From positions 13,306 through 77,305 of the forward strand of contig CAZWKQ010000012.1 of NCBI GenBank assembly GCA_964634005.1: 64,000 nucleotides of DNA, given 5' to 3'. The notes under the pieces are model-generated. The model did not search any database, was not told the DNA's origin, and saw only the letters and a program-made list of their open reading frames with translations. Source of the stretch: an uncultured Bacteroides sp. Lineage in GTDB: Bacteria; Bacteroidota; Bacteroidia; Bacteroidales; JACABE01. Position numbers and translations under genes: made by a program. This document shows, one piece after another, positions 1 to 64,000 of the stretch (positions within the stretch are counted from its first letter, which is position 1; each line of letters starts with the position of its first letter).

Positions 1-2157
1 AATTTTCTGTGGCTTTTTGGAAAATCGCCTAAATTGCATCAGATAAATAACCCTAAACAGAAAATAGCTTCTGAACTTTATGACTATAAAGGACGCTTGA
101 TAGGAAAATATTTTGATGAAAACCGTACACCAGTCAAATACAATGAATTATCAAATGATTTAATAAATACATTGATATATACCGAAGATTACAGGTTTTA
201 CAAGCATCACGGTATTGATTTAAAAGCAACATTCTCTATCCTATGGTATCTGGCAAAAGGTGAAAAGCGAGGAGGAAGTACAATAACCCAACAATTGGTT
301 AAAAACTTATTTAAAACAAGAGAAAATTATTCAAAAGGGTTATTAGGTCATATTCCATTTGTTAAAACAGTTGTATATAAACTAAAAGAGTGGATAACAG
401 CATTAAAAATTGAAGCCTTTTACACAAAAGAGGAAATAATAACGATGTATTTCAATACAGTTGATTTTGGAAGCAATGCTTACGGAATAAAAACAGCCTC
501 ACATACTTTTTTTAACGAAAAACCTTCCTCTTTAAATATAGAGCAATCGGCACTATTAGTGGGTATGCTTAAGGCTCCTACTTATTACAGTCCCGTTAAA
601 TATCCCGAAAGAGCATTAGAAAGAAGAAATGTTGTTTTAGGTCAATTGTTAAAATATAATTATATAAGCAAACCGGAATATGATTCGTTAAAATTACTTC
701 CTATAAAACTCGATTATAATGTTGAGTCAAATTATGACGGAGAGGCTCCATATTTTCGTGAAGCTGTGGCCAATTATTTAAAAAATTGGGTAAAAGAAAA
801 TAAACTTAATCTTTATGAGGATGGATTAAAAATTTACACAACACTTGACTTAGATATGCAGAAATATGCCGAAGAGGCAGTTAATGAGCATATGAAGCGT
901 CTTCAGAAGCGATTTTTCGAACATTGGGAGGGCGAAAATCCATGGAGAGATGAAAAGAAGCAAGAAATCAAAAATTTTATAGAAGATAAAGTAGTAAAAA
1001 CAAATTTTTATAAAAATTTGATTAAGATTTTTCCAAAAAACTATGACTCAGTTACATATTATCTGAATCAACCAAGAAGAATGAAAATTTTCACATATAA
1101 CGGAGTAAGAGACACTTTATTAAGCACAATTGATTCAATAAAATACTATAATTCGCTGTTACATGCAGGTTTTATAACTTATGAACCTGAAAGCGGTAAA
1201 ATACTAACATACGTAGGTGGTGTAAACTTTGATTTCTTCAAATTCGACCATGTAAGTCAAATGAAACGTCAGCCCGGCTCAACCTTCAAAGCATTTGTTT
1301 ATACAGCTGCATTCGAAAATGGCTGGGGGCCTTGCGATAAAATGTTTGACATTCCGGTTACATACAAATACGTTGAGAATAATATTCAAAAAACGTGGTC
1401 GCCTCAAAATGCCGATTGGGTATTTACAGGAAACAACGTAACTCTAAAACATGCATTTGCAAAATCGATTAATTCGATTGCAGTTCAATTGACAAAGCAA
1501 TTAGGATGGGAAAAAGTTATTTACTATGCTCATAAACTCGGTATTTCGACTAAGTTAGCCAATGTTCCTTCAGTTTGCTTAGGGTCAAGTGATGTTTCGC
1601 TATTTGAACTTGTAAATGCATATTGTCCATTTTTGAACGAAGGATATAAAATTGAACCTTTAATGGTTTTAAAAATAACCGATAATAAAGGGAAACAAAT
1701 CTATTCAAGCGAAATCAAAAAAGAAAGAGCAATATCTGAAGAGACAGCTTTCTTAATGAATCAAATGTTGCAGGGAGGACTGCACGAACCCGGCGGAACA
1801 ACTCAGGCTTTGTTTGAACACGACTTATTCAGATACAATACCGATTTCGGAGGCAAAACAGGCACATCTTCTAATCATTCCGACGGTTGGTTTATTGGAG
1901 TATCTCCTTCTCTAATTTCGGGAGTGTGGGTAGGTGCTGATAATAGAAGTGTACATTTCAGAACATCTGAATTGGGAGAAGGATGCAAAACCGCATTGCC
2001 AATTTACGGTATTTTTATGGAAAAATTATTGAAAGACAAAAGATTCGATTATATCAAAAAAAAGTTTCCTAAACCTAAGATAAAAATTAGCAAAAACTAT
2101 TCGTGTCATACTTATTATACAAAAAGTGATACAACAAATATTGAAACCGACGAATAG
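1..2157 (+). CDS. Class A penicillin-binding protein (transglycosylase + transpeptidase, PBP1A family), 5'-truncated by window edge
   Basis: Frame is open from base 1 (NFLWLFGKSPKLHQ...), so the true start is upstream. GT51 motifs EDYRFYKHHG, GGSTITQQLVKN and KLKE; transpeptidase motifs SxxK (GSTFK), SIN and KTG. Confidence 0.93.
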   Translation, partial: NFLWLFGKSPKLHQINNPKQKIASELYDYKGRLIGKYFDENRTPVKYNELSNDLINTLIYTEDYRFYKHHGIDLKATFSILWYLAKGEKRGGSTITQQLVKNLFKTRENYSKGLLGHIPFVKTVVYKLKEWITALKIEAFYTKEEIITMYFNTVDFGSNAYGIKTASHTFFNEKPSSLNIEQSALLVGMLKAPTYYSPVKYPERALERRNVVLGQLLKYNYISKPEYDSLKLLPIKLDYNVESNYDGEAPYFREAVANYLKNWVKENKLNLYEDGLKIYTTLDLDMQKYAEEAVNEHMKRLQKRFFEHWEGENPWRDEKKQEIKNFIEDKVVKTNFYKNLIKIFPKNYDSVTYYLNQPRRMKIFTYNGVRDTLLSTIDSIKYYNSLLHAGFITYEPESGKILTYVGGVNFDFFKFDHVSQMKRQPGSTFKAFVYTAAFENGWGPCDKMFDIPVTYKYVENNIQKTWSPQNADWVFTGNNVTLKHAFAKSINSIAVQLTKQLGWEKVIYYAHKLGISTKLANVPSVCLGSSDVSLFELVNAYCPFLNEGYKIEPLMVLKITDNKGKQIYSSEIKKERAISEETAFLMNQMLQGGLHEPGGTTQALFEHDLFRYNTDFGGKTGTSSNHSDGWFIGVSPSLISGVWVGADNRSVHFRTSELGEGCKTALPIYGIFMEKLLKDKRFDYIKKKFPKPKIKISKNYSCHTYYTKSDTTNIETDE

Positions 2158-2177
2158 TTTTAACTTTTATGATGGTT

Positions 2178-4271
2178 TTATACTTTAAGCCACTTGTCTA
2201 ACCAACGGAAAAAAGTTCTTTGCCACAGTATTCCGTTTTGAGGTTTAAGCACCCAATGATTTTCATCAGGGAAAATGAGAAGTTCGGCCGGAATTCCTCT
2301 TAACTTCGCGGCATTAAATGCTTGCATACTTTGAGAAGCTAAAATTCTATAGTCTAATTCGCCATGAATACAAAGTATTGGAGTATCCCATTTATCAACA
2401 AAACGGTGTGGAGAATTTGCATAACTCCTTTGTGCAATTTTATTGTTTTTATCCCAGTAAGGACCACCTAAATCCCAATTAACAAACCACATTTCATCTG
2501 TTTCGAGATATTGTGCTTCGAGATTAAACATACCGTCGTGGGCTATAAAAGCTTTAAAGCGTTTATTGTGATTTCCGGCTAACCAATAAACCGAAAAACC
2601 GCCATAACTGGCACCTACACATCCTAAACGAACTTTATTAACAAATGGCCACTTACAAGCTTCGTCAATAGCAGTTAAATAGTCTTTCATATTCTGACCA
2701 CCATAATCTCCGCTTATTTGCTCATTCCACTTCTGGCCAAAACCGGGTAAGCCGTGTCTGTTTGGAGCTACGACAATATATCCATTGGCAGCCATCATCT
2801 GAAAGTTCCACCTATAGCTCCAAAACTGGCTGACAGTACTTTGTGGACCACCTTCGCAATATAAAAGGGTAGGATATTTTTTAGTACTGTCGAAATCAGG
2901 AGGATATATTACCCAAACATGCATATTTTCGTTAGATGTCGTTTTCATCCATTTTTCCTCGACTTTTCCCATTTTAATTTTTGAAAGCAATTCATCATTT
3001 ACATTGCTTATTTTTTTAATACTGCCGTCTGAAGAGTTCACGGAAACAATCTCCAATGGATAAGACATTGACATTCTTGTCCCTATAAGAATATTTCCTG
3101 CTGGAATAACACTTCGGAAATCGTGAATTCCATTTGTAATTTTTCGAATTTTAGAATCATTAATATTTAATTCATAAATATCTTCTTTAGCATGAAAATC
3201 GCTTATAAAATATATTTTCGAATTATCTTCAGCCCAAGCTAATCCGGTTACATTTTGGTCAAAATCGGCGGTATAATCTGTAATTTTCTTCGATTTTGTA
3301 TCGTAAACAACTAATCTGTTTTTATCGGCCTCATAACCATCGCGTTCCATACTTTCCCACGCTATTTTTGAACCATCAGGAGAAAATACTGGAGCAATGT
3401 CGTAACCTTTCATATTCTCGCTTATATTAGTTGTTGTTTTATTATCAATATTATACAAATAAATATCAGAATTAGTTGATAATGTATATGCTACACCTTT
3501 GAGTTTTCGGCATGTATATGCTATGGTTTTGCTGTCAGGGCTCCAATTTATTTGCTCCATACCGCCAAACGGACGATTTGGTGATTCGAAAGGTTCATCT
3601 TTCATTATATCGGTCGAATTTGAAATTCCGTTTTCAGAATATTGAGCAACGAAAATATGCGGATAACTCTCAATCCATGTATCCCAATGTTTATACATAA
3701 GATCGGTAATGATTTTTCCGCTTGTTTTGTCCAAATCAGGATAATAATCCTTAACGGTACTGTCAATTTTTACTTGTTTAATAAAAAGAACATGTTTCGA
3801 ATCAGGCGAATACTTGAAACCTTCTATATCACTATCTTCTTTCGATATTTGTTTTTTATTACTTCCATCAAAATCCATTTCCCAAATCTGAGAACTTCCG
3901 CTTTCGCTCGAAAGAAAAGCAATCTTTTTACCATCGGGTTTGCAAATGATATTCGATTCATTATAAGGAGTTTTAGTAAGTTGTTGAACATTATTGCCGT
4001 CAATGTCCATACTATAAATTTCCGAATTTCCTTTATTCTCAGCAATACTGAAATACTTTACCGTATATATTATTTTCTTTTTATCGGGCGAAACAACCAC
4101 CTCACCTATTCTGCCGAACGACCATAATGCTTCAGGTGTCATTATTCCGTTTTCGACATTAACCTGAGGTTTGCCGATAATATTTTTTTCATTATTGTCC
4201 TGTTTCGATTTACAACTTATAAAAAGAATAATTGTAATTGATGAAATTAGCAAGAATAATTTTTTTTTCAT
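2178..4271 (-). CDS. S9 family serine peptidase (dipeptidyl-peptidase 5 / acylaminoacyl-peptidase-like), probable lipoprotein
   Basis: Lipobox-like LFISC; WD40/PD40 propeller repeats; nucleophile elbow GASYGG; Asp in GELDYR and His in DENHW. Confidence 0.92.
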   Translation of the reverse strand: MKKKLFLLISSITIILFISCKSKQDNNEKNIIGKPQVNVENGIMTPEALWSFGRIGEVVVSPDKKKIIYTVKYFSIAENKGNSEIYSMDIDGNNVQQLTKTPYNESNIICKPDGKKIAFLSSESGSSQIWEMDFDGSNKKQISKEDSDIEGFKYSPDSKHVLFIKQVKIDSTVKDYYPDLDKTSGKIITDLMYKHWDTWIESYPHIFVAQYSENGISNSTDIMKDEPFESPNRPFGGMEQINWSPDSKTIAYTCRKLKGVAYTLSTNSDIYLYNIDNKTTTNISENMKGYDIAPVFSPDGSKIAWESMERDGYEADKNRLVVYDTKSKKITDYTADFDQNVTGLAWAEDNSKIYFISDFHAKEDIYELNINDSKIRKITNGIHDFRSVIPAGNILIGTRMSMSYPLEIVSVNSSDGSIKKISNVNDELLSKIKMGKVEEKWMKTTSNENMHVWVIYPPDFDSTKKYPTLLYCEGGPQSTVSQFWSYRWNFQMMAANGYIVVAPNRHGLPGFGQKWNEQISGDYGGQNMKDYLTAIDEACKWPFVNKVRLGCVGASYGGFSVYWLAGNHNKRFKAFIAHDGMFNLEAQYLETDEMWFVNWDLGGPYWDKNNKIAQRSYANSPHRFVDKWDTPILCIHGELDYRILASQSMQAFNAAKLRGIPAELLIFPDENHWVLKPQNGILWQRTFFRWLDKWLKV

Positions 4272-4310
4272 ATAAATGATTTTTATAAATTTTCAATAAT
4301 TACTTAATAA

Positions 4311-5441
4311 TCAACTTTTTCTTAGTTTAATCCAAAAAGTGGTACCATCGATTTCAGAAGTATTAAAACCAACGCTTCCTTTGAGATATCTTTCGGTAAG
4401 CAGTTTAATTGAATATGTTCCTAAACCTCTGTTGCTCCCCTTAGTAGAAAAAGATCTTTGAAATACTTGCAACTGAACATCACGAGGCATAAAAGATTGG
4501 TTATGAACACTGAAAACAACATCATTATATTCAAGTCTGCAATTTAAAGTAACAATATTATTAATACTTGAAGCCTCTAAGGCATTTTTTAATAAGTTTA
4601 TCAATACTCGTTTCAATAAAAGTTCATCAGTAGTAAATTCAACATCAATAGCCTGATTTGAAATTGTAATCTTTTTATTTCTCGAAACGCTATGATTACT
4701 AAGATATTTAGAAACATCAAAAAGAATTTTTAAAGATGATATTTTCGCCATTTCGGGTTCAAGTTCGCCTTTTTCGGCAGCAGTTAATGCCCGTTGCGAC
4801 TGTATTTCCTCTAACAATTCACCGCTCAATTGGTCTAAAACAGGTATATTTTCTTTAATTTCTTTAACATCGTGAGTTTCTGCAAGCATTTCAGTAAGAC
4901 CTTTTAAACCGCCGGCAACATTTATAATATCATGAAAAAATATTTTCTCGAGCATCTGCTTTCTCTTAAAATCGCTGATATCATCAACAGTGAGGATGGT
5001 ATAAACATTTCCTTTGAAATTGAACGGAGTGCATGTTACTTGTAAATCTAAATATTCATGTTTATCATCAACAAGTGTAATTATACGACATTCTCTTGTA
5101 ACTTTTGAATTAGTTTTCTGACTTTCAATAATAGCATTAACAGCACCACAATACTTGCAATTTTCGGAAGTACCGCAACCGGCTTCCATCAAACTTGAAT
5201 GCACGCATTTTATTGCTTCTCCGGGTCGAAAACCAAGTATGCCGTCTTTATCGATTATGCTCAGGAAATTAAGCAATGTATCATTTGCAAATACTATTTG
5301 CCTTTGAGGATTGAGAATGGCAGCAATATCGGGCAGTGCATTCATAATCATTTTAACATAATCGTCCTGTTGAATTATATTATTATCATTTAATATTTGT
5401 TCTTTTGGGGCTCTTTCGGCAGGTGCATGATATGTTTCCAT
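4311..5441 (-). CDS. Cytoplasmic sensor histidine kinase with Cys-rich PAS-like input domain
   Basis: H-box FFHDIIN; N-box NLLKNALEA; G-box FSTKGSNRGLG; N-terminal PAS-like region with C79, C89, C95, C98. Confidence 0.88.
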   Translation of the reverse strand: METYHAPAERAPKEQILNDNNIIQQDDYVKMIMNALPDIAAILNPQRQIVFANDTLLNFLSIIDKDGILGFRPGEAIKCVHSSLMEAGCGTSENCKYCGAVNAIIESQKTNSKVTRECRIITLVDDKHEYLDLQVTCTPFNFKGNVYTILTVDDISDFKRKQMLEKIFFHDIINVAGGLKGLTEMLAETHDVKEIKENIPVLDQLSGELLEEIQSQRALTAAEKGELEPEMAKISSLKILFDVSKYLSNHSVSRNKKITISNQAIDVEFTTDELLLKRVLINLLKNALEASSINNIVTLNCRLEYNDVVFSVHNQSFMPRDVQLQVFQRSFSTKGSNRGLGTYSIKLLTERYLKGSVGFNTSEIDGTTFWIKLRKS

Positions 5442-5465
5442 ATATTTTTATTAAACTAATTAATA

Positions 5466-5473
5466 CAAAAATA
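5466..5473 (-). promoter_or_regulatory. Bacteroidota sigma-A -7 element (TATTTTTG) upstream of the kinase gene
   Basis: Exact match to TAnnTTTG about 25 nt upstream of the ATG. The motif is short and AT-rich, so chance matches are possible. Confidence 0.5.
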
Positions 5474-5502
5474 GTAAAATAAATTCAACTTTCACGTCAA
5501 TA

Positions 5503-6273
5503 TTAAAGTTCAATTACTTGACTGTCATACGCAAGATTAATGTAATCTGGTAATCGGGCATTAACATCTTCGTGCTTTCCGATAAAATGGCTTACATGAG
5601 TAATAAAAGCTCTTTCGGGTTTAAGTTCTTCAATAATTTCGACTGCTTCGCTCAAAGAAAAATGAGAAACATGTTTTGAATTTCTAAGTGCATTCAAAAC
5701 AATAACTTTTGAATTGGCTATTTTTTCTTTTTCTTTTTCGGAGATATAACTTGCATCGGTGATATAAGTAAAATCGCCTATTCTATAGCCGAAAATAGGA
5801 AGTTTTTCGTGAATTACTTCAATAGGTATTATTTCAATATCGTTGATGAAAAAAGGCTTGTTTTCGATATTATGAATATTTATTTGCGGAGCGCCGAAAT
5901 AGCGAGCCGATTCTTTAAAAATATAAGGAAACTCAACCTTTATTGCTTCCATTACTCTTTCGATACCATAGATATCAATTTTTTTATTAAGGACATAATT
6001 AAAAGCTCTTACATCATCAAGACCTGCAATATGGTCACGATGCTCGTGCGTAAATAATACGGCATCAAGATTAGAGATATTTTCTCTAATCATTTGTATT
6101 CTAAAATCGGGGCCACAATCTACAACCAAGGATTTATCATTTACTTGAATGTGAATAGAAGCCCTAAAGCGTTTATCTTTTTTATCATCCGAAGTACAAA
6201 CCGGACAATCGCAAGCAATAACAGGCACACCTATTGAAGTAGCAGTTCCAAGAAAGGTAACTTTTATTTTCAT
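5503..6273 (-). CDS. MBL-fold metallo-hydrolase (PhnP/YcbL-like phosphodiesterase)
   Basis: GTATSIGVP...CDCPVC N-terminus, THEHRDH metal motif, YITD, HFS, THVSH. Confidence 0.88.
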   Translation of the reverse strand: MKIKVTFLGTATSIGVPVIACDCPVCTSDDKKDKRFRASIHIQVNDKSLVVDCGPDFRIQMIRENISNLDAVLFTHEHRDHIAGLDDVRAFNYVLNKKIDIYGIERVMEAIKVEFPYIFKESARYFGAPQINIHNIENKPFFINDIEIIPIEVIHEKLPIFGYRIGDFTYITDASYISEKEKEKIANSKVIVLNALRNSKHVSHFSLSEAVEIIEELKPERAFITHVSHFIGKHEDVNARLPDYINLAYDSQVIEL

Positions 6274-6306
6274 TATATTTTTTCTAATTGCAATTTTTCC
6301 AACTAA

Positions 6307-7248
6307 TTAATAAATCAATTCATCTATTGTTTGTTTGTCGTACATAAGTTGTTTTCTCATATCATCTTTATCGTTGAAATTTTTTAATTCTCGAATCCGT
6401 TTATGAAAAAAAACAGTTGCGGTTTTACCAACCAAACATTGGTCAATATCAAATAAATGCATATCAATACATATATTAGGCTGATTAATTTGAAATTTTG
6501 AAGGAGCATGCCTAATATTTAGCATCCCCTTAAAATAGCATTCATTTGAAGTTAAACTGATGGCATAAACTCCCTCGGGAGGAATAAGTTTTATATCCTC
6601 GTCAATAAAAATGCTCATGGTAGGCAAACCAATATTTTTTAATACTTCGCTACCTTTAGTCAATTCCCCGATAATAATGTACTGATGATCGAGATAAGCA
6701 TTGGCTTTTTGAATATCGCCTTCGTGTAATGCTTTTCTTATTTTTGTAGAACTTACAGTTTCATTTTGTATGTCTTGTTCGGGAATTTCTTCCACATCAA
6801 AACCTTGAATCTTCGATAATTCATAAAGCGAGTGATAGTTACCTTCCTTATTATGGCCAAAATAATGGTTAAATCCGACAATAATTTTACGGGCATTTAC
6901 TTTTCCGAGAAGAATATTTTTGACAAAATCAATAGAAGAAGTCTGAGCAAATTCTCTTGTAAAATTAATTATTATCAAATTATCGAGACCTGCTTTACGA
7001 AGGAGTTCAATTTTTTCGCGTTGAGAATTAATAAGCAGAAGGTCTTTACCTTCGGTTTCCGGATATAGAACTCTACGCGGGTGCGGATGAAAAGTAATAA
7101 GAACCGACTCGCCCCCGATTAATTTTGCAGATTTTCGCAATCGGTTTATTATAGCTTTATGTCCTATATGAACTCCATCGAAAGAACCGGTAGTTACAAC
7201 AGCATTTTTTATATCCTTAATATCCTCGATATTTCTGAAAATTCTCAT
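6307..7248 (-). CDS. ribF: RibF-like FAD synthetase with degenerate riboflavin-kinase domain
   Basis: Adenylyltransferase motifs GSFDGVHIGH, FHPHP and VSSTKIR are intact. The C-terminal kinase motifs are altered (PTMS, NIRHAPS, IDMHLFD). Confidence 0.8.
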   Translation of the reverse strand: MRIFRNIEDIKDIKNAVVTTGSFDGVHIGHKAIINRLRKSAKLIGGESVLITFHPHPRRVLYPETEGKDLLLINSQREKIELLRKAGLDNLIIINFTREFAQTSSIDFVKNILLGKVNARKIIVGFNHYFGHNKEGNYHSLYELSKIQGFDVEEIPEQDIQNETVSSTKIRKALHEGDIQKANAYLDHQYIIIGELTKGSEVLKNIGLPTMSIFIDEDIKLIPPEGVYAISLTSNECYFKGMLNIRHAPSKFQINQPNICIDMHLFDIDQCLVGKTATVFFHKRIRELKNFNDKDDMRKQLMYDKQTIDELIY

Positions 7249-7256
7249 ATTTTTTT

Positions 7257-7910
7257 CTATGCGGTTAATTCATTTTTTTTGACAAAGTAGGCAACTTTTT
7301 CTAAAGAAGTAATCATATCGTATTCTTCGAGAAAAATATGAGAAGAAACGTTAACAGGAGATGGAGTGAAATTTAAAATCCCTTTAATTCCTGAAATAAC
7401 AAGGTTTTCGGCAACTTTAGCAGCTTCGGATGCGGGAACAGTAATAATACCTATTGTTATATTTTCTTTTTTAATTATTTCCTGAAGTTTATCGTAAGAA
7501 TAACAATGTACGCCGGCATAAACTCTGTCGACCTTTTCGGGATTTGTATCGAAAGCTGCAACAATTGACAATTTTGTTCTTTTACCTTTAAAATAACTGA
7601 TTATTGCTCTACCCAAATTACCAACACCCACAACGGCAACCTTTTGCCCGTCTTCGCTATCAATAATATCACCAATTAAATCAATTAATGCTTGAACATC
7701 ATACCCTTTTCGCAAGGTTCCCGAATATCCTATAAGCATAATATCCCTACGTACCTGAACAGGGGTTATATGAAGCAAATTGGCTATTTCGTGCGAATAA
7801 ATATGAGTCTTACCATTTGCTGCACATACCAACAAATTTCTGCGGTACTGACTAAGTCTTTCAACTGTTTTATCGGGTAATTTTTTTATTTCTTTCACTT
7901 TTGTTATCAT
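7257..7910 (-). CDS. rex: Redox-sensing transcriptional repressor Rex
   Basis: TVERLSQY, QVRRDI...GY winged helix, Rossmann VGVGNLG, GILNFTP. Confidence 0.95.
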   Translation of the reverse strand: MITKVKEIKKLPDKTVERLSQYRRNLLVCAANGKTHIYSHEIANLLHITPVQVRRDIMLIGYSGTLRKGYDVQALIDLIGDIIDSEDGQKVAVVGVGNLGRAIISYFKGKRTKLSIVAAFDTNPEKVDRVYAGVHCYSYDKLQEIIKKENITIGIITVPASEAAKVAENLVISGIKGILNFTPSPVNVSSHIFLEEYDMITSLEKVAYFVKKNELTA

Positions 7911-7923
7911 TATTTTAAAATAA

Positions 7924-9048
7924 TTAGATATTCTTTGGTAATGTAATTGTAAATACCGACCCTTTTTCAGGTGAACTCGAAACTGTTATATTTCCTTCAT
8001 AAGAATCGATAATTTTCTTAACTATAGATAATCCTAAACCACTTCCTGAAATATTTTTAGTTTTTTGATTTTTAATTCTAACAAACTCATTAAAAAGTTT
8101 CGACATATCGTCTTCAGTCATTCCAATTCCATTATCACTTACCGTAATAGTAATATTTTCTTCTTTTTCTTTGATAAAGCAATCTACTCTGCCACCTTTT
8201 TTGTTATATTTTATAGCATTAGAAATCAAATTATTAAATACAATTTCCATTTCTCTTTCATCAGCATTATAATAAATACAGTCCTTACAATTTAAATAAA
8301 CTTCAACATCATTTTGTATTGCAAAAGGATTCATGGCATCTTTCGATATTTTAGCAATTTCGCATAAATTTATCTGTTTTATCTCTCTGTTTGATACTCC
8401 TGATTCGATTTTTGTAAGGTCGAGCAAATCCATTATTAAAGAACGCATACCGTTAATTCTCTCAATAGAACGTTCGATATTATTTTTATAATCGTCAATA
8501 TTATCGCCGAGTTGTTTTTCCAACATCATTTGTAAATAGCCTTCAATAGCATTCAGCGGAGCTTTCAATTCGTGAGAAAGTACCGAAAGGAATTGAAAAC
8601 GAACTTGTTTGCCGACAGTATTCAATCTTTTGGTCATTCGGCGGAAATAAACCTGTTTGGTTATAGTTTCGATTGATGAACGAAGTTCCTGAGGTGTGAA
8701 TGGTTTGGGAATAAAGTCAAAAGCTCCGTTTTTGGTTGCTTTTACTGCAACGTCTAATGATGCATAAGAAGTAATCATTACAACAAGTATGTCGAGATGA
8801 TTTTTGCTGACATACTCCAAAACCTCCAACCCTTGTATTCCGGGCAGCTTATTATCGAGCAGCATAATATCGGGTAGACCGGTTTTGAGGTATTCTATGG
8901 CATCTTCACCGGTAGGAGCCTCAATTATTTCAAATTTACAGGCCTCATCCATAAAAGGATATGAAACAGAAAAATCACGTAATACGCGCGACACACCCGA
9001 ACGGATTCCGGGTTCGTCGTCTACAACCATTAATTTGATTATTTCCAT
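7924..9048 (-). CDS. Hybrid REC-HisKA-HATPase signalling protein
   Basis: N-terminal receiver (VVDD, LLDNKLP, KPF), then H-box SHELKAPL, NLISNAIKY and GSGLGL. Confidence 0.92.
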   Translation of the reverse strand: MEIIKLMVVDDEPGIRSGVSRVLRDFSVSYPFMDEACKFEIIEAPTGEDAIEYLKTGLPDIMLLDNKLPGIQGLEVLEYVSKNHLDILVVMITSYASLDVAVKATKNGAFDFIPKPFTPQELRSSIETITKQVYFRRMTKRLNTVGKQVRFQFLSVLSHELKAPLNAIEGYLQMMLEKQLGDNIDDYKNNIERSIERINGMRSLIMDLLDLTKIESGVSNREIKQINLCEIAKISKDAMNPFAIQNDVEVYLNCKDCIYYNADEREMEIVFNNLISNAIKYNKKGGRVDCFIKEKEENITITVSDNGIGMTEDDMSKLFNEFVRIKNQKTKNISGSGLGLSIVKKIIDSYEGNITVSSSPEKGSVFTITLPKNI

Positions 9049-9051
9049 TAC

Positions 9052-9435
9052 TTAAATCTTTAACAACTTATTTATTTCTCTTTGTAACTGATCAGAACGT
9101 ATGCCTTTATCCATGTATAAATCAGCCTTTATCCATTTACGTTCTTCTTCCGAATGAACGTCGAAACTCATGCCGGTTTCGGCTGTTACGGCTGTTGCAA
9201 TTATTATGGGTACATCAGGATACTTCCTCTTCATTTTATAACTTAAAACGAAGCCGCTATCTTCATTCTCCATCATCAAATCGAAAATTGCCAAATCGGG
9301 TTTAAACGACTCCAAAAGTTGTTCAGCTTCATATTGACCATCTGCTGTTATTACTTCGAAACCTAATTTTTCTACTTTAAGTTTCATTTGATACAAGTAA
9401 TCCATGTCATCGTCAACAATTAAAACCTTTTTCAT
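9052..9435 (-). CDS. Single-domain response regulator
   Basis: VDDD, FDLMM, TAV, DKG; no output domain. Confidence 0.9.
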   Translation of the reverse strand: MKKVLIVDDDMDYLYQMKLKVEKLGFEVITADGQYEAEQLLESFKPDLAIFDLMMENEDSGFVLSYKMKRKYPDVPIIIATAVTAETGMSFDVHSEEERKWIKADLYMDKGIRSDQLQREINKLLKI

Positions 9436-9472
9436 ATTTTTATTTTATTAAAATTTATTTTCATTCATTTTA

Positions 9473-9480
9473 CAAAGTTA
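9473..9480 (-). promoter_or_regulatory. Internal -7 promoter element (TAACTTTG) upstream of the receiver gene
   Basis: TAnnTTTG match overlapping the hydrogenase-kinase stop codon, about 37 nt upstream of the ATG at 9435. Confidence 0.45.
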
Positions 9481-11466
9481 TTCCGACTTATACCTTGGTA
9501 AAGTAATAGTAAATGTGGTTCCAGTCGGGCCTTTTTCTATATCTGTGTTAGATTTAATGTCAACTTTACCTTTATGCATTTTAATGATACCGTAAATTAT
9601 AGGTAATCCTAAGCCTGTGCCTTTTCCAATACCTTTAGTTGTGAAAAAAGGAGTAAAAATTTTCTCCATATTTTCGGGAGCAATACCTGTACCGGTATCG
9701 GAAATTGAAAATATAATATCATCATTTTTCTCGGCAATATTAATATTAATTTCTCCACCATTTTCGGGCATTGCTTCTATTGAGTTTTTAATCAGATTAG
9801 TAATTACTTGTACCATTTGGTCGTAGTCTATCATAGCCATTTTATTCTTAAGTTCCGAATTAAGATTTATGGTAACGTTTTCAGGACATACTACCGATTG
9901 AATGCTACGTTCAAACATATTTTCAATATTAATCTCAGAGTAATTAAGTTGATTTTTCCTTGCAAAATTCAAAAGGCCGGACACTATTTTTTTACATCTG
10001 TCAGTTTGTTCTACAATCAGCTCAAGGTCTTTTCTTATAGGATCATCTGGATTACATTCGTCTTTCAGAATATTGCTGTACATAGTAATAACTCCAAGAG
10101 GATTATTTAGTTCGTGAGCAATTCCGGCAGAAAGCTGTCCCATATGTGCTAATTTTTCCGATTGTTTTAAGGCTAACTGTGCAGAAGCAAGTTTTTCGTT
10201 CGATACAGCCAAATCTTTTATGTATTTATGCAATTTCTCAATTGCATAAGGGAGGCACATTTCTTCTTCGGCAAGTCCTTTTATAATGGCTATAGCATGC
10301 TCATTGCATGAATCATAACCGCAAGCACCACAGTTTAGATGATCTTTTTCACTAAATTTACCCAACGATTTCAAAACTTCTTTTACTTCTTCCCAACTTG
10401 GGTCAGGAATTCTCCTGTCGTTGGCTACAAATGTTTGTGTTAAATCTATATCGCTATATTTTTCTATTTCTTTGAGCCATTCATCATTATCAATATTTTT
10501 GAGTTTTTGCTTAACATAACTACTTACCATAGTACGTCGGGCAAATCTTTTACCATTGGGCGAAGTACCCGGCCCCATAATACATCCTTCGCAACATAAT
10601 AACTCGAGATTATTATAACGTATCAACCCATTTTCAAACTCTTTAATGGCTTCACGAAAATCGACCCTTCCATCGGCAACAATAACATTGCCCTCGTATA
10701 TGTTTTCAGTAACATCAGTAGTTTGCAATAATCCTCTAGAAATCGGGAATATTGCTCCTTTTCCGGCATGAGGCGGATCAAACTCTGACGGAGTTACGTT
10801 TTCGCGTTTTATTCCAGAAATTTTAAACATTTCTCTGAGTTCTCTGAAAGTAAGTACTTCATCTAATTCGTCCGATTCTGCCTTTTTTGCAATACAAGGA
10901 CCAATAAAAACGACTTTTATGTCATTACCATACTTTTTCTTAACAACCCTTGTCATAGCAACCATTGGAGATGCAATAGGAGCAAGATATGGAACAAGAT
11001 CGGGGCTATAATGCTCAACATAAAAAGTAATTGCAGGACAATCGGATGATATTATTCCTTCACTGCCTTTTCTTTTAAATAAATTTGAATATTTTCTTGC
11101 AACCAAATCAGCTCCGAATGAAACCTCTGACACATAATCGAAGCCTAATGCTTTAATCATTCCTACAAGCAGCTTATAATCTTTTATTTCCTCAAATTCG
11201 GCAGGAAAACTTGGAGCCAGTAAAGCTATTTTTTTTGAATCAGATTTTAAAATAGAATAAACTTCGTCAGTTGCTTTCAAAAATGTTTTAGCTTCCTGTA
11301 CACAAACCTTAACGCAATTTCCGCAACCAATACATCTTTTATCGATAACTTCGGCCTGACCATTAACAATTTTAATGGCTTTGACGGGACATTCTCTGAC
11401 ACAAGTATAACAAACCCGACATTTATCGACTATTGTAAAAACCAATTGGTGTTTATGAGCCGGCAT
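9478..11466 (-). CDS. Sensory [FeFe]-hydrogenase fused to histidine kinase (group C, kinase-linked)
   Basis: Two [4Fe-4S] ferredoxin motifs; H-cluster motifs SSDCPA, GPCIAKKAE and ELLCCEGCIMGP; extra FeS domain NCGACGYDSC...MC; HisKA AHELNNPL; HATPase FFTTKGIGKGTGLGL. Confidence 0.9.
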   Translation of the reverse strand: MPAHKHQLVFTIVDKCRVCYTCVRECPVKAIKIVNGQAEVIDKRCIGCGNCVKVCVQEAKTFLKATDEVYSILKSDSKKIALLAPSFPAEFEEIKDYKLLVGMIKALGFDYVSEVSFGADLVARKYSNLFKRKGSEGIISSDCPAITFYVEHYSPDLVPYLAPIASPMVAMTRVVKKKYGNDIKVVFIGPCIAKKAESDELDEVLTFRELREMFKISGIKRENVTPSEFDPPHAGKGAIFPISRGLLQTTDVTENIYEGNVIVADGRVDFREAIKEFENGLIRYNNLELLCCEGCIMGPGTSPNGKRFARRTMVSSYVKQKLKNIDNDEWLKEIEKYSDIDLTQTFVANDRRIPDPSWEEVKEVLKSLGKFSEKDHLNCGACGYDSCNEHAIAIIKGLAEEEMCLPYAIEKLHKYIKDLAVSNEKLASAQLALKQSEKLAHMGQLSAGIAHELNNPLGVITMYSNILKDECNPDDPIRKDLELIVEQTDRCKKIVSGLLNFARKNQLNYSEINIENMFERSIQSVVCPENVTINLNSELKNKMAMIDYDQMVQVITNLIKNSIEAMPENGGEININIAEKNDDIIFSISDTGTGIAPENMEKIFTPFFTTKGIGKGTGLGLPIIYGIIKMHKGKVDIKSNTDIEKGPTGTTFTITLPRYKSE

Positions 11467-11487
11467 ATTTATTTTCTTTTTTTGATA

Positions 11488-12249
11488 TTAATTAAAAGCT
11501 CCCTGCAGATAACTTTTTGTTTTTTCCATTTTCGGATTTTCAAAAATCTCATCGGCAGGTCCTTGTTCTACAACTTCACCCATATACATAAAAACAACAT
11601 GATCGGCAATCCTTCTTGCCTGACGGAGAATATGAGTAACTAAAACAATAGTATATTGCTGTTTCAATTCAACAAATTTCTTTTCAATAACTTCGCTCGA
11701 AATAGGATCTAAAGCTGAAGTCGGTTCGTCGGCAAGGATAATCTCGGGATCGACAGCCAAACCACGTGCAAGGCACAAACGCTGCTGCTGTCCTATTGAC
11801 AGTTTGGAAGCAGGTTCGTGAAGTCTGTCATGAACTTCATCCCAAAGACTTACAATTTTCAAATAGTTTTCAACTCTTGCACTTAAAGCTTTTTTGTTTC
11901 TTCTTCCGCTAATTTTCAATCCGTAAGCAACATTATTAAAAATATTCATCGGCAAGGGATATGGTCTTTGCGAAAGCAATCCCATCTTCTTTCTTATCTC
12001 AGTTACATCGGTTTTTGTATTTAAAATATCTTCATTGTCAATCAAAATATTTCCGCTTATTTTAGCATCGTGATACAAATCGGTCAATCGGTTAAGACAT
12101 TTTAAAAGCGTAGTTTTTCCGCAACCTGATGGACCTAATATAACTGTAAGCTTATTCTCAGGAATTTCTATATTAATATTTTTCAGAATATGTTGTTTCC
12201 CTATGAAAAAATTTAGGTTATCGATTTTTATTTTAGCGTTGCTTGTCAT
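11488..12249 (-). CDS. pstB: Phosphate ABC transporter ATP-binding protein
   Basis: Walker A GPSGCGKT, LSIGQQQRLC, ADEPTSALDP. Start reassigned to the ATG at 12249, just after the pstA stop. Confidence 0.93.
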   Translation of the reverse strand: MTSNAKIKIDNLNFFIGKQHILKNINIEIPENKLTVILGPSGCGKTTLLKCLNRLTDLYHDAKISGNILIDNEDILNTKTDVTEIRKKMGLLSQRPYPLPMNIFNNVAYGLKISGRRNKKALSARVENYLKIVSLWDEVHDRLHEPASKLSIGQQQRLCLARGLAVDPEIILADEPTSALDPISSEVIEKKFVELKQQYTIVLVTHILRQARRIADHVVFMYMGEVVEQGPADEIFENPKMEKTKSYLQGAFN

Positions 12250-12250
12250 G

Positions 12251-13099
12251 TTATTGTATTCTGTTTTTATAATATTTTTTTGATAATGCTCTTGAAAATA
12301 CACTAATAATCAGTATTATAATAGTTAAAATAGCTGCACTGGCATAAGCACGGTTTTGAACTTCAGGTACAGGCGAACTGAGTTGGAAAAAGATAGATAA
12401 AGGCAGAGTAGCAGCAGGTTCGAGCAAAGAAGTCGGAATATTATCGGTATATCCTGCAGTAAACAGCACTGATGCTGCATCTCCAATCGCACGTCCGAAT
12501 GAAAGTAATATTGCAGTTACTATTCCCGAAAACGACTGAATAAGAACTACTCTGAACGAAGTTTCTGTTTTTGTTGAACCTAACGAAAAAGCTGCTTCGA
12601 GTAAGCCAACAGGAGTTGTTTTCAGAACTTCGTCACAAGCCCTTATCATTATTGGTAAAACAAACAAAGTAACAGTGATAATACCAGCCAATAACGAAGT
12701 TTTTATTCCCAGAAAAACCATTAATCCAAAACCAAAAGCTCCATAAACTATTGAAGGAACACCCCATATTAAATCGAGTAAAAACCTGAAAAAGTTTAAA
12801 AAGCGTTTGTATTTTATTAGATAAACATTCATAAATAAGGCTACAGGAACGCCTATAACAGTAGCAAGAAAAGTCGCTCCGACTGAAAGATATAATGAAC
12901 CTATTATTGCATTGAGTACACCGCCTTGTTTACCGTAATAATAGCCACCTTGAGGCTTCTGAGTAAGCATTTCCCATGAAAGCGAACTTAATCCCTTTTT
13001 GAAAATACTATAAATGATTAAAAGCAATACAAATAGTATAATCAAATTGCTAAACAACATTAAACCCCTGAAAAAATACTCTTCAATCTTTTTTAACAT
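12251..13099 (-). CDS. pstA: Phosphate ABC transporter permease
   Basis: GVPSIVYG, EAAFSLGST, SFGRAIGD, ATLP. Confidence 0.92.
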   Translation of the reverse strand: MLKKIEEYFFRGLMLFSNLIILFVLLLIIYSIFKKGLSSLSWEMLTQKPQGGYYYGKQGGVLNAIIGSLYLSVGATFLATVIGVPVALFMNVYLIKYKRFLNFFRFLLDLIWGVPSIVYGAFGFGLMVFLGIKTSLLAGIITVTLFVLPIMIRACDEVLKTTPVGLLEAAFSLGSTKTETSFRVVLIQSFSGIVTAILLSFGRAIGDAASVLFTAGYTDNIPTSLLEPAATLPLSIFFQLSSPVPEVQNRAYASAAILTIIILIISVFSRALSKKYYKNRIQ

Positions 13100-13107
13100 C
13101 TCTAAAA

Positions 13108-14004
13108 TCAGTATTTATCGTATCTAATTATAATCATTCTCATTATAGCATTAAAAAACATAACAACTACAAACAAAATTAAAGCAGCAAACATAAGAGC
13201 AGCATCATAATGTGGAATAGATAACATTTCCCCATAGTTATTGGCAATCAAAGCAGGTAATGGATAACCACCGTCAAAAACATTTTTCGGAATTTGGACA
13301 ATATTTCCAACTACCATAAGTACTGCTATTGTCTCTCCAAATGCACGCGCGAAGCCGAAACCAATAGCAGCCATAATTCCGGGCAATGCCTTTTTAACGA
13401 GAACAAACTTAATCGTTTGCCATTTAGTTGCACCCAATGATAATGAAGCTTCTGTCAACTCTATCGGTATTGCTCTGAAAATTTCAATGAGAATATTCAG
13501 AATAAACGGTATAATCATTACCGCTAAAACCAAACCCCCTGCTAATATACTGTACCCCATGGTATTTGCTCCAAAAACAGGTGCTATAACGTTCGAGATA
13601 AATGGGACTATTACTATTACACCCCATACACCATAAACAACCGATGGAATACCGGCCAATATATCTATTACGGGATGAATTATCTTTAAATAAAACTTTT
13701 TTGAATACTGTGTTATTGAAAGAGCAGCGAAAATGCATATAGGAGCCGAAATTACCATTGCCAAAGCAGTAACCCATACCGAACCCATAATAAACGGGAA
13801 AAAGCCAAACTCTTGACTGCTCGGACGCCATACTTTTGAAAACAATAATTTCCCTAACGAATTATCTCTAAATAACATATCAGATTTATAATACAATCCG
13901 GCTCCAAGAATAAATGGCATCAACAACACCACTAATGATGCTATAACCATCCATGCAGTACTTATTCTGTTTTTAGTTTTTCTGTTATAAAATAATACTA
14001 TCAT
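13108..14004 (-). CDS. pstC: Phosphate ABC transporter permease
   Basis: LAGIPSVVYG, EASLSLGATKWQT, RAFGETIAV. Confidence 0.93.
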   Translation of the reverse strand: MIVLFYNRKTKNRISTAWMVIASLVVLLMPFILGAGLYYKSDMLFRDNSLGKLLFSKVWRPSSQEFGFFPFIMGSVWVTALAMVISAPICIFAALSITQYSKKFYLKIIHPVIDILAGIPSVVYGVWGVIVIVPFISNVIAPVFGANTMGYSILAGGLVLAVMIIPFILNILIEIFRAIPIELTEASLSLGATKWQTIKFVLVKKALPGIMAAIGFGFARAFGETIAVLMVVGNIVQIPKNVFDGGYPLPALIANNYGEMLSIPHYDAALMFAALILFVVVMFFNAIMRMIIIRYDKY

Positions 14005-14044
14005 TAATACTTATTAGCTGATAATTAGTAATTTATGTTAACAT

Positions 14045-15034
14045 TTATTTTAATTTTTCAATTTCACTTTTCACTCTTTCATCAGAAAGTTTAACATAAC
14101 CTGCCTCATTAACATATTTTTGTCCGTCAGTCAATACCCATAAAATAAAGTTTCTTACGAGCGATTTCTTTGGAGTTCCCTGAGAAACAAAATACAAAGC
14201 CCTTGAAGGCGGAGACGGATAAACTCCATCTCTGATGGCATTCATTATATCATCAAGAGTTTCATAAACCATTTCTTCTTTATCAATTTTGCCGTTTGAA
14301 TTTATATCAATCGGAACTACATCAATACCTTGATATTTCTTACGTGTATTAATGTCATAAACATAGGCAATATTGTTAAACCCTATACCATTTATATCTT
14401 TTCTTACAGCATCGGCTACACCCGGATCTCCATTTACTCCTATACCTTTAATATCTTCTTGTTTTTTATTTTTTAAAAACTTTGCCCACATTTCGGCAGC
14501 TCCGCAAGCATCAGATCTGGTATAAACATTTATTGGTGAGTTATTTGTAGTTTTATACAACCAACCCCATTTTCTGTAATTTCCTGTAATAAATATCTCA
14601 TAAAAATCATTTTGCTTTAATCCTTTTTCTTTCAAATCTTTCATTATTGGATTTTTTTCATTTACCGTAGCTAAAACAGCATCTTTTGCAACAGCAACAA
14701 ACCAAGCACCTTTTTGCTTTTCTTCATCGCTGATTTCTTTTGAAAACATCCCTAAATCGACCATTTCCGAAAGTGCATCTGTCATTCCTTTTCCGGCTCC
14801 ACCGGCAGATACATTGATTGTAACTTTAGGATGTAGTTTCTGATATTCCTCAGCCCACCTGACTGTCAATGGATAAAGAGCAAATGCTCCCGAAATACTT
14901 ATAGTACCCGATAAACTATCTTTGCCGTCAGTTGATTTATTTGAGCCATTATTGCACGAAAATAACGACATCGACAAAATCAATGTTACTAAAGTAAGCA
15001 CATTTAATGTTTGTTTGATACAATTGGTTTTCAT
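14045..15034 (-). CDS. pstS: Phosphate ABC transporter substrate-binding lipoprotein
   Basis: Lipobox LFSC; SGAFALYP, GGAGKG, YTRSDACG, YP...R.LY. Confidence 0.9.
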   Translation of the reverse strand: MKTNCIKQTLNVLTLVTLILSMSLFSCNNGSNKSTDGKDSLSGTISISGAFALYPLTVRWAEEYQKLHPKVTINVSAGGAGKGMTDALSEMVDLGMFSKEISDEEKQKGAWFVAVAKDAVLATVNEKNPIMKDLKEKGLKQNDFYEIFITGNYRKWGWLYKTTNNSPINVYTRSDACGAAEMWAKFLKNKKQEDIKGIGVNGDPGVADAVRKDINGIGFNNIAYVYDINTRKKYQGIDVVPIDINSNGKIDKEEMVYETLDDIMNAIRDGVYPSPPSRALYFVSQGTPKKSLVRNFILWVLTDGQKYVNEAGYVKLSDERVKSEIEKLK

Positions 15035-15085
15035 TTTATTTATCTTTTTATTTTTTATAATTATTTAACTTATTATTTTTCAATA

Positions 15086-16804
15086 TTATAAAACCTCTCT
15101 TCTTCTAAAATCAGTATATAACATATTTTTGTTGTTTTCTGAAATGTTGAAAAAATTTTGATAAATTTCGTTTACCAAAGGATTTTTATGAGCAAACTTT
15201 ATCGATTCTTTATCATCAACATCATAAATAGCTTTGATTCGCGATTTTACAGCTTCTTTGTTTGAAGGAATAGGTTGTCCGCCACCATTAATGCAACCAT
15301 TTTGACATGACATTACTTCTACAAAATGTATATCATTCCTGCCATTTTTAATCTCATTTATAATTTTTTCGGCATTAATAATATCGCTGACAACAGCAAC
15401 ACCTATATTATAATTTTGAGTTTTAAGAACAAACTCTTTCCTGTTTTTATTTATGGTTCTTAATTCAGTAATTTTATAATTAACCATATCAGAATTATTG
15501 ATAATATAGTAGAGCGTTCGTAAAACAGCTTCGGTGACTCCACCCGATGCAGCGTACAATTTCCCCGAAGAGCTTCGTGTTCCTAAAGCAGCATCTGATA
15601 ATTCCGATTCGATATTCATTAAATCAATTCCGTAAAGCCTTATTAATCGTGCCAACTCTCTTGTAGTAAGGACTGCATCAACATCGGTTATACCTTTATG
15701 GGTCATTTCTTCACGCTGAGCTTCAAATTTTTTAGCAATGCAAGGCATAATGGAAACATTATATATATTTTCGGGCATAAATGATTTGCTTTCGGAATAA
15801 TAGTTTTTAACAAGCATACCCATTATTTGCTGCGGTGATTTTACTTTTGACAAATTTCCGATCATTTCAGGGTGAGTTTGCTCAACATATTTAACCCAAG
15901 CAGGACAGCAACTTGTGAATAAAGGTAAGTTTTCGCCCTTATTTATTCGGTTTAACAATTCATTTGCAACTTCAATTGCGTTAATATCGGCACCTAAGCT
16001 TGCATCGAATACTTTGTGAAATCCAATTTTTCGTAATGCAGCATTGAGCATTCCGTTTATATCTTTACCTGCTTTGATTCCGAATTCTTCGGCAAGTGAT
16101 ACTGTAATAGAGGGGGAATAACTTATTACAACATGTTTATTGGGATTATTTAATGAATCTATTGTTTCAGGTAAATGATCTCTTTCGTAAAGAGCACCAG
16201 TAGGGCAAACCATAATACACTGACCGCAATTTATGCAACTCGATAGATTGATTCCTTTTTCACAAGCAGTAGTAATTTCGCAATATTTGCCTTTCTTAAT
16301 GAAATCAATAGCAGTAACTCCGACAATTTCCTCACATACCCTGACACACCTTCCGCACAAAATGCACTTTTTGGGGTCACGTATCATGCATGAGCCTGAC
16401 CTGTCGGCTTTTTGATTACCTTTTCTTCCGCTTATTCTTCTTTCAAGAACATTTAATTCAATGGCTAACTTTTGTAATTCGCAATTGCCGTTACGTTCAC
16501 AATAAAGACAATCGTCAGGATGATTTGATAACAAAAGTTCAACAATAGTTTTTCGGGCTTTAATTACTTTGGGAGAATGTGTTTTTATCCTCATCCATTC
16601 TTCTACCTGTTGAGAACAACTTGGTACAAGATTCTCATATCCTTCAACTTCTACTGCACAAATTCTACAGGCACCGGATGGAGTAAGGTCTTCCATAAAA
16701 CATAGTGTAGGAACTTTTATTCCATTCCTGTTTAAAGCCATTAAAATAGTTTCACCTTTTTTGGCTTTAATTATTTTATTATTTACTTCTATATCAAATA
16801 CCAT
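15086..16804 (-). CDS. hydA: Group A [FeFe]-hydrogenase H-cluster subunit (HydA/HndD-like), divergent
   Basis: [2Fe-2S], His-ligated [4Fe-4S] (HPDDCLYC...C) and two [4Fe-4S] F-clusters; H-cluster motifs TSCCPAW, MPCIAKKFE and EVMSCQNGCINGGGQP. Confidence 0.92.
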   Translation of the reverse strand: MVFDIEVNNKIIKAKKGETILMALNRNGIKVPTLCFMEDLTPSGACRICAVEVEGYENLVPSCSQQVEEWMRIKTHSPKVIKARKTIVELLLSNHPDDCLYCERNGNCELQKLAIELNVLERRISGRKGNQKADRSGSCMIRDPKKCILCGRCVRVCEEIVGVTAIDFIKKGKYCEITTACEKGINLSSCINCGQCIMVCPTGALYERDHLPETIDSLNNPNKHVVISYSPSITVSLAEEFGIKAGKDINGMLNAALRKIGFHKVFDASLGADINAIEVANELLNRINKGENLPLFTSCCPAWVKYVEQTHPEMIGNLSKVKSPQQIMGMLVKNYYSESKSFMPENIYNVSIMPCIAKKFEAQREEMTHKGITDVDAVLTTRELARLIRLYGIDLMNIESELSDAALGTRSSSGKLYAASGGVTEAVLRTLYYIINNSDMVNYKITELRTINKNRKEFVLKTQNYNIGVAVVSDIINAEKIINEIKNGRNDIHFVEVMSCQNGCINGGGQPIPSNKEAVKSRIKAIYDVDDKESIKFAHKNPLVNEIYQNFFNISENNKNMLYTDFRRREVL

Positions 16805-16829
16805 TTCTTAAACTTTGAAAATATATTGA

Positions 16830-18773
16830 TTATTTAATATAAATTGCACTGAATTTACATGTTTCGAAACATATACCACAACCTATACATTTGCTTTCGA
16901 CAATAAAGTGAGGATATTTAACAGTTCCAATAATAGCATTAACCGGACATTTTCGCATACAAGCATTGCAGCCGGTACATTTTTCTACATCTATATAAAA
17001 AGTTCTTAATTCTTTACAAACACCTGCCCTGCATTTTCTATCGAAGATATGTTCTTCATATTCATCTCTAAACCACTTAAGTGAACTTAAAAAAGTATTA
17101 GCTGCATTTTTTCCTAAACCGCAAAGTGATGTATCTTTAATAACATCGGCAATATTTTCGAGTTGCATTACGCCTTTAAATCTGTCTAAGGTTTGATGTG
17201 AAGTTTCATCTTTAGGAATTTTAGTAATCTTTTCGATTATCTCATACATTCGTTGAGTTCCTTCACGACAGGGAATACACTTTCCACAACTTTCGTGTTG
17301 TATGAAATTTAAGTAAAACTTAGTCAAATCAACCATACAGGTATCTTCATCCAAAACAACAATACCTCCCGAACCCATGAAAGTTCCGGCATTCTTCAAT
17401 TCATCATAATCTATCGTTAAATTAAGATTTTGTTCAGTAATAAAACTACCTGCCGGACCTCCTAACTGTATTGCTTTAAATTTCTTATTATTTTTTAGTC
17501 CCCCTCCTATATTTTCAACAATTTCTGCCAATGTCTTACCCATTTCAACTTCTATCAATCCGTGATTTGCAATTTTTCCGGAAAGAGAAAGAATTTTGGT
17601 TCCTTTGCTGTTTTGTGTACCAATATTTGTAAACCATACAGGACCATTATTAATAATATTCGGAACATTTAGCAAAGTTTCCACATTATTTACAACTGTA
17701 GGCTTACCAAACAGTCCTTTTTCAGCGGGATATGGAGGCCTTGTTCTTGGCATTCCTCTTCTGCCTTCAATACTGCTCAACATAGCTGTTTCTTCCCCAC
17801 AAACAAATGCCCCCGGAGCTTTTTTTATAATTAAATCAAGATTAAATCCGCTATCGAGAATATTTTCACCTATTAATCCCAAATTTCTCGCTTGATTAAC
17901 AGCATTTTTAAGTCTTTCATAGGCTAAAATATTGTCGGAGCGAATATAAACATAAGCTTTGCTTGCACCAATTGCATAAGAGGCAATTGCTATACCCTCG
18001 ATTAATTTATGAGGATTACTTTCAATTAATATTTTCTCCATAAAAGAACCGGGGTCACTTTCATTCGAATTACATATCAAATATCTCTGGTCGGAAGCGG
18101 TTTCGTGTGCCAATTTCCATTTTTGACCCGTCGGGAAACCTGAACCTCCCCTACCCCTTAAGCCACTTTTACTTACAATACGACATACTTCATCAGATGT
18201 ATAATGATAAATCGATTTTACATAAGCTCTGTAACCGCCATTGGCTATAAATTCTTCTATTGATTCTGGATTAATAATACCGTTCAATTCAAGTAAAATT
18301 CTTTTTTGACCGGAGAAAAAAGGTAAATTTTCAATATTATTAATATTGTCCCACTTCTGAAGTTTTTTTTGATTATATTGTCCTATAACATTATCTGAAA
18401 CAATGTTGTTATTAAAAACACCGTCTAATATATTCGTAACCGATTCCGCATCGACATTTTTGAATGATATTCTGCATAATCCCGGCATCTGAACATCCAT
18501 AACAGGCTCTAAATGGCAAGCACCTATACACCCTACACTCACAACTTCGGCATCTATTTTCTTCTCTTTAAGATAAACATTTACGGCCTCTTTCGTTTTT
18601 AAAGCTCCGGCAGCTATACCGCAAGACGAGGTGCCTATATAAATTACAGGTTTTCTTACCGTTTCACGTTTAAGTTGTTTTATCATCTCATCCGCTTCTT
18701 TGCCGGCAGATGTTGTATCGTTTTGTAACACATTTTTAGTTAAAAACTTAATAATATTCTCCATAAAAATCAT
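16830..18773 (-). CDS. hydB: NuoF-like flavin/NADH subunit (HydB/HndC)
   Basis: Thioredoxin-like [2Fe-2S] N-terminus, GLRGRGGSGFPTG, GAFVCGEETA, CGKCIPCREG, LCGLG, two C-terminal [4Fe-4S] motifs. Confidence 0.92.
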   Translation of the reverse strand: MIFMENIIKFLTKNVLQNDTTSAGKEADEMIKQLKRETVRKPVIYIGTSSCGIAAGALKTKEAVNVYLKEKKIDAEVVSVGCIGACHLEPVMDVQMPGLCRISFKNVDAESVTNILDGVFNNNIVSDNVIGQYNQKKLQKWDNINNIENLPFFSGQKRILLELNGIINPESIEEFIANGGYRAYVKSIYHYTSDEVCRIVSKSGLRGRGGSGFPTGQKWKLAHETASDQRYLICNSNESDPGSFMEKILIESNPHKLIEGIAIASYAIGASKAYVYIRSDNILAYERLKNAVNQARNLGLIGENILDSGFNLDLIIKKAPGAFVCGEETAMLSSIEGRRGMPRTRPPYPAEKGLFGKPTVVNNVETLLNVPNIINNGPVWFTNIGTQNSKGTKILSLSGKIANHGLIEVEMGKTLAEIVENIGGGLKNNKKFKAIQLGGPAGSFITEQNLNLTIDYDELKNAGTFMGSGGIVVLDEDTCMVDLTKFYLNFIQHESCGKCIPCREGTQRMYEIIEKITKIPKDETSHQTLDRFKGVMQLENIADVIKDTSLCGLGKNAANTFLSSLKWFRDEYEEHIFDRKCRAGVCKELRTFYIDVEKCTGCNACMRKCPVNAIIGTVKYPHFIVESKCIGCGICFETCKFSAIYIK

Positions 18774-18779
18774 TATAGT

Positions 18780-19238
18780 TTATTGATTCTTTAAACTATC
18801 TATCAGCTCACGAATATCTCCAATTTTAACATTAGTATATGTATGGCCGTTTACTTCAATCACAGGCGATAAGCCACACGAACCCAAGCAACTGACCTGT
18901 TCGATACTAAACTGACCATCTCTGGTTGTTTGTCCGGCACTTATTTTTAGCTCCTTTTCCAACTCTTTTAAAATTACCGACGATTCGTTTAAATGACATA
19001 CCGTTCCATTACATATTTTAATGTGAAATTTACCGTTAGGTTTAAATTTTAAATTATTATAAAACGAAGCAATTCCATATACTTTCGATGATGCCAGATT
19101 AAAATACCTGCTGATTACCGAAATAGACTCTTCGGATAAATAACCCTCTTGCTCTTGAATTTCTGTCATTAAATCGATTAATCCACTTCTATCATCAGGT
19201 TTATACTTTCTTAATATCTCTTCAAAATTTATTCCCAT
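18780..19238 (-). CDS. hydC: NuoE-like [2Fe-2S] subunit (HydC/HndA)
   Basis: KVYGIASFY, ICNGTVCH, SCLGSCGLSP. Confidence 0.92.
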   Translation of the reverse strand: MGINFEEILRKYKPDDRSGLIDLMTEIQEQEGYLSEESISVISRYFNLASSKVYGIASFYNNLKFKPNGKFHIKICNGTVCHLNESSVILKELEKELKISAGQTTRDGQFSIEQVSCLGSCGLSPVIEVNGHTYTNVKIGDIRELIDSLKNQ

Positions 19239-19266
19239 AATTCGCGGAATTATTTTAATTTGTTTA

Positions 19267-19274
19267 CAAAAATA
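19267..19274 (-). promoter_or_regulatory. -7 promoter element (TATTTTTG) of the hydCBA operon
   Basis: TAnnTTTG match 28 nt upstream of the hydC ATG. Confidence 0.55.
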
Positions 19275-19288
19275 ACAGAACTTTTCGA

Positions 19289-19337
19289 TTTAACAATAAT
19301 TATTGTTAAAAAAATAACATTGTTATTTGCTTAACAA
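19289..19337. promoter_or_regulatory. Operator region: 22-bp perfect palindrome plus two tandem Rex-like boxes
   Basis: TTTAACAATAATTATTGTTAAA (19289-19310); TTGTTAA-AAAA-ATAACAT (19303-19320); TTGTTAT-TTGC-TTAACAA (19320-19337). Rex consensus is TTGTGAA-N4-TTCACAA. Confidence 0.65.
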
Positions 19338-19390
19338 CCAAAATTTAATTTTGGCTTTTTTATAAGGAATTAATTAATAGTTGGGTCAAT

Positions 19391-22222
19391 CTAAATCAAT
19401 CTGTTACATATTTCTGAATATTCGCAATATTTGCAATTGTCTTCGTTCGAGGTTTGAGTGAAAGGCAATTTTTTATCAAAAATCTCAGAAATTAAGCTTA
19501 CAAGCAAATTTTCAAATTCTACGATATTATTATGATCGACTTCTTGTTTATTTATTTTCAGACTAATAAGTCCTTCTGAAGGCTTTATTAGTGAAATTAT
19601 TCCTGCTTCCCAATTATATTTCTTTAATTCGGGAAATTGCTTATTTAAAAGTAAATAATAAAACAACAATTGAAAAGCATACGAATACTTTTTATCTTCT
19701 GTAACTTTTTCTATATCCGACACTTGAACGTTTTCTTTATTTATACTTCCTGATTTATAATCAATTATTCTTAAAGTGCCATCAATTAAGTCAATTCTAT
19801 CAATATTACCTTTTAAATTAACCGTAATTTCTTTATTTTCAATAATTAAATTTAAATTATTTAATATTTCTTGCTCGAGAAACAATATTTTAAGAAACTT
19901 ATTCTCATTCTCCAACTTTTTTATACTAGTTTTTTCGTTGTACAATAACTTTTTAATCCATGATTTTATTAATTCGTAAATCAGAAAGTTTAAACCATAA
20001 TCTATAGTTCCACCGCTATATAACTTATCAAATGCTTTGTTTAGAGTGAGAGCCAATTTATTGCTTATTTCATCAATATCTCGGACTGAGATAGTTTTTC
20101 CAACAAACGGATAATATAACTCTTTCAAAGTATCATGAATTATATTTCCCTTGGTATTATCCATAATATTTTCTTCGATAGTATCAGGAACATCAAGATT
20201 AACAATATATTTGAAATAAAATTTCAATTTACAATTGATGTAAGTGTTGAGCAATGTTGCCGAAAAACCTTTATTAGCCAATAAAAAAATCTTTTCAATG
20301 ATTTCATCATTTTTTTCAATAATTATACCATTGATATTTTCAGATTTATAACTTGTGATATTAACTAATCTTTCTCTTATAACAATATTTGAATTTATTT
20401 TAGGCAACTCATATTTCAATTGATAAATAAATCTGCTTTTATCGCCGCCCGAAAATTCATCAGGTTCTGTATTGTACAATATCTTTATATTTCCAGCTCT
20501 TTGAATAAGACGATAAAAATGATAAGCAAAAACAGCATCTTTCTCAATAATGGCGGCAATTCCGAATTTATTTTTTATACTCAATGGGATAAGAGAGTTG
20601 TTTTTGTTCGATTTTGGGATAATACCTTCATTAACAGACAATAAAATAACATTTTTAAAATCAAGCAAACGGGTTTCAAGAACTCCCATTATTTGCAACC
20701 CACTCAAAGGTTCGCCATAAAAAGACAGAGTTTCAGTATTTGCCTGTCTTTTGAATAATTTTCTTAAAACTATTATATTAATATAACTTGCATTTAAATC
20801 AATATTATTGATTATCTGATGAAATATTTCGGAGAAACCAAATAAGAATTCATTATTTAATTCATACTTCATTAAAATCTCATTTCCTTTCAGATAATCG
20901 ATAAGGCTAAAAATAATATTTATTAATTGCTTTGTAGTATTTTGAGTATTGAATATTTCCAGTAAATTATTATCCACAAAACCATTCTCAGAAAACAAAA
21001 CCAAAATATCGTTGTAATTGTAAAAAGTTTGATTAGTATTAGAGATTTTATCAATAATATTCTGAGTATCAAATGCAATTTTAAAATAACTGTGTTTTAA
21101 TATTTTTAAAAGATCGATATAAAATATAGTTCGGAAATGATTGTTTATATTAGAAAATCGGCATTGATTTTCGTGCAAAAGAAGAATACTGTCGAAAAGA
21201 TCGAAAATAGTGGTCTGTCGTAATGGGAATCCCATTGTAACATTGAATTTTCCGATATCTGCCGGCAAAGAGTTTATAACAGGAATAAGTAAATTTTCAT
21301 CGCATAAAACAATTGCCGTTGACTCGAGATTTTTTTCTTTTTCATATATTTCATTTATAATTTCCGGCAAAACTTTTGCTTGCCCTATTTTCATTGGCAC
21401 TCCTATCAAATCGATATTTTTGGCAAGTTCAGCGAAATTGTTTTCGATAAAAAGGCTGTTATTATTTATTAAACCTTTGTTTTTGAGCTTTCTGAAAAAA
21501 AAACCGGCTTCTTGGTTCTTATTTTCGAAATAATATTTATCAATATCCCATATTATTTCTGATTTCAGGTTTTTCAAAAAGTGATTTATTATTTTTTCTT
21601 CCGAAGGTGTTAACGCATTAAATCCGAGGAAAATAAAGCGTTCTGAATTTAAACCGAGACCTATTTTTTCAATATTATCTGCTACAAATCTGTAGTTATA
21701 ACCTTGATAGGCAATCTTGAGATTTGAAATACGCTCTTTTAGTTTTAAATAATAATCTTTTAAAGATTTATAAAAACTCAAATATTCTTTCTGAAAATCA
21801 GTAAGTGGTTTACCGTCTAAATTCCATAATTCAATAGCTTTAGTTTCGGTTATAAAATCAAAAATTCCGTCAATATCTGCCAAGAAAAAGTCAATTTCAT
21901 TAAAATCGGCAATCATCAGTTCCGCTACTCCGATAAATTCATCGAAAGTTCGGTAATTTGTAGGGTTTAGCTCAATATGAATTTTATAAAGTTCATTTAT
22001 TAAAAAAATCTGATTTGCAGGTTTCCTGTCAGAAAGTTCATTCACAAAATCTTCTATAGAATAAAACTTTGGAGACCAAAACGGCTTGTTATAATGGTTT
22101 GCTAGATATTTTTTCAGATACAAGCTTCCTCTTCTGTTTGGAAGAATTATAGTTAACGAATTTGTTTCGGAACCGTAATTTTGAAAAATATAATCGGCAG
22201 TTTTTTCTAAAAAAGTGGTCAT
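19391..22222 (-). CDS. AddB/RexB-like protein with C-terminal PD-(D/E)XK nuclease domain
   Basis: LPNRR, GFNAL, LETRLLDF, CKLKFYF, GNIDRID...IIDYKSG, QL..Y, C-terminal CKYCEYSEIC. Confidence 0.85.
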   Translation of the reverse strand: MTTFLEKTADYIFQNYGSETNSLTIILPNRRGSLYLKKYLANHYNKPFWSPKFYSIEDFVNELSDRKPANQIFLINELYKIHIELNPTNYRTFDEFIGVAELMIADFNEIDFFLADIDGIFDFITETKAIELWNLDGKPLTDFQKEYLSFYKSLKDYYLKLKERISNLKIAYQGYNYRFVADNIEKIGLGLNSERFIFLGFNALTPSEEKIINHFLKNLKSEIIWDIDKYYFENKNQEAGFFFRKLKNKGLINNNSLFIENNFAELAKNIDLIGVPMKIGQAKVLPEIINEIYEKEKNLESTAIVLCDENLLIPVINSLPADIGKFNVTMGFPLRQTTIFDLFDSILLLHENQCRFSNINNHFRTIFYIDLLKILKHSYFKIAFDTQNIIDKISNTNQTFYNYNDILVLFSENGFVDNNLLEIFNTQNTTKQLINIIFSLIDYLKGNEILMKYELNNEFLFGFSEIFHQIINNIDLNASYINIIVLRKLFKRQANTETLSFYGEPLSGLQIMGVLETRLLDFKNVILLSVNEGIIPKSNKNNSLIPLSIKNKFGIAAIIEKDAVFAYHFYRLIQRAGNIKILYNTEPDEFSGGDKSRFIYQLKYELPKINSNIVIRERLVNITSYKSENINGIIIEKNDEIIEKIFLLANKGFSATLLNTYINCKLKFYFKYIVNLDVPDTIEENIMDNTKGNIIHDTLKELYYPFVGKTISVRDIDEISNKLALTLNKAFDKLYSGGTIDYGLNFLIYELIKSWIKKLLYNEKTSIKKLENENKFLKILFLEQEILNNLNLIIENKEITVNLKGNIDRIDLIDGTLRIIDYKSGSINKENVQVSDIEKVTEDKKYSYAFQLLFYYLLLNKQFPELKKYNWEAGIISLIKPSEGLISLKINKQEVDHNNIVEFENLLVSLISEIFDKKLPFTQTSNEDNCKYCEYSEICNRLI

Positions 22223-22227
22223 TTATT

Positions 22228-22959
22228 TTATTTTAACTCTTTAATATAATTCGTGGCTTCCTTCAACTTATTGATACTGCCTAAATCGAACCAATAATCC
22301 TGATCATGTATATATGCCTTGATTTTTTCTTTTTTCGACAATCGCAAATATACGTCTATAATAGAAAATTTACCAACTTCTGCAATCATGGGTAATAGTT
22401 CGGGAGAAATAACCTGAACACCACTGAATGCAAGGGGTATAAGTTCTTCTCTTTTATAATTTTCATTAACAATCACTAATTCATTAGCAGTGGTGTTTTC
22501 CCAACCCGAAAGAAATAATTCGCTGTTGAAAAGTAGCTTTCTGTTGCTTTCTCTATTCCTTACTGCCAATGTTGCCAATGCTTCGCTTTCTAAATGCTCG
22601 TTATACAGGTCTATAAGATTGATATTTGTAGCAATATCGACATTATAAGCAAAGAAAGGCTTACCATCGTTGAAAAAATGAGCAGCTTTTTTCAGTCCAC
22701 CGCCTGTATCAATTAAAAAACGGCTCTCATCGGAAAATTCAATTCTAATTCCAAAATCATTTTTCTTAAAATAATCTTTTATCAAATCGGCAAAATGATG
22801 AACATTAATAATAACTTCATTTACTCCGGCATCTATAAGCTTTTTTAAAACAACTGCGATAAATGGTTCTCCGTCTAATTCTACCAGTGCCTTAGGTTTA
22901 TCGTTTGTCAACGGTTTTAGTCTTGACCCTAAACCTGCCGCAAATATCATTGCTTTCAT
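22228..22959 (-). CDS. Nucleotidyltransferase (NTP_transferase, MurU/RmlA-like)
   Basis: AMIFAAGLGSRLKPLT..KPKAL; DTGGGL; WFDLG. Confidence 0.88.
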   Translation of the reverse strand: MKAMIFAAGLGSRLKPLTNDKPKALVELDGEPFIAVVLKKLIDAGVNEVIINVHHFADLIKDYFKKNDFGIRIEFSDESRFLIDTGGGLKKAAHFFNDGKPFFAYNVDIATNINLIDLYNEHLESEALATLAVRNRESNRKLLFNSELFLSGWENTTANELVIVNENYKREELIPLAFSGVQVISPELLPMIAEVGKFSIIDVYLRLSKKEKIKAYIHDQDYWFDLGSINKLKEATNYIKELK

Positions 22960-23007
22960 AACAAAATTTAAGTTTAAATAGTATTTTTTTCTATAATTAT
23001 TTAATTT

Positions 23008-23130
23008 CTAATTATTTGCTTTAGGCTTACATAATTTCTTAGCCTTATTTGAAGTGCTGTTACATTTTTTACAAATGTATTTATCTTCTTTTGAATTTTT
23101 ATCTGAATTACATTTTTTTTCTTTTGACAT
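23008..23130 (-). CDS. Small Cys/Lys-rich protein (40 aa), absent from the ORF track
   Basis: Translated by hand: MSKEKKCNSDKNSKEDKYICKKCNSTSNKAKKLCKPKANN*. ATG lies 2 nt after the upstream stop; contains a YxCxxC-x10-CKP pattern. Confidence 0.7.
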   Translation of the reverse strand: MSKEKKCNSDKNSKEDKYICKKCNSTSNKAKKLCKPKANN

Positions 23131-23132
23131 TG

Positions 23133-23588
23133 CTAAATGATTTTAAAATAGTCGGGAATTTCATCCAGAAAATTAAACGATAAATTATCGAAATTAATTT
23201 TGCACATATAATGATTTATCCCGTTAGTAACTAACAAATATTCTACTTTTAACGGCAAATTATATTGGGCAATTTGATCGAAAACATTATTATTCAATTC
23301 AATATGTGGGGCTTTACATTCTACAATCAATTTAGGAAGTGTATCATTTTTTCCATAAACAACAATATCTGTTCTTCTGTTCATTCCATTAACAATCAAT
23401 GACTTTTCAACTGAAAGTAGTGTTAACGGATAATTTTTAAAGTTTATCAAGTAATGAATACAATGTTGTCTTACCCACTCTTCTTCTGTGAGTAAAATAT
23501 ATTTTTTTCTGACTATGTCAAATATCTCATGTCCTCTTTTGGTTGTTTTTATATTAAACTTAAATTCAGGAAAGTTTAAATTGTGCAT
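23133..23588 (-). CDS. HsdR N-terminal-domain protein (HSDR_N_2-like, stand-alone)
   Basis: IFDIVRKKY...EEWVRQH, RTDIV, IVECKAP, Q...YN, LVTNG. Confidence 0.85.
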   Translation of the reverse strand: MHNLNFPEFKFNIKTTKRGHEIFDIVRKKYILLTEEEWVRQHCIHYLINFKNYPLTLLSVEKSLIVNGMNRRTDIVVYGKNDTLPKLIVECKAPHIELNNNVFDQIAQYNLPLKVEYLLVTNGINHYMCKINFDNLSFNFLDEIPDYFKII

Positions 23589-23667
23589 TAAAAAATTATT
23601 TTATAAAAATGTTTTACAAAGTTACCTATTTTGAAAAACCAAGCTTACTACAGATATTAATTTTTGC

Positions 23668-23675
23668 TACTTTTG
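23668..23675 (+). promoter_or_regulatory. -7 promoter element (TACTTTTG)
   Basis: TAnnTTTG match 31 nt upstream of the oxidoreductase ATG. Confidence 0.5.
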
Positions 23676-23706
23676 TGATTATTTAAAAATAGAATTAAAA
23701 ATCAAT

Positions 23707-26634
23707 ATGGAAATCATACATAATAAACTCAAAGAACTATCGAAAGAGTTTAAAGGAGAAATATATACCGATAAAATAACACAGATTCTATATTCTACAG
23801 ATGCATCAGCATACAAAGAAACTCCATTAGCCATAACACTTCCAAAAGACAAAAACGATATTAAACTTCTCATTGATTTTGCAATAAAAAATAAAACTTC
23901 GCTAATTCCAAGGACTGCGGGTACATCATTAGCAGGTCAGGTTGTAGGAAACAGCATAATTGTTGATGTCTCGAAATATTTGAACAAAATTATTGAAATA
24001 AACGAAGCAGAGAAATGGGTCAGAGTAGAGCCGGGTGTGGTTTTGGACGAACTGAATAAAATACTCGAACCTAAAGGCTTATTTTTCGGTCCCGAAACAT
24101 CAACTTCGAACAGATGTATGATAGGTGGAATGGTTGGAAATAATTCGTGCGGAGCACATTCGCTTATATACGGTAGTACACGCGAGCATACAATAGCCAT
24201 CAAAGGATTTATGAGCGACGGCTCGGAAGTTGAGTTTAAACCACTTAGTAATGAAGAGTTTAAACAAAAAATTAATGATAATAATCTCGAAGGCAAAGTA
24301 TATCGGCAAATATTCAATATTCTTTCGAACGAAGAAAACAGAAAAGAAATTGAAGAACAATTTCCCGATAAAGCAATAGAAAGAAGAAACACAGGCTATG
24401 CCATCGATTTACTTCTTCATATGCAACCTTTTAATCCTGACGGCGAAAAATTTAATTTTTGCAAATTATTGGCAGGATCAGAAGGTACATTATTTTTCTC
24501 TACCGAAATAACATTAAATCTTGTCCCTTTACCTCCCAAAAATGTTGCTCTTGTTTGTGTACATTGCCACACGCTGGAAGATGCATTGGCAGCTAATATT
24601 ATTGCATTGAAACACAAGCCTTTTTCTGTCGAGCTTATGGACGATATTATTATCAATTGTACTAAAGACAACATTGAACAATCGAAAAACCGTTTTTTTA
24701 TTCAAGGTAATCCCGGTGCAATATTGATAGTAGAATTTGCTAAAGATAAGTTCGAAGAGATTGAAGCAGCAGCAAAACTTATGGAAGCAGAAATGAGGGA
24801 GGCAGGTTACGGCTACTATTTTCCGATTATAACGGGGAAAGACACCAAAAAAGTCTGGAACTTACGAAAAGCCGGATTAGGTTTATTATCAAACATTCCG
24901 GGTGATGCAAAACCTGTCCCGGTTGTTGAAGATACTGCTGTTAATCCCCATCATTTACCCGATTATATTAAAGAGTTTAAAGAACTTTTAAACAAGCATA
25001 ACCTCAGCTGTGTTTATTATGCACATATTGCTACAGGAGAGCTTCATCTGCGACCGGTTTTAAATTTAAAAGACCCGAAAGATATCGAACTGTTCCATAC
25101 AATAGCCTATGAAACTGCATTATTAGTAAAAAAATACAAAGGTTCACTTAGCGGCGAACATGGTGACGGCAGACTCAGAGGCGAATTTATACCATTGATG
25201 ATAGGTGAAAAAAACTACAATCTTATCAAGGAAATTAAAAAAACATGGGATCCTTTAAATATTTTCAATCCCCAAAAAATTGTCGATACTCCGCCAATGA
25301 ACACTCACCTGCGTTATATTCCAAATCAAATAACAAAAGATATTGAAACAATCTTAGATTTCAGTAATGATTTGGGTATTATAAGAGCGGCCGAAAGGTG
25401 CAATGGATCGGGTGATTGCAGAAAATCTGCAATTATTGGTGGTACTATGTGCCCAAGTTATATGGCTACAAAAGATGAGAAAAATACCACAAGAGCAAGG
25501 GCAAACATTCTTAGAGAATTTTTAACTAATTCAAATAAAAAAAATCCCTTTGATCACAAAGAAATATATGAAATCCTTGATTTATGTCTTTCATGTAAAG
25601 GCTGTAAATCTGAATGCCCATCGAATGTCGATATGGCTAAACTTAAAGCTGAATTTCTTCAGCATTACTACGATGCAAACGGTGTACCATTACGTTCATT
25701 AGCAATAGCATATATTGCAAAAATAAACAGCATTGGAAGTTATTTTACGCCGATAACAAATTTCTTCTTAAAAAACTATCTTACTTCAGCATTATCGAAG
25801 AAAATTTTAGGGTTTTCCTCAAATAGAAAAATCCCATTATTGTCCGAAATAACACTTAACCGCTGGTATAAAAAACATAAAAATACTAATATCGAATATC
25901 CAAACGGTAAGGTCTATTTATTTTCAGACGAGTTTACCAATTTCAACGAGTCGGAAATTGGTATTAAAGCAATACTATTACTTGAGAAACTGGGTTACAA
26001 AGTAGTTATAACAAAACACTTGGAAAGCGGAAGAACATTTATATCAAAAGGATTACTGAGGAGTGCAAAAAAAATTGCCAATAAAAATATTGTTTACTTA
26101 AAAGACATTATTGATGAAAACTGCCCATTAATAGGGATAGAACCGTCAGCAATTCTGAGTTTCAGAGACGAGTACCCCGACCTTGCCGATAAACACCTTA
26201 AAGAAGATGCCAAAAAAATTGCATCAAACTCTTTTATGTTCGATGAATTTTTTATGCAGGAAGTTAAAAAAGGAAAAATAAAAAAATCTTCTTTTACACT
26301 TGATGCAAAAAAAATAAAACTACACGGGCATTGTCAGCAAAAAGCTATTGCTTCCACTATACCAACATTAGAAATGCTCTCGTTTCCTGAAAATTATGAA
26401 GTTAGCGAAATACCTTCGGGCTGTTGTGGCATGGCCGGCTCGTTCGGTTATGAAAAGGAGCATTACGACTTATCTATGAAAGTTGGCGAATTGGTATTGT
26501 TCCCCGAAATCAGAAAAACTGATGACGAAACTATAATCGCCGCTGTAGGCACAAGTTGTCGTTGCCAAATAAAAGACGGAACTAACCGTACAGCATTACA
26601 TCCTGTTGAAATTATTTATAATGCACTGATTTAA
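23707..26634 (+). CDS. FAD-linked / Fe-S oxidoreductase (D-lactate/glycolate dehydrogenase-like, GlcD-GlcF fusion, YdiJ-like)
   Basis: FAD_binding_4 (RTAGTSLAGQ, GSEGTL, SGEHGDG), two [4Fe-4S] motifs (CNGSGDC, CLSCKGCKSECP), CCG domains. Confidence 0.9.
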   Translation: MEIIHNKLKELSKEFKGEIYTDKITQILYSTDASAYKETPLAITLPKDKNDIKLLIDFAIKNKTSLIPRTAGTSLAGQVVGNSIIVDVSKYLNKIIEINEAEKWVRVEPGVVLDELNKILEPKGLFFGPETSTSNRCMIGGMVGNNSCGAHSLIYGSTREHTIAIKGFMSDGSEVEFKPLSNEEFKQKINDNNLEGKVYRQIFNILSNEENRKEIEEQFPDKAIERRNTGYAIDLLLHMQPFNPDGEKFNFCKLLAGSEGTLFFSTEITLNLVPLPPKNVALVCVHCHTLEDALAANIIALKHKPFSVELMDDIIINCTKDNIEQSKNRFFIQGNPGAILIVEFAKDKFEEIEAAAKLMEAEMREAGYGYYFPIITGKDTKKVWNLRKAGLGLLSNIPGDAKPVPVVEDTAVNPHHLPDYIKEFKELLNKHNLSCVYYAHIATGELHLRPVLNLKDPKDIELFHTIAYETALLVKKYKGSLSGEHGDGRLRGEFIPLMIGEKNYNLIKEIKKTWDPLNIFNPQKIVDTPPMNTHLRYIPNQITKDIETILDFSNDLGIIRAAERCNGSGDCRKSAIIGGTMCPSYMATKDEKNTTRARANILREFLTNSNKKNPFDHKEIYEILDLCLSCKGCKSECPSNVDMAKLKAEFLQHYYDANGVPLRSLAIAYIAKINSIGSYFTPITNFFLKNYLTSALSKKILGFSSNRKIPLLSEITLNRWYKKHKNTNIEYPNGKVYLFSDEFTNFNESEIGIKAILLLEKLGYKVVITKHLESGRTFISKGLLRSAKKIANKNIVYLKDIIDENCPLIGIEPSAILSFRDEYPDLADKHLKEDAKKIASNSFMFDEFFMQEVKKGKIKKSSFTLDAKKIKLHGHCQQKAIASTIPTLEMLSFPENYEVSEIPSGCCGMAGSFGYEKEHYDLSMKVGELVLFPEIRKTDDETIIAAVGTSCRCQIKDGTNRTALHPVEIIYNALI

Positions 26635-26674
26635 TTCGAAATTAAATTTTAGAGGCTTAATATATTGATAATAA

Positions 26675-26713
26675 AAATGCCCCATGATTTACTCACAGGG
26701 CATTTAACTTTTT
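26675..26713. terminator. Probable bidirectional rho-independent terminator
   Basis: AAATGCCC...GGGCATTT stem with A-tract on the left and T-tract on the right, between convergent genes. Confidence 0.65.
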
Positions 26714-27211
26714 TTATTTTTTACTTCTTAGGGAAGTATTAATTTGCTTTGACCATTTGTCAGCCAGTTGCAATTCACCAGTTAACTGAACATTATTTAA
26801 TTCGTTAAATAATTCGAATTTCGTTTCTCCTTTGTCCTTATTTTTTGGAATAAAACAAAGTTCTAACTTTTCGATAATCGAAGTACTATCTTTGTTATTT
26901 TTTACACTTCTTGCTTTTTCGGCAACCTTACAAGCTTGAATTTCATTTAAATCAACACTTTGAAAAGTTGTTTCTGACGAATTTTGTTTCAAGAAGAAAA
27001 TAAAATCTTTTTCATTATCTTTCCCTAAAACAAAATCACCGGAAAATTCGTATTGGCTTATTTTACAATTATTTTTCTCTGCATTTTCAGCCAATAAATG
27101 TAACATTTTATTGTTTTTTCTAATCTTATTGATATGCATTATTATAAATGGAGTAATACATATCAAAATAAATACTATACCTATTATGATTGTTCCTAAA
27201 TCAATTTCCAT
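26714..27211 (-). CDS. Hypothetical N-terminally anchored membrane protein
   Basis: One N-terminal TM helix (GTIIIGIVFILICITPF) and a soluble C-domain. I recall similar proteins near Bacteroidota metal-efflux loci (not verified). Confidence 0.75.
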   Translation of the reverse strand: MEIDLGTIIIGIVFILICITPFIIMHINKIRKNNKMLHLLAENAEKNNCKISQYEFSGDFVLGKDNEKDFIFFLKQNSSETTFQSVDLNEIQACKVAEKARSVKNNKDSTSIIEKLELCFIPKNKDKGETKFELFNELNNVQLTGELQLADKWSKQINTSLRSKK

Positions 27212-27312
27212 AATTCTGTTATTAAAAAATTAAAAAATAATTACCCGAGCTTCACAAAACTGTAAAGCATAAAAAATTAAACAACCTTTAAAACAAGGTT
27301 TTATAATATTTT

Positions 27313-27684
27313 TTACCAGAAATAATGGAAAGGAAAAATAATGTCGGACTTTCTATGTTTAATCAGGATATCTCCTGAAAATGAAGTGTATTGAGTAAAT
27401 TCTGTTTCAAGGAAGTTTTCAGCATATTTAAAAATAGCGTCAAACTGTAAAAACGGGATTTTAAAATTCTGAGAAAAGAAATTATTTATATTGTCAACCG
27501 AATTTTCAAACTTTGAAAAACTGCAATACAGATTAGCTGAAAACTCGACAAATACACTTTCCTGTAGTGAATCGGGAGAATTTGAAATACCAGAGAATTG
27601 GGGTACTTTATTGAAACTTGCTATTACAAAGCAATATGCAATAATTAAGAAATTAACACCAAAACTTCTAATTTTATTTTTCAC
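27313..27684 (-). CDS. Hypothetical protein ending in DIIFPFHYFW
   Basis: Signal-peptide-like N-terminus and an aromatic/His-rich C-terminus; follows cvrA after a 13-nt gap. Confidence 0.7.
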   Translation of the reverse strand: MKNKIRSFGVNFLIIAYCFVIASFNKVPQFSGISNSPDSLQESVFVEFSANLYCSFSKFENSVDNINNFFSQNFKIPFLQFDAIFKYAENFLETEFTQYTSFSGDILIKHRKSDIIFPFHYFW

Positions 27685-27697
27685 GATGCAAAATTAA

Positions 27698-29179
27698 TCA
27701 ACTTTTCTCAGATTTGGCAGATTTTATTAAGCAATTTTGAACCAATTCAAAATCACCTTCTTTATCGGCAATAACCATTAATTTATCCTTTTCCTTGATA
27801 ATAGTAGAACCACTTGGTCTTATATATTCGCCATTTCTTATTATCATAACAATAAATGCTGATTTTGGAAAATTCAAATCTACAATTCTCTTATTGACTG
27901 CTTTACAATCGGGCGAAATTTCATACTCTTTCAATAACGATTTCGGAAGGTCTAAAATTATCTTTTCAGTTTCAGAAATTGGTTTCACTTTTTCAGGCAA
28001 TGCAACATTAAACCACTTTGCAACTACTGATAATGTTGTGCCTTGAATTATAACCGAAGTAACAGAAATAAAAAAAACTATATTGAAAATCATATTTGCT
28101 TTGTCAATTCCTGCCAGTAGAGGATATGTAGCAAAAACAATAGGTACGGCACCACGCAATCCAACCCAGGAAATATAAAAACGCCTTTGAATTCGCATTT
28201 TAAAAAAGATAAGACTTAAAAAAACGCTAACAGGTCTTGCTACAAAGATTAAAAACAGAGAAATTAAAAGTCCGATTCCTATGTATGGAACAATTTGAGA
28301 TGGGAAAACCAGCAAACCCAAGGTTAGAAAGAGAACTATTTGCATTAGCCATGCCATACCATCATACATTTTAAAAATGGTTTTCTTGTGTATTAACTCC
28401 TGATTACCAAGGTAAACCGCACAAATGTATATTGCAAGAAATCCGTTACCACCAACAAAATCTGTCGCAGAAAATGTGATAAACATCAACGAAATAACTA
28501 AAACCGGATAAAGACCTTCAAAATCGAGTTTAATTTTATTGATTATAAATTTACTGAGTCTCCCGAATAAAGTACCGGCTAATCCTCCTAAAATCATTTG
28601 TTGTAAAAACAAAGGAATAATTGATAAAACGTTTTTATCTTGATTGACCACTAATGACAAAAAAGCAATCGTCAATACATAAGCCATAGGGTCGTTGCTT
28701 CCGCTTTCTAATTCTAAGGTTGGACGCAAATTCGATTTTAAAGCCAGACTTTTAGAACGCAGAATTGAAAAAACAGCCGCAGCATCGGTAGATGAAACAA
28801 TAGAACCCAACAACATACTTTCATATATCGTAAAATCAGTAGTAAACCACACAAAAGCCCCTATTGATAAAGCAGTTAACAATACACCCAAAGTTGATAA
28901 AACAAGTCCTTCTTTTAATATAGGCTTTACTGAATTCCAGTTAGTTTCAAGTCCACCCGAAAATAATATAAAATTCAGAGCTACTACTCCGATAAATTGT
29001 GCTATTTGAGGATTATCAAAATTAATTTTGCCAATACCTTCAGAACCTGCTAACATTCCTATTGCTAAAAAAAGCAACAATGTAGGAACTCCAAACCTAA
29101 AAGATGTTTTACTGACAATAATGCTGACAAAAAGTAATAAAGAGCCAACCAAAAGTATATTTTCAATGGTTATATTCAT
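27698..29179 (-). CDS. cvrA: K+/H+ antiporter (NhaP2/CvrA) with C-terminal TrkA_C (RCK_C) domain
   Basis: SSTDAAAVFS, LELESGSNDPMA, WVGLRGAVPI; C-terminal RCK_C (IRNGEYIRPSGST). Confidence 0.9.
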   Translation of the reverse strand: MNITIENILLVGSLLLFVSIIVSKTSFRFGVPTLLLFLAIGMLAGSEGIGKINFDNPQIAQFIGVVALNFILFSGGLETNWNSVKPILKEGLVLSTLGVLLTALSIGAFVWFTTDFTIYESMLLGSIVSSTDAAAVFSILRSKSLALKSNLRPTLELESGSNDPMAYVLTIAFLSLVVNQDKNVLSIIPLFLQQMILGGLAGTLFGRLSKFIINKIKLDFEGLYPVLVISLMFITFSATDFVGGNGFLAIYICAVYLGNQELIHKKTIFKMYDGMAWLMQIVLFLTLGLLVFPSQIVPYIGIGLLISLFLIFVARPVSVFLSLIFFKMRIQRRFYISWVGLRGAVPIVFATYPLLAGIDKANMIFNIVFFISVTSVIIQGTTLSVVAKWFNVALPEKVKPISETEKIILDLPKSLLKEYEISPDCKAVNKRIVDLNFPKSAFIVMIIRNGEYIRPSGSTIIKEKDKLMVIADKEGDFELVQNCLIKSAKSEKS

Positions 29180-29246
29180 TAATTAAATATTTTAATAATT
29201 TATCAAATGCCAACAATTTATAAAGCTCAGTATTACAGCAATTTAA

Positions 29247-30359
29247 TCATTCATCTATTCGAATATTGTATCCGCCCTTAGTCAATATCATTCCATCAAT
29301 TTTATTATCCAAAACTTCAAAATAATCGTTAAACTCTTTTCCGATACTTATTTGATGTTTTATAAAAAAATATTTGCCATCGGCTTGTTTATTTAACACT
29401 AATATATAATTTTTATTGCTCGATTTAATTAAGGCACTCTTTGGTAAAACATAAGTTTTGGTAGTATCGGTTATTATTTCCCCTTCAATAAAAGAATTTG
29501 CTATAGGTGCAATAGAAAGATTATTTATTGATGCATAGCATGATATTGATTTTGTTTCATTATCGACAGCTGCACCTACAGAACTCAAAGTAGCATATTG
29601 AGCTTCGTTTTTGCCTGCAAATCTGAACCTTACACTTTGTCCTTTTTTAACTTTCTCTATTTCATTGGCAAAAACTGACAATTTTATTTGAAGCAAGCTC
29701 GGATTGATAATTTCCATCAGTTCAAATTGAGAATCAACATAACTTCCGATTGTTGCCTTAGAGTTGTATATAATTCCATTTATTGGAGCTTTAATAAAAT
29801 ATGATGAATAAAATTCTCCATTTTCAATTTTTAAAGGATTTAGTCCGATTGATTCAATTTTAAGTTTTAAACCTGAATATTTTGCCATTGAAATTTTATA
29901 GTCTGTTTCAATAGCAATAAAATCTTTTTCGGAAGTAACTTTCTCATTGTAAAGTAATTTTATTCTGTTATATTCAGTTTTCAACCTTTTGTTATTTGCC
30001 GCTGCTTCTGCAAATTCTTTTTGAATTTCAATTATTTCGTTACCGCTTATCTCTATAAGTGGTTGATTTTTATTAACCGACTGACCATTAATACATTTAA
30101 TATTTTTTATAATACCGTTTAAAGGTGCATTAATTTTGGCAATTCCATCGGGCAATGGAACCAATATACCATTACACTTTACAATATCTTCAAAGACTTT
30201 GTTCTCGACTTTTCCAAGATGCATAGAATCGGTTTCGAACTGTTGTTCGGTAATTTCAATAAAATCTGATGCTTTCTCAGCTGTTTCTTGCTTATTGCCA
30301 CAGGCAAAAACTATAAAAATTGAAACGGTTATAAATAATCGATAATTAATCATTTTCAT
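29247..30359 (-). CDS. RND efflux periplasmic adaptor (CzcB/CusB-like), lipoprotein
   Basis: Lipobox VFAC; lipoyl-like/barrel-sandwich segments; G..V..GQ; LPKSALI. Confidence 0.88.
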   Translation of the reverse strand: MKMINYRLFITVSIFIVFACGNKQETAEKASDFIEITEQQFETDSMHLGKVENKVFEDIVKCNGILVPLPDGIAKINAPLNGIIKNIKCINGQSVNKNQPLIEISGNEIIEIQKEFAEAAANNKRLKTEYNRIKLLYNEKVTSEKDFIAIETDYKISMAKYSGLKLKIESIGLNPLKIENGEFYSSYFIKAPINGIIYNSKATIGSYVDSQFELMEIINPSLLQIKLSVFANEIEKVKKGQSVRFRFAGKNEAQYATLSSVGAAVDNETKSISCYASINNLSIAPIANSFIEGEIITDTTKTYVLPKSALIKSSNKNYILVLNKQADGKYFFIKHQISIGKEFNDYFEVLDNKIDGMILTKGGYNIRIDE

Positions 30360-30365
30360 ACAGTT

Positions 30366-33300
30366 CTATTTTGATAAATAATTAAGTTCAAGTGTAACAT
30401 TGTTATAATCAATAAGGTTATTTAAATAGTCAAGCCTAATTCGAAGGGCTGTTTCGATACTTGTTACAAATTTCAGATAATCAATCTCTCCATTTTCGAA
30501 ACTTAGTTTAGCAGTTCTGTAGATTTCATTGTAAAGTTTATCTCCTGTTTCGTTATAATAATTAATTAGTTCTTTAAGCTTAAAGTGAGTATTTAACAAT
30601 TCCTTTTGTTTTACTTTAAGAAGTTCTAATTCATATTCAGTAAGGTTTTTAGAAGAATTTGTCGCAAAAACAGACGCTTTAATCCTTGATTTTTGCGCAT
30701 TAAAGAAAATGGGGACAGAAATTCCCGCTTCAAATCCGTAATAATTTTTTGAATTTTGATAAGAGTTAGTTCCAATAAAGTAATTAAAAGAAATATCAGG
30801 CAATAGTTTATTCTTTTCAATATTAATTTTAGCAGCATTCAAATTTTCCTGATTTTTTAACCATAAATAGTATGGAGAAGATTCGGCAGCTTTATTGGCA
30901 AGTTGTAATATTTTAATTTCGGAAGACACAACAAAAGAACTGTCGTAACCCATTAATGCCTTAAGTTTTGTAGTAGAATTTTCAATTCTGTATTTTAATT
31001 CGCTCAACTGAATTTTTAGTTCTTGCTGTTTGGCTTTTATGTTCAGTAAATCGAGATTTGTTATATCGCCTTTGCTATTCCTGACAATAGCTCCTTTTAA
31101 AATGTTATTATAAAGACTGTCAATTTTTTCAAGAATTTTCGACTTTTCAATTAATACCTGAATTTCGATAAAATTTTGAGATACCTGTTTGATTAGACTT
31201 TCGGTTTTAATTTTCAGTTCTGTTTCAGCAATATTAAGCTCTATTCGTTTTGCTTTTAATTCGGCAGTATAAAGAGTTGGGAAATTGAAATTTTGAGTAA
31301 CACCCCAAACCTTCAATGGAAAGCCGTTCTCTGCTATATTATTTTGGTCATAACCATAAGATATAGTTGTTTTATCGAAATCGAATGCGGTTGATATAAG
31401 TGCTTTTTGCTCATCTGTTTTTAATAAATATGCTTTTATTTCTTTATTGTTTTGCAAAGCAATATTTACGGCATCATCAATTTTAAGTTCTTTATTTTGA
31501 GCAAAAACGGAAAAAGAAGAAAATATTATCAATAAAGAAACAATACATTGTTTTGATCTGATAAATCTTAAAGGGAAAAATTTTATTCCAACAACATTAT
31601 AAAATATTTCGAATAAAAGCGGGAGAGCAATCATAGTGAGCATAGTAGAAGTAACCAGACCACCGATAACAACTGTAGCCAAAGGACGTTGTACTTCAGC
31701 TCCGGCGCCGTTAGATACTGCCATTGGCAAAAATCCCATTGCTGCAGCTCCTGCTGTAAGCATAACCGGTCGAAGTCTGTCTTTTGTACCTTGAATAATT
31801 AAATCTCGCATACAATTAGTTCCATTGTGTTTTAATTCCTTTAAATGCTCAATAAGAACAATACCGTTAAGCACTGCTATACCGAATAATGCTATAAATC
31901 CAATACCTGCAGAAACACTAAAAGGCATTCCTCTCAACCATAAAAGCAAAACACCGCCAACAGTTGCTAAAGGAATTGCAGTAAAAATCATTATTGCATC
32001 TTTAAACGACCTGAATGCAAAATGCAGGAATATAAATATAAGCAGAAGCGCAACCGGTACAGCAATTAGCAATCGGTTTGTCGCTTTCTGAAGATTTTCA
32101 AATTGCCCACCGTATGCTATATAAGTACCCGGTTTTAAATTGATATTTTTGTTGATTTTTTCCTGAATATCCATTACCACTGATTGCAGGTCTCTATTTC
32201 TTACATTAACACTAACAACCACTCGCCTATGAGTATTCTCTCTCGAAATCTTAGCAGGTCCTTCGGCATATTGTATATCGGCCAGTTCGGCTAATGGAAT
32301 TTGACTTCCGTTAGGTATAGGCACTCTTAGTTGTCTGATATCCTCTATGTCAGTTCTGTTTTGGCTGTCGAAACGAACAACCAAATCGAATCGTTTTTCG
32401 CCTTCAAAAACTACTCCCGAAATTCTTCCTGCAAAAGCAGTAGATATGTAATTATTAAGAGTTTTTATGTCAACTCCGTAATATGCTATTTTATCTCGAT
32501 TATAATCAATTTTAATTTGCGGCAGCCCTGCTGTTTTTTCCATAATTATGTCGCTTGCTCCAGGAATTCCTTCAATTAAACCTTTTATTTCAATAGCTTT
32601 TTTGTTAATGTAATCCAAATCATCACCAAAAATTTTAATTGCTATATCGGAACGTACACCTGTAATTAGCTCATTAAAACGCATTTCAATAGGTTGAGTA
32701 AACTCATATTCTATACCCGGAATTGCCGAAAGTGCTTTTTTAAATTTATCGGCCAATTCTTCTTTAGTTTTAGCACTTGTCCAACTCTTACGAGGTTTAA
32801 GTTTAATTATCATATCTATCTCTTCCATCGACATTGGGTCGGTTGGAACTTCTGCTGCTCCTATTCTACTGACTACTTTATCAACTTCAGGAAAGTTATT
32901 TTTCAATATCTGTTCCATTTTGGTAGTTGTTTCAATAGTTTTCGATAATGATGTTCCTGTTTTTAAAACAGGTTGAATAACAAAATCGCCTTCATCCAAA
33001 GTAGGGACAAATTCTCCTCCTATTCGTGTGAAAAGGAAAGCAGTTAAAAGTAAAGATACTAATGCAGCTCCAAGCACAATTCTTTTATGTGAACAAGCCC
33101 AATGAATTACCGGAGAATAAGATTTATGAGCCAATCCCATTATTCGGTCTGAAATATTTTTCTTCTTTGAATTTGAAGGCTTTAGAAATAATGAAGATGC
33201 AACAGGTAGCCAAGTTAATCCCATTATCATTGCTCCAATAATTGCAAAACAAAATGATAAAGACATAGGTCTGAACATTTTCCCTTCAACACCGGTTAAT

Positions 33301-34706
33301 GAGAGAATAGGAATAAATACTATCAAAATAATAATTTGACCGAATATTGCAGACTCCATCATTTTCGAAGCTCCATCAAATGATATGGTATCCATAATTT
33401 TTCGACGTTCTTCTCCCGTGGAATTTTCAATGTCATTTTTCTTGATTGAAATTTTTAAAACGATAAATTCAACAATAATAACAGCTCCATCAATTATAAT
33501 CCCAAAGTCAAGTGCGCCTAAACTCATAAGATTGGCATCTATTCCGAAAATATACATCATCGATATTGTAAAAAGCAGTGCAAGCGGAATAATTGAAGTT
33601 ATAACAAGTGCCGAACGTATATTCCCAAGTATAAGAATTACTGTAATCATAACTATTAGAGCACCTAATAACAAATTTTCAACAACAGTAAATGTTGTTT
33701 TGGCAACAAGTTCACTTCTATCAACAATGGGATTAATATAAACACCTTCCGGAAGATTTTTCTGAATCTCGGCAACTCGTTTTTTTACTTCCGAAATAAC
33801 ATCTTTAGAATTTGCATTTTTGAGCATCATTACCTGCCCCAATATCGTTTCGCCTTTGCCGTTTGCTGTAATTGCTCCGTATCTGTTGGCATGTCCGAAT
33901 TTTACTTTTGCCAGATTTTTGATTAAAATCGGAGTGCCATTCACATTTTTAACAACAATATTTTCAATATCTTCTATCGATTTAACCTGTCCATCACCTC
34001 TTATAAAATAACTTTGATTTACTTTCTCGATGTATGAGCCTCCAGATATACTGTTATTGGCTTCCAACGCATCAAATACCTCCATCAGGGTAACGTTTAT
34101 GGCTGTCAATTGTGCGGGATTAATAGCAACTTCGTATTGTTTTAAATATCCACCCCAGCTGTTTATTTCAACTACACCATTAATTCCTGATAATCGTCTT
34201 TTAATAACCCAATCTTGAATTGTACGCAAATCGGTAGCCGAATATTTGCTTTCATAACCTTCTTTAGTATCAAGTGTGTATTGATATATTTCTCCAAGCC
34301 CTGTTGTGATTGGCCCCATTTCGGGTTCTCCAAAACCTTCCGGTATTTTGGCTGTTGCACTTTTTATTTTCTCGGCTATAAGCTGACGAGGAAGGTAAGT
34401 GCCTAATTTTTCATCAAATACAATTGTAACTAGAGAAATACCAAATTTCGAAACCGAACGAATTTCTTTAACACCTGGCAGGTTTGCCATCTCCATTTCT
34501 ACAGGGGCAGTAATGTATTGTTCTATCTCCTGAGTTGATAAGTTACTCGAAGTTGTTATTACCTGAACCTGATTATTGGTAATATCCGGTACTGCTCCTA
34601 CCGATATTTTTAATACAGCATAAAGACCAAAAGCTGCAATAGTTATTGTAAATAAAATTACTATGAGTTTATTTCTAATGCTGAAGTTTATTATTTTTTC
34701 AAGCAT
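30366..34706 (-). CDS. czcA: CusA/CzcA heavy-metal RND pump fused to a C-terminal TolC-like outer-membrane factor
   Basis: AVPDITNNQVQV, GALDFGIIIDGAVII, RLRPVMLTA, EVQRPLATVVIGG; about 400 aa OEP-like C-terminal extension. Confidence 0.93.
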   Translation of the reverse strand: MLEKIINFSIRNKLIVILFTITIAAFGLYAVLKISVGAVPDITNNQVQVITTSSNLSTQEIEQYITAPVEMEMANLPGVKEIRSVSKFGISLVTIVFDEKLGTYLPRQLIAEKIKSATAKIPEGFGEPEMGPITTGLGEIYQYTLDTKEGYESKYSATDLRTIQDWVIKRRLSGINGVVEINSWGGYLKQYEVAINPAQLTAINVTLMEVFDALEANNSISGGSYIEKVNQSYFIRGDGQVKSIEDIENIVVKNVNGTPILIKNLAKVKFGHANRYGAITANGKGETILGQVMMLKNANSKDVISEVKKRVAEIQKNLPEGVYINPIVDRSELVAKTTFTVVENLLLGALIVMITVILILGNIRSALVITSIIPLALLFTISMMYIFGIDANLMSLGALDFGIIIDGAVIIVEFIVLKISIKKNDIENSTGEERRKIMDTISFDGASKMMESAIFGQIIILIVFIPILSLTGVEGKMFRPMSLSFCFAIIGAMIMGLTWLPVASSLFLKPSNSKKKNISDRIMGLAHKSYSPVIHWACSHKRIVLGAALVSLLLTAFLFTRIGGEFVPTLDEGDFVIQPVLKTGTSLSKTIETTTKMEQILKNNFPEVDKVVSRIGAAEVPTDPMSMEEIDMIIKLKPRKSWTSAKTKEELADKFKKALSAIPGIEYEFTQPIEMRFNELITGVRSDIAIKIFGDDLDYINKKAIEIKGLIEGIPGASDIIMEKTAGLPQIKIDYNRDKIAYYGVDIKTLNNYISTAFAGRISGVVFEGEKRFDLVVRFDSQNRTDIEDIRQLRVPIPNGSQIPLAELADIQYAEGPAKISRENTHRRVVVSVNVRNRDLQSVVMDIQEKINKNINLKPGTYIAYGGQFENLQKATNRLLIAVPVALLLIFIFLHFAFRSFKDAIMIFTAIPLATVGGVLLLWLRGMPFSVSAGIGFIALFGIAVLNGIVLIEHLKELKHNGTNCMRDLIIQGTKDRLRPVMLTAGAAAMGFLPMAVSNGAGAEVQRPLATVVIGGLVTSTMLTMIALPLLFEIFYNVVGIKFFPLRFIRSKQCIVSLLIIFSSFSVFAQNKELKIDDAVNIALQNNKEIKAYLLKTDEQKALISTAFDFDKTTISYGYDQNNIAENGFPLKVWGVTQNFNFPTLYTAELKAKRIELNIAETELKIKTESLIKQVSQNFIEIQVLIEKSKILEKIDSLYNNILKGAIVRNSKGDITNLDLLNIKAKQQELKIQLSELKYRIENSTTKLKALMGYDSSFVVSSEIKILQLANKAAESSPYYLWLKNQENLNAAKINIEKNKLLPDISFNYFIGTNSYQNSKNYYGFEAGISVPIFFNAQKSRIKASVFATNSSKNLTEYELELLKVKQKELLNTHFKLKELINYYNETGDKLYNEIYRTAKLSFENGEIDYLKFVTSIETALRIRLDYLNNLIDYNNVTLELNYLSK

Positions 34707-34872
34707 AATAGTTTGTTATTTTTCAGAGTCAATATTAAAATGTAGGAATTTATCTAATTAAATTTGCTGTAAATTTAATAAACATTTAAACAATATTACA
34801 GCATTTTCTAATAAAATTTATTATTTGTATATTCAAGTATTTTTTACACTTTTTATAAAGTGAAGTGAGTAA

Positions 34873-34923
34873 TAAAAAAAAGTGGTTATAATTATTTTTT
34901 AAATCCAACAATTACAACCACTT
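34873..34923 (-). terminator. Rho-independent terminator downstream of recA
   Basis: Minus strand AAGTGGTTGTAATTGT...ATAATTATAACCACTT forms a ~16-bp stem with G-U pairs, followed by a T-run. Confidence 0.6.
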
Positions 34924-35081
34924 AGTAACAAATTATTTTAACCCAATTTAATCGTCTGAATAGCTAAGCGTTTCTTTATAAAAAACTACTGATAATTTTT
35001 CAAGTTTATCCAAACCAGAAAATCAAACCTTTTCAATATAATCAAAGATTAAAATTTTTCTGAATAATTATCATAAAAAAG

Positions 35082-36092
35082 TTAAGCAATGGCCTCTTTA
35101 ATTTTAATTTCAAGCTCTTCGGCAAGTTCGGGATTATCGATAAGCAATTGTTTTACGGCATCTCTACCCTGCCCTAATTTTGTATCGCCGTAGCTAAACC
35201 ATGAGCCGCTTTTTTTAATGAGATTTAAACTTACACCTAAGTCGATAATTTCGCCAATTTTTGAAAATCCTTCCCCATAAAGCAAATCAAACTCGGCAGT
35301 TCTGAAAGGAGGTGCAACTTTATTCTTTACAACTTTAACTTTAACTCGGTTACCGGTAACATTTTCGCCATCTTTAATCTGCGATATTTTACGAATATCC
35401 AATCGTACAGAAGCATAAAATTTCAGGGCGTTTCCACCTGTAGTGGTTTCGGGGTTTCCAAACATTACACCAATTTTTTCGCGCAACTGATTGATAAAAA
35501 TGCAACAACAATTTGTTTTGCTGATAGTTGCAGTCAATTTACGAAGAGCCTGAGACATAAGTCGGGCTTGAAGACCCATTTTCGAATCACCCATCTCTCC
35601 TTCAATTTCACTCTTAGGAGTTAATGCGGCTACCGAGTCAATAACAATTATATCAATAGCACCCGAACGAATCAAATTTTCAGCTATTTCGAGGGCTTGC
35701 TCTCCGTTATCAGGCTGCGATACCAACAGATTATCAATATCAACCCCAAGTTTTTTTGCGTAAAAACTGTCGAATGCATGTTCAGCATCTATAAAAGCAG
35801 CAATACCTCCGAGCTTTTGAGCTTCAGCAATTGCATGTATCGCTAATGTGGTTTTACCTGATGATTCAGGCCCAAAAATCTCTATTACTCTGCCTTTTGG
35901 GAGACCTCCTATACCTAAAGCAATATCCAAACTTATTGAACCTGTAGGAATTACTTCAACACTTTCTACGGGATTATCACCTAATTTCATAATTGAACCT
36001 TTACCATAGTTCTTTTCTATCTTATCTATGGTTAGTTGCAAAGCTTTCAGCTTTTCTTTTTTGTCTTGGTTTTCCATTTGTTCTTTACTCAT
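35082..36092 (-). CDS. recA: Recombinase RecA
   Basis: [41 protein letters not shown]. Confidence 0.99.
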
Positions 36093-36116
36093 TAGTTTAA
36101 TATTAATTTCCTTAAA

Positions 36117-36575
36117 TTATTTTCGTTTTATAATCTGATTTGTATGATTCTTTGTATCAACCTTTTCAATGATTTCTTCAATTTTTCCTTCTTCATCAAT
36201 TATGAATGTAGTTCTTATTATCCCGTCAAATGTTTTACCCATAAACTTTTTTTGTCCCCAAACACCATAATCCATAATAATCTTTTTTTCGACATCAGCA
36301 ATTAACGGAAATGGAAGTTGAAATTTTTCGGTAAACTTTTTATGCGATGCCTCATTATCAGCACTAATACCTATAACTTTATAACCATTTTTGAGCAAAT
36401 ATTCATAGTTATCTCTCAAATTGCATGCTTCTGCAGTACAACCGGGTGTATTATCCTTAGGGTAAAAATAAATTACAACCTTACTGCCTCTTAAACTGCT
36501 TAAATCAACAGGATTTCCAAACTGATCTACAGCATTAATTTCCGGGGCGATATCGCCTATTTTTAACTTTTTCAT
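36117..36575 (-). CDS. bcp: Peroxiredoxin Bcp/PrxQ
   Basis: YFYPKDNTPGCTAEAC. Confidence 0.95.
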   Translation of the reverse strand: MKKLKIGDIAPEINAVDQFGNPVDLSSLRGSKVVIYFYPKDNTPGCTAEACNLRDNYEYLLKNGYKVIGISADNEASHKKFTEKFQLPFPLIADVEKKIIMDYGVWGQKKFMGKTFDGIIRTTFIIDEEGKIEEIIEKVDTKNHTNQIIKRK

Positions 36576-36688
36576 TTTTTTTAATATTTAAGCTACAAAT
36601 TTAAACCAAAAAATAATAATTACGAAATAAAAACACTTTTTCAAAAAATGCTTAATTTTGTTTTTTAACTAATTTTTCTTTCTGATAT

Positions 36689-37411
36689 ATGACTAAAAAA
36701 ATTGACATTTTTGTTCCTTGTTTTATCGACCAATTTTATCCTAATACTGCGGTAAACATGGTAAAAATACTCGAAAAACTTGGTTTCGAAGTTTATTACA
36801 ACACAAATCAAACATGTTGCGGGCAGGTAGCTTTCAACTCGGGATATTGGGACGAAGCAAAAGAATTCGGGATAAAATTTCTCAAAGATTTTCCAAACGA
36901 AAGATATATAGTAGGAGGTTCTGCTTCGTGCATCGGATTTATAAGAAATCACTACGCAAAGCTGTTTCATAACACACCATATCACCTTGAATTCAAAAAA
37001 ATTCAAAAAAATATATTCGAATTTTGCGACTTTTTGGTAAATGTATTAAGAATTGTTGACGTTGGAGCTGTTTTTAACCATACCGTAACCTATCATGATT
37101 CATGCGCTGCATTGAGAGAATACGGTATAAGTCTTGAAATGCGAATTCTGCTTGAAAATGTCAAGGGATTGAAGTTGATAGAAATGAAAGAAAGTGATAT
37201 GTGTTGTGGTTTTGGTGGTACTTTTTCGGCAAATTTTGAAAGTATATCAACTGCTTTGGCAATGAGAAAGGTTGAAAATGCTCTTGAAACAGGTGCTGAA
37301 TATATAGTTTCAACTGATGCTTCTTGTTTGATGAATCTTCAGGCATTTATTGATAAAAATTCGTTGCCTATAAAATGTATTCATATAATTGATTTGCTTG
37401 CAAGTCAATAA
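36689..37411 (+). CDS. CCG-domain Fe-S protein (LutA/YkgE family)
   Basis: PCFIDQFYP, QTCCGQ, TYHDSC, CCGFGGTF, DASCLM. Confidence 0.88.
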   Translation: MTKKIDIFVPCFIDQFYPNTAVNMVKILEKLGFEVYYNTNQTCCGQVAFNSGYWDEAKEFGIKFLKDFPNERYIVGGSASCIGFIRNHYAKLFHNTPYHLEFKKIQKNIFEFCDFLVNVLRIVDVGAVFNHTVTYHDSCAALREYGISLEMRILLENVKGLKLIEMKESDMCCGFGGTFSANFESISTALAMRKVENALETGAEYIVSTDASCLMNLQAFIDKNSLPIKCIHIIDLLASQ

Positions 37412-37427
37412 AACAGCCTAACGCTAA

Positions 37428-40280
37428 ATGAAAAATAATTTATTTTTCGCAATAACTCTACTAACACTATTTTCATTTTCAAAACAACTATCTGCACAAT
37501 TCTACGAAGCAGGTCAAAACCCGCCGTCAGTTAAATGGAAAATAATTGATAATAAAAGGTTTTCAATTATTTTCCCTGATGAAATACAAGCTAATGCCAT
37601 TAAACTTGCAAACTACCTTTATAATAATATTCCTGATATTAATTCGGATTATTCAATAAATGCCAAAAAATTCCCAATAATACTTCACAATCGTACGGTT
37701 ACTGCAAATGGCTTTGTAACCTTGGCTCCCAAAAGAAGCGAGTGGTATGCTTTGCCGCCACAAGATATTTATTCGCAACCTTGGCTCGAACAAATGGCAC
37801 TTCACGAATACAGACATATTGTTCAAATAAGCCAATTTTACAGGGGATTTACAAAATATATGCAAATTCCGTTTGGTCAAATAGCTGTAGGTTCTGCTAT
37901 AGCTACATTTATTCCGAGTTGGGTAATAGAGGGCGATGCGGTAATATCAGAAACAATGTATTCAAACTCTGGCAGAGGAAGATTACCCGAATTTTCGGCT
38001 CCATTAAAAGCTCAACTTTTAGAAAAAAAAATATTCAGCTACAACAAGGCAATTTTTGGCTCCTACAAAGACTTTGTACCTGATATATACACTTTAGGTT
38101 ATTATCTAACCGGATATACCAAAATAAAATACGGAAACGAAATTTTCGATAAAGTTTTCAGCTATACAGCACGCTATCCTTATATTTTTATACCTTTTGC
38201 AACAAGTGTAAAAAAATACACGGGGAAAACCCCATTAAAACTTTATAAAGAAACTATTGGCGAAATTAACAATCAATTTTCAAAAGAAATTAATACTGAT
38301 ACTTCCGATTATAAATTATTAAATACTTCGCAATCTGTTGTTTATACTAATTATTACTCTCCAAAACCATTTAAAAATAAAACTATTGCCGTTAAATCCT
38401 CACTAAATGATATAACACGTATTGTAAGCATTGATAGTAACGGGTTTGAAAAAATTTTATTTACACCCGGTTATATGACAGATATGTCTATTTCAAATAC
38501 TAACGATAAAATATTATGGGCAGAGTATGAACCGGATATCAGATGGGGTTTACAATCTTATTCAGTTATTAAAGTTTACGATTTGAATAAAAAGAAAATT
38601 AAAAAACTAACAAATAAAACCCGTTATTTTTCTCCGGCTTATAATAAAACAGGTGATAAAATTGCTTGTATAGAGAATAATCTAAGCGGAAACACATCAC
38701 TAATTATTATTGATGCATTTACCGGCAATGCTATTAGAAAAATAAATTTCGAAAGTACTGATGTTATTGCATATCCTTCATGGAATAACGACGGAGATAA
38801 GATTATTGCCGTTATTACAACTAATTCAGGCAAATCGCTAATTGAATACAATCTGATAACAGATGAAACAAGAATATTAATTCCTTTCACTTTCAATGAT
38901 ATTAAGTATCCCAAATATTTCAAAAATTATATAATTTTTTCATCTTCCGAAAAAAACACAAACGAAATATTTGCTTTTGACACTGTAAATAATAAGTATT
39001 TTCTAATTACTTCTTCGGTATTTGGCTCATTTCAACCGCAAATTGATGACCATTCTTCGATTATGTATTATACAATATACACCTCAAATGGCTATAAAAT
39101 AGTCTATAACACTATTAAAGAAAGTGATTTTAAAGAGGTTAGCTTTCCCAAAATTATAAGCACATCAATTATTGACAGCATAGGAAAATTTAACAAGACA
39201 GATAAGGACACAGTAAAAAATGAAGTAATAGATTTTGAAGTTAAAAAATATAAGCCTATCAATCATTTGTTTAATTTTCACAGTTGGGCGCCTTTATCAA
39301 TTGATGCATATAATCAAACAATTACTTCCGGCGTTTCGGTTATGTCTCAGAATCTATTAAGTACTTTGTTTATTACTGCAGGCTATGAATATATAAGCCA
39401 AGAAAAAAAGGGGAAATATTATTTTGATTTGTCATATAAAGGCCTCTTCCCGATAATTGATATCAATGCGGAAACCAAGTCAAGAGAGGGAAATTTGTTT
39501 TCAAACGGATTATTTGTCAGAAAATTTACATATAGAGAAAATACATCAAAAATAGGTATCAGAGTTCCTTTAAGATTTGCTGCGGGAAAATACTATACAG
39601 GATTACAACCTTCATTAAAAACTCAATTAATTCAAATTGTTCACAACGAAACTACTCCCGAACAAATGACAAAAGGAATGATATCGAGTTTAGATTATAG
39701 ATTATATTTCTATCATTTATTAAGAACTTCGAAAAGAGACATTTATCCAAGATGGGGGCAAATTGTTGATATTAATTTCAGACATTCGCCCTTTGGAGAA
39801 ATCAATTTTGGCAATATCGGGTCTGTTGAAACATGGTTATATTTCCCTTCTTTTATTATAAACCACGGACTTATGCTATATGGCGGATATCAAAAAAAGA
39901 ATTACGGAGAAAACCTCTACAGATATTCTGATTTAATAAATTACCCGTTTGGAACAAGTATTGTTGAAAATGATAATTTAATCTCAATATCAGCTAATTA
40001 CACATTCCCCGTTTTATATCCCGATCTTAGTCTCGGTTCGCTTATTTATTTAAAACGAATACATTCTGTATTGTCATCATCATTATTAAAAGGTAATTAT
40101 AAAGGAAATAATATCAATTTAAGTTCTTACAGTGTTGAATTAAACACTGAATTTCATTTTTTAAGATTCTTGGCACCATTTCAGCTTGGCTACCGCTTTT
40201 CTTACATTCCTGATAAAAAAAGTTATTTCAATGAGATTCTATTTAATATAAATTTTTCGGGATTAGCTCCTAAAAATTAG
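37428..40280 (+). CDS. Outer-membrane protein: HExxH peptidase-like domain + TolB/PD40 propeller + C-terminal beta-barrel
   Basis: Signal peptide; HEYRH...EGDAV; repeats such as FSPAYN, AYPSWN, SFQPQID; amphipathic beta-strand-rich C-terminus. Confidence 0.7.
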   Translation: MKNNLFFAITLLTLFSFSKQLSAQFYEAGQNPPSVKWKIIDNKRFSIIFPDEIQANAIKLANYLYNNIPDINSDYSINAKKFPIILHNRTVTANGFVTLAPKRSEWYALPPQDIYSQPWLEQMALHEYRHIVQISQFYRGFTKYMQIPFGQIAVGSAIATFIPSWVIEGDAVISETMYSNSGRGRLPEFSAPLKAQLLEKKIFSYNKAIFGSYKDFVPDIYTLGYYLTGYTKIKYGNEIFDKVFSYTARYPYIFIPFATSVKKYTGKTPLKLYKETIGEINNQFSKEINTDTSDYKLLNTSQSVVYTNYYSPKPFKNKTIAVKSSLNDITRIVSIDSNGFEKILFTPGYMTDMSISNTNDKILWAEYEPDIRWGLQSYSVIKVYDLNKKKIKKLTNKTRYFSPAYNKTGDKIACIENNLSGNTSLIIIDAFTGNAIRKINFESTDVIAYPSWNNDGDKIIAVITTNSGKSLIEYNLITDETRILIPFTFNDIKYPKYFKNYIIFSSSEKNTNEIFAFDTVNNKYFLITSSVFGSFQPQIDDHSSIMYYTIYTSNGYKIVYNTIKESDFKEVSFPKIISTSIIDSIGKFNKTDKDTVKNEVIDFEVKKYKPINHLFNFHSWAPLSIDAYNQTITSGVSVMSQNLLSTLFITAGYEYISQEKKGKYYFDLSYKGLFPIIDINAETKSREGNLFSNGLFVRKFTYRENTSKIGIRVPLRFAAGKYYTGLQPSLKTQLIQIVHNETTPEQMTKGMISSLDYRLYFYHLLRTSKRDIYPRWGQIVDINFRHSPFGEINFGNIGSVETWLYFPSFIINHGLMLYGGYQKKNYGENLYRYSDLINYPFGTSIVENDNLISISANYTFPVLYPDLSLGSLIYLKRIHSVLSSSLLKGNYKGNNINLSSYSVELNTEFHFLRFLAPFQLGYRFSYIPDKKSYFNEILFNINFSGLAPKN

Positions 40281-41040
40281 AGTTAGAAAATAGCTTTTCC
40301 AGTTCTTTAATGGCTTCGCTGACAATAGGTAAGTTTACTTTAAAGTTTTCTTTTTCTATGGTACAAATTTTATTTTTTCTGTTTACCGATTTTAAATAGT
40401 CTAAATTTATTATATACGAACGATTAATTTTATGAAATTTTTCGGATGGTAACATTTTAAAAATCTGACCGATATTTCCCGAAAGCATCTCATTTTTATC
40501 ATTATTAAAAAAAACCGTAGTATAATTGCCTTGAGCTTCAAAATAAAATATTTCATCAATATCAACAATGATAAAGCCTGTTCTCGAATTAAACTTTAAT
40601 TTAGGTTCGTGAAGTTTTTCAATGTTTTTGCACAAAATATCAATACGATGAACAAAATTACTTTTTAGGATATTAACTTTTAATCTGTTTAAAGTGTTTT
40701 GTAATTCAACCATATCAATTGGTTTAAGCAAGTAATCGAAAGCAGCTATTTTGATAGCCTGAATTGCATACTTATCATAAGCTGTGGTGAAAACAACGTA
40801 TGGATGTGAAATTTGTAACCGTTTCATTTCAAAAATTACATCAAACCCCGATTTTACGGGCATTTGAATATCAAGAAAAATTAAATCGGGAACATGTTTT
40901 AGTATTGCTTCAATAGCTTCGTCAACATTTGTACATTGAGCTACTATTTGAATTTCAGGGTAATTGATCAGCAAATTATTCAAAATTTCTAATCCTTCAT
41001 ACTCATCATCAACAATAATTGTTTTAATTTTATCTTTCAT
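40270..41040 (-). CDS. LytTR-family response regulator
   Basis: IVDDE, FLDIQMP, TTAY, DYLLKP; C-terminal FHKINRSYIIN. Confidence 0.93.
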   Translation of the reverse strand: MKDKIKTIIVDDEYEGLEILNNLLINYPEIQIVAQCTNVDEAIEAILKHVPDLIFLDIQMPVKSGFDVIFEMKRLQISHPYVVFTTAYDKYAIQAIKIAAFDYLLKPIDMVELQNTLNRLKVNILKSNFVHRIDILCKNIEKLHEPKLKFNSRTGFIIVDIDEIFYFEAQGNYTTVFFNNDKNEMLSGNIGQIFKMLPSEKFHKINRSYIINLDYLKSVNRKNKICTIEKENFKVNLPIVSEAIKELEKLFSNSNF

Positions 41041-41044
41041 ATTT

Positions 41045-44020
41045 CTAAATTGAATATTTAAAATCTTTAGGGAAAAATATTTTTACTTTTGTTCCATTTG
41101 CATTTCCATTATCGTCATACAAATCAATTATTTCACATTTGATTTTGTTTGAATTGACACTGTTGTAAAGTTCAAAAAACTGATTCATGATACTGATACC
41201 GAGTCCGGCGCCTTTTGCCGATATTTTTGACGCTTTCTCCCTCCCAATTCCATTATCAGTTATCGATATCATGATATTATTGTTTTGATCATAATGAACT
41301 TGAATTATTAAAACCCCATTATTGTTTAAATGCATTATACCATGCTTAATCGAATTTTCGACATAGGTTTGTATAAGCATTTGAGGTATTTGAATATTCT
41401 TATCCACATCTTTATCGACTTCTATATAATATTCAAACTTATCTTTAAATCTGAATTTCTCTATTTCAAGATAATTTTCGATAAAATGTATTTCATCCTG
41501 CAGTGAGCGGGTAATATTATTGCTTGAGAGCAATACACTTCTGATTAATTGAGCAAATTTGGTAAAATAATGATAAGCGAGTTTCCTTTCTTCTCTATAG
41601 ATAAGCGAAGAAATTGCATTTATAGCATTAAAGGTAAAGTGTGGATCTATTTGACCTTTTAAAGCCTTTAACTGAAGTTCTTTTATTTTCTTTTCACTTT
41701 CATATTTTCTTTGAATTTGTTTTCTTTTATTCTTAAAAATATGATTTACAGCAATAATTATTATCGATATTATTATAATAGCAACTAATGATTTAAACCA
41801 CCAAGTTTGCCAGTAAGCAGGTTTTATGTAAAAAGCTATTTCAGTTGGTTGTTGGCTCCAAATTCCGTCTTCATTACATGCTTTAACTTTAAATAAGTAC
41901 TTTTTAGGAGGAAGATTTGTATAAACTACAAATTGCTGGTCGTTAGCTTCCGACCATGTTAAATCATAGCCTTCGAGCATATATTTAAACTTCACTTTTT
42001 GTGGAGCGGTTGTTGAAATTGCACCATAATCGATACGGATATTTTTTTGATTATACTTTAGCTTAAAATTGTCTGATACGTTATCGTATAAAGTAATTTT
42101 CTTCATTTTAGGATTAATGTAGCTTAATTCCTTAAAATAAGTTTTAGGAGGATTTTGATTAATTTTCACTATACGCGGGTCAAACTTAACAACCCTATCT
42201 GTGCCTGCAATCCAAACATAACCTTTACTATCAGTAAAAGCTCCGTTTTGCCCGCATTCCGATGCTAAAAATCCATTGTACTTATCATAAAGTTTAATAT
42301 GACAATTGCCTGTTAAGTAAAAATTATCGAGAAATAATACTCCGAGATTATTCATATTACCTATTAATAACCGATTTTTTTCAACACCTGTAATAAACCC
42401 CATAATTGATTTAAAATTCGGAATATCAATTTTTTTGAAAGTTTTATAGTTATAAAAAAACAAACCTTTTTCATTTCCTATCCAAATATTTCCTTTGTAA
42501 TCAACATACATTGTGTTTCCACCAAAATCAAAAGGAAACTCTTTAGTAGGAAAATTAATAATGCTATCGTTAACCAGTAATGATATTTTCTTAAACCCGC
42601 CCAACCAGTACCTTCCAAGCGTATCTTTTGCTATGCAGACTACTTTATGATTAGGATTTTTATTCCCAAAAGGTTTGTCGATTATTCTATAATCTTTATT
42701 ATCAAAAATTATTAACCCGACTGTAGTTCCCGACAAAACTATGTCTTTTTTTTCATCATAGTATGTGTAAAAAGGAGTATATTCTTTGAAAAATTTTGAG
42801 TTCAATTTTGAAAAGGTCTTTCCATCAAAAATACTAATACCGTAACTTCTAATGTTTACAAGTATCTTTTCGTTTTTATATTTAGTATTTCCCATATAAA
42901 ATTGTAGTTTATTTAGGGTATCAGGTATGCTTATTCTTTTAATATCTTTATTGTTATACATAGATACACCTAATGAATAAGTGAAAAAATAAATATTATT
43001 TTTTACTTCACTAATATTCCAAGTATCATAAAGAGAATTATATGTGCTAACGGGAAAATTAATAAAGTTTTTAGGGAACATCTTCTGAATTCCATTTTCT
43101 CCGAAAATCCACAAGTTATCTTCATTATCAATACTCATTTGAGCTTGAGATTTGATAGAGTTATGAAATAAATCATTATTTATGGCATAAATACATTCTT
43201 GCAGGCTAAGTATTTGATATATATCACCTTTTCTGTCAACAATAAAATTAACTAATTCATAATCATTATCTCTCGTTTTAAATTCAACTAATTTATCATT
43301 ATTAATTTTATAAAAAGTTTTTCCTGAAGATAGATAAATTTCATTATCCTTCCCCTTAATCATTTTGTTTTTATATTCATTTAAAGTGATTATTTTTTTT
43401 AAAACATCAGATTTTAAAGAATAAATTTCATTATTTAAAAGAATATAAAAACACTTGTAATTTCTGCTGTAAATTATTTCAAGACCTATATAATTTTGTT
43501 TTTGGAAGGATTTATTTTCACTTATCAATTTATTTATTTTGCTGCAAGGAAAAGTTTTGCCGTTTACATACTTTGCAAACTTCAAACTTTCGGATTCAAA
43601 GTATGGGAAAATAATATTATTATCATCGTCAAATCCGTATGAATTAGCACTTACAAGCAAATTAATATTATTTGGTAAATAATAGTTTATGAACTTATTA
43701 TTCGATAGTAGTGAAAACCCTATCCTTGTCAATATAAACAAACAATTGTTATTTACTTCAAAAATTTTTAGAATAGAATTATCAATTAAGCCCTCATTGG
43801 TAGTGTAATTTTTAAAATTTGTTCCGTCGAATCTGCTAACTCCTCCTTTTGTGCCAAGCCATATAAAACCTTTGCTGTCTTGAAACATATCTTGCACCTG
43901 CGATTGTACAAGTCCTTCTGTTGGCGTATAATTCAGACATCCTAACTCTTGTGAACACAATATTTCACTCAATAATAGAAAAAAAGTAAAAGCTATTAAT
44001 TGAATAATTCTGTTGTTCAC
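41045..44020 (-). CDS. LytS-type sensor histidine kinase with periplasmic beta-propeller and Y_Y_Y domain
   Basis: Reg_prop repeats (QDSKGFIWLGT), YTNLPP.KY.FKV, TM helix, QIDPHFTFN, ENSIKHG. Confidence 0.9.
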   Translation of the reverse strand: MNNRIIQLIAFTFFLLLSEILCSQELGCLNYTPTEGLVQSQVQDMFQDSKGFIWLGTKGGVSRFDGTNFKNYTTNEGLIDNSILKIFEVNNNCLFILTRIGFSLLSNNKFINYYLPNNINLLVSANSYGFDDDNNIIFPYFESESLKFAKYVNGKTFPCSKINKLISENKSFQKQNYIGLEIIYSRNYKCFYILLNNEIYSLKSDVLKKIITLNEYKNKMIKGKDNEIYLSSGKTFYKINNDKLVEFKTRDNDYELVNFIVDRKGDIYQILSLQECIYAINNDLFHNSIKSQAQMSIDNEDNLWIFGENGIQKMFPKNFINFPVSTYNSLYDTWNISEVKNNIYFFTYSLGVSMYNNKDIKRISIPDTLNKLQFYMGNTKYKNEKILVNIRSYGISIFDGKTFSKLNSKFFKEYTPFYTYYDEKKDIVLSGTTVGLIIFDNKDYRIIDKPFGNKNPNHKVVCIAKDTLGRYWLGGFKKISLLVNDSIINFPTKEFPFDFGGNTMYVDYKGNIWIGNEKGLFFYNYKTFKKIDIPNFKSIMGFITGVEKNRLLIGNMNNLGVLFLDNFYLTGNCHIKLYDKYNGFLASECGQNGAFTDSKGYVWIAGTDRVVKFDPRIVKINQNPPKTYFKELSYINPKMKKITLYDNVSDNFKLKYNQKNIRIDYGAISTTAPQKVKFKYMLEGYDLTWSEANDQQFVVYTNLPPKKYLFKVKACNEDGIWSQQPTEIAFYIKPAYWQTWWFKSLVAIIIISIIIIAVNHIFKNKRKQIQRKYESEKKIKELQLKALKGQIDPHFTFNAINAISSLIYREERKLAYHYFTKFAQLIRSVLLSSNNITRSLQDEIHFIENYLEIEKFRFKDKFEYYIEVDKDVDKNIQIPQMLIQTYVENSIKHGIMHLNNNGVLIIQVHYDQNNNIMISITDNGIGREKASKISAKGAGLGISIMNQFFELYNSVNSNKIKCEIIDLYDDNGNANGTKVKIFFPKDFKYSI

Positions 44021-44084
44021 AATAATTTTATTAAGAAGGATAAATCAAAAATATTGATAATATTTCAAATTTAAAGATTTAATT

Positions 44085-44441
44085 TTATTTTTTTATCTTT
44101 CTTGCATCAATTATCCATGACATAAGATAAAGCAGTGCCGGAGATGTAAGAATTAAAAAAGCTAATCCTTCGGGTATAGATTTTTCGACAAAATAATAAA
44201 GTAAATAGAAGGTAAATAAGGCAAAAATAGATATTATACTGCCCAAAAGTTCGTTTTTAAGTCCAATTAGTAAGCCTGATACAACACTTAAAGGTAGAAA
44301 AATATAAAAGATAAAATATTTAAAATTAAACTCGTAAGAATATGCTAAATGACTGATAATAAACAAAAAAATAAAAAATACAGATGCAACAGAAAAAACT
44401 CTTGCAACCCATTTCAATATTAAATTTAGTCCTATTTTCAT
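44085..44441 (-). CDS. Small integral membrane protein (about 4 TM), unknown function
   Basis: Four hydrophobic segments; TATATTTG -7 motif upstream at 44454-44461. Confidence 0.65.
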   Translation of the reverse strand: MKIGLNLILKWVARVFSVASVFFIFLFIISHLAYSYEFNFKYFIFYIFLPLSVVSGLLIGLKNELLGSIISIFALFTFYLLYYFVEKSIPEGLAFLILTSPALLYLMSWIIDARKIKK

Positions 44442-44501
44442 GTTTTTTTATTACAAATATAGTTTAAAATTTAATTAAACACTAATTTTACGGAAAAAAA
44501 T

Positions 44502-45317
44502 ATGACACTATTTCCGAACTGCAAAATAAATATTGGATTATATATAGAAAGAAAACGAGAAGACGGTTTTCACGATATTAAAACTCTTTTCTACCCAATC
44601 AATTTTAATGATACTATTGAGATTGAAAAAACCGATAAAAAGAACACATCTATAAGTATTTTCGGTATTCCTATAGAAGGTGACACTAATGACAATTTAT
44701 GCTTGAAAGCATATAATTTATTAAACAATGATTTTGATCTTCCACCGGTAAACATAATATTATTAAAAAGAATTCCTACCGGTGCAGGCTTAGGTGGCGG
44801 TTCATCCGATGCAGTACACACTCTATTACTTTTGAATGAAATGTTTGAATTGAAAATATCTAACCATCAACTATATTCTTATGCCAATAAATTGGGCAGC
44901 GATTGTGCTTTTTTTATCGAAAACAAGCCGTTGTTAGCCTCTGAAAAAGGTAGTACTTTTAATGAAATTGACTTTTCAATTAAAAATCACTATATTGTAT
45001 TAATTAAACCAAATCAAAGCATCAATACAACCAGTGCCTATAAATGGATAACACCGAGAAATAAACAAATAGACTTAGAAAGTTTGCTGCATGCACCTAT
45101 TGAAAATTGGAAAAATACCGTAATAAATGACTTTGAAGAAGAAGTTTTTAAGCGATTTCCTAATATAAAAGATTTGAAAGATAGATTGTACGATTACGGA
45201 GCAGTTTATGCATCTATGAGCGGAAGCGGCTCTGCTGTTTTCGGAATATTCAAAAAAATTCCTGAAAATATTGAACACGATGAATGCTACTTATGGCACG
45301 GAGAATGTATCTATTAA
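44502..45317 (+). CDS. ispE: 4-diphosphocytidyl-2-C-methyl-D-erythritol kinase
   Basis: KINIGL, GFHDI, IPTGAGLGGGSSDA, LGSDC, MSGSGS. Confidence 0.96.
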   Translation: MTLFPNCKINIGLYIERKREDGFHDIKTLFYPINFNDTIEIEKTDKKNTSISIFGIPIEGDTNDNLCLKAYNLLNNDFDLPPVNIILLKRIPTGAGLGGGSSDAVHTLLLLNEMFELKISNHQLYSYANKLGSDCAFFIENKPLLASEKGSTFNEIDFSIKNHYIVLIKPNQSINTTSAYKWITPRNKQIDLESLLHAPIENWKNTVINDFEEEVFKRFPNIKDLKDRLYDYGAVYASMSGSGSAVFGIFKKIPENIEHDECYLWHGECIY

Positions 45318-45330
45318 TTAATAATTAAAG

Positions 45331-47181
45331 CTAATTTTCATTTACTTTAAATATCCTAATTTTACCTTCTTCAATTGCAAAGTTACTTTTTTTAATATTC
45401 CAGATATATACAAGCAAACGTTCAGACTGTACAGGTAAATTGGTTAATAACAAAGTCGTTTTAATATGCTGATTCTTCCAATTATTTCTTAACCAATTCA
45501 AAGGAACATATTCGTAAGAAGTAGTTTTCCCCGATTTATCAAAGGTTGTAGCCACTAACCATGCTTCAAAAGGCTTAAAGTCAGTAGAAATTTTTAAATC
45601 AAATTCAACTTTTAACGGAAAACTAATCAGACTATCAATGTTATTTATTTCAATAAAATTAAAAAATTCATCATTGAAATTCCTGTTCAAAACTATATTA
45701 CCCTTAGAAAGAATCATCTCTGCATTCAGTTTGTACTTTCTTTCCAACAAATAGTATCCGGTAATTTTATCATAATCGATTATAAAATAATTAAACTTAA
45801 AAAAATCTAAATCATCGTGTTTTATTATTTGAAAATCAGGAATTAAACTCGGATAATGACTATCATAGTTTTTTGACAAATTACCATTATCAAGATAATT
45901 GTGAAAAGCTGTAACTAAAGTTCTACCAAAATGCGAACCTACAACAGGCATTACACATGATTCTGATTTTTCTTTTAATTTGTCGTAGAAGTGATAAGGG
46001 ATTCTATCTTCTTTATAAACGCTGACATGTGTCAAGTTTAGACCGTATAAAAAGTTAAAAGGAAAAATAAAAAAGATTAATGTTATAATTTTAATCGTTC
46101 TAAATTTAAAATTTTGGCTTTGTATCTCATCAATTAAGAAAATAAATGCAATTATAAATAAATAATAAAAATAAAATGCAGCTCTGTCATCAGGATAATT
46201 TACTTTAAATAAAGTATTTAACAAAACTAATCCAACAACATTACTGAATAATAAAAACCCATAGAAGAAACAGTTAGAATTTAGGATTTTAACACTCAAA
46301 TTCTTGAAAATAAATCTCGAAAATCCTACAATAAAAATTAAACTCAATATATACAAAACCAAATGATTGATTTCTTTATTAGTATTAACGAGCGATTTTA
46401 AAAGTGAAGTAACAGTAAGAGTCCAGAATCCATCCTGACTGCCATAATATAAAGCACCACCCTTTTGAAGAAGAAATGAATATTTAGTCAATATAATTAA
46501 TGGAAGTAATCCAAAAGTAATAATTATTAAAAGTTTTAAAAATAATCTTTCTCTGTTAATAATTATTTTTAAAGTGAAATAAAATAAAATACTAATAAAA
46601 ATAAGCATTAGGGATAAATTGGCACTCAAAGCAATTAATGCTGCAATTATTGAAAATAATAAATGTAGAATTTTGTTCGATTTGTTATAACTATTAGCAT
46701 ACCAGAAACTTCCGAGCAACATGGCAAATGAAATTCCGTAGCCACGACATAAAGCTAAGAATTCGACAATTGGATGTATTGTTATAAATGATAAAAATAA
46801 AATTAAAGCTAAGAATTTACTATTCAGACTCTTGGCAATTTTATAAGAAAAATAACAATAAAAAGGTATAAATATCAAGTTTGAGATACGTAAAATAAAT
46901 GGGGAATAACCAAAATAATTATAAAAAAATCGACATATAAAAGTATTGATTAAATGATTGTTAGCTGCATTAACATCTATGTTGTATTTAAAAGGAATAT
47001 ATTCTCCTGTATCAACGTAAAACCAAAAAGTCATTATCTCATCGTGCAGGAATGGAACAAAATATGCCCTTATTAATAAATATACAAAAATCAGTATTGA
47101 AGTTATAATACAGAACTTATTAAAATATTTTACAATAAATCTTTCAAAATTATCGAAAATGGCTTCAATTTTATTCAACAT
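45331..47181 (-). CDS. Polytopic membrane protein, GT-C (ArnT/PMT-like) glycosyltransferase candidate
   Basis: Acidic motif HDE after TM1, NNH, RGY motif, 10-12 TM segments, soluble C-terminal domain. Confidence 0.6.
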   Translation of the reverse strand: MLNKIEAIFDNFERFIVKYFNKFCIITSILIFVYLLIRAYFVPFLHDEIMTFWFYVDTGEYIPFKYNIDVNAANNHLINTFICRFFYNYFGYSPFILRISNLIFIPFYCYFSYKIAKSLNSKFLALILFLSFITIHPIVEFLALCRGYGISFAMLLGSFWYANSYNKSNKILHLLFSIIAALIALSANLSLMLIFISILFYFTLKIIINRERLFLKLLIIITFGLLPLIILTKYSFLLQKGGALYYGSQDGFWTLTVTSLLKSLVNTNKEINHLVLYILSLIFIVGFSRFIFKNLSVKILNSNCFFYGFLLFSNVVGLVLLNTLFKVNYPDDRAAFYFYYLFIIAFIFLIDEIQSQNFKFRTIKIITLIFFIFPFNFLYGLNLTHVSVYKEDRIPYHFYDKLKEKSESCVMPVVGSHFGRTLVTAFHNYLDNGNLSKNYDSHYPSLIPDFQIIKHDDLDFFKFNYFIIDYDKITGYYLLERKYKLNAEMILSKGNIVLNRNFNDEFFNFIEINNIDSLISFPLKVEFDLKISTDFKPFEAWLVATTFDKSGKTTSYEYVPLNWLRNNWKNQHIKTTLLLTNLPVQSERLLVYIWNIKKSNFAIEEGKIRIFKVNEN

Positions 47182-47186
47182 TCAAA

Positions 47187-47975
47187 TTAATCTTTATTAA
47201 AAGTAATTTTCTTTTTAACACTTTTAGGAATAGGCAAGTTGCTTTCTACACTAATACCAATCAACTCTCTAATAACAACCGAAGCACATAGGCATCCAAA
47301 GAGCGGCGGCATATAAGAAACAGTTCCGACAGTTGACTTTTTATTTAATTCATTTTCTACCACAATAACAGAATCGGCAGGAATTATTTCAGTAGAGAAC
47401 ACTGCTTTAAAACCGGTGTAAATTCCAAGTTTATGAAGACGTTTTCTGAGAATATCAGCAAGCGGACACATAAAAGTTTGAGCAATATCTGCTATTTGTA
47501 CTTTTGAAGGGTCCAATTTACCTCCTGATCCCATTGAACTGACTACTTTCAAATTCCTTTTGACTGAGTGATGTATAAGGTAAATTTTTGGAGAAAGAGT
47601 ATCTATGGCATCAACAACATAATCATAGGGTGCTTCTTCAATGATTTCAATCATTCTTTCATCTTTTATGTACTCGGGATATATTATTAAATCAATCTCA
47701 GGATTAATATCGAGAAGTCTTTCTTTCATAATTTCAGCCTTTTTCATCCCTTCTTTACTTTTTAAGGCCAATAGCTGCCTGTTTCTGTTAGAAGGATTTA
47801 TGACATCTCCATCAACTAAGGTTAATTTACCGATACCGGCTCTACAAAGCATTTCTGCAGCATATCCGCCTACACCGCCAAGACCGGCAACAAGCACATG
47901 CGATGATTTTAGTTTTTCAATGTTTTCTGCTCCCAACAACAATAAAGTCCTTGAATTCCATAGGTTATCATCCAT
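47187..47975 (-). CDS. tcdA: tRNA threonylcarbamoyladenosine dehydratase (ThiF family)
   Basis: SRT.LL.G, GLGGVGG, SNRNRQ, DAID, SSMGSGGKLDP. Start reassigned to the ATG at 47975. Confidence 0.9.
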   Translation of the reverse strand: MDDNLWNSRTLLLLGAENIEKLKSSHVLVAGLGGVGGYAAEMLCRAGIGKLTLVDGDVINPSNRNRQLLALKSKEGMKKAEIMKERLLDINPEIDLIIYPEYIKDERMIEIIEEAPYDYVVDAIDTLSPKIYLIHHSVKRNLKVVSSMGSGGKLDPSKVQIADIAQTFMCPLADILRKRLHKLGIYTGFKAVFSTEIIPADSVIVVENELNKKSTVGTVSYMPPLFGCLCASVVIRELIGISVESNLPIPKSVKKKITFNKD

Positions 47976-48085
47976 AGATATTATTTTCCACAAAAATATT
48001 CGATTTTAATTTATTTAATAAATAAAAATTATCGAATTTTGCTTTTTAAATTTTTAGGTATTATAAAACAACTAATAAATCTAAG

Positions 48086-49330
48086 ATGTTGGAAGTAAGC
48101 AGTAATATACCTTTTATCGTTCAGGTTTTTCTGTTATTGCTATTAGCAAGGGTTCTGGGCGAGCTTATGGAACGGTTTAACCAGCCTTCTATGATTGGAG
48201 AATTATTAGCAGGGGTCATATTAGGACCTTCATTACTGGGAGTTTCAATCGTTTCGCCATATTTAAAAGCAATATCCGATTTAGGGGTATTACTGCTTGT
48301 AATTTTAGCCGGATTAGAGATAGATATTAACGAACTCAAAAAATCAGTAAAAGGCAGAAACTTCTGGATTGCAATTCTTGGGTTCACAGTTCCTTTACTT
48401 TCAGGGCTTTTACTGGGTGTAATTTTTAAACTTAATTTTATACTGTCGGTATTTTTAGCATTATGTATTTCAATAACAGCTTTGCCTGTTAGTGTAAGAA
48501 TACTGATGGATATCGGAAAATTAAATACTGATATAGGGAGGAGAATAATTTCAACCGCTATATTTAACGATGTAGTCGCATTGTTAATTTTGGGTGTAGT
48601 GCTTGATACTAAAGAATATAGTGATAGCGTAAAAGAATTATCAATCAATATTACAATTTCGGTATTAAAAGTAGTTTTGTTTATGTTTTTTATGCTTTTT
48701 GCATACAAAATATTGGAAAAAACAAAACAAAAAATGCCGGTTTTTAATCAAAAACTCAATATGTTTCTTGACTTTCTGAAAGGTAAAGAATCGCTTTTTG
48801 CAATTGTAATGGTTTATGTACTGATTTTTTCGAGTATAGCCGAGTTAGTTGGATTGCATTTTGTAATTGGAGCATTTTTCGGTGCAATTTTATTACCAAG
48901 AGAAATGTTGGGAGTTGATAATTTCAAAAAAGTAAAACAGAGTACTTCAAGTATAACAATAGGATTTTTAGCTCCTATATTCTTTGCTTTTATGGGAGTT
49001 GAATTCAGTTTTAAGTCAATTAGTAATTATATTTTACTTTTATCAGTAATTTTAGCATCGTTTATAAGTAAAATATTAGGCGGTTATATAGGCGGACGTC
49101 TGGCTAATTTCAACAAACAGAAATCTTTGGCTATAGGAATCGGTTTAAACGCAAGAGGTATAATGGAGCTTGTTATTGCCAATATTGCTCTTCAGAACAA
49201 ATTCATTGATATATCAATGTTTTCTATTCTTGTTCTAATGGGGTTAATTACAACAATGGTAACACCGTTTTTACTTAAAACAGCTTTTAAAAAAATTGAC
49301 GCCAAGAAGTATTCAAAATTTTCAATTTAA
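48086..49330 (+). CDS. Cation:proton antiporter (CPA2 family)
   Basis: GELLAGVILGPS, SITALPV, AIFNDV, GAFFG, LNARG.MEL. Confidence 0.9.
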   Translation: MLEVSSNIPFIVQVFLLLLLARVLGELMERFNQPSMIGELLAGVILGPSLLGVSIVSPYLKAISDLGVLLLVILAGLEIDINELKKSVKGRNFWIAILGFTVPLLSGLLLGVIFKLNFILSVFLALCISITALPVSVRILMDIGKLNTDIGRRIISTAIFNDVVALLILGVVLDTKEYSDSVKELSINITISVLKVVLFMFFMLFAYKILEKTKQKMPVFNQKLNMFLDFLKGKESLFAIVMVYVLIFSSIAELVGLHFVIGAFFGAILLPREMLGVDNFKKVKQSTSSITIGFLAPIFFAFMGVEFSFKSISNYILLLSVILASFISKILGGYIGGRLANFNKQKSLAIGIGLNARGIMELVIANIALQNKFIDISMFSILVLMGLITTMVTPFLLKTAFKKIDAKKYSKFSI

Positions 49331-49391
49331 ATTTATTCTTATGTAATGCTTAAGGATTCTAAAAGTATTAAATTTGCTCAAAAATTTTAAA

Positions 49392-50042
49392 ATGGGAATA
49401 TTCAATCAACTGTTAGACTTTATAATGCATATTGATGTGCATTTAAACAACTGGGTTTCAACCTATCAAACATGGACATATTTAATTTTGTTTTTGATTA
49501 TTTTTTGTGAAACCGGCTTAGTTGTAACACCTTTTTTACCAGGTGATTCACTATTGTTTGCCGCTGGAACTATAGCAGCAATGGATGGTCAACCTTTAAA
49601 CGTTTTTTTCTTAATTCCAGTTATTTTAATTGCAGCTTTTGCCGGTGACAATACGAACTTTTTTATCGGCAATCTTATAGGTCATAAGGTTTACGAAAAA
49701 AATTACAAATTGATAAAACGCGAGTATCTCGATAAAACACATAAGTTTTATGAAAAACATGGCGGTAAAACTTTAATTATAGCTCGTTTTATGCCAATTA
49801 TAAGAACATTTGCTCCTTTTGTAGCCGGTGTTGGCGAAATGAAGTACTTGCGATTTGTTTCATTCAGTATTATTGGTAATTTACTGTGGGTTTTCCTTTT
49901 TATTCTGGCCGGATATTACTTCGGGAACATTCCTTATGTTAAAAAGAATTTCACTTTAGTAATAGTAAGCATAATAATAATTTCTCTATTACCGCCTGTT
50001 ATTGCGGCACTTAAACAAGGTTTTTCAAAAAATAAAGATTAA
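49392..50042 (+). CDS. dedA: DedA family protein
   Basis: ETGLVVTPFLPGDSLLF, ARFMPIIRTFAPFVAG. Start reassigned to the ATG at 49392. Confidence 0.93.
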   Translation: MGIFNQLLDFIMHIDVHLNNWVSTYQTWTYLILFLIIFCETGLVVTPFLPGDSLLFAAGTIAAMDGQPLNVFFLIPVILIAAFAGDNTNFFIGNLIGHKVYEKNYKLIKREYLDKTHKFYEKHGGKTLIIARFMPIIRTFAPFVAGVGEMKYLRFVSFSIIGNLLWVFLFILAGYYFGNIPYVKKNFTLVIVSIIIISLLPPVIAALKQGFSKNKD

Positions 50043-50380
50043 CCTTGTCTTATGAAATGTTTCATTTCATTTGGAATAACCAAAGATAGCTCTATATAAC
50101 CGCTATATTCACCGTTTTTATACCAAGGTGACTGATAAATGAGCTTTTTTATACCGTTTTTTTCAATAGTATAAGCATTTAATACGGGATTTTTCAACAT
50201 TTCCATTAGCAATGACTTTGCCGGTTCGGGATGGCAGTCACCAAGATTATTTCCTATAATCTTTTTTCCGCCATATTTCGAAAATGTGTCGATAGATTTA
50301 TCGTTCATATAAACTACTTTCCCTTCTTTATCGCAAACCGTAATTGCAAAAGGAAGTTCATTATGCCATTCTGTTTCCAT
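50039..50380 (-). CDS. Stand-alone PAS-domain protein
   Basis: AITVCDKEG.VVYMN, IGNNL.DCHP PAS signature; no effector domain. Confidence 0.8.
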   Translation of the reverse strand: METEWHNELPFAITVCDKEGKVVYMNDKSIDTFSKYGGKKIIGNNLGDCHPEPAKSLLMEMLKNPVLNAYTIEKNGIKKLIYQSPWYKNGEYSGYIELSLVIPNEMKHFIRQG

Positions 50381-50383
50381 AAA

Positions 50384-52444
50384 CTATTTACAAAATTTGT
50401 TAATTTCATTATTTGCTTTGATATATCCAAGTTCTAAAGCTGTATTAAAATCATTGCAAGCTGCAATTTTGTTGTTGGACTGTAAATTAGCGAAACCTCT
50501 TTTATGATATGCCTCACCGGCTTTAGGATTCAACTCTATACACTTATTGTAATCGGATATTGCTTCGTTTATTTTACTGCTGTATAGGAAAACATTGCCT
50601 CGATTGTAATAGTAATCAGCCTTTTTGTCTTCAAGTTCTATGGCTTTGTTCAAATCTGCCAATGCTCCTGAGATATCCTTTAAGAAAAATTTGGTACTGC
50701 CTCTGTTTGAGTAATAAATTGCTTTATTGGGATTGTATTTTATGGCATTATTATAATCAATTATTGCCTGCTCCAAATTTCCCATACGTGCATTTGAATT
50801 AGCTCTGTTGTAGTATGTATCTGCATCTTTGGGGTTGAATTTTAATGCTTTATTATAAAGAATCATTGCTTTTTCAATGTTATTTTTATTGAAATACACA
50901 TTTGCAATTCCTGTGTAAGCAGCACTTTGAGTTGAATCTAAATTAAGTACCTGATTATAAATATTTAACGATAATTCTTCACGTCCGGAGCTATAATAAG
51001 CATTTCCCAATTGAACTAATGCTTGAACATAATTAGGATTAATTTTTAATGACGATTGAAAATCATTTATTGCTGAATTATAATCACTTAACTCCATATA
51101 AATCAAACCTCTGCTATAATATGCTTCGGGAATAGTTTTGTTTATTTGAATACTCATATTATAATCGGAGATAGCCTTCTGAAAATTCCCGATTTTTTTA
51201 AAAGCATTTCCCCTATTGATATATGCTGTAGCATTATTAGGATTCTTTTTTATAGTATCATTCCAAAGATTAATACTGTTTGCCCATACTTCATTACGAA
51301 TTATTGTATTAAAACCCAATAAATGGAAATATATAAGTGCAAATGCCATTAGATGTCTTTTATAATTAGAATATTTCAAAAATAACTTCTCAAAGCTATA
51401 TGAAACAACTAAAAATATCCCTATTGATGCTATATAGCTGAACCTGTCAGCCATAAAAGCAATACCGACAGGGAAAAACTGAAGCATAAGAAATATGTTT
51501 ACCAAAAAGAAAAGTAACCCGAAGAAAAATGTATAATGCTTTCTTTTATAAAATATAAAAATTAAATAAAAAAACAGCACTGAAAATAAAGCTATTAGAA
51601 TTGTATATAAATTCACACTCCCACTTTTAAATGGGTAATAATAAATTGCCGATAATTTTACTGGGATAATTAATTTAAAAATATACATTGGCAACGCATA
51701 AGCCGACAACAAAAGGCGTTCGGGCAAAGTATATGATAATCCTTCGGAATAAGCAGTTTGAGATACTTTTATTGCTATTATTCCAAATATTAATGAAAGA
51801 ATAAAAAATGGTATTAAAGTCTTATAGTTTTTAATATTTTTACTAATCAGAAATTCAACTAAAACTAAAACCAATGGCAATGTAACAGCTTGAGATTTAG
51901 AAAGTAATGACAGGAGAAAGAAAAGAATTGAATAAAATAAGTATTTGTTTGTTTTAATCAATCTATACTTTATATAATGAAATATCGACAGCAGGAAGAA
52001 GAATGAATAAAGAACGTCTTTTCTTTCGGTAATCCACGCAACCGATTCAACCTGCATTGTCGAAATTCCAAACATTAATGCGGTTCCAAAAGCAATACGA
52101 ACCGACGAAAATAACGTTTTAATAATAATAAAAACGAGCAATGTATTTGCTAAATGTAGTAATAAGTTTGTAAGATGAAATATAAACGGATTCCCGCCAC
52201 CAATTTGATAATCAATTGCTAACGAAACAATACTCAAAGGAACGTATGTTCCGGTAAAACTTTGTTTAAAGATTTGAAAAAAATTATTCAAACTTAACTG
52301 ATGAATCAGCTCATTATTAGTTACATAATATGGATCATCCCAATTTGTAAAATCATTATTTAGTGTGTTAAAAAAAGCTGCAAATACTATGCTCAATAAT
52401 AAAATATGCTGGAAATACCTATAATTTTTAATTTTCTCTATCAT
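50384..52444 (-). CDS. TMTC-like membrane GT-C protein with C-terminal TPR array
   Basis: FTNWDD motif, FHLTNLLLH, ESVAWITERKD, MADRFSY, RN.VW; about 8-9 TPRs (AY.NRG). Confidence 0.82.
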   Translation of the reverse strand: MIEKIKNYRYFQHILLLSIVFAAFFNTLNNDFTNWDDPYYVTNNELIHQLSLNNFFQIFKQSFTGTYVPLSIVSLAIDYQIGGGNPFIFHLTNLLLHLANTLLVFIIIKTLFSSVRIAFGTALMFGISTMQVESVAWITERKDVLYSFFFLLSIFHYIKYRLIKTNKYLFYSILFFLLSLLSKSQAVTLPLVLVLVEFLISKNIKNYKTLIPFFILSLIFGIIAIKVSQTAYSEGLSYTLPERLLLSAYALPMYIFKLIIPVKLSAIYYYPFKSGSVNLYTILIALFSVLFFYLIFIFYKRKHYTFFFGLLFFLVNIFLMLQFFPVGIAFMADRFSYIASIGIFLVVSYSFEKLFLKYSNYKRHLMAFALIYFHLLGFNTIIRNEVWANSINLWNDTIKKNPNNATAYINRGNAFKKIGNFQKAISDYNMSIQINKTIPEAYYSRGLIYMELSDYNSAINDFQSSLKINPNYVQALVQLGNAYYSSGREELSLNIYNQVLNLDSTQSAAYTGIANVYFNKNNIEKAMILYNKALKFNPKDADTYYNRANSNARMGNLEQAIIDYNNAIKYNPNKAIYYSNRGSTKFFLKDISGALADLNKAIELEDKKADYYYNRGNVFLYSSKINEAISDYNKCIELNPKAGEAYHKRGFANLQSNNKIAACNDFNTALELGYIKANNEINKFCK

Positions 52445-55260
52445 TTTACAAGTTTAGGTTTTAAATATTTGGATGTATAAGAGTTTTTACACTCTGAAAG
52501 TTCTTCAGGTGTACCTTCAAAAACCAGATAACCTCCTTTATCTCCTCCTTCGGGGCCTAATTCAATTATCCAGTCGGCACTTTTAATAATATCAATATTA
52601 TGTTCAACAATCAAAACAGAATGTCCATTGCTAATAAGCTCATCGAAAGAGGCTTTTAGTTTGTTTATATCATGAAAATGCAAGCCTGTTGTGGGTTCAT
52701 CGAAAATAAATAATGTTGGTTTGTCTGTGTAACCTTTATTCAAAAATGTTGCTAATTTAATTCTTTGAGCTTCTCCTCCACTTAATGAGCTTGATGATTG
52801 CCCTAATTTCACATAACCCAACCCAACTTTTAAAAGAGGCATTAACTTTTGAACTATATTAGCTTCAGTTGATTTTTTTTTCGATGTTGTAAAAAAATCA
52901 ATAGCTTGCTCTACAGTCATTTCTAAAACATCATATATGTTTTTGTCATTATATTTTATATCAAGAACTTCATCTTTAAACCTTTTACCTTTACAACTTT
53001 CGCAAATTAGCTTTAAATCAGCCATAAATTGCATTTCAATTTTCACAAAGCCCTCCCCTTCGCAGTCTTCGCAACGGCCGCCCTCAATGTTAAAAGAAAA
53101 ATAGCCTTGTTTGTAACCTCTGGCTTTTGATAGAGATTGCTCGGAAAACAACAAACGTATATCATCATAAGCTTTTACATAAGTAGCAGGATTTGAACGT
53201 GTTGACTTTCCTATTGGATTTTGATCAATATATTCGACATTAACTAATTTTTTCAAATCACCACTCACTCTTAAATATTTTCCGACCTTATCGCTATAAC
53301 CTTCATAATGAGACTTTAAAGCAGGATACAGTACGTTTTTAACAAGTGATGATTTACCGGAACCACTAACACCCGACACAACATTGATTAGATTCAATGG
53401 GATTTTTACGTTGATATTTTTAAGATTATTCTCAGATACGCCTTCCAAATAAATATAATCCTTCCATTTTCTTCTACTTTCGGGAATCATAATAGCTTTC
53501 GAGCCATTAAGATAATCTGCCGTCAATGAGCCTGATTTTTGAAGTAAATTTTCATAATTTCCGTTAAAAATTACTTCCCCGCCTTTCTCGCCGGCTAATG
53601 GTCCCATATCTATAATATTGTCGGCAACTTTCATAATCTCCTCATCGTGCTCAACAACAATTACGGTATTTCCTATCGATTTTAACCTTTTTAGTACACC
53701 AATAAGACGATTTGTATCTCGCGGATGCAACCCGACACTTGGCTCGTCGAGAATATACATAGAACCTACAAGATTACTGCCCAAAGACGTTGCCAAATTA
53801 ATCCTCTGTGTTTCTCCCCCCGAAAGTGTCGATGACAAACGATTTAATGTCAGATATCCTAACCCGACATCCTCAATGGTTTGTAACCGATTTATTATTT
53901 CCGTTAGTATTCTTTTTGCTACCTTTGATTCATAATTATTGAGTTCTAATTGTCTGAAAAAATTCAAATTATCTGACACAGAAGCAAGTACAATTTCAAC
54001 AATCGACTTCCCTCCAACTTTTACATAAGATGCATCTTTTCTCAACCTGCTGCCTTTGCATTCGGGACATATAGTTTTACCCCTGTATCGCGATAGCATT
54101 ACTCGATATTGAATTTTATAAGCTTGTTCCTCAATTCTTTTAAAAAATACATTCAAACCCTCAAAATACTCATTTCCTTCCCAAAGTATTCTTTTATGTT
54201 CTTCACTCAACTCAACATAAGGTTTATGAATAGGAAAGTCAAACAAATAAGCGGTGTTTATCAATTGTGTTTTCCAAGCTTCCATTTTTTCACCTCTCCA
54301 ACATGCAACAGCATCTTCATAAATTGAAAGATACTTATTTGGAATAACCAAATCTTCGTTAATGCCTATCACAGTTCCGAAACCCTCACAGTTTTTACAA
54401 GCACCGTAAGGATTATTGAAACTAAACAAATTTGTTGAAGGTTCTTCAAAAGTTATACCGTCAAGTTCAAATCGATTTGAGAATTTTATGCTTTTTTGTG
54501 TATCATTAAATTTATAATGCACATTACAATATCCTAATCCTTCGTAAAATGCAGTCTGAACAGAATCAGCAACCCTTTCATATAATTCATTATCTTCCTT
54601 ATCTATAATTAATCTGTCAATTAAAAGTTCAATATTATCGGTCGATTTTGCTTTTTTATTAACAATATCTTCGATTAAATATATCTGATTATCAATATAG
54701 ACACGTGCGAAACCCTGTTGTTTGAATAGTTTTAATTGTTCTTCTATCGTACGATCGGTATAAATACTAATCGGTGCAGTTATAAAAACTTTTGTTTCAC
54801 TTGATAGCTCCTTAATGAAATCAACTACATCGCTTACTGTATGTCTTTTAACAATATTTCCGGATACAGGAGAATATGTTTTACCTATTCTAGCAAACAG
54901 TAACTTAAGGTATTCATAAACTTCCGTTGATGTTCCAACAGTTGAACGCGGATTACGATTATTTGTTTTTTGTTCAATTGCAATCGCAGGAGATATTCCG
55001 TTAATATAATCGACTTCAGGTTTGGCAATTCTACCTAAAAACTGGCGTGCATACGAGCTTAAACTTTCCACATATCTTCTTTGTCCTTCAGCAAAAAGAG
55101 TATCAAAGGCGAGGGAAGTTTTTCCCGAACCTGATAATCCGGTAATAACAGTAAGTTGGTTTCTTGGAATTACAACATCAATATTTTTTAAGTTATTAAC
55201 CCTCGCTCCTTTGATTATGATATCCCTAACATCCTCTTTTTTAATTTTTTCAGTAAACAT
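52441..55260 (-). CDS. uvrA: Excinuclease ABC subunit A
   Basis: GLSGSGKTSLAFDT, zinc fingers, LSGGETQRI, GVSGSGKSS, LSGGEAQRIKLA. Confidence 0.97.
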   Translation of the reverse strand: MFTEKIKKEDVRDIIIKGARVNNLKNIDVVIPRNQLTVITGLSGSGKTSLAFDTLFAEGQRRYVESLSSYARQFLGRIAKPEVDYINGISPAIAIEQKTNNRNPRSTVGTSTEVYEYLKLLFARIGKTYSPVSGNIVKRHTVSDVVDFIKELSSETKVFITAPISIYTDRTIEEQLKLFKQQGFARVYIDNQIYLIEDIVNKKAKSTDNIELLIDRLIIDKEDNELYERVADSVQTAFYEGLGYCNVHYKFNDTQKSIKFSNRFELDGITFEEPSTNLFSFNNPYGACKNCEGFGTVIGINEDLVIPNKYLSIYEDAVACWRGEKMEAWKTQLINTAYLFDFPIHKPYVELSEEHKRILWEGNEYFEGLNVFFKRIEEQAYKIQYRVMLSRYRGKTICPECKGSRLRKDASYVKVGGKSIVEIVLASVSDNLNFFRQLELNNYESKVAKRILTEIINRLQTIEDVGLGYLTLNRLSSTLSGGETQRINLATSLGSNLVGSMYILDEPSVGLHPRDTNRLIGVLKRLKSIGNTVIVVEHDEEIMKVADNIIDMGPLAGEKGGEVIFNGNYENLLQKSGSLTADYLNGSKAIMIPESRRKWKDYIYLEGVSENNLKNINVKIPLNLINVVSGVSGSGKSSLVKNVLYPALKSHYEGYSDKVGKYLRVSGDLKKLVNVEYIDQNPIGKSTRSNPATYVKAYDDIRLLFSEQSLSKARGYKQGYFSFNIEGGRCEDCEGEGFVKIEMQFMADLKLICESCKGKRFKDEVLDIKYNDKNIYDVLEMTVEQAIDFFTTSKKKSTEANIVQKLMPLLKVGLGYVKLGQSSSSLSGGEAQRIKLATFLNKGYTDKPTLFIFDEPTTGLHFHDINKLKASFDELISNGHSVLIVEHNIDIIKSADWIIELGPEGGDKGGYLVFEGTPEELSECKNSYTSKYLKPKLVK

Positions 55261-55345
55261 TTCAGAATTTTATTTTGATTTCAAAAGTAATAAATAAATG
55301 AAAACCAAAATTTCTAAAACTTAGTTATCTTTGCTTAAAAAAAAT

Positions 55346-57412
55346 ATGTTTTCAGTTAAAATCAATCATAAAGAAAGTCTTTTAGTATTTATTTTTATTA
55401 TTTTTTTTTCGTCTGTATTTTCACAACCAAAAATTGATTCGTTAAGAATAGAGCTAAATAAAAGAAAAGGCAGCGACCGTATTCCAATACTTCACTCATT
55501 AGCATTACAGTTTTCGGTAAAAAAACCCGACTCGGCAATTAATTATGCCAAAGAAGCTATTTTTTTGTCGAATCTCTATAAAAAGGAAGATTCTATTGGA
55601 GAGCTTTATCAAATACTCGGTAAAAACTATAAAGAAAAAATTGATTTTAAATCATCTTTAAATTATTACACACTTGCTTTAGAAATTTATAAAAATCAGA
55701 AAAACAAAGAGAAAAAAATATCTGAATTATATAATTCGATGGGAATTATCTACGGTAAAATTTATAATTACGAAAGAGCCTTTTATTATTTCCATCTTGC
55801 CGTAAATAACATGTTGAAAAACAATGATTTCGACAGACTTCCTCCTATATTAAACAATATTGGACTTATTTATTTGCACATAAAAGATTACGAAAAAGCC
55901 AAAGAAAATTTTCTCCGAGCATTATATATTTCAAAATCAAATAATAATTTGGCATCAAGTGTATCATCTCTATTCAATTTATCGGCTCTTTATGATAATT
56001 TGGATAATCAAAAAATATCTCTAAAATATCAATTTGAAGCATTAGAAATTTGTATAAAATTGAAAGATACTCTAAAAACTGCAATTTCAAAATTGAATAT
56101 AGGAATTTTTTATAATAAGTTATCAGAGCCAAATACAGCAATAAAATACCTGAATGAGGCTCAAGAAATATTTGAGAAAAGCTCCGATGCTTATAAATAT
56201 TACCAAACCTATACACTTCAAAATCTTGGAAGTGCCTATTTAAAGCTTAAAGAAAATGATAAAGCTTATAATTATTTAAAACAGGCATATGATATTTCTG
56301 TAAAAATAAAAGATAACGGATGTATTAGAAATTCTTTTGAAAATTTTTCAAAATTTTATGAAAAAACAGGTGATTATAAAACTGCACTCGAATATTATAA
56401 AAAATACAAAAGTATAAATGATAGTATTTTTACAAAAGAAAACAGCGATAAAATCGCAGAAATGCAAGTAAGATACGAAACCGAAGAAAAGGAAAAAGAA
56501 AATGAAATTTTAAGACAAAAAAATACTATTCAACAATTAGCCATTCAAAAGCAAATTTACTTAAGAAACACATTTATTGCCGTTTCCGGCATTGTTATAT
56601 TGCTGATTGTTTTGGTTTTGTATCGCTTTTATATAAAAAAGAAAGCTAATAAATTACTTTCAGAAAAAAATAAGATGATTACAGAACAAAAAGAAAAGCT
56701 CGAACTGGCCAATGCAACAAAAGATAAATTTTTCACTTTGCTTGCCCATGATCTAAAAACGCCATTTTATGTTATTATGAAATATGCTCATTATCTGAAA
56801 CTTGAAATAGATAAAATGTCGATTAATGAAAGAGATGCAATAATTAATGAACTTAACGATTATACCGAGCATATTTACGGCTTACTCGAAAACTTGCTTA
56901 CATGGTCGCGTTCTCAAAGAGGTATGATACATTTAAAAAAAGAAATGCTTAATGTTGCAGAAATAGTCGAAGATTCAGCAAAAACGTACAGTTACGAACA
57001 ACAGACAAAAGAAATTAAACTAACAATAGAAATACCGGAAAATTTACTTATTTACGCTGATAAATACACCATAAAAACTGTAATAGGCAATATTTACAAC
57101 AATGCAATAAAATTTACAAATATAGGTGGTGAGATAAAAATAAATGCAACGAAAAACGTTAAAAATAATGTAGAGATTTTGATTTCGGATAACGGTGTCG
57201 GAATTGATGAAGACAAAATAGAGAGTCTATTCACCATTGGTGAAAGCTATTCAACAGAGGGAACGATGAACGAAAAAGGAACCGGCTTAGGGTTGATTAT
57301 TTGTAAAGAATTTATTGATTTAAACAATGGAGATATAAGAGTTGTTAGTAAAAAAAATGAAGGAAGTACTTTTATAATCGAATTACCATCAAAAACAGAG
57401 GATGAAAACTAA
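55346..57412 (+). CDS. TPR-sensor histidine kinase
   Basis: Signal/TM, periplasmic TPRs, TM, AHDLKTPF, NAIKFT, GTGLGL. Start set at ATG 55346 because a TATCTTTG -7 motif lies at 55326-55333. Confidence 0.9.
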   Translation: MFSVKINHKESLLVFIFIIFFSSVFSQPKIDSLRIELNKRKGSDRIPILHSLALQFSVKKPDSAINYAKEAIFLSNLYKKEDSIGELYQILGKNYKEKIDFKSSLNYYTLALEIYKNQKNKEKKISELYNSMGIIYGKIYNYERAFYYFHLAVNNMLKNNDFDRLPPILNNIGLIYLHIKDYEKAKENFLRALYISKSNNNLASSVSSLFNLSALYDNLDNQKISLKYQFEALEICIKLKDTLKTAISKLNIGIFYNKLSEPNTAIKYLNEAQEIFEKSSDAYKYYQTYTLQNLGSAYLKLKENDKAYNYLKQAYDISVKIKDNGCIRNSFENFSKFYEKTGDYKTALEYYKKYKSINDSIFTKENSDKIAEMQVRYETEEKEKENEILRQKNTIQQLAIQKQIYLRNTFIAVSGIVILLIVLVLYRFYIKKKANKLLSEKNKMITEQKEKLELANATKDKFFTLLAHDLKTPFYVIMKYAHYLKLEIDKMSINERDAIINELNDYTEHIYGLLENLLTWSRSQRGMIHLKKEMLNVAEIVEDSAKTYSYEQQTKEIKLTIEIPENLLIYADKYTIKTVIGNIYNNAIKFTNIGGEIKINATKNVKNNVEILISDNGVGIDEDKIESLFTIGESYSTEGTMNEKGTGLGLIICKEFIDLNNGDIRVVSKKNEGSTFIIELPSKTEDEN

Positions 57413-57414
57413 AT

Positions 57415-57864
57415 TTATTTAAGTTTCGATCTCTCAATTTCCATTTTCGAGTCTTTTGTTTTCAAGCTTTCGCGTTTATCATAAAGCTTTTTCCCTTTGG
57501 CCAGCGAAATATCAATTTTTGCAAGACCATTATCGTTAATATACATAGCTGTAGGAATAATTGTAAATCCTTTTTCCTTGGTTTTATTCAAAAGTTTGCG
57601 AAGTTCTTTTTTTGTCAATAAGAGTTTTCTGTCTCTTTTTGGCTCATGATTCAAATAAGTTCCATAAGTATATTCAGAAATATGCATATTTCTGACAAAC
57701 AATTCATTACCGACAAAAACACAATAGGCTTCCGTAATTGATGCTTTACCTAACCTCAAAGACTTTATTTCTGTCCCTGTTAATTGAATTCCGGCAGTAA
57801 AATTTTCAATCAGAAAATATTCAAATGCAGCTTTTTTGTTTTTTATATTTACGACGTTATTCAT
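57415..57864 (-). CDS. smpB: SsrA-binding protein
   Basis: [33 protein letters not shown]. Start reassigned to the ATG at 57864. Confidence 0.96.
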
Positions 57865-57988
57865 CGATTGCAAAATTACAAAAACTTTGCTTAGCTTTTT
57901 ATTGAAATAAAGCAAAATTTTACTGTCATTTTTTTAACAAACATTTACTATTTTTGTTATTATTTTTTTAAATTAACAATCTATAAAA

Positions 57989-60181
57989 ATGGGAAATTTC
58001 AGGTTTTTATCAATCGAATTGGCAACAAACAGAAAAAACAATAATGATATATTACAAACCAAGGAAAAGATTTCGGATATATTCGGGGAACTGACATTTG
58101 ACAGAAAATCAATGCAGCAATATTTAAGCAAAATCGCTTTTCAAAAGGTACTAAATGCAGTAGAAAAAGGGGAGAAAATTGAAAGAGAAATTGCTGACGA
58201 AATTGCTTCGGGGATGAAATCATGGGCATTATCAATGGGAGCGACCCATTATACACATTGGTTTCAACCACTTACCGGTTATTCGGCCGAAAAACACGAT
58301 TCGTTTTTTACATTAGACAAACAAAACAGAGCAATAGAATACTTTGACGGAAGCAGTTTAGTACAACAAGAACCTGATGCATCAAGTTTCCCGAGTGGCG
58401 GAATAAGAAGTACATTTGAAGCACGCGGGTACACGGCATGGGACCCAACTTCTCCGGCATTTATCATAGATAATACTCTTTGTATTCCGACAATTTTTGT
58501 CTCATATACAGGCGAAGCATTGGATTACAAAGCTCCTTTACTTAAAACACTGCATTTTTTAGATAAAACGGCAACCGAAGTAGTTAAGATATTCTCACCG
58601 GAAGTTAACAGCGTTAAAGCCACTCTCGGAATTGAGCAAGAATATTTTCTTATTGATGAAGCTTTATTCTTTGCAAGACCCGATATTGTACTTACAGGCA
58701 GAACACTATTCGGACATTCGGCAGCAAAAGACCAACAATTAGAAGATAATTATTTCGGAAGTATTCCCGAAAGAATTATGAAATTTATGAAAGATATAGA
58801 GTATCAAGCATATAGATTGGGTATTCCGCTTCGTACACGACATAATGAAGTTGCTCCAAACCAATTTGAATGCGCTCCGCTTTTCGAAGATGTTAATCTT
58901 GCAGTTGACCATAATATTCTCCTTATGGATATTATGCAAAAAACAGCAAGACGACACCACTTCAGAATTCTGTTTCATGAAAAACCTTTCGCGGGAATAA
59001 ACGGTTCAGGGAAACATAACAATTTCTCTTTAATGACAGACACAGGAGATAATTTGCTCTCTCCGGGGAAAAATCCCATTTCAAACTTAAAATTCCTTAC
59101 TTTTTTATTAAACATAATTAAAGCGGTAAACGATTATCCCGATTTACTTAGAGCTTCGATTGCAACTGCAAGCAACGACCTTAGACTTGGAGGAAACGAG
59201 GCACCTCCGGCAATAATGTCGGTTTTCCTCGGCGAACATATTACCAATATTCTTAATTCTATTAAAAACAGAAACTACAACGATAATTCAGAAAATATAA
59301 ATAAAAGACAAGAAACAATTGATATTGCACGAGTACCTGAAATTTTACTTGATAATACCGATAGAAACAGAACCTCTCCATTTGCATTTACCGGCAATAA
59401 ATTCGAATTCCGTGCTGTAGGCTCTATGAGTAACTCCGCTGCTCCTATGATTGCATTATTGACTATTATCGGAAATCAGTTGAAAATATTTTTAGAAACA
59501 TATAATTCAAAACTAAATAACGGACAATCGAAAGAGGAAGCATTATACGACATTCTTAAAAATTATGTCATTGAAACCGAAAAAATAAGATTCGACGGGA
59601 ACAACTACAGTCAGTTCTGGATAGAAGAAGCCGAAAAAAGAGGTTTAAGAAATATTAAATCTACTCCCGAAGCTCTCGACTATTTTATTGACCCCGAAAT
59701 AGTTAAAATATTCGAAAATTCAGGTGTATTATCCTATAGAGAACTTCATGCCCGGATGGAAATTAAGTTTGAAAATTACATTAAAAAAATTCAAATCGAA
59801 TCCCGTACTTTGGGCGATCTGGCTATTAACCATATAATTCCTGTTGCAATCAGCTATCAGAATGTTCTTATTGAAAATGTAAAAGGATTGAAAAAAATAT
59901 TCGACATAGATGAATTTCATAAAAAGTCATCTCTTCAGATGAAAAATATTAGTGAAATTTCTGAGCATATCAATAATATAATTAGTTTGGTTGATAAAAT
60001 GACCGAACAACGAAGGGCTTCAAATAAAATTGAAAACTCAAGAGAAAAAGCAATTGCTTACTTAAAAAATGTACTCCCATTTATGGAAGAAATCAGAAAG
60101 AATACTGATGCACTTGAATTGATGATTGATGATGAATTATGGACTTTACCAAAATATAGAGAATTATTATTCATTAATTAA
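57989..60181 (+). CDS. glnA: Glutamine synthetase type III
   Basis: THYTHWFQP, EPDASSFPSGG, RHNEVAPNQFE, NGSGKHNN, DRNRTSPFAFTGNKFEFR. Confidence 0.97.
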   Translation: MGNFRFLSIELATNRKNNNDILQTKEKISDIFGELTFDRKSMQQYLSKIAFQKVLNAVEKGEKIEREIADEIASGMKSWALSMGATHYTHWFQPLTGYSAEKHDSFFTLDKQNRAIEYFDGSSLVQQEPDASSFPSGGIRSTFEARGYTAWDPTSPAFIIDNTLCIPTIFVSYTGEALDYKAPLLKTLHFLDKTATEVVKIFSPEVNSVKATLGIEQEYFLIDEALFFARPDIVLTGRTLFGHSAAKDQQLEDNYFGSIPERIMKFMKDIEYQAYRLGIPLRTRHNEVAPNQFECAPLFEDVNLAVDHNILLMDIMQKTARRHHFRILFHEKPFAGINGSGKHNNFSLMTDTGDNLLSPGKNPISNLKFLTFLLNIIKAVNDYPDLLRASIATASNDLRLGGNEAPPAIMSVFLGEHITNILNSIKNRNYNDNSENINKRQETIDIARVPEILLDNTDRNRTSPFAFTGNKFEFRAVGSMSNSAAPMIALLTIIGNQLKIFLETYNSKLNNGQSKEEALYDILKNYVIETEKIRFDGNNYSQFWIEEAEKRGLRNIKSTPEALDYFIDPEIVKIFENSGVLSYRELHARMEIKFENYIKKIQIESRTLGDLAINHIIPVAISYQNVLIENVKGLKKIFDIDEFHKKSSLQMKNISEISEHINNIISLVDKMTEQRRASNKIENSREKAIAYLKNVLPFMEEIRKNTDALELMIDDELWTLPKYRELLFIN

Positions 60182-60212
60182 TTTTTTATTTCGTTTCTAA
60201 TGCTATTTTTTT

Positions 60213-60220
60213 TATTTTTG
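60213..60220 (+). promoter_or_regulatory. -7 promoter element (TATTTTTG) of the chemosensory operon
   Basis: TAnnTTTG match 14 nt upstream of the STAS gene ATG. Confidence 0.5.
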
Positions 60221-60234
60221 AGAAAAAATCAAAA

Positions 60235-60570
60235 ATGAAGAAAAATAACATATCTATTCTTCCCATTGACGATGATAATAAACGTAAGGTTCAGATTATT
60301 ATTGAAAATGACGCCAATATCATAACTGAAGATTATTTTTATAATACTTTCAATGAAATTTTCGATAATTTTGATTATTTTTATATTAAATTAGTCAATA
60401 TCGAAACTTTCGATCTGTCTTTTCTTCAATTGCTGATTTCTATAAAAAAAACTATAAGTAAAACTAATAAATCAGTCGAATTTGAATTGAATTTACCTGA
60501 TAACATAAAAACAGTTTTAAGTAACTCGGGAGTAGATATTAATAGTTTGTTTGAAATAAAAAATAATTAG
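60235..60570 (+). CDS. STAS-domain protein (chemosensory-associated)
   Basis: ETFDLSFLQLLISIKK resembles the STAS 'DxSGlQLL' motif; sits before cheY-cheA. Confidence 0.75.
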   Translation: MKKNNISILPIDDDNKRKVQIIIENDANIITEDYFYNTFNEIFDNFDYFYIKLVNIETFDLSFLQLLISIKKTISKTNKSVEFELNLPDNIKTVLSNSGVDINSLFEIKNN

Positions 60571-60580
60571 ATTTCCATAT

Positions 60581-60943
60581 ATGAAAACAATTTTATTTGT
60601 TGACGACCACGCAAGTATCAGAGAATTAGTCAAAGATGTACTAACGCAAAAAGGATTTGATGTTTTATTAAGTAATGACGGAGAAGACGCAATAAAACTT
60701 TTCGACGGACGCAATATCGATCTTTTAATCACCGACTTACATATGGAAAAAATGAATGGTATTGAACTTACAAAAGAAATCAGGAAAAATTCTGACTATA
60801 AACATATACCAATAGTAGTATTAACCACAGAATCTCAAGTTGAAAAGAAAATTGAGGCTAAGAATGCAGGTGCTACAGGCTGGATAGTAAAACCTTTTGA
60901 TGCCGAAAATTTATTGAAGGTTGTAAACAAATTAATTCGTTAG
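60581..60943 (+). CDS. cheY: Chemotaxis response regulator CheY
   Basis: VDD, ITDLHM, LTTES, GATGWIVKPF. Confidence 0.9.
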   Translation: MKTILFVDDHASIRELVKDVLTQKGFDVLLSNDGEDAIKLFDGRNIDLLITDLHMEKMNGIELTKEIRKNSDYKHIPIVVLTTESQVEKKIEAKNAGATGWIVKPFDAENLLKVVNKLIR

Positions 60944-60950
60944 AAGAATA

Positions 60951-61313
60951 ATGAAAACGATACTAATTGTCAATGACTCTGATATTATCAATAAAATAAT
61001 ATCAAGATCGCTGGAGAAAGAAGGTTTTAAAACAGTAGTAGCCATAAACGGGAAAGAAGCACTTGAATTGTTAGATAAATTTGAATTTCATATAGTTATA
61101 ACCGATGTAAATATGCCTGAAATGGATGGAATTGAGCTTACCAAAAAAATCAGAGAACATAAAAACTATAAATTTATACCGGTAATATTCTTATCGGGTT
61201 CGGAAGAACCCGAAATGCTCAAAAGAGCAAAAGAAGCAGGTTCTTCGGCATGGCTTACACTGCCATTCAATGTTAAAACAGTAGTTGCAACCATTAATAA
61301 ATTTTTGAGATAA
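60951..61313 (+). CDS. Second, atypical CheY-like receiver
   Basis: VND, ITDVNMP, LSG, WLTLPF (conserved Lys replaced by Leu). Confidence 0.85.
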   Translation: MKTILIVNDSDIINKIISRSLEKEGFKTVVAINGKEALELLDKFEFHIVITDVNMPEMDGIELTKKIREHKNYKFIPVIFLSGSEEPEMLKRAKEAGSSAWLTLPFNVKTVVATINKFLR

Positions 61314-63346
61314 TGGAAAACTACACCGAGAAGTTCAAAGAGGAAGCCATAGATTTTATCAACGAGCTTGAAGAAGCTCTTTTAGTTCTTGAGTTTAATC
61401 CCGAAAACAAAGAACAAATTGCTTTAATTTTCAGGGTTATGCACTCTTTGAAAGGTGCCGGTGCTATGTTTGGTTACGATAAAATAAGCGACTTTACTCA
61501 TAATCTCGAAACATTATACGATTTTATTAAAACAGATAGACTTCCTATAACAAAAAATATATTCGATTTAACACTTCAATCAGTTGATATTCTTCACGCA
61601 CTTCTTGAAAATCAAGAGCTTGATAACCCTGTATTAATCAACCTTTACAACAAAATCACAAAAGAAATTGAAGAAATTATTGCATCAGTTGACAATAATT
61701 GGAATAATAGAACTAAGATCCAACAAATTAATTTCAATAAAACAGAATTAGAACATTATTCTACATACTTCATTACTTTTATACCCGATAAAAACATCCT
61801 GAAAAATGGCACTAACCCCCTTTATCTCATTGATGAGCTATCGAGCATGGGTAAAACTGCCATTTTTATTCATTATGAAAATATTCCCGACTTGAAAATG
61901 TACGAACCATCTTCATGTTATGTATGGTGGGAATTACTTTTAGCTACAAATCAAAGCGCCGAAGATGTCAGAAATGTTTTCATTTTTGTTGAAGATGATT
62001 GCCGACTCGAAATAAATGTCATCTCAGACACAAATCTATTGGATGATTCAGAATTTGTCAGTTCATTTAAAAATCAAAAAAAAGAAGTAAAAATTACTGA
62101 TATTGAACAAATTAAAACATATATTGAAAACTATCACAACGAAAAAGAAGAAAAAAACAAAAAGCTTAATCAAAAATTAATAAAAGATACCGGAATAAAC
62201 AGCATAAGAGTTTCTACACATAAATTGGATGAAATGCTGAAAATTGTTTCCGAATTGATAACAGTACAGTCAAAACTGACTACTTTCTCGGATAACCTTA
62301 AAAACTCAGAACTTTCTGCAATTTCTGAAAGTGTAACAAAAATTACAAAACAACTAAGAGATAATGCTTATAAAATATCACTTATACCGGTAAATACCCT
62401 AACCATTCGTTTCCAACGACTTGTTAGGGACTTATCCGTCGAACTCGGCAAAGAAGCTGTTTTTGAATCAATCGGAGGTGAAACAGAACTGGATAAAAAA
62501 ATTGTCGAACTAATCACCGACCCCATACTACATATTATCCGCAATTCACTCGATCATGGAATTGAAAGTAAAGAAGAACGAATAAAAAAAGGTAAATCAC
62601 CACGCGGAAAAATAAGACTGAAAGCTTATTACAACGGAGCAAACGTAATTATTCAAATAAAAGATGATGGCAAAGGTATTGATACCGAATTTATAAGAAA
62701 GAAAGCAATAGAAAAAGGTTTTGTAAAACCTGAAGTTATTTTAGGGAAAAGAGATATTTTAAATTTTCTTTTTTTACCGGGCTTTTCAACCGCTGATAAA
62801 GTAACCGAAGTATCAGGAAGAGGTGTTGGTATGGATGTGGTTAGGAAAAATATTAATGAAATAAGAGGTGAAATTGAAATTGATTCTGTAGTTGATAAAG
62901 GAACTACCATAACATTAAAACTACCTTTAACACTTTCTATAGTCGATGGATTATTAGTATTAGTCGATAAAACAACTTTTCTTGTACCACTTACTGCAAT
63001 ACATAAAATTTATGCCATCAAACATCAATTAATTGAAAATAATTATTACCAACTTCTTGTTCTTGACGGAAATCAGATTCCTTATATTTATCTCAGAAAC
63101 AATTTTGGAATGGATAGTACTGAAAAAAACGATACTGAATTTGTTCTTGTAATTCAATACGAAAATCGAAAAGTAGGTCTAATCGTTGATAAAGTTTTAG
63201 GTGAATTTCAGGCGGTTGTAAAACCTTTGGGTAAGCTGTTCAATTTTCAGGAAAGCATATCAGGAGCAACTATTTTAGGCGATGGAAATCTCGCTTTGGT
63301 AATTGATACCAATAAAACAATACAGAAATTTTCAAGTGTTATTTAA
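61313..63346 (+). CDS. cheA: Chemotaxis histidine kinase CheA
   Basis: HPT FRVMHSLKG, P2-like region, IRVS..KLD dimerisation, HIIRNSLDHG, SGRGVGMDVV, C-terminal CheW domain. Confidence 0.96.
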   Translation: MENYTEKFKEEAIDFINELEEALLVLEFNPENKEQIALIFRVMHSLKGAGAMFGYDKISDFTHNLETLYDFIKTDRLPITKNIFDLTLQSVDILHALLENQELDNPVLINLYNKITKEIEEIIASVDNNWNNRTKIQQINFNKTELEHYSTYFITFIPDKNILKNGTNPLYLIDELSSMGKTAIFIHYENIPDLKMYEPSSCYVWWELLLATNQSAEDVRNVFIFVEDDCRLEINVISDTNLLDDSEFVSSFKNQKKEVKITDIEQIKTYIENYHNEKEEKNKKLNQKLIKDTGINSIRVSTHKLDEMLKIVSELITVQSKLTTFSDNLKNSELSAISESVTKITKQLRDNAYKISLIPVNTLTIRFQRLVRDLSVELGKEAVFESIGGETELDKKIVELITDPILHIIRNSLDHGIESKEERIKKGKSPRGKIRLKAYYNGANVIIQIKDDGKGIDTEFIRKKAIEKGFVKPEVILGKRDILNFLFLPGFSTADKVTEVSGRGVGMDVVRKNINEIRGEIEIDSVVDKGTTITLKLPLTLSIVDGLLVLVDKTTFLVPLTAIHKIYAIKHQLIENNYYQLLVLDGNQIPYIYLRNNFGMDSTEKNDTEFVLVIQYENRKVGLIVDKVLGEFQAVVKPLGKLFNFQESISGATILGDGNLALVIDTNKTIQKFSSVI

Positions 63347-63358
63347 ATAAAAAACGAA

Positions 63359-63856
63359 ATGAGCGAAGAAAATTTGATAAACGGAAGTTATTTATCATTC
63401 AGAATAGGGAGCACTTTCTTTTGTGTTAATATCGAAAAAGTACTGAACGTAATTGAGTTAATGAATATAACAAAAGTCCCACATTCACCCGAATATATGT
63501 TGGGAGTTTTAAATCTTAGAGGTGAAGTACTACCGGTAGTTGATTCAAGAATAAAATTCGGCTTTCCGGTTACCGAAAACACAATGAAAACTTGTATAAT
63601 TGTTCTTGATATATTATTGCAAAACGAAAAAATTCATATCGGAATGCTTGTAGATGAAGTTTTTGAAGTATTTGAGAAAAATGACGAAGAAATTTTACCT
63701 CCCCCTGCCTTAGGAAATAAATTCAAATCCGAATTTATAAAAGGAGTTTTCAAATCGAATGAGCAATTTGTTATGTTTATTGATATCGACAAAGTATTCT
63801 CTTCGGATGAATTAGTTACAGTAAATGATTTAGGAAAAGATGTTATGAATAATTAA
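63359..63856 (+). CDS. cheW: Chemotaxis coupling protein CheW
   Basis: ITKVPHSP.YMLGVLNLRG, GMLVDEV. Confidence 0.95.
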   Translation: MSEENLINGSYLSFRIGSTFFCVNIEKVLNVIELMNITKVPHSPEYMLGVLNLRGEVLPVVDSRIKFGFPVTENTMKTCIIVLDILLQNEKIHIGMLVDEVFEVFEKNDEEILPPPALGNKFKSEFIKGVFKSNEQFVMFIDIDKVFSSDELVTVNDLGKDVMNN

Positions 63857-63866
63857 AATTATCCTT

Positions 63867-64000
63867 ATGAAATTCAACGATATTCGCATTTCAACAAAAT
63901 TGGTAATCGGTTTTTCAACAATAATGTTGACAGCAGGGCTGTTCTCATTTTATTGCTGGACGCAAATTAAAAATCTTCATAAATTATCAAAAGCTAATGA
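63867..64000 (+). CDS. N-terminus of a probable methyl-accepting chemotaxis protein (truncated by window)
   Basis: MKFNDIRISTKLVIGFSTIMLTAGLFSFYCWTQIKNL..., the 'I..KL..GF' + TM1 pattern typical of MCPs, directly after cheW. No stop codon before the window end. Confidence 0.7.
   Translation, partial: MKFNDIRISTKLVIGFSTIMLTAGLFSFYCWTQIKNLHKLSKAN

Follow-up and report, generated by a model that had tools for sequence, protein, structure and literature searches.

A sole chemosensory operon with a His-less HisKA/HATPase protein in a non-flagellated Bacteroidales bacterium

Introduction

Chemosensory (Che) genes at the end of a 64,000-nucleotide stretch of DNA from an uncultured Bacteroidales bacterium of anaerobic digesters (the whole stretch is hereafter called the window) raise the question of what such a pathway controls in this host. 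An earlier note, made from the letters alone, read positions 60235-64000 as the start of a STAS-CheY-CheY-CheA-CheW-MCP operon with a non-flagellar output, and held that Bacteroidota generally lack flagella and classical Che systems. The latter is overstated: an ortholog is present in 98 of 301 genomes and 78 of 209 genera sampled across the order, and other classes of the phylum are flagellated and have Che systems. Our literature search found no paper on the Che system of any Bacteroidia.

A complete operon in a host without flagella or pili

The host has a complete, transcribed chemotaxis-type signalling operon and neither flagella nor pili. All open reading frames of the proposed operon start were recovered on the + strand (Table 1), and inspection of the downstream sequence, which the note had recommended, added CheR, CheD and CheB on contig C12. 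The operon comprises ten genes (STAS, CheY1, CheY2, CheA, CheW, MCP, CheR, a HisKA/HATPase protein devoid of the phospho-accepting His and hereafter called the His-less protein, CheD, and CheB), separated by gaps of 12 nt or less or overlapping. Pfam matches of all the products place the core CheA, CheW, CheY, CheR, and CheB within this single contiguous cluster. The GC content of the operon is around 30%, against 31% for the contig and the genome, in line with the AT-rich, host-like composition described before. The Bacteroidota-type promoter proposed for the operon has a candidate -7 element, a motif that occurs around 0.83 times per kb per strand and of which around 0.04 copies are expected in the 53-nt spacer before the operon; a -33 TTTG was not found. 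Metatranscriptome contigs run across the operon without errors.

Table 1. Features of the operon in the window and beyond its end (positions of the window, or of contig C12 where indicated)
Feature	Position	Strand	Evidence or remark
Candidate Bacteroidota -7 promoter element TATTTTTG (TAnnTTTG)	60213..60220	+	Consensus match only; 15 nt 5' of first ATG
STAS-fold protein, 111 aa (orf111), operon gene 1	60235..60570	+	RsbV profile match, AF2, Foldseek
CheY1, canonical single-domain receiver	60581..60943	+	Pfam Response_reg 3.6e-30
CheY2, diverged receiver	60951..61313	+	Pfam Response_reg 6.2e-26
CheA, 677 aa	61313..63346	+	Pfam Hpt, H-kinase_dim, HATPase_c, CheW; NCBIfam CheA models 369-393 bits
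CheW, 165 aa	63359..63856	+	Pfam CheW 8.9e-33
MCP, 618 aa, start in window	63867..64000	+	Pfam; end at C12:79028
CheR, past window end	C12 78979-79896		Pfam
His-less HisKA/HATPase protein, 299 aa, past window end	C12 79901-80800		Pfam HATPase_c 9.5e-26
CheD, past window end	C12 80797-81291		Pfam
CheB, past window end	C12 81301-82365		Pfam

The genome is 97.3% complete and 1% contaminated, and it has no match to FHIPEP (FlhA), to flagellin (Flagellin_N), or to the T2SSE ATPase of PilB/PilT type, which supports the non-flagellar output that had been proposed. F-class Che systems associate with the flagellum, whereas neither FHIPEP nor Flagellin_N is present here. FHIPEP was also missing from the four other Bacteroidia carriers examined (the FlhA check among Bacteroidia carriers covered 5 genomes). 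The suggested search for gld genes retrieved GldM, GldJ, and GldB, all above curated cut-offs, and a GldK-like gene adjoins gldM. Since gliding genes are common in environmental Bacteroidia with or without che, they are weak evidence for the output. As to the input, the H2-sensing relay put forward as its source found no support: relay and operon co-occur in the window, more than 40 kb apart and in separate transcription units.

Receptors and class of the system

Searches with blastp revealed a single CheA and a single CheW in the genome, and two MCPs, both dCache, are encoded outside the operon, which brings the receptors to three. The operon MCP has two transmembrane segments, a periplasmic region, a HAMP domain, and a 34H signalling domain, and lacks a PAS domain. 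At its C-terminus, a linker of around 45 aa leads to the terminal pentapeptide EYERF, which is conserved across the clade. All three receptors are 34H, having 7 residues (one heptad) fewer per arm than Tar (36H), a call that is made by length relative to Tar and that we applied to these MCPs and to the cluster MCPs of the CheA clade and its sister clade. The CheA lies inside a 29-member clade made entirely of Bacteroidia (SH-aLRT 99), which is sister to the 36H/E. coli F7 side of the tree. The cluster MCPs of this clade and of the sister clade are all 34H with an x[FY]xx[FY] tail, and those of the clade on the E. coli side are 36H with an xWxxF tail.

Receptors of the 34H type have been tied to the F8 class (PMC9321776, PMC11253619), the criteria of which are given by Wuichet and Zhulin (2010) and MiST. 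Because the receptors are 34H and the CheA groups beside the F7 clade, the system appears to be F8-like, an assignment that draws on receptor length and tree position. The F8 systems of model organisms (P. syringae pv. tomato cluster II/CheA1, R. leguminosarum Che2, and B. diazoefficiens che3), whose function is poorly understood there too, share with it the core cheY-cheA-cheW-cheR-cheB and have their own 34H receptor(s). The F8 receptor PSPTO_0912 carries a C-terminal pentapeptide like the operon MCP. However, the hosts of these systems are flagellated and have other Che systems, whereas the present host has this system only and lacks a flagellum. In addition, the Bacteroidia version has a STAS gene in first position, CheD, and the His-less protein.

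The gene order is nearly identical to that of the stage 1 F7 systems of V. cholerae (cluster III) and M. alcaliphilum (Ortega et al. 2020, PMC7184735), whose ancestral order is anti-sigma antagonist, cheY, cheA, cheW, receptor, cheR, cheD, cheB. This agrees with the F7/F8-type order recognized in the earlier note. The stage 1 F7 clusters of gamma-proteobacteria have no flagellar control (PMC7184735). They are always found alongside an F6 flagellar system, whereas the genome studied here has a single CheA and no second system. They also differ in having 36H Aer2-like soluble receptors instead of a 34H transmembrane MCP, in lacking the extra His-less kinase, and in carrying an mcpA-like receptor, a second STAS gene, and a Ser phosphatase downstream, where the operon has no PP2C gene and, in the four closest relatives, ends with cheB, the next gene being convergent.

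STAS protein, receivers, and output

CheY1 has a complete active site (DD, D52, T, K, and the aromatic W in the alignment with E. coli CheY) and is 75-79% identical in the four closest genomes. In CheY2, the same alignment shows Asn at the first acidic residue (D12 equivalent) and Leu/Met at the conserved Lys (K109 equivalent), and both substitutions are kept across the five closest genomes. The product of the first gene is not called as STAS by Pfam or NCBIfam when searched alone (STAS_2 E=0.021). A profile of its 17 orthologs, which are encoded upstream of cheY in 17 loci, matches RsbV from end to end (E 3.5e-6, profile vs PDB). Its AF2 model (pLDDT 87.9) has RsfB, RsbV, and SpoIIAA as top Foldseek matches (TM 0.65-0.70), and the orthologous first genes in the genomes G243 and G363 are matched by Pfam STAS. 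While the fold is common to the SpoIIAA/RsbV antagonists, these have DS[ST]G with a phosphorylatable Ser after the Asp, and here this canonical phospho-Ser is replaced by Leu (D60-L61-S62; family motif D-[LIM]-[STAP]-[FASVC]-x-Q), which the profile alignment places on the Ser of RsbV. The degenerate CheY2, the absence of a phosphorylatable Ser from the STAS protein, and the His-less protein had gone unmentioned in the earlier note.

A non-flagellar output is argued from the commonness of the operon (98/301) and from its coexistence with a separate flagellar Che system in flagellated classes. Among the carriers outside Bacteroidia, FlhA is present in 8 out of 8, and the five whose second CheA we fetched (G125, G281, G004, G349, and G272) have this CheA as a separate one. 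Four of these five proteins fall in the non-F7/F8 half of the tree, and flhA is 20-30 kb away from the gene of the second CheA in G125, G281, and G004. The phosphorylated CheY1, possibly with the STAS protein and CheY2, would act on a target other than the flagellum or the type IV pilus, and our best guess for this target is the T9SS/gliding machinery.

The main alternative is a STAS-mediated partner switch acting on gene expression or another enzyme instead of motility, which we regard as possible but not likely. An output of this kind has been proposed for ancestral F7 systems, namely Shewanella Che1 (RpoS control) and V. cholerae cluster III. A conserved STAS gene heads the operon in all lineages, the versions of flagellated classes among them, the stage 1 F7 clusters bear anti-sigma antagonists and a Ser phosphatase, and a link between Shewanella Che1 and the regulation of RpoS has been described (PMC9855816). 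In G243 and G363, PP2C genes also border the che cluster, but G363 has 51 of them, and the adjacency there may be due to chance. A switch of this kind is difficult to reconcile with a STAS protein lacking the phosphorylatable Ser beside the conserved Asp. The usual gene neighbours of such antagonists are missing as well: no RsbW/SpoIIAB-type kinase and no RsbU-type (PP2C) phosphatase is encoded in or beside the operon, and the two PP2C proteins of the genome belong to other modules, in contexts unrelated to che. The end of the operon at cheB in the closest relatives also speaks against it, and a full adaptation set accompanied by a tethering pentapeptide would be more usual in a pathway for gradient sensing.

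The His-less protein

The eighth gene encodes a protein with the DHp-CA architecture common to the HisKA kinases HK853, CrdS, and EnvZ and to the pseudokinase DivL. In the AF2 model, helices 3-72 and 78-110 are followed by an alpha/beta domain and a disordered tail. The alignment with HK853 (E 5e-30) is gapless across the H-box and pairs N56 with H260 and N60 with T264. Asn stands in place of the phospho-accepting His in each of the 137 sequences examined (17/17 orthologs from the loci and 120/120 relatives from the database), and the Asn at His+4 is invariant in the same two sets. The protein has the phosphatase T/N residue and the N, G1, F, and G2 boxes of the kinases, the boxes being intact and conserved. 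Unlike the kinases, it lacks the phospho-accepting His and a sensor domain, having an N-terminal coiled coil only, and is encoded inside che operons. A pure phosphatase role leaves the conserved ATP-binding site unexplained. The tail, which is predicted to be disordered, is conserved and acidic, and its last residue is an invariant Phe. In 16 of the 17 loci, including one from Campylobacterota, the gene immediately precedes cheD, which it overlaps by 4 bp in the operon described here.

In histidine kinases, the T/N at His+4 is needed for phosphatase activity only and the His is dispensable (PMC3510030). Accordingly, the half-life of the phosphorylated response regulator is 2.6 min with CrdS H371A and 53.5 min without enzyme, and HK853 T264A has lost its phosphatase activity (same reference). 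PleC is a counter-example, as it is no longer active as a phosphatase once the His is lost.

Because its canonical His is gone and the His+4 Asn is kept, the His-less protein probably stands in for CheC by dephosphorylating CheY~P, and would thereby switch the signal off. No match to CheC/CheX/FliY (PF04509) or CheZ (PF04344) was found in G000, G243, and G363, and control genomes were matched. The arrangement can be likened to that of CheC-CheD in Bacillus subtilis and Thermotoga maritima, where the gene of a CheY~P termination factor is found beside cheD. The catalytic logic of CheC, CheX, and CheZ is E-x-x-N, and the His-less protein has N-E-I-x-N-P. The tail of E. coli CheZ (...DDLLDSLGF) is acidic and Phe-ended like that of the His-less protein. 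However, the latter has a histidine-kinase fold and no kinship in sequence or fold to CheC/CheX or CheZ.

It is rather unlikely that the protein is instead a pseudokinase akin to DivL, binding CheY~P and relaying the output by way of either the ATP-binding domain or the C-terminal tail. The structural relatives include DivL (4q20, E 9.6e-20), which has Tyr for His, the protein has conserved ATP-binding boxes despite having no autophosphorylation site, and the disordered tail with its invariant Phe would suit such a relay. Yet the invariant His+4 Asn is phosphatase-specific, the position of the gene strictly next to cheD suggests the adaptation/termination branch and not the output, and no conserved downstream partner adjoins the gene. 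Even less probable is an active kinase, with the phospho-acceptor shifted to His49, that would provide a second input into CheY1 or CheB. His49 is 7 residues (one heptad) before the canonical site, on the same face of the same helix, it is invariant in the 120 closest Bacteroidales relatives, and the catalytic domain is intact. But the orthologs of Cytophagales, Flavobacteriales, and Arcobacteraceae have Gln, Met, Asn, or Arg at this position with all else kept, no His column is conserved family-wide, and the protein has no sensor domain.

Origin and distribution

The operon is typical of the host lineage and not a foreign insert. The gene order is conserved in loci of Bacteroidales, Cytophagales, Flavobacteriales, Chitinophagales, and Sphingobacteriales. 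The closest homologs, in Bacteroidales MAGs, have 62-64% identity and an identical ten-gene order. The earlier note had considered that the contig might be chimeric or the genome flagellated, and neither is the case. In three other metagenomes, contigs 35.7, 59.8, and 26.8 kb long extend from uvrA through the che genes with 0 differences, and this stretch was found in more than 20 runs from around 12 studies. Since three independent assemblies bridge the junction between housekeeping and che genes without differences, the contig is not chimeric. The phylogeny of CheA, proposed with Deltaproteobacteria or Spirochaetes in mind as donors, gave no sign of recent transfer. Che genes are missing from the well-known families of Bacteroidia and occur in only 4 of the roughly 65 genera sampled from the class, and two genomes of the host's own family are devoid of the operon. 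Even so, a foreign origin, be it by misbinning, by a chimeric assembly, or by recent transfer from flagellated Proteobacteria or Spirochaetes, is scarcely credible and was rejected given the linkage to uvrA, smpB, and type III glutamine synthetase in independent assemblies with 0 differences, the match in GC content, and the all-Bacteroidia CheA clade.

Proposed pathway and conclusions

Taken together, we consider it fairly probable that this is the sole, F8-like, lineage-typical Che pathway of a non-flagellated Bacteroidales bearing gliding genes, with a His-less phosphatase of CheY1~P and an output that is neither flagellar nor type IV pilus-based. In this pathway, the three 34H receptors would form an array with CheW and CheA, and CheA would phosphorylate CheY1. 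Adaptation of the receptors would involve CheR, CheB, and CheD, with CheR and CheB recruited through the terminal EYERF of the operon MCP. The His-less protein would not autophosphorylate at the canonical site and would serve as a dedicated CheY1~P phosphatase by means of its His+4 Asn. It would be translationally coupled to CheD and is its probable partner, a role that CheC has in Bacillus and Thermotoga.

A further reading, which we put forward as speculative and rather doubtful as a whole, is that HisKA/HATPase proteins with the His-to-Asn change form a new class of CheY~P phosphatases derived from a histidine kinase, docking through the Phe-terminated acidic tail and working with CheD in the manner of CheC, and that the F8-like pathway steers T9SS gliding in environmental Bacteroidales. 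This type of Che system is common in environmental Bacteroidales and yet unstudied. If the reading is true, the F8-like pathway would be the missing chemotaxis pathway for T9SS-driven gliding in these bacteria.

Layout of the operon

The earlier note had placed the start of a che operon at the end of the window, and its ORFs, all on the + strand, were found where it had put them (see the table). The window corresponds to C12:13306-77305. Beyond it, contig C12 carries the rest of the MCP gene, followed by cheR, the gene of a 299-aa HisKA/HATPase protein, cheD, and cheB. In total, the operon comprises ten genes that either overlap or are separated by at most 12 nt. It ends with cheB, as it does in the four closest relatives, where a convergent gene comes next. 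The genome, an assembly of 2.85 Mb in 50 contigs, has one copy of cheA, cheW, cheR, cheD, and cheB, and three MCP genes. The periplasmic region of the MCP encoded in the operon has no Pfam match, and the other two MCPs are tandem dCache receptors on contig C3.

Genes of the chemosensory operon lying within the window
Feature	Position	Strand	Basis
STAS-domain protein (orf111)	60235-60570	+	Family profile and predicted structure
Two receiver domains (CheY1 and CheY2)	60581-60943 and 60951-61313	+	Pfam
CheA: Hpt, dimerisation, HATPase_c, and CheW-like domains	61313-63346	+	Pfam
CheW	63359-63856	+	Pfam
MCP (618 aa on the contig)	from 63867, truncated at the window end	+	

The first gene had been called STAS from the sequence alone, and this call proved correct. 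When the single protein was compared with Pfam and NCBIfam there was nothing significant, the best match being STAS_2 (E 0.021). The profile of 17 orthologs (A1) aligns end to end with the anti-sigma-B antagonist RsbV (E 3.5e-6), and Pfam STAS matches the orthologous first genes of two other genomes. The AlphaFold model is confident (pLDDT 87.9), with RsfB, RsbV, and SpoIIAA as top structural matches (TM 0.65-0.70). The Ser that is phosphorylated in SpoIIAA and RsbV is replaced by Leu, and no RsbW- or RsbU-type partner was found near the operon.

The two receivers differ in their active sites. CheY1 is canonical, whereas in CheY2 the equivalent of D12 is Asn and that of K109, the invariant Lys, is Leu or Met, and both replacements are kept in the five closest genomes. 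Since the first acidic residue and the invariant Lys are replaced, CheY2 is unlikely to be an ordinary phospho-receiver. Another Bacteroidales lineage (loci L007-L009, L028, and L031) has two canonical CheYs instead.

A candidate -7 element (TAnnTTTG) lies 15 nt upstream of the first ATG, in a spacer where about 0.04 chance motifs are expected; no -33 element was found upstream of this ATG. Two genes upstream of the operon and on the same strand (55331-57412), the window encodes a sensor kinase with TPR repeats, a single TM segment, HisKA and HATPase domains, and a canonical His; we found no evidence linking it to the Che system.

Integrity and transcription of the locus

One concern was that the contig could be chimeric or misbinned. 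The assembly is 97.3% complete and 1% contaminated, and the GC content of the operon matches that of the genome, in agreement with the host-like composition described earlier. A 3.7-kb stretch was found near-identical in more than 20 metagenomes of digesters, biogas reactors, sludge, and hot springs, from around 12 studies. Three of these runs, one of which may be the source sample of the assembly, yielded contigs (35.7, 59.8, and 26.8 kb) that link uvrA, the TPR kinase, smpB, the type III glutamine synthetase gene, and the che genes with 0 differences. The operon is thus tied to housekeeping genes, and the finding stands.

Metatranscriptome contigs without differences tile the operon at a depth similar to that of the adjoining glnA, which is consistent with transcription in situ, but the contigs of these RNA libraries may also be DNA carry-over. 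One such contig (60183-60790, run X25) begins 2 nt past the glnA stop, upstream of the predicted -7 box, and extends into cheY1; it could result from glnA read-through or from DNA carry-over.

An F8-like system with the layout of an ancestral F7 cluster

The closest CheAs are those of four Bacteroidales MAGs (62-64% identity), where the order of the ten genes is identical. At 40-49% identity come proteins of Cytophagales (Agaribacillus, Reichenbachiella, Chryseolinea) and of MAGs of Flavobacteriales, Chitinophagales, and Sphingobacteriales. In a quick LG+G4 tree of 94 CheA sequences, there is an all-Bacteroidia clade of 29 members (SH-aLRT 99). Its sister clade (97) unites CheAs of Colwellia, Denitrovibrio, and a Desulfovibrionaceae MAG with those of systems found in flagellated classes of this phylum; two of these systems (in genomes G125 and G004) were confirmed to start with STAS-cheY-cheA. 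The E. coli F7 CheA is on the side of the Bacteroidia clade (98). Five flagellar CheAs were fetched from the phylum: four of them (G125, G281, G004, G349) are on the opposite side, together with the F1-like CheAs, and the fifth (G272) forms a long branch that is unplaced within the F7/F8 side.

Compared with E. coli Tar, a 36H receptor, every cluster MCP of the Bacteroidia and sister clades is exactly one heptad shorter per arm and is therefore 34H. The MCPs of the clade on the E. coli side have no indel relative to Tar, and this clade is therefore 36H. In the literature, 36H receptors are paired with F7 and 34H receptors with F8 (34H-F8: PMC9321776, PMC11253619). Membership in F7 was consequently rejected, as the receptors are 34H and not 36H. 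The genes are nevertheless arranged as in the stage 1 ancestral F7 clusters of gamma-proteobacteria (PMC7184735). Hence, we describe the system as F8-like in class, judged from receptor length and the tree, and as stage-1-F7-like in layout. The F7/F8 assignment of the earlier note was largely right. The MCPs encoded in the operons have a conserved C-terminal pentapeptide, [DE]-[YF]-E-[RKS]-F (EYERF in the window's genome), and the F8 cluster of P. syringae likewise has a 34H receptor with a pentapeptide.

Some other clusters differ in content. In the sister clade, there is a protein of the metallo-beta-lactamase/ODP family (di-iron, oxygen-binding) between the receptors (L086:10701-11369, in G125, from a flagellated class) and a REC-PAS-HisKA hybrid kinase 3' of cheB, which suggests an oxygen or redox input in these clusters. 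The class Bacteroidia also has Che-like systems of a second kind: in two loci (L092 in G155, L093 in G335), a long-branched and very different CheA (544-563 aa) adjoins an MCP-like protein of 1376-1480 aa, a CheW, and a receiver. Both genomes are from non-flagellated Bacteroidia and have no GldJ above the cut-off.

A kinase look-alike lacking the phospho-accepting histidine

The 299-aa protein encoded between cheR and cheD (C12:79901-80800, around 2.6 kb past the window end) is named in databases 'sensor histidine kinase' or 'HAMP domain-containing histidine kinase'. Yet, Asn replaces its phospho-accepting His, within a motif, F-[IL]-S-N-I-x-N-E-I-x-N-P, present in all 17 locus orthologs and in 120 of the 120 closest database clusters. 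The alignment with HK853 of T. maritima is gapless at this motif and matches Asn56 with His260, Glu57 with Glu261, and Asn60 with Thr264. The N, G1, F, and G2 boxes are intact. In the predicted fold, a long coiled coil leads into a DHp hairpin, after which come a CA domain and a disordered tail.

According to Willett and Kirby, the T/N at position His+4 of HisKA domains is the sole residue required only for phosphatase activity, and HK853 T264A has lost this activity (PMC3510030). The His itself is largely dispensable for it: RR~P decays with a half-life of 2.6 min when CrdS H371A is present, compared with 0.7 min for the wild-type protein and 53.5 min in the absence of enzyme (PMC3510030). 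The gene is immediately upstream of cheD in 16 of 17 loci, one of them an Arcobacteraceae cluster with 36H receptors, and in the window's genome its ORF shares 4 bp with that of cheD. Searches for CheC/CheX/FliY and CheZ in this genome and two others (G243 and G363) found none. The family ends with a conserved acidic tail that is predicted to be disordered, ...NE.FF[DT].[DE]..[IVTK]F, whose terminal Phe is invariant. E. coli CheZ has a similar C-terminus (...DDLLDSLGF), and some members of the His-less family end with DFEKF, which matches the MCP pentapeptide. From the motifs and the gene context, we infer that the protein is a dedicated CheY~P phosphatase standing in for CheC beside CheD. A caveat to this reading is His49, one heptad upstream, which is invariant in the Bacteroidales subgroup and varies in the wider family.

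Two further observations concern the distribution of this gene. In the Arcobacteraceae MAG (Campylobacterota, L046:8794-10130), where the receptors of the che cluster are 36H, cheD is directly preceded by the gene of a HisKA protein with the His-to-Asn change, and the pairing is therefore not limited to Bacteroidia or to 34H systems. In Pedobacter and Ginsengibacter MAGs (L014, L030), the STAS gene and CheD are kept, the kinase look-alike is missing, and the cluster CheY lacks the equivalents of T87 and K109. This single co-variation is compatible with the look-alike acting on a phosphorylatable CheY.

Distribution in the phylum and the order

In the phylum-wide sample, where uncultured families are under-represented, 111 of 401 genomes have CheA, yet among the roughly 65 Bacteroidia genera sampled there are just 4 with it. 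We rejected the reading of this frequency as rarity, since orthologs were found in 98 of the 301 genomes (33%; 78 of 209 genera) of a family-balanced sample drawn evenly from the order, often in two or three copies. The rarity of Che systems in Bacteroidota had thus been overstated. Two genomes of the window's own family (G492 and G617) have no CheA ortholog, so that the operon is patchy even inside the family, which implies either frequent loss or gain. Given these counts, the system is common but patchy in environmental Bacteroidales. Cultured carriers are Tenuifilum thalassicum, Reichenbachiella agariperforans, and Agaribacillus aureus. The first has a full cluster coding for a 102-aa ORF, REC, CheA, CheW, CheR, the His-less protein, CheD, and CheB.

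FlhA is absent from the five Bacteroidia carriers tested and present in the eight tested from other classes. From five of the latter (G125, G281, G004, G349, and G272) we fetched a separate, second CheA, located 20-30 kb from flhA in the first three. Because these five FlhA-positive carriers hold a separate CheA and the Bacteroidia carriers tested lack FlhA, the ortholog is presumably a second, non-flagellar pathway where flagella exist, and the sole pathway kept where they are missing. The situation parallels that of F7 and F6 in gamma-proteobacteria (PMC7184735).

Output of the pathway

Neither FHIPEP (FlhA) nor the flagellin N-domain was found in the genome, and control genomes gave the expected matches, so the finding stands. 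The proposal of a non-flagellar role was largely right: this 97.3% complete genome has neither a flagellum nor a T2SSE ATPase. The full adaptation set, with its tethering pentapeptide, is consistent with the sensing of temporal gradients. GldM, GldJ, GldB, and a GldK-like gene are present in this genome, as in G243 and G363, which makes gliding a possible target; gld genes are widespread and their presence is weak evidence. The conserved STAS gene is consistent with a partner-switch output, and we rank control of gliding or the T9SS slightly ahead of it. A PP2C partner switch was rejected for this genome, where both SpoIIE-domain proteins sit in other modules. Type IV pili were also rejected, since no PilB/PilT-type (T2SSE) ATPase scored above the cut-off, with control genomes matching as expected.

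Of the two phosphatase modules, one (C15:17895-21142) starts with a 949-aa protein in which TPR repeats and a TM segment are combined with a PP2C domain and a kinase-like C-terminus; the next gene encodes a 132-aa product that is DUF1987/SiaC-like by eye. This pair may constitute a partner switch of the SiaABC type that has no relation to the che operon. The other (C6:10488-13540) encodes a 620-aa hydrogenase-like Fe-S protein with a PAS-like region, directly followed by a 394-aa PP2C phosphatase, and may be a second putative H2/redox-sensing relay, the domains of the Fe-S protein being assigned by eye. The earlier suggestion that the operon receives input from an H2-sensing relay is unsupported, as nothing ties it to the H2-sensing cluster at 4311-19337.

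Significance

The analysis confirmed the observation, and its interpretation was largely right on class and on the non-flagellar role. Standard annotation pipelines can recognise the che genes, and systems of this class are already catalogued. Literature searches on Che systems of Bacteroidetes/Bacteroidota found no paper that treats one in the class Bacteroidia, and there was likewise no relevant study of che operons with a His-less HisKA protein or of Tenuifilum. The model glider Flavobacterium johnsoniae is not known to carry che genes.

The His-less protein is a natural kinase-dead HisKA with the phosphatase motif intact, and its conservation extends over more than 120 sequence clusters. 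Should it prove to be a CheY~P phosphatase, it would make up for the lack of CheC, CheX, and CheZ in these systems, and a widespread mis-annotation would be corrected. A complete, adaptation-capable chemosensory pathway is present in about a third of the sampled Bacteroidales genomes, with no flagellum in the five tested, which bears on how gliding Bacteroidota bias their movement. Since cultured carriers exist, the question is directly testable, and Tenuifilum thalassicum could be a model organism for the system.
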